Shown here piece by piece: positions 1 through 25,945 of a stretch of DNA of 25,945 bases. The translations under genes and the position numbers were made by a program. The number at the start of each line of letters is the position of its first letter. Position 1 is the first letter of the stretch. Source of the stretch: a virus (Duplodnaviria; Caudoviricetes). The DNA lies in the IMG/VR virus record IMGVR_UViG_3300037502_002581, positions 1-25,945 of that record; one strand, 5' to 3'. A model generated the notes under the pieces. That model was not told where the DNA came from. It saw only the letters and a list, made by a program, of their open reading frames with translations, and searched no databases.

Positions 1-278
1 TTCACTGCTTCCCAAAGAGCATCACAGAGTTCATTGGCTATATATTCCCTATGTTCATCATCACACCAATCATAACTATCAAAAGTTATACAAAATACCG
101 TATATCCCACACCAAATTTTCTATCATCTGAATAATCCACTGCATCATATTTTGAAGATAATATCTCTATCATTTTGCCTATTGTAATTTCATCATTTTT
201 AAATAAACTTAAATCTTCTAATTTTCTTCTAATTTCCTTCGATTCTTCATATTGTTCAACCGTTATATGTTGTTTCAT
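1..278 (-). CDS. Phage hypothetical protein, partial (runs off window)
   Basis: Translated by hand, not in ORF track: MKQHITVEQ...TIGKMIEIL...ELCDALWEAV; ATG overlaps the stop of the upstream gene. Confidence 0.75.
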   Translation of the reverse strand, partial: MKQHITVEQYEESKEIRRKLEDLSLFKNDEITIGKMIEILSSKYDAVDYSDDRKFGVGYTVFCITFDSYDWCDDEHREYIANELCDALWEAV

Positions 279-577
279 AGTTCTTCTACTACCCCCTTTG
301 ATTTTTCTAAAAGAGTTTCTATATCATAAGTAATAAATTCATCAAGTAAATAACCTTCTGATGCGTAATCATTTAAAATTCTTTCTAATAATTCTACAAT
401 TTCATATTTTATAAAATCTTTTAATGTTTTATTTTCATTCTTATATTCATCATCGGTTGCTATTTGTTGTTCATATCGTTTTAATAAATTATTAAATTGT
501 TCTATAAATATTTCACCATAACATTTACTTTCCGAATTTTGTAATTTCTTACTATCTGAATAATAATCTATACTCAT
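275..577 (-). CDS. Hypothetical protein
   Basis: 100-aa ORF, GGAGGTGG RBS, co-oriented with neighbours. Confidence 0.75.
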   Translation of the reverse strand: MSIDYYSDSKKLQNSESKCYGEIFIEQFNNLLKRYEQQIATDDEYKNENKTLKDFIKYEIVELLERILNDYASEGYLLDEFITYDIETLLEKSKGVVEEL

Positions 578-613
578 ATCTCCACCTCCACAAAGTCCTC
601 AGTTCTCGTATAT

Positions 614-883
614 TTAAATACTTAAAACTAAATCCAATGATAAAAATCCACCCACTATCCATGAATCCTCTTTATCAAATTCCAATTCTAAAATTTCATT
701 AGGTATACTATCAATTTCTTTTACTTCTAAAGAATGTATCATTTCATCAATACTTCCATGAGATTTTGATTTGTAAATTCTTATCCAATCAAACTCTTCC
801 ATTTTTACTCCTTCTGGATATATTTTATGAATTATATTAAAGTTGTCTTGTTTTAATTTTTCTATTCTATCTTTTACTTCCAT
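614..883 (-). CDS. Hypothetical protein
   Basis: ORF with AGGAGG RBS; ATG at 883 (alternative GTG at 886). Confidence 0.75.
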   Translation of the reverse strand: MEVKDRIEKLKQDNFNIIHKIYPEGVKMEEFDWIRIYKSKSHGSIDEMIHSLEVKEIDSIPNEILELEFDKEDSWIVGGFLSLDLVLSI

Positions 884-894
884 CACTCAACCTC

Positions 895-1053
895 CTAAAA
901 TGGAACAAACTTAAAATTTTTACATACTGAATCTAAAAAGTGTTTTTCTTCTTTAGTTTTTTTACATAATCCGTTATAGCTATCGTAATATTCACAATCT
1001 TGACAAGTAAATTCTTCTGCATCTTCTATCACAACTGGAATTTTAATATTCAT
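895..1053 (-). CDS. Small Cys-rich (CxxC..C..C) protein, 52 aa
   Basis: Hand translation MNIKIPVVIEDAEEFTCQDCEYYDSYNGLCKKTKEEKHFLDSVCKNFKFVPF; AGGAGG RBS. Confidence 0.7.
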   Translation of the reverse strand: MNIKIPVVIEDAEEFTCQDCEYYDSYNGLCKKTKEEKHFLDSVCKNFKFVPF

Positions 1054-1106
1054 CACTCAACCTCCTCTGCTTTTTCTATATGCTCACCTTCGGACAAAGT
1101 CTTATA

Positions 1107-1202
1107 TTAGTTACATTCTTTTAAAAAATCTTCTACAGCTTTCTCTGCATCTGATTTTTTAAATTTATATATAAATTTCATTATCATATCATAGATTTTC
1201 AT
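1107..1202 (-). CDS. Small hypothetical protein, 31 aa
   Basis: Hand translation MKIYDMIMKFIYKFKKSDAEKAVEDFLKECN; GGAGG RBS. Confidence 0.5.
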   Translation of the reverse strand: MKIYDMIMKFIYKFKKSDAEKAVEDFLKECN

Positions 1203-1224
1203 TTTCTTAACCTCCGTTAATATC

Positions 1225-1350
1225 TTATTTAACCTCTTTTGGATATATTAGTTCTTGTCCACAATAGGGGCATGGGTTCATATTATATGTCGGTTCTGCA
1301 CCACAAACATCACAATATAAAACATAATCTCCGAAATGTCTATCTATCAT
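1225..1350 (-). CDS. Small zinc-ribbon protein, 41 aa
   Basis: Hand translation MIDRHFGDYVLYCDVCGAEPTYNMNPCPYCGQELIYPKEVK (CxxC...CxxC); overlaps the upstream stop. Confidence 0.65.
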   Translation of the reverse strand: MIDRHFGDYVLYCDVCGAEPTYNMNPCPYCGQELIYPKEVK

Positions 1351-1666
1351 CTTCATATTCCTCCAATTCGAAAGGCTCTATAAGTATTGTAAAATGTGTA
1401 ACATTACTAGGAAAATTTTCATCTAATGGGCTACCACAATATGGTGATTCTTCTATTGGAAAACTCCACCACAAACAGTCCCCTATATCCTCATGCCATT
1501 CTTCTATAGGTTTTGGCTGTAACATATCTTCTAATTTCCCTAATTGTCTAATTGCCATACTATAGTCAAAGAAAGCATCATAAGTACGAAATTCTCCTAC
1601 TACTGGCTTGTGGTCTTTTAAAGTATATTCAAAACAACCTATTGTTTTTTTAGTTAACCTTTTCAT
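1340..1666 (-). CDS. Conserved-type phage hypothetical protein
   Basis: 108-aa ORF, AAGGGG RBS; LGKLED and EWHEDIGDCLWW segments resemble small early phage proteins. Confidence 0.8.
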   Translation of the reverse strand: MKRLTKKTIGCFEYTLKDHKPVVGEFRTYDAFFDYSMAIRQLGKLEDMLQPKPIEEWHEDIGDCLWWSFPIEESPYCGSPLDENFPSNVTHFTILIEPFELEEYEDDR

Positions 1667-1700
1667 TATTTATCCCCTTTCAGTATCGCTAAATACAACC

Positions 1701-2576
1701 TTAGTTCTTATCTGGATACTTATACTGACATTCTCCAGGTCCAGCAAAATAATTCATAGGCTCAATATCATGCTTCATAAACATTTTCCTGATTCCACAA
1801 TCCCTGATTGGATTCTTATTACATCCTCGGCAAAAGGTTTCAATCAAACCTTCGATAATATCGTCTCTTTCATCATCACTCTCAAATTCCCATGTCAAAG
1901 ATTTTTGCTCTTGTTCTTTTTTTGCTTGTTTATACTTTGTTGTTGAAATTAATGCCAGCTCATACTGATTAGCTTCTCTACTCATTCTATCGATTTCATC
2001 TTTTCCAACCCTTTTTATAACTTGCTCATAAAATAATGTTATTGCTTTTGAAGCTTCTTCAAGATATAATCTCTCTTTTTCTGTTATATTTTTATTTTCT
2101 TCGATAAACTGTTGCATCTTCCCACCTAATGCAACATAGGTCATAATATCTTGTCTCTCAATTTTCGATAAATATGTTTTAGCTGGAGCTTCTTTAAACT
2201 CTTTTTCAAATACCATATGCTTTTTAAGTTCTTCATCTAGCCATCTTAAAAATCTATCTTGGTTTTTCATCTTATTCATTGCTTCTTCTGCCTTAGTAGT
2301 AAATACTGTTACTCTATGCATTACTCTGCTAAATCTTTTTTCTCCATAACCCTCTCGTTTAAGAGCTATCTTGTATGCTGTTTGTCTCATAGTATCTGTT
2401 GTCGCTCCTGCTTTTATTGCCACATCATTTGCTATTTGTATTGCTTTTTTTTCAATTCTTTTGAGTTCGTCCTTTACCTTTCTTTCAAGCGTTTGATTTT
2501 TAGAAATTAATTTATCAAGATTCTTGTATTCTCTTTTCATTTGCTCGATAATCTTTTCATCAAGCTGTAACATCAC
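1701..2576 (-). CDS. Phage protein with C-terminal Cys cluster (DUF5651-like)
   Basis: C-terminal CRGC...C...C.Y; GGGGGTG RBS; family name from recall. Confidence 0.65.
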   Translation of the reverse strand: MMLQLDEKIIEQMKREYKNLDKLISKNQTLERKVKDELKRIEKKAIQIANDVAIKAGATTDTMRQTAYKIALKREGYGEKRFSRVMHRVTVFTTKAEEAMNKMKNQDRFLRWLDEELKKHMVFEKEFKEAPAKTYLSKIERQDIMTYVALGGKMQQFIEENKNITEKERLYLEEASKAITLFYEQVIKRVGKDEIDRMSREANQYELALISTTKYKQAKKEQEQKSLTWEFESDDERDDIIEGLIETFCRGCNKNPIRDCGIRKMFMKHDIEPMNYFAGPGECQYKYPDKN

Positions 2577-2805
2577 TTATCACCCCCTTTTTAATTGCAC
2601 ATGGTTTTGCCCATTGTTTAACTGTGCCATCATGTAAATATAATTCGCCCGTATTCGTGTCTAGTTTCGCTTGTATTGATTTATTTTTGCTTATGTAATA
2701 CTTTACATCTATAAGATTATTTTCTTCGCTTAAAATCGATTTATAGCCTTCGTAGTCATTTGCAACTAGCCTTATTATCGCCCGGTATGCTGTTGCAAGG
2801 TCCAA
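2560..2805 (-). CDS. Hypothetical protein
   Basis: 81-aa ORF, TTG start, AAGGGGG RBS. Confidence 0.7.
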   Translation of the reverse strand: MDLATAYRAIIRLVANDYEGYKSILSEENNLIDVKYYISKNKSIQAKLDTNTGELYLHDGTVKQWAKPCAIKKGVISDVTA

Positions 2806-2820
2806 TTTTATTTCCCCCTT

Positions 2821-3195
2821 TCATATAACTTCTTTTATCACAATTTCCATCCGTTCTTCCTTCTTATCACAAGCTATTTTTTCAACAGTAGCTTTTATTA
2901 CTTGTCTATCATCTTTGTAAGCTATTTTATTCAAACCATCCATTGCTGCTTTTAAATAGTTGTCTGCGTCTCCATCTCTCCCAAATTCGGTAGTTTTACC
3001 ATAAAGGTATACCTTAACACCTATTTCAATTTTTTTCTCGCTTACACGCTTTATTTTGCCTTTAGAAACGAATCCTATATACTCTTTATAGTTTAAATAC
3101 CTTTGTGCATTTTGTTTTACGAATTTTCCTCTTTTTGTCATTCTTACATATGGAACTGCCCTTCCTGGAACAATTATTTTTACCTCACTACTCAT
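2821..3195 (-). CDS. rusA: RusA-family Holliday junction resolvase
   Basis: DGDADNYLKAAMDGLN...YKDDRQV catalytic motif. Confidence 0.93.
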   Translation of the reverse strand: MSSEVKIIVPGRAVPYVRMTKRGKFVKQNAQRYLNYKEYIGFVSKGKIKRVSEKKIEIGVKVYLYGKTTEFGRDGDADNYLKAAMDGLNKIAYKDDRQVIKATVEKIACDKKEERMEIVIKEVI

Positions 3196-3358
3196 TCAAC
3201 CACCTCATGAATTTCACAACTAAAAATACCTGATAAACTAACAAACTTACGCTCAAGGCTAAAAGTAATTTTGCATCGCTTCTAAATATATAACCTGAAA
3301 TATACATAACCACTACCACAATTCCGCTAATTAATATCCATCTATGTGTCTTTTCCAT
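3188..3358 (-). CDS. Small two-TM membrane protein, 56 aa
   Basis: Hand translation MEKTHRWILISGIVVVVMYISGYIFRSDAKLLLALSVSLLVYQVFLVVKFMRWLNE; fills the dut-rusA gap. Confidence 0.65.
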   Translation of the reverse strand: MEKTHRWILISGIVVVVMYISGYIFRSDAKLLLALSVSLLVYQVFLVVKFMRWLNE

Positions 3359-3793
3359 CTACTCTACCCCCGTAGAGCCGAATCCATTTTGGCCTCTGTC
3401 TGTTTGCTTTAGCTCATCTACTACTTCAATTTCTGGTAGTTCAACCTTTTGTATTACTAACTGACATATGCGTTCATAAGGTCTAACCACAAAAGGCTTA
3501 TATGAAAAATTGAAAAGTTTAATTCCTATTTCTCCACGATATTCACTATCAATCGTTCCTAAGAGTGAAACTATATCGTATTTCACCCCTAGTCCTGACC
3601 TAGGCCTTACCTGTGCTTCATACCCTATAGGAAGTTCTATAGCAACTCCTGAAGGTATTAAATCACTACTCCCATGTGGTGGAATTACTATGCGATTATC
3701 TAGCCGTGCCCTTAAATCAAATCCGCTATCACTTTTACGTTTTTTATATGGCATGCATTTCTCATCAAACAATTTAATTTTTATCTTTTTCAT
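3359..3793 (-). CDS. dut: Trimeric dUTPase
   Basis: Motifs SGFDL, RPRSG, GTIDSEYRGE, RICQLV, RGQNGFGSTG. Confidence 0.97.
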   Translation of the reverse strand: MKKIKIKLFDEKCMPYKKRKSDSGFDLRARLDNRIVIPPHGSSDLIPSGVAIELPIGYEAQVRPRSGLGVKYDIVSLLGTIDSEYRGEIGIKLFNFSYKPFVVRPYERICQLVIQKVELPEIEVVDELKQTDRGQNGFGSTGVE

Positions 3794-3808
3794 TATGCTT
3801 GTCCTCCT

Positions 3809-4396
3809 TTAGCATATTCCCTGTGCTTTCAATTTCTTTTTGATAATTTTTTTGTCTTTGTTCATGTGCATTGTTATCGTGTTTCTTGTAACTCCTAGTA
3901 TTTTAGCTATTTCTTTTTGTTCTAACCCTTTCAACCAAAGTTGCCATATTTTTTTGTGTCTATCGTTCAAGTTCTCAATCATGGACCATATTTGTTTCGC
4001 TAAATCTTTATCGACTATATCCTCGACAAAATCTTTTTCAGATCTAATCTTGTCCTCTATTTTCAAACCATCCGTACCGGGAATTTCACTATCTATGCTC
4101 ATTAGATATCTTACTTTGTTACTTTGGGCTTTGAACACTAGCGTTTGGTCTCTGTGATACCTAGAAAGTTTGAAATATATTTGTTGCTTTGCATAATGTG
4201 GAAATGATACACCTATACTAACGTTATATTTCCTATAAGCTTCTAATAGTGCTTCAGATGCCAATTGATACATATCTTCATAACCATATTTATTGTATTT
4301 GTGTGCGTATTTTTTGAGTAGTGGTTGAAACTTTCTATATATTTCTTCAAAGCTATGCTGATTATATGTATTATTATTAATCATCAGAGTTTTCAT
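3809..4396 (-). CDS. Sigma-70 family RNA polymerase sigma factor (regions 2 and 4)
   Basis: EDMYQLASEALLEAYRKY...SFPHYA (region 2); QKEIAKILGVTRNTI (region 4 HTH). Confidence 0.88.
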   Translation of the reverse strand: MKTLMINNNTYNQHSFEEIYRKFQPLLKKYAHKYNKYGYEDMYQLASEALLEAYRKYNVSIGVSFPHYAKQQIYFKLSRYHRDQTLVFKAQSNKVRYLMSIDSEIPGTDGLKIEDKIRSEKDFVEDIVDKDLAKQIWSMIENLNDRHKKIWQLWLKGLEQKEIAKILGVTRNTITMHMNKDKKIIKKKLKAQGIC

Positions 4397-4550
4397 TTCC
4401 CAAACTCACCCACTTTCTAAACATTTCTGATATTTGATTTTTCAAATATTGCCTTTTCTTTGCTTCTTCATTAACATATGCCTTCCAATCCTCGCCTTTG
4501 CAATACATTTCAACTGCTCTATCTAAAATCAGATTTGTATTCTTATCCAT
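4377..4550 (-). CDS. Possible small hypothetical protein, 57 aa
   Basis: Open frame MDKNTNLILDRAVEMYCKG... filling the gap; weak RBS. Confidence 0.45.
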   Translation of the reverse strand: MDKNTNLILDRAVEMYCKGEDWKAYVNEEAKKRQYLKNQISEMFRKWVSLGNENSDD

Positions 4551-5076
4551 TGAGTATCATTCCTTTAAATTGCTGCAGTTCATTAATTATATTATCTACT
4601 TCTGACTTTTCTACCTTAATTGATTGGTTACCTTTTATGATTGTTATTTGGTCGTTTTGTATACGATACTTGAACACCTTACCTTGCACATCCATTGTCT
4701 CTACAGTAAAATGAATTTCTTTGGTCTCATTTTTTTTCTTGTTTTGCACTCTTGAAATTAACATTCCTACCGCTCTAGGATCTGTATTATACTTCTTAAT
4801 TATTTCATCCTTATTCAGTCCTTTTTTGAGTTCTTCTTCAACTATTTTCATGTTAATTTTCATTTCTTCATTTCCCCCTTCTTTTCTTTGTACGCCTTTT
4901 CTCCAGTTAAAGTGATGTAATGCCATACCTACATTTTTCTTGTCTTGTTTGTTTGTAGGATATTTTTTCTCCAGCTCTGCTGGGTCCATTTTGTATGTAA
5001 TAACTTCACCTGGTTTGCGTTGCTTTGCCAATTCTTCTTCTTTGTGAATATTCCTAATTTCAAAATCTCCATACAT
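4543..5076 (-). CDS. Hypothetical protein
   Basis: 177-aa ORF; TAATG coupling to the upstream gene. Confidence 0.7.
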   Translation of the reverse strand: MYGDFEIRNIHKEEELAKQRKPGEVITYKMDPAELEKKYPTNKQDKKNVGMALHHFNWRKGVQRKEGGNEEMKINMKIVEEELKKGLNKDEIIKKYNTDPRAVGMLISRVQNKKKNETKEIHFTVETMDVQGKVFKYRIQNDQITIIKGNQSIKVEKSEVDNIINELQQFKGMILNG

Positions 5077-5192
5077 TACTCATCACCCTCGTAATAGCAA
5101 TCATATTCATCAAATCTGCTTGCTATAAGAAGGGCCATAGTAAATGCTCCAATCGTTCCACCAGATATAAAACCAACTATAAATCCAAACAT
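5076..5192 (-). CDS. Small membrane peptide (DUF3789-like), 38 aa
   Basis: Hand translation MFGFIVGFISGGTIGAFTMALLIASRFDEYDCYYEGDE; AAGGGGG RBS. Confidence 0.7.
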   Translation of the reverse strand: MFGFIVGFISGGTIGAFTMALLIASRFDEYDCYYEGDE

Positions 5193-5195
5193 TAA

Positions 5196-5411
5196 TTATT
5201 CCCCCTTACTCTTATAAAATTTTTGTTTCTCTAGCTCTATCTCATGATGTAGGTATGCTAATTCTTCGTGCAGCTTGTCCTTAATCCGTCTTGCTTTTTC
5301 AATGTCCTCTGTGCTTCCGATAGCTTCCTGAATAGCAAGTTCATTTTGAGCTGCTTGAAATTCTCTTACTTTGAATTTTTCTTTTAAAATCAATTCGTAA
5401 AGTTTTTTCAT
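5196..5411 (-). CDS. Coiled-coil hypothetical protein
   Basis: Start re-assigned to ATG at 5411 (MKKLYE) behind an AAGGGGG RBS. Confidence 0.7.
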   Translation of the reverse strand: MKKLYELILKEKFKVREFQAAQNELAIQEAIGSTEDIEKARRIKDKLHEELAYLHHEIELEKQKFYKSKGE

Positions 5412-5415
5412 TTTT

Positions 5416-5550
5416 TTAGTCCCCCTTTGCAATTAAAACTAAATCTATAGCGGTTTTAAGTATTGCTTTTGTACTTTCATCATATTCCTTAGCCTTCAAA
5501 CTTCTAAGCACGTCCAAAACTTCATCATACATATCATTATTAGTTATCAT
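5416..5550 (-). CDS. Small hypothetical protein, 44 aa
   Basis: Hand translation MITNNDMYDEVLDVLRSLKAKEYDESTKAILKTAIDLVLIAKGD; GGAGGG RBS. Confidence 0.55.
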   Translation of the reverse strand: MITNNDMYDEVLDVLRSLKAKEYDESTKAILKTAIDLVLIAKGD

Positions 5551-5758
5551 CGAATCCCTCCAATATTTCTTTATTGGTAGGTTTATATCCGTTTCTTCTA
5601 ATTTCTCCTATCAATAGATTTAGCTGTTTTAATATTTTTAAAAATTCACCATAATATTTGTTTATTTCTGCTTCAGTTCTTGATGGATCATCTATCCATT
5701 TAACTGCTCTATAATACCTTCTAAGCACCTTATTGTATTTAATTTTTAATTCTTTCAT
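5540..5758 (-). CDS. Phage hypothetical protein
   Basis: 72-aa ORF, AGGAGG RBS. Confidence 0.8.
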   Translation of the reverse strand: MKELKIKYNKVLRRYYRAVKWIDDPSRTEAEINKYYGEFLKILKQLNLLIGEIRRNGYKPTNKEILEGFDDN

Positions 5759-5769
5759 GCTTTAACCTC

Positions 5770-7647
5770 CTATTCATCATCCCAAGGAGCTTTTTCTTCT
5801 ACTTCAAAGAAGTCCAATTTTTTATTAAGTTTAGTCCAGCCATATTCTTTGTTAGGGTTATCTGATTCACCATAAAATCTTTTGCTTTTTATTTCAAAAT
5901 ATACACCTACTGATTTGTCCTGATAGCCTAAAGGTCTATTTTTAAACAAATCTATATAGCAATCAAATATCTCAATTCCTTCTTCCTGTGCTTGTTCAAA
6001 TTCTTTTCTAGTTGTTCTGTGAATTGCTATAACATAATGGGCAAGATTTGTAATATCTCCACTCCCTGCTACGTCTAGCTTTGTAAGTCTTTGTATTGTT
6101 TGTGTTTTTCTAGGATGAGCTACTAAATGCACTACTGCATTGAATTTTCTTGCAAATCTGATAAGCTCTTTTACGAAATCCTTTTGTTTTGAGTATTTTT
6201 CAAATTCGCTGCATTCAAGGTCAATCATCATAAGATTATCTAATATAAAATTCTTAACTCCATGCTTTCTTGCAAGTTCTTCCATTTTTTTCAAAATGCT
6301 TGAAGCTCTATAGTCTAAATCATTGTCATAAACAAATATATTGCCTTTATACCACTCTCGCATAACTTCTTTTATTTCTCTTGGCACTCTATGGGTTTTT
6401 GGAGCATTAGGACCGTTGTCTATTTCCTCTACATATTCGGGTCCTGCCATTGGATACTCTATCCATGACCTTAATTGTTGCTTTGTAAGTTCGCCGCTGA
6501 ATATAAATGTTTTATAACCTTGTTCCAAAGGCTCGCATACACAAACTTGATTTATGAATGTTGATTTGCCCGACCCATTTATTCCTGTAATCACATTAAC
6601 TGTTCCTAAAAAGAATCCATATATCCATTTGTCTAGCCCGTTTATACCTGATTTAATTTTTTCAGCTCTGTTTATGTCCAAATCTTCAATGTCTGCCATG
6701 TCTATAACGTCGGTTATCGGAACTTCTTTTGCATTTTCTATTGCTTTATATACGCTTTCAGGACCTTCTTTGTATAGATGAATATTAATATCTTTGTATC
6801 TGCTTACTACGTATTTGCAACGCCATTCCCCAAGCCTTGGCACCACTTCTTTTCTCATTTTTTCGCCAGCTTCATCGTTATCAGACCAAATAATTATTTC
6901 ATCAAATTGTTCTAGCCAATCCCAGTTATACTCTATCCAGTGATAATTATTGGCTCCAAAAGGTACTGATACAACATTTTTCCATCCTGATTCAATTACT
7001 GCTAATCTATCTATTTCACCTTCGCATATTAAAAGTGGTTTGCTTGTATTAACCTTGTCCATACCATAAAGGATTGGAACTGTATCGGCGTTCTTTTGGC
7101 ACCATGTCTTGTTATCGCTTTTTTTAAGTTTCCTTGCGGGTCTATATTTAACTAATAAAAGCTGCCCATATTGGTCTCTATACTCAAATACAATGTTGCC
7201 TTTGCTATCTTCCTTAACCCCTGCATAATCTATTGTTGCCTTACTAATTCCTCTTAGTTTTAAGTATTTTTCTATTTTACTTATAGATTTGTTTTCCTCG
7301 GCAATTGGGTATCTATATTCTTTTTTTCTATTGCTTGCTATTTCTGTTTCAAAATCATAAACTTCTCCAACTTCATTAAATAATCTTTCAACTGCTTCTA
7401 TAAAGTTAAGTCCTTCATGTTCTGTGTAATAATCTATAATGTCATAAGTCCTGCCGCATCCAAAACATTTAAAACTGTGTGCTTTTTTATTCCATATAAA
7501 GCTTGGTGTATCTTCGCTATGAAATGGACATAAACCTTTTAATTGTCTTCCATTCCATTTTTGTATATTTAATCCACTTGCTATTATCTCTGCAGCTCTT
7601 GGTCCTAAACTTGCTTTTGCTTTTTCTATTAAGTTTTTATTGATCAA
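5770..7647 (-). CDS. Bifunctional primase-helicase (CHC2 Zn finger + TOPRIM + SF4 helicase; T7 gp4/Twinkle-like architecture)
   Basis: CPFH..D.PSF...CFGCG; ICEGEID and WSDNDEAG (TOPRIM); GINGSGKST Walker A, LDNL, HPRK. Confidence 0.93.
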   Translation of the reverse strand: MINKNLIEKAKASLGPRAAEIIASGLNIQKWNGRQLKGLCPFHSEDTPSFIWNKKAHSFKCFGCGRTYDIIDYYTEHEGLNFIEAVERLFNEVGEVYDFETEIASNRKKEYRYPIAEENKSISKIEKYLKLRGISKATIDYAGVKEDSKGNIVFEYRDQYGQLLLVKYRPARKLKKSDNKTWCQKNADTVPILYGMDKVNTSKPLLICEGEIDRLAVIESGWKNVVSVPFGANNYHWIEYNWDWLEQFDEIIIWSDNDEAGEKMRKEVVPRLGEWRCKYVVSRYKDINIHLYKEGPESVYKAIENAKEVPITDVIDMADIEDLDINRAEKIKSGINGLDKWIYGFFLGTVNVITGINGSGKSTFINQVCVCEPLEQGYKTFIFSGELTKQQLRSWIEYPMAGPEYVEEIDNGPNAPKTHRVPREIKEVMREWYKGNIFVYDNDLDYRASSILKKMEELARKHGVKNFILDNLMMIDLECSEFEKYSKQKDFVKELIRFARKFNAVVHLVAHPRKTQTIQRLTKLDVAGSGDITNLAHYVIAIHRTTRKEFEQAQEEGIEIFDCYIDLFKNRPLGYQDKSVGVYFEIKSKRFYGESDNPNKEYGWTKLNKKLDFFEVEEKAPWDDE

Positions 7648-7659
7648 CTTATCACCCCT

Positions 7660-8403
7660 CTAACTGCTGTCAACTTGGTAAAGGCTTTTAAGTTTTGAAT
7701 TTAATGACTTTCCTTTTTTAAGATTCCTTCCCCATTTAACATAATTTTTAAAAGAAGTATTTATTTGACTCCTTGGATTATCTTTAGCTTTTAAAGGTTT
7801 ATCTTGTTTATACATGGCCCAATCTTTTATAGATTCAATTAAATCTAATTCAGGATATCTTTCTTTTAATCGCTTATACATATCCAAATCTTTTTTTCTG
7901 TCTAAAGGATAGTTTTGTATCGTTTCTAAAACTTTTAAAAATTGTGCTTCCTCTGGATTAATGATAATAATATTATTTATTTCTTTATTTTCATTATTAT
8001 CATTATTGTTTATGTCTTTCTGTTGTCCTTCTGTTGTTCTTACACTTGTACTCTCTGTTGTACCTTTTGTTGTTTTATTGTCTTGGTAAGCATTGTAATT
8101 TACTACCTCTAAAACAGTTTTTCTCTTGTCCTTTTTTACTTTTAGCATTTGTTCCTTTTCTAAGGTATTTAAAAAATTCCTTACTTTATTTCTAGACCAT
8201 CCCCAACGTTCAGCTAATTGCAATTCTGATGTAATTCTTTGTCCTCTTTTAACCTCATATACCGAATCTCTAAAATATGCTTTACCATCTTCGTGATTAA
8301 CCATCATAATTATATCTATCCAAGCTTGCCCTTTAGAAAATGGTTTATCGTCCCATAGCCAATGTTTTTGTATTTTTCTATGCAAACTAATCCAACCTTC
8401 CAA
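7660..8403 (-). CDS. Phage replication initiator (replisome organiser-type)
   Basis: N-terminal GWISLHRKI..HWLW, wHTH LAERWGWSRNKV..FL..LE, T/N-rich linker containing DNA repeats; directly upstream of the helicase. Confidence 0.85.
   Translation of the reverse strand: MEGWISLHRKIQKHWLWDDKPFSKGQAWIDIIMMVNHEDGKAYFRDSVYEVKRGQRITSELQLAERWGWSRNKVRNFLNTLEKEQMLKVKKDKRKTVLEVVNYNAYQDNKTTKGTTESTSVRTTEGQQKDINNNDNNENKEINNIIIINPEEAQFLKVLETIQNYPLDRKKDLDMYKRLKERYPELDLIESIKDWAMYKQDKPLKAKDNPRSQINTSFKNYVKWGRNLKKGKSLNSKLKSLYQVDSS
8019..8073. repeat. Iteron-like repeats; putative replication origin inside the initiator gene
   Basis: TCTGTTGT at 8019, 8030 and 8054, TTTGTTGT at 8066, degenerate copy near 8042; 11-12 bp period next to an AT-rich stretch. 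Confidence 0.6.
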
Positions 8404-8414
8404 ACTATCACCGC

Positions 8415-8555
8415 CTAGTGGCTAAAAAATTGAATAATAAATATCAAAATTGTCAATGCTAAAATTAGGGAAAATATTGCTGACTTTCGTCTACGTTTTT
8501 GGATACGGAGGGGAGCTTGTCCCCTCTCTAACCGAATTAAATCAGGCCGATACAT
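8415..8555 (-). CDS. Small basic/TM peptide, 46 aa
   Basis: Hand translation MYRPDLIRLERGQAPLRIQKRRRKSAIFSLILALTILIFIIQFFSH; AGGTGA RBS. Confidence 0.55.
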   Translation of the reverse strand: MYRPDLIRLERGQAPLRIQKRRRKSAIFSLILALTILIFIIQFFSH

Positions 8556-8564
8556 ATTAATCAC

Positions 8565-8930
8565 CTACTCATGCAAAATATTTGAATTTTGATATTCAGC
8601 TTTAAGCCAGTTTAAAATTGATTGACCTACTGATATGCGTTCATGTATCGAATTTATGTTATATTTGCATGCGTCATATAAAGCTTCTTGTTTATCTCTT
8701 TCTAGCTTTAGAAGTGCAATTTCTTCATCGCCTCTGGCTAAGTCGTTTATAAGTGTAACTGGATAGCTTTCTTGTCTTAGAATTAGAATTTTTTTAGCAA
8801 GTTTGGTTCTGTATTTATGTTCTGCTTCTGCTTTTTTTATGCTAGTTTCATATAACTCTTTGTTTGCCTGGGCAAGCTCTCTGCCTAGGTTTTTTAGGTT
8901 TTCAATGATACTTTGTGGGTTAAGTTTCAT
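8565..8930 (-). CDS. Helical phage protein in the recombination module (possible recombination mediator)
   Basis: All-helical 121-aa ORF after the exonuclease; function inferred from position only. Confidence 0.6.
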   Translation of the reverse strand: MKLNPQSIIENLKNLGRELAQANKELYETSIKKAEAEHKYRTKLAKKILILRQESYPVTLINDLARGDEEIALLKLERDKQEALYDACKYNINSIHERISVGQSILNWLKAEYQNSNILHE

Positions 8931-8941
8931 ATAATCACCCT

Positions 8942-9703
8942 TTATAACTCCGTATAATGGATTACTCTTTCAAGCTGCTTTGTTGATTTACAGTAATCAC
9001 ATTCTTCACATCTAATTGGTTCAACTTCGCCTAATTTTAATTGCTTAATCCTGTCTATACTAATTTCAACTTCTAAGAGTTTGTCTTTTATAAATTCAGT
9101 TCCTAAGTAAATTGCTGCTTTATCTGGAATAGTTTCTTTACTTACAGCTATAATGTGAGGATGAAAGTAATCTCCTTCTGGTCTATTGTTATAAAGTCTT
9201 TCAACTTCACAATATATTGCTAATTGTAAAAAATAATCGTAGTATTCAATAAAACTCTGTCCACCGTTGCTAATTATTTTTCTAGTTGTTTTTATATCAG
9301 CTATTACTCTTTTATCTGGATTGTATATATCTATCATTATCTTCCAAGGAAGTCCAAACAACTCTGATGTCATAACTACTTCTTTTTGTCCTTCTCGAAC
9401 TTTAGAAATTAATTTGTCATTTGCTAAAGTTTTAATCATTTTGTCTGCTACTTGATACTTTGCATATAAACTTCCATCTTTCTTGAACATTTCAGGATGT
9501 TCTTGCCTAAATTTTTCTAAGTTACCTTCATTCCAAGCATGAACATAACTTCCAATTAAATATGCGTCCTTATCTTCTTCTTTCCATTCTCCGTTCAAAT
9601 AAGCCATAGTTTTAGCTTCGCATTGCAAGAAACTCTTAAATTGGCTTACTGACATATATTGCTTGTCCGCTTCTAAATTAAAGTATTTATCTTTAGTAAG
9701 CAT
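8942..9703 (-). CDS. PD-(D/E)xK exonuclease (RecE-like/DUF3799-type), partner of RecT
   Basis: MSVSQFKSF..CEA, KIMID, DIKTT, YFLQLAIY, C-terminal CEECDYC. Confidence 0.88.
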   Translation of the reverse strand: MLTKDKYFNLEADKQYMSVSQFKSFLQCEAKTMAYLNGEWKEEDKDAYLIGSYVHAWNEGNLEKFRQEHPEMFKKDGSLYAKYQVADKMIKTLANDKLISKVREGQKEVVMTSELFGLPWKIMIDIYNPDKRVIADIKTTRKIISNGGQSFIEYYDYFLQLAIYCEVERLYNNRPEGDYFHPHIIAVSKETIPDKAAIYLGTEFIKDKLLEVEISIDRIKQLKLGEVEPIRCEECDYCKSTKQLERVIHYTEL

Positions 9704-10518
9704 TATTTTTCACCTTCCTCAAAAGGTGTACCAGTTAAATCTAATTGCTCTTGTTCAAGTTCTTCTGAAACTTCTTCATATTCAACTTCTACTGCTTCAT
9801 TGAATGGAGATTCTTCTTTAGTTGTTGGTTCATTCTTAAATTCAAAGTCACTTGCTTCTTCAAAGGCTTTTTGTTGTTCTATAGTGTCAAAATCAAGTTC
9901 GATTAGTTTGCAAAGCCTTCTTAAAACAGTCTTTTTATACATTTCTCCTGGTGTCTTTGTCCAAGCTGCACTATTTTTAGCTTTAGAAAAATTTTCTCTG
10001 ATAGATTCAATTTCTTCCTTTGACATAGTTTCATACATCATACTTCCATCTTTGAATAAAACTACTGCAAATGCTCCAAGTATTTCTCCATTATTAAATG
10101 ATTTAGGTTTAAAATTAATCGTTTGTTTACCATCTATGATTTCTTCTTGAAACTCATCACCTTCTCTAACTAGTTTTGCATATATGTCCTTAATTGGATT
10201 AATACTATACTTTTTAGCTAGTTTGATTTCTCCTTTGTAATCTGTCTGGAAATTCAGTTGATTTCCGTATGGTATCGCATAGCATTCTTTATTGAAGAAA
10301 TCTAATCCTAAAAATGCTCCTTTAAGCATTGTTCTTGCTATTGATATTGGCTGACATTTTTCAATGTCTTTTGTATCTTGAAGAACTGTCATACAGTTCT
10401 GTAAAAATCTAGTCTCATTAAAATCCTTTGGTAATGCATCAGCTTTTGATTTTAAAAGTTTCTGTAATGCTGCATGACTTTGTTTTAAAATTTCATCACG
10501 TTTAACTATATTTCCCAT
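9703..10518 (-). CDS. recT: RecT-family single-strand annealing recombinase
   Basis: CYAIPYG...FQTDYKG..KLA, V.EGDEF, W...P.EM.KKTVLRRLCK; start re-assigned to ATG at 10518 behind AGGAGG. Confidence 0.93.
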   Translation of the reverse strand: MGNIVKRDEILKQSHAALQKLLKSKADALPKDFNETRFLQNCMTVLQDTKDIEKCQPISIARTMLKGAFLGLDFFNKECYAIPYGNQLNFQTDYKGEIKLAKKYSINPIKDIYAKLVREGDEFQEEIIDGKQTINFKPKSFNNGEILGAFAVVLFKDGSMMYETMSKEEIESIRENFSKAKNSAAWTKTPGEMYKKTVLRRLCKLIELDFDTIEQQKAFEEASDFEFKNEPTTKEESPFNEAVEVEYEEVSEELEQEQLDLTGTPFEEGEK

Positions 10519-10519
10519 G

Positions 10520-10687
10520 TTAATCCTCCTTAATATTTCGTCTTTCACACTCTTTTCTAAGCCAATATATTTTCTTTTGAACGTCTTGCTTAATTCCCTC
10601 TGGACAAATTTTTATATATCTCATTTCGGACCTTAAAAGATTTAATACGTATTCATCCGAATCATAGTAAGAACAATATGCTATCAT
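10520..10687 (-). CDS. Small hypothetical protein, 55 aa
   Basis: Hand translation MIAYCSYYDSDEYVLNLLRSEMRYIKICPEG...; fills the gap exactly. Confidence 0.6.
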   Translation of the reverse strand: MIAYCSYYDSDEYVLNLLRSEMRYIKICPEGIKQDVQKKIYWLRKECERRNIKED

Positions 10688-10909
10688 TTACCCCACCACC
10701 TGGGAAAATCTATTATATTCATATATAAATTCATTTTTGCTTTGTTCAAGCTCGTCCAGTTTTTCTTCATAGAAATATCTAACTTCATCAATTAATCCTT
10801 CTAGTTCTGCTAAAAGCTCTTCCTCGTCTTTATCATCAGTAAGTAAATCTAAATCTAGTGAAATTCGTTTTAAAAATTTTATCCTCTCTCTAATTTCTCT
10901 CTTGTTCAT
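10688..10909 (-). CDS. Acidic coiled-coil hypothetical protein
   Basis: Start re-assigned to ATG at 10909 (MNKREI) behind AGGAG. Confidence 0.7.
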   Translation of the reverse strand: MNKREIRERIKFLKRISLDLDLLTDDKDEEELLAELEGLIDEVRYFYEEKLDELEQSKNEFIYEYNRFSQVVG

Positions 10910-10920
10910 ATTCTCACTCC

Positions 10921-10949
10921 TTGTAAATCCCCTCATTTTCTTGTATAAT
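10921..10949 (+). promoter_or_regulatory. Antisense sigma-A-type promoter
   Basis: TTGTAA (10921-26), 17 bp, TATAAT (10944-49); inverted repeat CCCTCATT/AATGAGGG overlaps it. Confidence 0.6.
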
Positions 10950-10965
10950 GAGGGTGGGTTGTTTT

Positions 10966-10990
10966 GAGCCTTATTTAGGCTCTCTTTTTT
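10966..10990 (+). terminator. Intrinsic terminator on the + strand
   Basis: GAGCCT-TATTT-AGGCTC hairpin followed by TCTTTTTT. Confidence 0.6.
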
Positions 10991-11049
10991 GTTTTTGCTA
11001 GTCTAGCTCTAAGCTCTGACACTTTGCCTTTGAAAAGTATCATTTTCAT
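10975..11049 (-). CDS. 24-aa basic peptide
   Basis: MKMILFKGKVSELRARLAKTKKRA behind a perfect AGGAGGTG RBS. Confidence 0.55.
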   Translation of the reverse strand: MKMILFKGKVSELRARLAKTKKRA

Positions 11050-11078
11050 GATTTCACCTCCTAAACTTTCCTGACCTC

Positions 11079-11273
11079 TTATAGTATTTCATGGTCCTCT
11101 AATCTAAATAGAAGCTCATCCCTTTCTTTCCTAAGGTTCTCAATTCTTTTCTTAATCTCTGCCAGTCTTTCCTCACAGTTTGGCTGATTGTAGATTTCTC
11201 CAAATTCTTTAGCTAGTTTAGTATGTTCCAGTATTATCTCCTGAAGTCTTGTTTCAGTTTGATTTAAAATCAT
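11079..11273 (-). CDS. Small coiled-coil early protein
   Basis: 64-aa ORF, AAAGGAGG RBS. Confidence 0.75.
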   Translation of the reverse strand: MILNQTETRLQEIILEHTKLAKEFGEIYNQPNCEERLAEIKKRIENLRKERDELLFRLEDHEIL

Positions 11274-11463
11274 TCATTTCCCCTCCTTTCGTTTCGTTTT
11301 TTCTCTCTTTCTCTTTAGATAATGTTTTGCTGTATAATTTCTACTGTTTCAAAAAGTTTTTTTAAATCTTCAGTCATGGATTAACCTCCCTTTTCTGGCT
11401 TGCCTTATACAAAGTTCCACTTTTTTATATGTATTTTTGTTTGTTTAACGTGGAATACTAATA

Positions 11464-11688
11464 TCAAGCAGTATGTTCAGTACGATTTTTTCGGACATCG
11501 TCGGTAAAAAAAAGATATTCATAAGGTTTTTGGAAAAAATCAATTATTTTGTCAATTTCAGATTTTTTCCATTCAGTTTGTCCGTTTAACCTTTCATAAG
11601 TAGTTGTACGATTCAAGTTAATTATTTTGGCAAATTCAGGTATTGAAATATTTTTTCTTGCTAATTCTGCTCTTATATTTGGATACAT
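11464..11688 (-). CDS. Cro-like HTH (XRE) regulator
   Basis: YPNIRAELARKNISIPEFAKII.L.RTT.YERLNG.TEW; divergent from the repressor. Confidence 0.9.
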   Translation of the reverse strand: MYPNIRAELARKNISIPEFAKIINLNRTTTYERLNGQTEWKKSEIDKIIDFFQKPYEYLFFTDDVRKNRTEHTA

Positions 11689-11714
11689 TTAAGTTCCTCC
11701 TTCCAATTTGCTTT

Positions 11715-11837
11715 GTCCACATATTTCGTACTGTTACTTATTATTATAGTATGCAATTTTCGGAATGTCAATACATTTTTTCGGAAAAAATATTTATATT
11801 TTTGAGAATATCGGACTTGTGCTTGGAATACTCGGAA
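11715..11837. promoter_or_regulatory. Five 17-bp repressor operator sites (consensus about GTCCGA-N5-TCGGAC)
   Basis: Sites start at 11715, 11749, 11770, 11800 and 11821; the TCGGA/TCGTA right half is conserved; a sixth site lies at 11480-11496. Confidence 0.7.
11743..11771 (-). promoter_or_regulatory. Lytic (cro) promoter, perfect sigma-A consensus
   Basis: Minus-strand TTGACA (11771-66), 17 bp, TATAAT (11748-43). Confidence 0.9.
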
Positions 11838-11840
11838 ATT

Positions 11841-11849
11841 TGGTATAAT
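11841..11849 (+). promoter_or_regulatory. Repressor promoter, extended -10
   Basis: TGGTATAAT upstream of the GAGGGGTG RBS; weak -35. Confidence 0.7.
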
Positions 11850-11872
11850 TAAAATTAAAGAGGGGTGATTAT

Positions 11873-12223
11873 ATGAATATTGGAGATAGATTAAAAAAAT
11901 TAAGACTAGAAAAAGGGTTAACTATTAGGGAAGTTGCTAAGATATTTAATATAAGCAAATCAACTGTAAGTGATTACGAAAGAGGAAGAACAACTCCTAA
12001 TTATGAATTATTAATTAAAATGGCCGATTATTTCAATGTTACTACAGATTACCTATTAGGCTTAACCGATGAAAGAAATATATATAAAACTGTTCCTAAG
12101 GAAGTTCCAAAGATTTTAAGAGAATTAGGAACAAAATATATAGGATTTGCTAAAGATTTGAAAGACGCAGAGCTAACAGAGGAAGAAATAAAAGACATGA
12201 TAGAGTATATGAAAAAAGTCTAA
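11873..12223 (+). CDS. CI/ImmR-like XRE immunity repressor (no peptidase domain)
   Basis: IGDRLKKLRLEKGLT..EVA....ISKSTVSDYERG...P....LIKMADYFNVTTDYLLG; only credible + strand gene. Confidence 0.93.
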   Translation: MNIGDRLKKLRLEKGLTIREVAKIFNISKSTVSDYERGRTTPNYELLIKMADYFNVTTDYLLGLTDERNIYKTVPKEVPKILRELGTKYIGFAKDLKDAELTEEEIKDMIEYMKKV

Positions 12224-12291
12224 TAACCTAGAGGCAATATTAGCCGGAGAATTTGAAGAAATAAAAGACATGATAGAGTATATGAAAAAAG
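12182..12291 (+). repeat. Perfect 37-bp direct repeat x2 with a 36-bp spacer
   Basis: GAAGAAATAAAAGACATGATAGAGTATATGAAAAAAG at 12182-12218 and 12255-12291. Confidence 0.95.
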
Positions 12292-12316
12292 AGTAGGCAC
12301 CTGTTATACCTACTCT
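12285..12316 (-). terminator. Intrinsic terminator closing the accessory operon
   Basis: Minus strand AGAGTAGGTAT-AACAG-GTGCCTACTCT followed by a T run. Confidence 0.75.
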
Positions 12317-12337
12317 ATATAATTCAATAATCATGGC

Positions 12338-12529
12338 TTAATTATCTTTAGATATATGTCTTAGTGCTTGGTTTTCTACTACTACCCATGTTCTCCCAAT
12401 TTGTTCTTTGTATCTATCTTCAAGTTTAACAATAATTATATTTCTCTTATAATGATTTAAATTGTATTTATCGGCTAGATCCTGCAAAGGTATCCAGCCT
12501 TTTTTTAGACATTTATACATAGCAATCAT
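12338..12529 (-). CDS. Small winged-HTH-like protein
   Basis: IPLQDLADKYNL helix pair plus QIGRTWVV wing; overlaps the MTase stop. Confidence 0.55.
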   Translation of the reverse strand: MIAMYKCLKKGWIPLQDLADKYNLNHYKRNIIIVKLEDRYKEQIGRTWVVVENQALRHISKDN

Positions 12530-13181
12530 CCTTTTTTAATTTTGTGTAAGAACCGCCGCACTTTACAATACTTTCAAGCAACAGCGATAATCTTTTGTGA
12601 TTTAATTCAGTTCCAACAAATCTTTTTCCGTTTCTATATGCATATAACCCAACTAATCCAGTACCCATGCACAAATCTCCTATACAATTATAATCTTCAT
12701 TCTCACATACCCATTTAATAATATCTTCTTCATCCATATTATCAAGAGGTAATTTTTTTCTTTTATTACTTCCTCTAATTACATAACAAAACCTATCTTT
12801 TTTATGATAATAAGTACTATTATAGAATGTTACATATTTATATCTGCTTTTCATTTCTAAAATAAATTCTGCTAGATATTCCTTTCCTATCTCTATATAA
12901 CAAGTTTTAGGACTTATTTCGTCGATACATTCAAACAAACGTTTGTAAAATTTTTCAAAACTTGTTTGCTTATCTGTTCTTTCTGCTTTTGTATAGAATG
13001 TGTTTAAGTTGCCTAAATTCCAAGGCGGGTCTACAAATATTACATCTGCATTAAGCATTATGTTTGGTAATGGATCAAATATATTATGGACCTTTACCAT
13101 GCTGCCATTATCAAATATTACTGTTTCATCTTGGTTTATAGGATGCCTTTTAAAAGCATCCCCATAATTCCATTTAGCCAT
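12513..13181 (-). CDS. Beta-class amino (m6A/m4C) DNA methyltransferase, compact
   Basis: Motif IV VIFVDPPW precedes SAM-binding motif I IGDLCMGTG...RFVGTEL. Confidence 0.8.
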   Translation of the reverse strand: MAKWNYGDAFKRHPINQDETVIFDNGSMVKVHNIFDPLPNIMLNADVIFVDPPWNLGNLNTFYTKAERTDKQTSFEKFYKRLFECIDEISPKTCYIEIGKEYLAEFILEMKSRYKYVTFYNSTYYHKKDRFCYVIRGSNKRKKLPLDNMDEEDIIKWVCENEDYNCIGDLCMGTGLVGLYAYRNGKRFVGTELNHKRLSLLLESIVKCGGSYTKLKKDDCYV

Positions 13182-13710
13182 GATTTTTCACCTCCACCAT
13201 TTCCCATGATTTTGAATAAGCTTGATTCTTGAATAATTCAGCTATGCCAGTTATCTGTTTAAGTCTATATACTTCTTCTAATTCCATTCCTAAATGTTTT
13301 GCTATATCTTCATCTTCCATACCTTGTTCTACTAGCGATTGAACCAAATCCCCCATTAGTTCTACTTGATGAACCCCTCTAGCTCTATTAAATTGCACTG
13401 TAGCTGCCATTCTTTTCTTTAAATCGTGTTTTAGAATAACAACAGGTATTTGGTCCACTTCAAGCCATTCTTTTAATATTGTGTACCTATGAAAACCGTC
13501 AATAACAATATATTCGTCCATATCCTCATCATAGATAACCACTATTGGAAAACAAAAGCCATTATCTATTATGGATTGCTGCAAAAGCTCCATATTGTTT
13601 CTAGGCACATTATTAGGATTATAATTATTTGCTCTTACCTTTTCAATTGGTACCAATACTACATCCATACAAGGTAAATCAATATACCCTTTTTTGCTTT
13701 TAAGTTTCAT
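13174..13710 (-). CDS. ibrB: IbrB-like ParB/Srx N-terminal domain protein
   Basis: ANNYNPN.V....M.LL..SI...GF..PIVV, VIDGFHR, RMAATVQFNRARGVH, C-terminal HTH; ATG at 13710 coupled (TAATG) to the upstream gene. Confidence 0.85.
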   Translation of the reverse strand: MKLKSKKGYIDLPCMDVVLVPIEKVRANNYNPNNVPRNNMELLQQSIIDNGFCFPIVVIYDEDMDEYIVIDGFHRYTILKEWLEVDQIPVVILKHDLKKRMAATVQFNRARGVHQVELMGDLVQSLVEQGMEDEDIAKHLGMELEEVYRLKQITGIAELFKNQAYSKSWEMVEVKNHG

Positions 13711-14825
13711 TATAAAATCCTCCTCCATTTTTCTATAGTTTCTAATCTAGGATCCGGTTTATTATCAACCGGTAAATTATTTTCATAATCATTAAGTATT
13801 AGTTGTCTACATTGTTGTCTAGCAACATAATCATTATCAAGATGCTTAGAGAATCTTTTTTCAAAGATATGTTTCCTAGTTTCATCAGGATAAGTTTTGA
13901 GAAGGAAATCTCTATATTCTCTCCAGTTTTTAAAATTCTTAGGTAATTTTCTTACCTTTAACATCTTGCTATCTTTGCCATATAGATTACCTATGCTCAT
14001 TCCATTAATTCTTTTAAGCAATCTATCATATGTTTTTGGCTCAAATTCAGGTAATTCTACTAATGCCTTGAAAGATTTCTCGTGTATCAAGCTAGATACT
14101 CTTATCTCTTGTAGTCCCATGCCCTTCTTCCACATGTAATCATATATTTTGGAATACCTAAGTTTTTCATCATAGATATATCGCCAAACATCATGAAAGT
14201 TCCAATCATATATAGGGTAGAATGATGCTGAACCATTTCCTATGTCAGTCCCCCAAAATACTCCATTTACTGGATTTTTTGATACTGCCCTCCATCTGTT
14301 CATACTTTCAGTTGCCCTTAATCCTACTAAAAAAGCTGTATTAGGTCTGCTATTTTGGAAGTTATCTAAAACTGCGTAAAAATCAAGTCCTATTTTCTTA
14401 TTTCTGATTTTTTCTTTTTTCTCATCCCAAGGCTTGTGCCAAATAGCATCTTTCCTTTTGCTTCTCATCCAAATCTTGTGTTTGCCCTTTTCCCAGCACT
14501 TCAAATAAGGGTCTTTGTATGAAGTTGCGTTTGTAAGATTAAACTCTATCTGTAACCATAACTTAATAGTATTTTCAGGATACATATTCATTATATAGTC
14601 TACTTGCTTGATTGTACTATCATATACAACTTCTTCATCAAGAAAGAATATGCCTATTTTCCTATTTCTTTTATTAGCTTCTTTAAGTGCTAAATGGGCC
14701 AAAACAGTACTATCTTTTCCGCCACTAATTGATACAACTATATTTTCGTAGGTATCAAATATGTAGCTTATTCTTTCTTTAGCAGCTTCTAATACATTTT
14801 TTTTAGTATAAACTTGTTTTAGCAT
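13710..14825 (-). CDS. ibrA: IbrA-like PP-loop/PAPS-reductase-fold protein
   Basis: SISGGKDS PP-loop, FFLDEE, GLRATES..RW, YPIYDW...DVW, RVS; adjacent to the IbrB-like gene. Confidence 0.85.
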   Translation of the reverse strand: MLKQVYTKKNVLEAAKERISYIFDTYENIVVSISGGKDSTVLAHLALKEANKRNRKIGIFFLDEEVVYDSTIKQVDYIMNMYPENTIKLWLQIEFNLTNATSYKDPYLKCWEKGKHKIWMRSKRKDAIWHKPWDEKKEKIRNKKIGLDFYAVLDNFQNSRPNTAFLVGLRATESMNRWRAVSKNPVNGVFWGTDIGNGSASFYPIYDWNFHDVWRYIYDEKLRYSKIYDYMWKKGMGLQEIRVSSLIHEKSFKALVELPEFEPKTYDRLLKRINGMSIGNLYGKDSKMLKVRKLPKNFKNWREYRDFLLKTYPDETRKHIFEKRFSKHLDNDYVARQQCRQLILNDYENNLPVDNKPDPRLETIEKWRRIL

Positions 14826-15678
14826 AAAATTCACCTAGCCTTTCATTCCACTTGTTATAGTCCTCAAAATACCATTTGTCGGCACCTATACAAGTATTAA
14901 CGAATCTAACTTCATTAGTTCCAGTAGATTTAACATAATCAATAAATTCCAATCTCCTGCAAGGGAAATCAATAATCGTTAGGTTTCCTTGAGTTACATT
15001 TCTATACGTAACTATATTAGGTAATTTCAATCTTTGATTCCTTGCTAAATATATTTCATTCTCATGCAAAACAGCCTTTTTAAATTTGCCCAAGAAATTA
15101 TGAAGGTTTCTTGGAAGTGTATCAGGATCACTATTGCCTAAGTTGTCAAAATAATAATCTTTTTTCTTTAAATAGCTTTTCACCTGCCTTTCTGTCAGTT
15201 TTACATCTATTGACTTAAAAATTAAATCATTTCTTTTGACTAAAATATCTTCTTCATAAAGGTATTCCCATTTAAAGCCTTTTCCCCTGTATTTCCCTTT
15301 ATTCTGAAAGTCTAAAAGGATTAGAAAGTCCTTTTTTTCTTCAATAAAAGGGAAATATTCAAATATAATTTTGTGATCAGTTTGATTTAGGTAGTGATGG
15401 GCACAATTGTATGTCAGTTCACTTCTATTTTGAGTTCTCATACATTCATTGACAACTATTAGTACATCATCATCAATTTCCTCTAATAGCCTGTAGAATA
15501 CTGGATATTCAATAATATCCTTGTATTCTATATATTCAATCTCAACATTACCTTCTAAATCAAAAATATCTTCATGCTTTTGGAAGTAAAGAACAAAGAT
15601 TTTTCTTATATCGTTCTCTCTTAGATATTTGTTTAAAACTTCCTCCTTTTCTTTTTTATTCAGACCTACCCTTATCAT
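14803..15678 (-). CDS. Degenerate (probably inactive) SNF2-like paralogue
   Basis: Aligns by eye to the adjacent SNF2 N-lobe; Walker A lost, Walker B VNEC. Confidence 0.6.
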   Translation of the reverse strand: MIRVGLNKKEKEEVLNKYLRENDIRKIFVLYFQKHEDIFDLEGNVEIEYIEYKDIIEYPVFYRLLEEIDDDVLIVVNECMRTQNRSELTYNCAHHYLNQTDHKIIFEYFPFIEEKKDFLILLDFQNKGKYRGKGFKWEYLYEEDILVKRNDLIFKSIDVKLTERQVKSYLKKKDYYFDNLGNSDPDTLPRNLHNFLGKFKKAVLHENEIYLARNQRLKLPNIVTYRNVTQGNLTIIDFPCRRLEFIDYVKSTGTNEVRFVNTCIGADKWYFEDYNKWNERLGEFYAKTSLY

Positions 15679-17050
15679 CTAATAACTCCTTTCCATCTAT
15701 CCATTCTCTTATGTTGTCTTTCTTTCTTTCTATTTCCGACTTAAAAATATCGATTAGCCTTTCTTTTCTCCAAAGACATTTAAGAATCCTTTCATCAACA
15801 GTATAATTTGCACAAATGTCTATAATGTGAACATTGTTAGATTGTCCTATTCTATGAATACGGTCCTCTGATTGAGAACGTGTTGCGTAGTCCCAATCAT
15901 TAGAATAATATATTGCGTAATTACAAAACTGGAGATTCAAACCGTATCCTGCACACGTTTTATTTGCAACAAAAAACCTTGCATCATTTTCAAATTTTTC
16001 TACATTAAGACTTCTCTGTTTCTTAGATATTTTACCATGAAATTCTACAGCAGAATTTTGTCCATACTTCCGTTTCAATTCTGCTGATATATCTTCAATT
16101 TCATGGGTATATTTGCACCAAATAATAATCTTGCCGTCTAAACCTTCTAATACATCAAACAATGTTTTCATCCTTGGATTATCCATAGGATTTTTGAAAA
16201 TAGGTTCAGTCCTCATTTTCTCTTTCAACTTGCTTGTAATTTTCCTTCCACAAACAACGTGTTGTACAGCAGTAAGTAGTCTATATATTGTAGAAGGTTC
16301 AAACTCATCTACATCAGATAAAAATAAATCTTTTGTTTCTTCATATTCAAATCTCTGTTCTTCTGTAATATCAAAATAAACAGTATCATATGTTTTGGGA
16401 GGAAGGTCTAAACATTCAGATTTCAACACCTGATAAGTATAAGGTGCTATTTTTCTTGTTAGATAATCAGTTTCTAAACACCTTCTAATTTTTCCTGGAA
16501 TTTTTTCATCATATTCAAGATGATTAGCTGCAAAGCTCCAAAAAGACTTGTACCCTAATATTCTCCAATCAAGAATATACCATTGTGAGAATAAATCTTT
16601 TTCACATCTGCTAATCGGAGTTCCATTCAGTATTAATTTATATTTACAATGTTGAGCTAAACGGATAATATTTTCTGTCCTCTTGGCTCTGTGATTTTTT
16701 ACAAGATTACTTTCATCAACTATCAAATAGACATTTTTTTCTTGTACTAATTTAAGCAACTCACTATTAGTTCTTATGCTACTTGATAGCGTTTCAATGC
16801 CGCATATGGTTATCATGGATATATCATTACAATGTTTAAGCAAATCTCTTCTAAGGTTTCCTTTAACGCTGCAAGGACATAGCCATAACACATGGTCAAT
16901 TTTGCCTGCATTATATCGTTTAGCTGCTAACTCTAATGCAGTCCTAGTCTTACCTGTGCCCATCTCCATGTAGAGTGCTCCAACTTTTATCCGTTGGAGC
17001 TTCTCTACTGCTTTCTTTTGGTGCTCATAAAGTTTAGTTTTAAGTTGCAT
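15656..17050 (-). CDS. SNF2-family (SF2) ATPase/translocase
   Basis: LYEHQ, MEMGTGKT, LIVDESN, LNGTP, GYGLNLQ, QSEDRIHRIGQ; ATG at 17050 (TTG at 17056 possible). Confidence 0.93.
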   Translation of the reverse strand: MQLKTKLYEHQKKAVEKLQRIKVGALYMEMGTGKTRTALELAAKRYNAGKIDHVLWLCPCSVKGNLRRDLLKHCNDISMITICGIETLSSSIRTNSELLKLVQEKNVYLIVDESNLVKNHRAKRTENIIRLAQHCKYKLILNGTPISRCEKDLFSQWYILDWRILGYKSFWSFAANHLEYDEKIPGKIRRCLETDYLTRKIAPYTYQVLKSECLDLPPKTYDTVYFDITEEQRFEYEETKDLFLSDVDEFEPSTIYRLLTAVQHVVCGRKITSKLKEKMRTEPIFKNPMDNPRMKTLFDVLEGLDGKIIIWCKYTHEIEDISAELKRKYGQNSAVEFHGKISKKQRSLNVEKFENDARFFVANKTCAGYGLNLQFCNYAIYYSNDWDYATRSQSEDRIHRIGQSNNVHIIDICANYTVDERILKCLWRKERLIDIFKSEIERKKDNIREWIDGKELLDDKGRSE

Positions 17051-17183
17051 TATCAACCAGCTCCTGCAATCCTAAAAAACCAATTTCATCATCACAATCT
17101 TCGCATAAATAATATGTTTTACCTTTATATCGATATTTGAATAAAAAATCCTTCTTGTTATTGCAACATTCACATGATTTCAT
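17040..17183 (-). CDS. 47-aa zinc-finger protein (not in ORF track)
   Basis: MKSCECCNNKKDFLFKYRYKGKTYYLCEDCDDEIGFLGLQELVDNAT; GAGGGGG RBS; overlaps the SNF2 start. Confidence 0.75.
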   Translation of the reverse strand: MKSCECCNNKKDFLFKYRYKGKTYYLCEDCDDEIGFLGLQELVDNAT

Positions 17184-17185
17184 AT

Positions 17186-18310
17186 TTATTCCCCCTCATC
17201 AAATAAATCAGGTAATATACATGTATCTGATGATAATATTTCTTTAAGTCCGTCTTTTTTTTCATTTTCTTTTGCTTCAACAGGAGTAACAACTTCAGCT
17301 AACTTCAAAGATTCTTTATACCTTTCTATTGCCTTTATAGCACCTTTTGAGAATCTAAAACCATATAATTCAGCAAACTCTTGTACTTCATCTATGTGTT
17401 CTATTCTTACAACAACTCCACTATCCCACTTACTTCCTGGCAATTTTCTAGCCACATTATAAAGCCTATTGTTATGTCCTTGCCATTTAATTACTAGCCA
17501 CCCTTTGTATTTTCCTTCTTTCCTAATATATATCCATCTAGTACATTCTTCTTCATAATCTCCTTCAATAGCTTTTCTTCTGATTTCTTCATCTAATATG
17601 CAAATTGGAAATCCTTCATTAAGCAACTTATTTCCAAGCTCTGCTGCTCTATCTTCTACTGTACCGTTTGTATAATTTATCTCTCTTTTCCATACTCCGT
17701 TCCATTTGTAACCAAGGTCTTTAACTATTTTTATAAAATCATTATTTTTTTCAAAGTATACCTTTATTGTATCGTCTAGCACCTTTATTTCTACAACTGC
17801 ATTTGTAACTTTGTTTTCTGGATAAACTGTAGATTCTATTTTAATTTGTGTTTCTAAATCTTTTTCTTTGATTTCTTCTTCGGTAGGAATTTCTTTTTCT
17901 AAGTCCTCTAAAAGAAAGGTAAATAGTGTATACCTATTATTAATGTACCATGAAGCATTAGTTTTATTTTGAAGCATATAGTCTAAAATTTTGAATAATT
18001 CCATTTTAAGTGATTTATCATCTAGTCCATCAATTTCATTATTGAATTTCTCTATAAGTTGCTGTCTAATGGTATTAGCCCATACAACTTGTTTTTCAGT
18101 TCCTTGAAGTTCAGGAAGTTCCATTTCCTTAGCTTTCTCAGCGGCCTCTTTATTCTTTCTTTCCATTTCTTCTTCTAAATGTTTTTGATAACATTCAGGA
18201 CAAAGTCCTTCAAACCTTCTATCAGCTATCCATTGTCTATTTTTCACAGGTCCATAAACTTGTGTGCGTCCTTCATGTCCACATGAATAAGTGCCATAAT
18301 ACCAAGCCAT
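17186..18310 (-). CDS. Hypothetical protein with N-terminal Zn site (CGH...CPEC) and two HARP-like repeats
   Basis: 374-aa ORF, AGGAGG RBS, first gene of the operon; domain call is inference. Confidence 0.6.
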   Translation of the reverse strand: MAWYYGTYSCGHEGRTQVYGPVKNRQWIADRRFEGLCPECYQKHLEEEMERKNKEAAEKAKEMELPELQGTEKQVVWANTIRQQLIEKFNNEIDGLDDKSLKMELFKILDYMLQNKTNASWYINNRYTLFTFLLEDLEKEIPTEEEIKEKDLETQIKIESTVYPENKVTNAVVEIKVLDDTIKVYFEKNNDFIKIVKDLGYKWNGVWKREINYTNGTVEDRAAELGNKLLNEGFPICILDEEIRRKAIEGDYEEECTRWIYIRKEGKYKGWLVIKWQGHNNRLYNVARKLPGSKWDSGVVVRIEHIDEVQEFAELYGFRFSKGAIKAIERYKESLKLAEVVTPVEAKENEKKDGLKEILSSDTCILPDLFDEGE

Positions 18311-18342
18311 ATTTATACCTCCTTGTTTTATTTGTTGATTAT

Positions 18343-18371
18343 ATTATAATATAAAAAGATATAAATTTCAA
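18343..18371 (-). promoter_or_regulatory. Sigma-A-type promoter of the accessory operon
   Basis: Minus-strand TTGAAA (18371-66), 17 bp, TATAAT (18348-43); long A/T tract upstream. Confidence 0.8.
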
Positions 18372-18459
18372 GTATATTTTAGAAAATATTTTATATTTTA
18401 TTTTATTTTTTATTTTATATTTTTATTTTATGTTTTTATTCATATTATTATCCAAAAAC

Positions 18460-18497
18460 AAAAAAAGGTAGAATCTAGCGTGAAATCAGACTCTACC
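18460..18497 (-). terminator. Intrinsic terminator insulating the operon from late transcription
   Basis: Minus strand GGTAGAGTCT...AGATTCTACC followed by T7. Confidence 0.7.
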
Positions 18498-18617
18498 CTT
18501 TCATACGCTCACATTTGACTTCTATTGAATTTTTATTTGTTTATATACCTATACTATTATTAATGTTATTTTTGTTGATTATACGCCAATCTGACAAGCC
18601 TTTTCTGTTCAAAAAAT

Positions 18618-18646
18618 AAAAAAAGACTAGAGCCAAAGCCCTAGTC
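18618..18646 (-). terminator. Terminator at the end of the lysis cassette
   Basis: Minus strand GACTAGGGC-TTTG-GCTCTAGTC followed by T7; overlaps the holin stop. Confidence 0.8.
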
Positions 18647-18841
18647 GTCTTTGAAACCTGGATTTTCTGTTGTAGGATTGTTTATAATCCCTAGCAATAC
18701 CAATATTCCTAAAAATGATTTTACTATTTGGTTATAGTTTTCAGGTAATACATCTAATCCAAAAGCCTCAAGTAACATAGGTATAAACGCTGCTACTGCT
18801 ACCCATAAACCATAATTTTTTAGTCTTTTTTTATCTAACAT
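18641..18841 (-). CDS. Holin (small, two TM)
   Basis: RLKNYGLWVAV...LGILVLLGIINNPTT..GF.D, typical of Firmicutes phage holins. Confidence 0.88.
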   Translation of the reverse strand: MLDKKRLKNYGLWVAVAAFIPMLLEAFGLDVLPENYNQIVKSFLGILVLLGIINNPTTENPGFKDD

Positions 18842-18842
18842 A

Positions 18843-19064
18843 TTACTTCCCTCCTATACTTTGTATATACCAAAAGAAAAATCCCACAAGTGATGTAGCC
18901 CCTAGCATTACAAGAGCCTTTATCCAGGTTGTGAGACTTTCAATTTTCTCTATTAAACTTTGTATTTTCTCTCCCGTTCTAGCATCATTTATTTCAAGTT
19001 GGACAATACGTCTTTCATGGTCATCTAACTTTTCAACAATTTCATAATGTCTTTCACACGACAT
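18843..19064 (-). CDS. xhlA: XhlA-family (haemolysin-like) lysis protein
   Basis: Coiled coil KLDDHERRI..LE plus C-terminal TM LVGFFFWYIQ; start re-assigned to ATG at 19064. Confidence 0.8.
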   Translation of the reverse strand: MSCERHYEIVEKLDDHERRIVQLEINDARTGEKIQSLIEKIESLTTWIKALVMLGATSLVGFFFWYIQSIGGK

Positions 19065-19072
19065 ACTAACAC

Positions 19073-19531
19073 CTACTTTCTCATATCCCAAAAAGCATAT
19101 GTTCTTGTACCATTTCCATATCTGCCTTTTGGCCTACTGTCTAAATGAAAAAAAGTGTTATAGAATCCTACCCCTCCACCAAGGCCATCCTCTCTGCAAA
19201 GCTGAATCCACTTATTTTTTATGTTGTTTAGAAACTCATTCTGTCTCTCTTTCCCATATTTATAAAATTCATCAGGTAGTAGTATGTCTGAAGCTATTCC
19301 TTTCATATGCTTTGAATTTGGACTTCCACCGACTTTTTTATTATACTCTTGAGTTCTATATCCACTTGTAATTCTCATTGGCCTTTTATACCATTCTCTA
19401 AGTTTTTGTAACCGTTGAATATGATCTATTACATTAGCATTAATTAATACTTCTCCATTAGCTTTGCACTTAAATTCTACGATATTAAAATTCCTAGTTA
19501 TCTGTCCGTCAAACGCTTTTATGTCAAGCAT
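19073..19531 (-). CDS. Endolysin, peptidase M15 (Zn) family, catalytic domain only
   Basis: ITSGYRT..YN..VGG...SKHMKGIASDI...GVGFY..FFHLDSR; start re-assigned to ATG at 19531 behind AGGAGGTG. Confidence 0.88.
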   Translation of the reverse strand: MLDIKAFDGQITRNFNIVEFKCKANGEVLINANVIDHIQRLQKLREWYKRPMRITSGYRTQEYNKKVGGSPNSKHMKGIASDILLPDEFYKYGKERQNEFLNNIKNKWIQLCREDGLGGGVGFYNTFFHLDSRPKGRYGNGTRTYAFWDMRK

Positions 19532-19544
19532 GATTTCACCTCCT

Positions 19545-19583
19545 AAAAAAAGTGAAGAAGGGCATAAAAAATACACCCTTCTT
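19545..19583 (-). terminator. Terminator-like hairpin directly before the endolysin RBS
   Basis: Minus strand AAGAAGGGTGTA...TATGCCCTTCTT, then CAC, T7, AGGAGG. Confidence 0.6.
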
Positions 19584-19593
19584 TTCAGGTGCT

Positions 19594-19719
19594 TTACTGA
19601 GCTAGATGCCCTAATTCTAATGCTTCAAGTTCTGCTTTTACATCTGCTTTTAAAAGTTCAGGAACGTCAGCAAAAGTCTTATATCCTCGAATAATTAGAG
19701 TTACATATACTGTCACCAT
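19594..19719 (-). CDS. XkdX/CD1375-like small tail accessory protein
   Basis: [31 protein letters not shown]; GGAGGTG RBS before ATG at 19719. Confidence 0.8.
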
Positions 19720-19759
19720 AGTATCACCTCCAATCAATATAAAAAATACAAGTTTTAGT

Positions 19760-19873
19760 TTATTTAGCAGTTTCATTGTCCAAGAGCTCCTGTACTTCAG
19801 TTTTTAGATTAGCTGGAACATCATCAATGGTCTTTAAGCCTAATTTGATTAATTTATAATACACTTCTGCCAT
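19760..19873 (-). CDS. Second XkdX/CD1375-like protein, 37 aa (not in ORF track)
   Basis: [37 protein letters not shown]; AGGAGG RBS; TAATG coupling. Confidence 0.8.
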
Positions 19874-20103
19874 TATACTGTACCTCCTTGAAGTAATAAT
19901 AATTGCTCATAAACTTCTGTAAGAGCTAACATAGTACTAACATTCTCTTGCTCTAGTTGAGCATTTTTAGCTTTTAGTTCATCAATTTCAGCTTGTTTTT
20001 TAGCTATTTCTTCAGCAATCTTTCCTTCAACTAAAACTCTCATAGTAGGAGAGTTTTTCATTATTTCTTCATACATAGTAGGTGTATATTGTACTTCTGC
20101 CAT
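19873..20103 (-). CDS. Small tail-fibre-associated coiled-coil protein (XkdW-like position)
   Basis: ELKAKNAQLEQENVSTMLALTEVYEQLL; lies between the fibre gene and the XkdX-like genes. Confidence 0.7.
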   Translation of the reverse strand: MAEVQYTPTMYEEIMKNSPTMRVLVEGKIAEEIAKKQAEIDELKAKNAQLEQENVSTMLALTEVYEQLLLLQGGTV

Positions 20104-20117
20104 ATTTATCTACCTCC

Positions 20118-22409
20118 TTATTTCCATACATTGATTAATTCATTTAGCTTATCCCCTAACTCCTGTGTAGTTGCTGTAGAAGTATCAGGGATAGTTGATA
20201 AGGCATACATCCTAAGCTCTTTGTCGGCCAATGGAAGTAAAGTAACCCAAACGCTTCCTAACTCTTTCTGGAGCCTTCTTTGAACATCTAATAGTCCTGC
20301 TATTGTAGCTGCAGTATTAATTGGATAAGTAGCTTGTATAGTAGGTCCAGTTGTAAGCTCTTGTGGATAGTGATATATGATTTCATACTTTTTACCATAA
20401 GAAAGACCACCAATTGTGGTGGTGTCTACTTGTGAGTAATCAGCATCTATGTAACTGATACTGTCTCCATCTACTATTTTTTCTTTGACACTTTCTATGA
20501 AATTGATAGGATATTCGGTATGTGGGATAGTAATTTGACCATTGCTATCTGCTATAGCTTCAAATCGTATAGCTGGCTCAATTATGAATGTAGTTTCCTC
20601 ATCAAAGGTATATAAGTCCTCAATACCTTGAAGTTCATATATTTTCGGCTCTGCTAACTGATAAATTAACGTTTCTCCTGCAAATGTAGATTGTGCAGTT
20701 GCTAAATCCATAGTTCCTTTTTCAATTATAAAATATAAATAACCGTTACTACCTGTTGCAACTTTACCTATATTAGTTGCATTATCCCATTCACTTACTT
20801 TTAATTCAAACCTTCCATAAACATTAATTTGTCCTGTAACTTCATCAGAAAATTGCACAACATCGTTTGGTAACTGTACTTTTACTACGTCAACGTTTGT
20901 TGTGAAGGTTTCTACTGCTATAATGTCAGTAGATTGTAATGTATATTCATCACTAACCCTCTTAATTAACTTCCCATCATCACTAACTTCATCATTAACG
21001 CCGTTAGGAAGCGAGTGCAACCCGTCAACCCCGTCTGGTAGTGTGATATATGACACACTTTCTTTGTAGGGTTCGTAGGGTGTTGCTGTGGAGCCTTCTT
21101 CTAGTTGTAAATTTTTTATAGTTACTGTTCCTGTAGAGCGCCCATATATAAGAATATATGCTTTGTCGAAATAACTTGGGAATGTAATTGATTCTTCTGA
21201 AACTGACCCTGTAATCCCTTTATTAAATAATAGATTGCCATTTGAGTCATAAAGATTTATATATACCCTTTTAGTCGTTGCTGTTCCTGTTATGCTTTCC
21301 GCTGACAATGTAACTGTTTCACTATGTTTACAATTAATTGGTATTTTATATGAAACACCTGTTACTTTAAAATCAATTGTAATTTCATTATCTGAAACAT
21401 TGTTTACTACTACACCTGAATTATTTTCATTTATCCATCTACTATCTGTAAATGGGGGTATTCTATTCTTCCCAACACTCTTAATTCTGACGCTGTTTGT
21501 AGATTTAGTGCTGTTGACATACGAGTATTTTTTAAGTAAAGCATTAGTACCTTCGGCATATTCTTCTGATGTAATTTCATTTATCATAATGCCATCTACA
21601 TATCCATATTCTGTTTCATTACCTCTTACATTTATGCCTAAATTGAATTTAGTTGCAGTATCAAAATCAGAAGGTTGTATAACCAACCCTTGTCTATTGA
21701 ATGAAGTTTCTATAACATATTCTTTATTTAAATAACCCACATCATTTATAATATTAGCTCTTAATCTAATACCTGTAGATAAATTGCCATTTTTAACATA
21801 TGCAGATATTAAGTAATATTTTGAAGGGTCTAATAAACTTAATATGTCTCTGTATAATTCTCCACCTGTTTGACCTGCATTTAAAGTTATTTTTATCCCA
21901 TTATTACCAAATACTTTGTTAGTACTATCTAAAGAAACAGTAATGTTAATTTTATTAAATAAACTTGTATCCTCACAATCTCCATCACTACCAAGCAAGT
22001 TGGTATATGTCCTACCCTTCAATTCTACGCTAACTTGACCATACACAGTGTTCGCTATATGATGTATTCTATCTGAAATCGTGATTGTAGTTTTCTCAAC
22101 TGTATCTAATCTATTTTCTAAATCAGTAGTCCTCTTGTCAAGACTTTGTGTATCTGTTTGTAATTGCGATATATCACTTTCATTTTGAGTTACTCTAGTG
22201 TCAAGGTTTTGTGTATCTGTTTCTGCTTCATCTAATCTGTCCTTCAAGACTGTAAATGTTTTGCTTTTGACACTTGAATATCTAGAATCTACTATTTCTG
22301 TATTACTGTCTCCGGTTTGTCCTACTAAATTATCTACCCTATCTATCATATCATTTATTTTAGGATATGCTTCTTTTAACTTATCACTTGGTAAAAGTTT
22401 ATTACTCAA
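20118..22409 (-). CDS. Receptor-binding/tail fibre or upper-baseplate protein with carbohydrate-binding-like modules
   Basis: EIVDSR...F.VLKDRLD N-terminal motif, coiled coil, NLLG.DGDCE, QLEEGSTATPYEPY; follows Tal; TTG at 22409 behind GAGGTGA. Confidence 0.75.
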   Translation of the reverse strand: MSNKLLPSDKLKEAYPKINDMIDRVDNLVGQTGDSNTEIVDSRYSSVKSKTFTVLKDRLDEAETDTQNLDTRVTQNESDISQLQTDTQSLDKRTTDLENRLDTVEKTTITISDRIHHIANTVYGQVSVELKGRTYTNLLGSDGDCEDTSLFNKINITVSLDSTNKVFGNNGIKITLNAGQTGGELYRDILSLLDPSKYYLISAYVKNGNLSTGIRLRANIINDVGYLNKEYVIETSFNRQGLVIQPSDFDTATKFNLGINVRGNETEYGYVDGIMINEITSEEYAEGTNALLKKYSYVNSTKSTNSVRIKSVGKNRIPPFTDSRWINENNSGVVVNNVSDNEITIDFKVTGVSYKIPINCKHSETVTLSAESITGTATTKRVYINLYDSNGNLLFNKGITGSVSEESITFPSYFDKAYILIYGRSTGTVTIKNLQLEEGSTATPYEPYKESVSYITLPDGVDGLHSLPNGVNDEVSDDGKLIKRVSDEYTLQSTDIIAVETFTTNVDVVKVQLPNDVVQFSDEVTGQINVYGRFELKVSEWDNATNIGKVATGSNGYLYFIIEKGTMDLATAQSTFAGETLIYQLAEPKIYELQGIEDLYTFDEETTFIIEPAIRFEAIADSNGQITIPHTEYPINFIESVKEKIVDGDSISYIDADYSQVDTTTIGGLSYGKKYEIIYHYPQELTTGPTIQATYPINTAATIAGLLDVQRRLQKELGSVWVTLLPLADKELRMYALSTIPDTSTATTQELGDKLNELINVWK

Positions 22410-22419
22410 ATTATCACCT

Positions 22420-24240
22420 CTATTCTTTAGCAAAAGCTATATAGCTAATATCACAAGCATCTACATACCACCAATTTTGAAAATTAGCTGGTGTTACTGT
22501 TTTTACTCTTGCTCTTACTTTAAATCTTGCATTTACATAATCATATTCTAAAACTTCTACATTAATTGTCATTGTTGTAGTATTACCATCACCAGTTAAA
22601 TATCTCATTTGTGGAGCCCCTCTAAAGCTAGGAGTAACAATAAATTCCCTTCCAATAAAGTCAGGGTTAGTCAGCGTTATCCAAGCAATACCTATTCCTT
22701 GAGAGTCTAAAGTAGCCTCGTCTGGAACATTATCTACCCCTGAACTACTTCCACTCAAACTAGCAGTTCCACTTTCAAATAAATTAAGATAAACATATTC
22801 GTTACCATTGCTTAATATTTTCTTTTTAAAACCTTCTTCATCCATTATTGTTTGGCTTCCATTTCCATGATCTACTACAAAACCTGCATCAGTAAACGTT
22901 ATTCTAAGAAAATAGTTTTTACCTGCATCTTTCGTAAATCTAATTCCTTCGTTATCTATTAATATATATTGATTGGTATCTATTGTGTTATCTGTGTTTA
23001 GTTTATACACTTTTAATCCTTCACTATCCCATTTAAAAGCATTAGGATTGTCAGCGTTGCCTACAATACTAATTAAATTGGTCCATATGGTTCCTGATAC
23101 AATCTCATCTGCTACAAATCCATCGCCAGTACCGAATGTTCTCCATATCCAGTTACCACTTTGGTCTTTTTCATTACTAATTGCTAAAGTACCACCTAAA
23201 AGTCTTAGTGCCTTTGTTGCAAGTTGCTCGTCTTGATTATCTAGTATTAATATTCCGTTATTATCTGTTACCTTAACTGTTCCAAGTCCTGCCTTTAAGT
23301 CATTGTTAGCTGCATCAATTGTGCCTTCTAGTATGCTTGTAGATATTGTATTATTAGAATTTATCGCCTTTGCTCTATTCCATATATCTTTATAGTTTTT
23401 AACTTCATTTACAGTTTTTCTAATTTCAACGTTGTATGTGCTTATATCATCTTGAAAGTTGCTTAATATTACTTTTGAATTTCTCTTTTCAATAGGATTA
23501 TACTCATATTCAACAATTCTAGCTGCTATTTCTATACCCAATCCTTCATCAACAGGCTTTACTGTATCTCCAAGTCTTATAGTTTCAAGTGCTTTAAATT
23601 CATCTAATTCTTCAAGCTCTAAAAAATCAATTTCATAAATTACTTTAGGATTTCCTTCACTGTCTTTTTTAGTCCCATCTACAATATGCTTTATTCCCTT
23701 TAGGTTTTTACCTAATCTTATTTCTACACCATTATTGGCTCCTCGCATACTATATAAATTTACTGTGTATTTATCAAATTCAAGTTCGGCATCATAAGCC
23801 TGTGCTATATCAATGAGAAGTGCCCTTTTATTTATTTCCTGCTCGTCTCTTTGAAAAGTTTGAGTTCCTAAATCTTCAACTGTACCGACAGTAAATGGAG
23901 TTCCTTCTAAAGCATACTGTAGGGCTTCTGTAGCAGTAATGTTAGAGTAATCAAATAGAGTGTTTTCTTCTAGCAATTCATAACTTACTTGCTCGCAGTA
24001 TACACTGCATAAAAGTTTGTTGTTACTTGTTCTTTCTTTAGTATAAGTAACAATATTAAATAATTGATTTTTAATTTCTATTTGATTTCCATACTGTATA
24101 TAATCAGTTTTGAGTTCTTCAATTATAGCTATAAACGTAAATGTATAATCTCCATTAATTTTTTCTCTTATAGTAGCTTGGGAAACGTTGTTGAGTATTG
24201 CTAACTGTTTTCCTGATTTATCTTTTATAATTGGATACAA
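22420..24240 (-). CDS. Tal/baseplate hub (prophage tail endopeptidase-type) protein
   Basis: LAILNN....IREKING.YTFTF, IRLGKNLKGI, IRLGDTV..VDE.LGI, RTFGTGDGFVAD; follows Dit. Confidence 0.85.
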   Translation of the reverse strand: MYPIIKDKSGKQLAILNNVSQATIREKINGDYTFTFIAIIEELKTDYIQYGNQIEIKNQLFNIVTYTKERTSNNKLLCSVYCEQVSYELLEENTLFDYSNITATEALQYALEGTPFTVGTVEDLGTQTFQRDEQEINKRALLIDIAQAYDAELEFDKYTVNLYSMRGANNGVEIRLGKNLKGIKHIVDGTKKDSEGNPKVIYEIDFLELEELDEFKALETIRLGDTVKPVDEGLGIEIAARIVEYEYNPIEKRNSKVILSNFQDDISTYNVEIRKTVNEVKNYKDIWNRAKAINSNNTISTSILEGTIDAANNDLKAGLGTVKVTDNNGILILDNQDEQLATKALRLLGGTLAISNEKDQSGNWIWRTFGTGDGFVADEIVSGTIWTNLISIVGNADNPNAFKWDSEGLKVYKLNTDNTIDTNQYILIDNEGIRFTKDAGKNYFLRITFTDAGFVVDHGNGSQTIMDEEGFKKKILSNGNEYVYLNLFESGTASLSGSSSGVDNVPDEATLDSQGIGIAWITLTNPDFIGREFIVTPSFRGAPQMRYLTGDGNTTTMTINVEVLEYDYVNARFKVRARVKTVTPANFQNWWYVDACDISYIAFAKE

Positions 24241-24251
24241 TTTATCACCTT

Positions 24252-25052
24252 CTATAAGTAAGTATTTCTATAATTAAAAAACACATTTACGTTTAAATTA
24301 GTTCCATCTATCGTAAATGTGCTATCACCAACTGGTATTTTTACAAAGCTACCTGTAAAATCTATAAGTTTATTAACTTTTTCTCCGTATGCATCTATGG
24401 TATAACAAAGCATTTTTTCGCAGTCTACATAAACCTTCTCTGTTATGTTTTGAATTGTAAATCCTCCTGTAGAGTTTGAAACACTTATAGAATCTGCTGT
24501 TCCATCTATTTCTATTACTGGCATAGCTTCAAATGTACCTAAATTTGTTACTGTAGCCTCTTGGTATCCAGTTACATAGAAGTTATTTTCTAAATCATAT
24601 CCAACTGGAATATAAGAATATAAATAAACCTCACTATCAAGTATTACATTTTCATTTAAGTAAGTTGAATAAGCAAAAGGCTTAACTTTAAAAGTAAGGT
24701 TTAAAATATCAACAGAATTATCTATTTTAGTTGATATACCTACTAATCTACCAATATAGTATTTATCTGATTCATAATCTAAAATAAGCTGTCCTTCCTG
24801 ACTAAGCCACTGTGATATTTCTCTCATTTTTAATCTTCTTAATGTGAAATCAGATTCTATAAAAACACATTCAAGTTCAATTATTTTATCTTCATAACCA
24901 TTTTCAAATTTATATGAACCATGTCTATTAGGTACAACTTCCTCGACTATTCTTTTTTTAGCAAGTGGGGGAAGGTTTTTAGTTTTAATATAAATTCCAT
25001 ATTCGCTTGAATGTTTATCTATATTATCAGTTGTAAACCTAAATCCATACAT
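24252..25052 (-). CDS. Distal tail protein (Dit)
   Basis: HSSEYGI, VPNRHGS, WL...G.LI...E.DKYY, F.VKPFAY, N.GT..A.PVIEI; follows the tape measure gene. Confidence 0.88.
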   Translation of the reverse strand: MYGFRFTTDNIDKHSSEYGIYIKTKNLPPLAKKRIVEEVVPNRHGSYKFENGYEDKIIELECVFIESDFTLRRLKMREISQWLSQEGQLILDYESDKYYIGRLVGISTKIDNSVDILNLTFKVKPFAYSTYLNENVILDSEVYLYSYIPVGYDLENNFYVTGYQEATVTNLGTFEAMPVIEIDGTADSISVSNSTGGFTIQNITEKVYVDCEKMLCYTIDAYGEKVNKLIDFTGSFVKIPVGDSTFTIDGTNLNVNVFFNYRNTYL

Positions 25053-25945
25053 TAACTAACACCTGCCCCTCTAGTTGCTGAATTTTGAAGCATGTAAAGT
25101 TCTCTAGCAATTCTTTTTATATCTGCTTCTTCCCTAACTACTAAGCTTGAAATGTTAAAATTATTTATAATTCTTCCAAGTAAACTTTGTGTTTCTTCTG
25201 CTGTATATACTTTTTCTCCACCTTTAAAATTAACAAGTTCAGGTCCTTCTTCTCCTACTAAAGCTAATCCAGCTTTGGCATAATCTGTTCCAGTTGCATA
25301 TCCATTTCCAATCCATCCACCTGGCTCTTCATCCTCATCACTATCATCAACTGTCCTCATATTTCCATCGTCATCTATTATTGTGTGAGTACCATCTTCA
25401 TCGAATATATGATGTTCTCCTGTATCTGAGTTGTAATAGCTTTCTGAATCGTCATCATCACTACCGCCACCACTTGTTCTATATACACTATCACTTATTT
25501 TATCTCCAAAATACTTCTTTTGTTCGTTCAATTTAGATGTGGTGTTTTCTATCTCTTCTCCAAGTTCTGCCTGTGCTACTTGAAGCTCTAATAATCTGTT
25601 TCTATATTCTAGTGCTACACTAGATCCTTCTCCAAACTTTTCAATAGCTTTATTTAAAGCCTGTTCTGTTGCTTCAATTTCTATGTTTAGCAAATTATGT
25701 TTTTCTCTTTGAACTTCTAACTGCTTTGAAAGATCTTCTGAACTGTCAGCAACTATATCATTTTTTATCTTCCAAAGTTCATATTTATTTTCTATTATGC
25801 TTACTGTATTTCTAACATAGTTTTGTACTTTACCCAAAGCATCAGCTATCTTTGTTGCAAGATTTTCAGATGCATTTCTAACTTTATAAGCATTATTCTC
25901 AAGTCCTTTTGTGAACATGTCAACAAAATTAGGTGCCCATTTATC
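25052..25945 (-). CDS. Tape measure protein, C-terminal part (starts outside window)
   Basis: Frame open to the window edge (DKWAPNFVDMF...); GYATGT...GLALVGEEGPELV C-terminal motif. Confidence 0.88.
   Translation of the reverse strand, partial: DKWAPNFVDMFTKGLENNAYKVRNASENLATKIADALGKVQNYVRNTVSIIENKYELWKIKNDIVADSSEDLSKQLEVQREKHNLLNIEIEATEQALNKAIEKFGEGSSVALEYRNRLLELQVAQAELGEEIENTTSKLNEQKKYFGDKISDSVYRTSGGGSDDDDSESYYNSDTGEHHIFDEDGTHTIIDDDGNMRTVDDSDEDEEPGGWIGNGYATGTDYAKAGLALVGEEGPELVNFKGGEKVYTAEETQSLLGRIINNFNISSLVVREEADIKRIARELYMLQNSATRGAGVS

Follow-up and report, generated by a model that had tools for sequence, protein, structure and literature searches.

A phage gene cassette combining a dead SNF2-IbrA-IbrB-methylase core with an exchangeable front module, likely to mark or shield phage DNA

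Introduction

The window analysed here is the whole 25,945-nt stretch of a Caudoviricetes record (IMG/VR IMGVR_UViG_3300037502_002581). Between its lysis genes and its repressor gene lies a run of eight genes that includes an SNF2-family ATPase, an IbrA/IbrB pair and a methyltransferase. A sequence-only reading had taken this run to be a self-contained eight-gene system for translocase-coupled DNA modification, which could protect phage DNA or defend the lysogen. This raises the question of which genes form the unit, and which of these roles, if either, it serves.

Organisation of the cassette

The eight minus-strand ORFs, in which neighbours overlap or abut, run from 18310 down to 12338. The holin gene (18641-18841) flanks them on one side and the convergent repressor gene (11873-12223) on the other, in agreement with the co-oriented arrangement and the placement between lysis cassette and repressor described earlier. 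A terminator-like hairpin read directly from the sequence (18467..18497, minus strand; 10-bp stem, 11-nt loop and T run) would insulate the cassette from the lysis genes. The hairpin scan listed a second upstream hairpin at 18625-18646 and, where the cassette ends, another that resembles a terminator (12290..12316, minus strand), in agreement with the earlier description of terminators on both sides. Comparison of the window with three near-identical relatives places the divergence point at 12279.

A sigma-70-type promoter, TTGAAA-17-TATAAT (18343..18371, minus strand), lies 32 nt ahead of gene 1. In 13/40 relatives, the 150 nt that precede gene 1 include a match of at least 10/12, compared with 6% of shuffles. 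However, an equally good match (11/12) lies inside the IbrB gene (13646-13618), and promoter-like matches in the window are not commoner than in shuffles (54 versus 49). Hence, the motif and its enrichment in relatives stand, but the window alone does not establish that the operon is served by one promoter.

The window strongly avoids restriction palindromes, counted on both strands, with 26 GATC sites against 139.5 expected and no GAATTC site against 19.6 expected.

Relatives of the cassette

The cassette is widespread, with 149 loci that clustering on gene 4 at 90% identity reduces to 92 clusters. Conditional on gene 4, via which every locus was gathered, the four-gene core of dead SNF2, IbrA, IbrB and methylase is complete in 67/67 clusters whose downstream DNA spans 2500 nt or more. 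Under the same condition, 71 clusters offer 1400 nt or more of upstream DNA; of these, 57 carry SNF2 at the front and 13 carry type IV-B csf genes, with none carrying both and one carrying neither. The csf genes are found beside the same four-gene core in 14/92 clusters, 13 of which include a second short cysH-like gene. Their identity is indicated by NCBIfam matches in 6/6 loci tested, all under the curated cut-offs.

The unit is a four-gene core with an exchangeable front, either gene 1 and SNF2 or guide-less type IV-B csf genes. Thus, the genes do co-occur, as the idea of a self-contained system implied, but the fixed part is four genes rather than eight. On the IbrA tree, the cassette proteins form a clade separate from YbdN (SH-aLRT 83), and grouping of the csf-linked IbrA proteins as a single clade was rejected (p-AU 0.0002). 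The SNF2-type cassette was found in the cultured hosts Pelotomaculum propionicicum, Clostridium luticellarii and Anaerobacterium chartisolvens, and the csf type in Caldicoprobacter algeriensis.

The four-gene core

Gene 4 (14803..15678, minus strand) encodes a shrunken SNF2-fold protein of 291 aa with no Walker A. The predicted structure has a pLDDT of 91.7, and the Foldseek matches listed among the best 50 were all SNF2-family or related SF2 ATPases. The Walker B position is occupied by N in 65 and by D in 53 of 120 rows. The protein was therefore correctly called a dead SNF2, with the fold kept and Walker A lost. It is predicted to be an adaptor, and from gene order only we infer that it binds IbrA/IbrB. 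Natural fusions join genes 1, 3 and 4 in P0129 and genes 3 and 4 in P0131, P0134 and L043.

Gene 5 (13710..14834, minus strand) encodes an IbrA/YbdN-like PP-loop enzyme with PAPS_reduct and DUF3440 domains and the motif SGGKDS. It is followed by gene 6 (13174..13728, minus strand) for an IbrB/YbdM-like ParB/Srx protein, which includes a ParB_N domain and the motif DGFHR; both proteins exceed the Pfam cut-offs. Gene 7 (12513..13181, minus strand) encodes a small protein resembling beta-class amino-methyltransferases, with a short target-recognition region. Its (D/N/S)PP(Y/F/W)-type catalytic motif, DPPW, precedes the SAM-binding motif DLCMG(T/R)G, as in that class, and its closest structural relatives are beta-class adenine methylases. 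The Pfam score of the gene 7 protein, 25.1 bits, is just below the cut-off of 26.7. The labels SNF2, dead SNF2, IbrA, IbrB and methyltransferase stand up, and the motifs SGGKDS, DGFHR, DPPW and GKT were all found in the window and are conserved in relatives.

The front module and gene 8

Gene 1 (17186..18310, minus strand) encodes the 374-aa SNF2 partner. It begins with a Cys-rich putative zinc site, which is followed by a helical domain (about residues 62-130) resembling AcrIE7 and AcrIF23, a new observation from sequence comparison that the earlier reading had missed. In the model, the C-terminal half forms two similar beta-beta-alpha-beta-alpha units. This predicted topology is compatible with the HARP-like label given before, which is tentative; Pfam gave no HARP match, and the halves align only at E 0.077.

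The only solved structures matched by the profile of the helical domain were AcrIF23 (E 1.8e-6) and AcrIE7 (E 2e-4), with which it has G[ST]EKQxxWA...IDNR in common. K73 and R126 of gene 1 align with K6 and R49 of AcrIE7, and are kept in 32/34 and 28/34 rows, respectively. In AcrIE7, K6 and R49 are needed for ssDNA binding. AcrIF23 did not bind DNA at the concentration tested and works via a Cas2/3-binding loop that falls outside the part common with gene 1. Unlike in either anti-CRISPR protein, the domain in the window sits inside a 374-aa motor partner. It is found in 38/42 full-SNF2 clusters having 3 kb upstream and in 0/14 csf clusters. In one locus (L157), gene 1 has no SNF2 gene within 7 kb, and in phage BigBern1 its first 130 aa form a standalone protein.

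Gene 3 (15656..17056, minus strand) encodes an SNF2-family ATPase with SNF2-rel and Helicase_C domains, in which Walker A (GKT), DExx (DES), motif III (GTP) and motif VI (QxxxRxxRxG) are intact. Between genes 1 and 3 lies gene 2 (17040..17183, minus strand), a zinc-finger candidate with two CxxC motifs in 47 aa. The motifs agree with its earlier label, but the gene is not conserved, as only near-identical copies were recovered in a search for orthologues among relatives.

Gene 8 (12338..12529, minus strand; 63 aa) is a predicted autoregulator that weakly resembles HTH_17/HTH_59. The HTH label is thus tentative, with a score that 3/500 shuffles also reached, and the search for orthologues among relatives again gave only near-identical copies. 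In relatives, the terminal slot is filled by unrelated HTH/RHH genes. Among 39 hand-picked terminal genes, 25 match HTH, RHH or AbrB families (E<=0.05), 14 of them above the cut-off. The combination of a strong promoter and a small, replaceable DNA-binding gene at the end recalls the layout of acr-aca operons.

Comparison with known systems

In E. coli K-12, a PAPS_reduct and DUF3440 gene (YbdN) likewise overlaps a ParB-like gene (YbdM), and the products are 28% and 41% identical to those of the cassette, respectively. However, chromosomal ybdNM lacks the cassette partners, whereas the clade of the window always has the dead SNF2 and the methylase. An SNF2 gene adjoins IbrAB, as in the cassette, in three of five cultured phages inspected (phiCs5676-1, CHPC1062 and FCV-1). 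These clusters, known from annotation alone, lack gene 4 and the methylase. That of phiCs5676-1 additionally has gene 1, and those of phiCs5676-1 and CHPC1062 directly follow the lysin gene.

Type IV-B CRISPR-Cas includes csf1, csf2, csf3, cas11 and a cysH-like gene. None of the eight genes in the window gave a cas match, and csf1, csf2 or csf3 was found in some relatives. The passages searched in a review of type IV-B systems include the proposal that the cysteine-less CysH AMPylates nucleic acid, and make no mention of Ibr, ParB or methyltransferases.

Dnd/Ssp and type 4 BREX also pair a PP-loop enzyme with a ParB-family partner, and DndH and PglZ have inactive SNF2-type domains comparable to gene 4. 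In contrast to these systems, the cassette has no cysteine cluster, desulfurase, DndD/E, SspC, BrxC or PglZ. Of the features of phosphorothioation, neither the Fe-S/catalytic cysteines of DndC nor DndD/DndE or SspB/SspC were found in it. Core genes of BREX, DISARM, Zorya and Dpd gave generic SNF2, PP-loop and methyltransferase matches only, far below curated cut-offs. There was no system-level match in PADLOC or NCBIfam, and no description of the full gene set in the literature searched, in line with the earlier reading, which did not recognise it as a characterised system.

Mom of phage Mu provides post-replicative anti-restriction marking by a phage-encoded enzyme, the function proposed here. 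Its 6-NcmdA pathway relies on one GNAT, Mom, which uses Gly-tRNA, whereas the window lacks a GNAT, and a domain search of the eight genes gave no GNAT match. One GNAT is present in a related locus (L045). An association of IbrAB and a GNAT with adenine hypermodification, mentioned in the earlier reading, was not found in the literature searched; the paper on 6-NcmdA attributes it to Mom alone, with no mention of ParB, Ibr or PAPS.

Discussion

The likely role of the cassette is to mark phage DNA or shield it from the defences of the host, and DNA marking coupled to a motor is the leading idea. Our main reading, to which we assign a probability of about 0.45, is a mobile phage machine for counter-defence, which would engage unpaired DNA and mark the phage genome via IbrAB and the methylase. 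The AcrIE7/AcrIF23-like domain of gene 1 favours counter-defence over defence of the lysogen, the two options that had been left side by side.

Under this reading, the strong promoter would fire on entry of the phage DNA and gene 8 would damp it later. Genes 1, 3 and 4 would act together as a single motor complex, its AcrIE7-like domain holding ssDNA in bubbles or R-loops while SNF2 travels on duplex DNA. The dead SNF2 would be a docking piece that passes DNA to IbrA, IbrB and the methylase. IbrA would then adenylate an acceptor, IbrB would use or sense a nucleotide, and the methylase, having little target-recognition surface, would methylate the opened strand. The resulting mark may block restriction or CRISPR nucleases. 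In other phages, a Csf complex in place of genes 1 and 3 would open or select nucleic acid. The avoidance of restriction palindromes counts against a broad anti-restriction mark, because such a mark should lessen the need for avoidance, although the phage may have acquired the cassette only recently. Also at odds with this reading are the SNF2-IbrAB clusters and the chromosomal ybdNM that lack the other partners, the occurrence of gene 1 or its first 130 aa apart from SNF2, the failure of AcrIF23 to bind DNA at the concentration tested, and the methylase score under the Pfam cut-off.

The same avoidance would suit a counter-defence that leaves no mark on DNA, a less probable though serious alternative. 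Here the motor and the AcrIE7-like domain would shield or rewind R-loops, the Csf version would sequester guide RNAs, and what IbrA and the methylase modify would be a host defence protein, RNA or small nucleotide signal. The retained ssDNA-binding residues, the promoter with a terminal HTH/RHH gene, the guide-sponge role proposed for type IV-B in the review passages, and the 14 csf clusters, in which no mini-array was found, all fit it. However, the closest structures to the methylase are DNA adenine methylases, and the fixed dead SNF2 and ParB/Srx protein would be left unexplained. We consider it unlikely that the cassette instead defends the lysogen, with the methylase or IbrAB marking self and SNF2 and IbrB attacking incoming phage. 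The position is that of a moron with its own promoter between lysis and immunity genes, loci also occur in bacterial genome contigs, and SNF2 or dead SNF2 domains are known in Zorya, DISARM, BREX and Dnd. Against this, besides the Acr-like domain and the generic PADLOC matches, neither a nuclease nor a toxic effector recurs among the shared neighbours of the loci. Furthermore, related SNF2-IbrAB genes are carried by Flavobacterium phage FCV-1, and FCL-2, a Flavobacterium phage with IbrAB, gave no evidence of an integrase, a repressor or lysogeny.

Control of transcription, with IbrAB co-activating phage genes and SNF2 remodelling promoter or polymerase complexes, is more improbable still. Some SNF2 proteins, RapA among them, act on polymerase, the C-terminal helical region of IbrB resembles an HTH in our reading, and the annotation of IbrAB is 'co-activator of prophage gene expression'. 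This would leave unexplained why the methylase is fixed, why the PP-loop is intact and why Csf can take the place of SNF2. Very improbable is auxiliary sulfur metabolism or phosphorothioation with IbrA as a PAPS reductase or DndC equivalent. The PAPS_reduct domain and PHROG label, a short DndC match (residues 168-225) and one cysteine kept in 49/51 rows point that way. However, IbrA has only two cysteines in all, its scores of 20 bits for DndC and 36 for CysH fall short of the respective cut-offs, 290 and 154, and it has no DndD- or DndE-like gene beside it in the cassette.

Returning to the motor-coupled marking machine, a broader and less probable extension is a new class of machine, in which one modifying core is aimed by either of two interchangeable DNA-opening modules, an SNF2 motor with an Acr-type ssDNA clamp or a Csf ribonucleoprotein. 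On this view, type IV-B would serve to target the modification of nucleic acid, and AcrIE7 and AcrIF23 would be freed pieces of the machine. The cassette links IbrA/IbrB, and type IV-B with its CysH-like partner, to a single core as well as to a fold known from anti-CRISPR proteins. If the proposed role is true, it would point to a novel mark on DNA or to a novel phage means of blunting R-loop-based immunity.

Organisation of the cassette

The window comes from a tailed phage of low GC content, with tail and lysis genes at 18641–25945, repressor and cro at 11464–12223, and recombination and replication genes at coordinates below these. Eight minus-strand ORFs (genes 1–8) fill 12338–18310 with ends that overlap or abut, so the sequence-only reading of eight co-oriented genes was confirmed. 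That reading also placed the cassette behind one promoter and between terminators. A promoter-like site, TTGAAA-17-TATAAT, is present 32 nt upstream of gene 1, and the flanks on both sides carry T-run hairpins. Promoter-like matches in the cassette region are, however, at chance level (54 versus 49 in shuffles); another 11/12 match, also TTGAAA-17-TATAAT, lies inside IbrB (13618–13646) and could drive the methylase gene and gene 8 separately. A match of at least 10/12 precedes gene 1 in 13/40 relatives versus 6% of shuffles.

At 12279 the window parts from three near-identical relatives, which share the cassette at >99.5% identity but are only ~91% identical in the lysis genes; the cassette thus behaves as a unit. 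A 37-nt exact direct repeat (12182–12218 and 12255–12291) copies the repressor 3′ end just before the cassette terminator; as the divergence point falls within the second copy, the repeat may be a recombination scar. The immunity region (window 11873–12279) differs among near-identical phages, with another repressor and cro in locus L003 and ~220 unrelated bases in loci L077 and L078 where the window has the repressor gene. No integrase gene was found in 12223–18641 of this partial contig, the interval that separates lysis genes from repressor and often houses one in temperate phages. Elsewhere, window 5770–7647 encodes a fused primase-helicase (CHC2 zinc finger, Toprim, DnaB-like) adjoining RecT and DUF3799 genes.

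Products of genes 3–7

Gene 3 encodes an SNF2 ATPase with motifs intact in 38–40 of 40 aligned rows. Family searches with gene 4 gave no match. However, gene 4 has 465 homologues, and its deep profile aligns to 172 columns of gene 3 (E 2e-4), the aligned stretch beginning past Walker A. Every one of its 22 best non-self matches among the locus ORFs is a gene 3 orthologue, and all listed top-50 Foldseek rows for the gene 4 model (pLDDT 91.7) are SNF2-family or related SF2 ATPases. The earlier assignment of gene 4 as a dead SNF2 was right. Natural fusions of genes 1, 3 and 4 (relative P0129) and of genes 3 and 4 (P0131, P0134 and L043) suggest that the three products form one complex.

Gene 5 (IbrA), with PAPS_reduct and DUF3440 domains, shares 28% identity with E. 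coli YbdN; gene 6 (IbrB), with a ParB_N domain, shares 41% identity with YbdM. In the gene 7 product, DPPW precedes DLCMG(T/R)G, as in beta-class enzymes. Among solved structures it is closest to DpnA-type adenine methylases (E 3e-5), from which it differs by a target-recognition region ~29 residues shorter.

Gene 1 and the terminal gene

In the gene 1 model (pLDDT 89.6, pTM 0.59), a hairpin bearing conserved cysteines at the N terminus is followed by a helical domain and a pair of similar alpha/beta units. This predicted topology is compatible with a HARP fold, although a Pfam search of gene 1 gave no HARP match. Against PDB, the gene 1 profile matches AcrIF23 and AcrIE7, which are also the sole matches of residues 60–135 (E 1.8e-6 and 2e-4, respectively). 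AcrIE7 is described in PMC12002350 as binding ssDNA, not dsDNA, with K6 and R49 required; these align with gene 1 K73 (32/34 rows) and R126 (28/34 rows), some rows being near-duplicates. AcrIF23, according to PMC9270243, acts via residues 17–28 and showed no DNA binding at the concentration tested; residues 17–28 fall outside the part common to gene 1.

The AcrIE7-like domain was found in 38/42 full-SNF2 clusters with 3 kb upstream versus 0/14 csf clusters. It also occurs after a Cys-rich start in stand-alone 130-aa proteins of Bifidobacterium phage BigBern1 (locus L158:5001–5411) and, by tblastn, Streptomyces phage Gilgamesh (gp107, database match H109); both are candidate anti-CRISPRs.

Family searches with gene 8 gave no match, and its weak score on a local HTH profile was equalled in 3/500 shuffles. 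In relatives, this position is occupied by small proteins unrelated to one another; among 39 terminal genes chosen by eye from 61 candidates, 25 matched HTH, RHH or AbrB families at E≤0.05, 14 of them above Pfam cut-offs. By analogy, the promoter and replaceable terminal gene recall acr-aca operons, for which the role of Aca is reportedly given in 10.64898/2026.07.27.740549.

Conservation of the core and exchange of the front module

Relatives gathered through gene 4 comprise 149 loci (one duplicate dropped), which collapse to 92 clusters at 90% identity. The expectation that the gene set recurs elsewhere held for the core (genes 4–7): conditional on gene 4, every cluster that extends at least 2500 nt downstream (67/67) contains IbrA, IbrB and the methylase. 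Ahead of the core lies either SNF2 or type IV-B csf genes. Where at least 1400 nt of upstream sequence was available (71 clusters), SNF2 is present in 57 and csf in 13, with none carrying both and one carrying neither, counts that are conditional on gene 4 and drawn from lineages that are not independent; in all 92 the numbers are 69, 14 and 0 for both. NCBIfam models detected csf1 and csf3 in 6/6 loci tested and csf2 in 5/6, every score being below curated cut-offs, and the wider csf count used profiles built from those loci. A second short cysH-like gene accompanies 13/14 csf clusters versus 1/69 SNF2 clusters. In a quick IbrA phylogeny, the csf label requires 7 changes, at least 2 of them by well-supported branches, and a single csf clade was rejected (p-AU 0.0002); the front partner has thus been exchanged more than once.

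SNF2 reduced to C-terminal fragments ahead of an intact core (loci L004 and L027) suggests that the core can persist after the front module has degraded. In the cultured phages phiCs5676-1, CHPC1062 and FCV-1, SNF2 adjoins a more distantly related IbrAB, and both gene 4 and the methylase are missing; in Gadjet and vB_BceS-M2, SNF2 was not detected within the stretch examined. Four divergent loci (L046, L047, L052 and L053) have the methylase upstream of gene 4, and two of them (L047 and L053) have neither SNF2 nor csf and adjoin capsid-like genes. One csf-type locus carries a GNAT gene between IbrB and the methylase (L045:12830–13264). A ~175-aa protein (L004:9531–10064, L065:13371–13889) lies near the cassette in 13/43 SNF2-type versus 0/12 csf-type clusters; a Pfam/NCBIfam scan of the L065 copy gave no match, and the protein is missing from the cassette of the window.

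Predicted function

Counter-defence by marking phage DNA is the most likely reading, at a probability of about 0.45. In this model the motor complex would hold on to unpaired DNA, with dead SNF2 as the docking piece for the core. Adenylation of an acceptor would fall to IbrA and methylation of the opened strand to the methylase, and the Csf complex would be an alternative opener. A similar idea, AMPylation of bound nucleic acid by the cysteine-less IV-B CysH, appears in a review (PMC8175902).

Two observations count against this reading: GATC and GAATTC are strongly avoided in the window, and IbrAB and gene 1 also appear away from the core. The strong avoidance, measured across the whole window versus Markov expectation, extends to GCGC, CGCG and CTTAAG. 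Counter-defence without a DNA mark is a possible but distinctly weaker candidate, and defence of the lysogen is less probable again. Control of transcription is improbable, and sulfur chemistry very much so, given the two cysteines of IbrA and its scores far under the DndC and CysH cut-offs.

The cassette does not belong to Dnd/Ssp, BREX, DISARM, Zorya, Dpd or the Mom pathway. An adenine pathway of IbrAB with a GNAT, mentioned in the sequence-only reading, was not found in the literature searched, which covered few subscription papers; such work may exist, and one csf-type locus (L045) does include a GNAT gene. The gene set is undescribed in the accessible parts of PMC10853773, PMC12839542, PMC12707154, PMC13219725, bioRxiv 2023.08.24.554615, PMC8813620 and PMC4541368. 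The eight genes represent a real, widespread and uncharacterised phage cassette.
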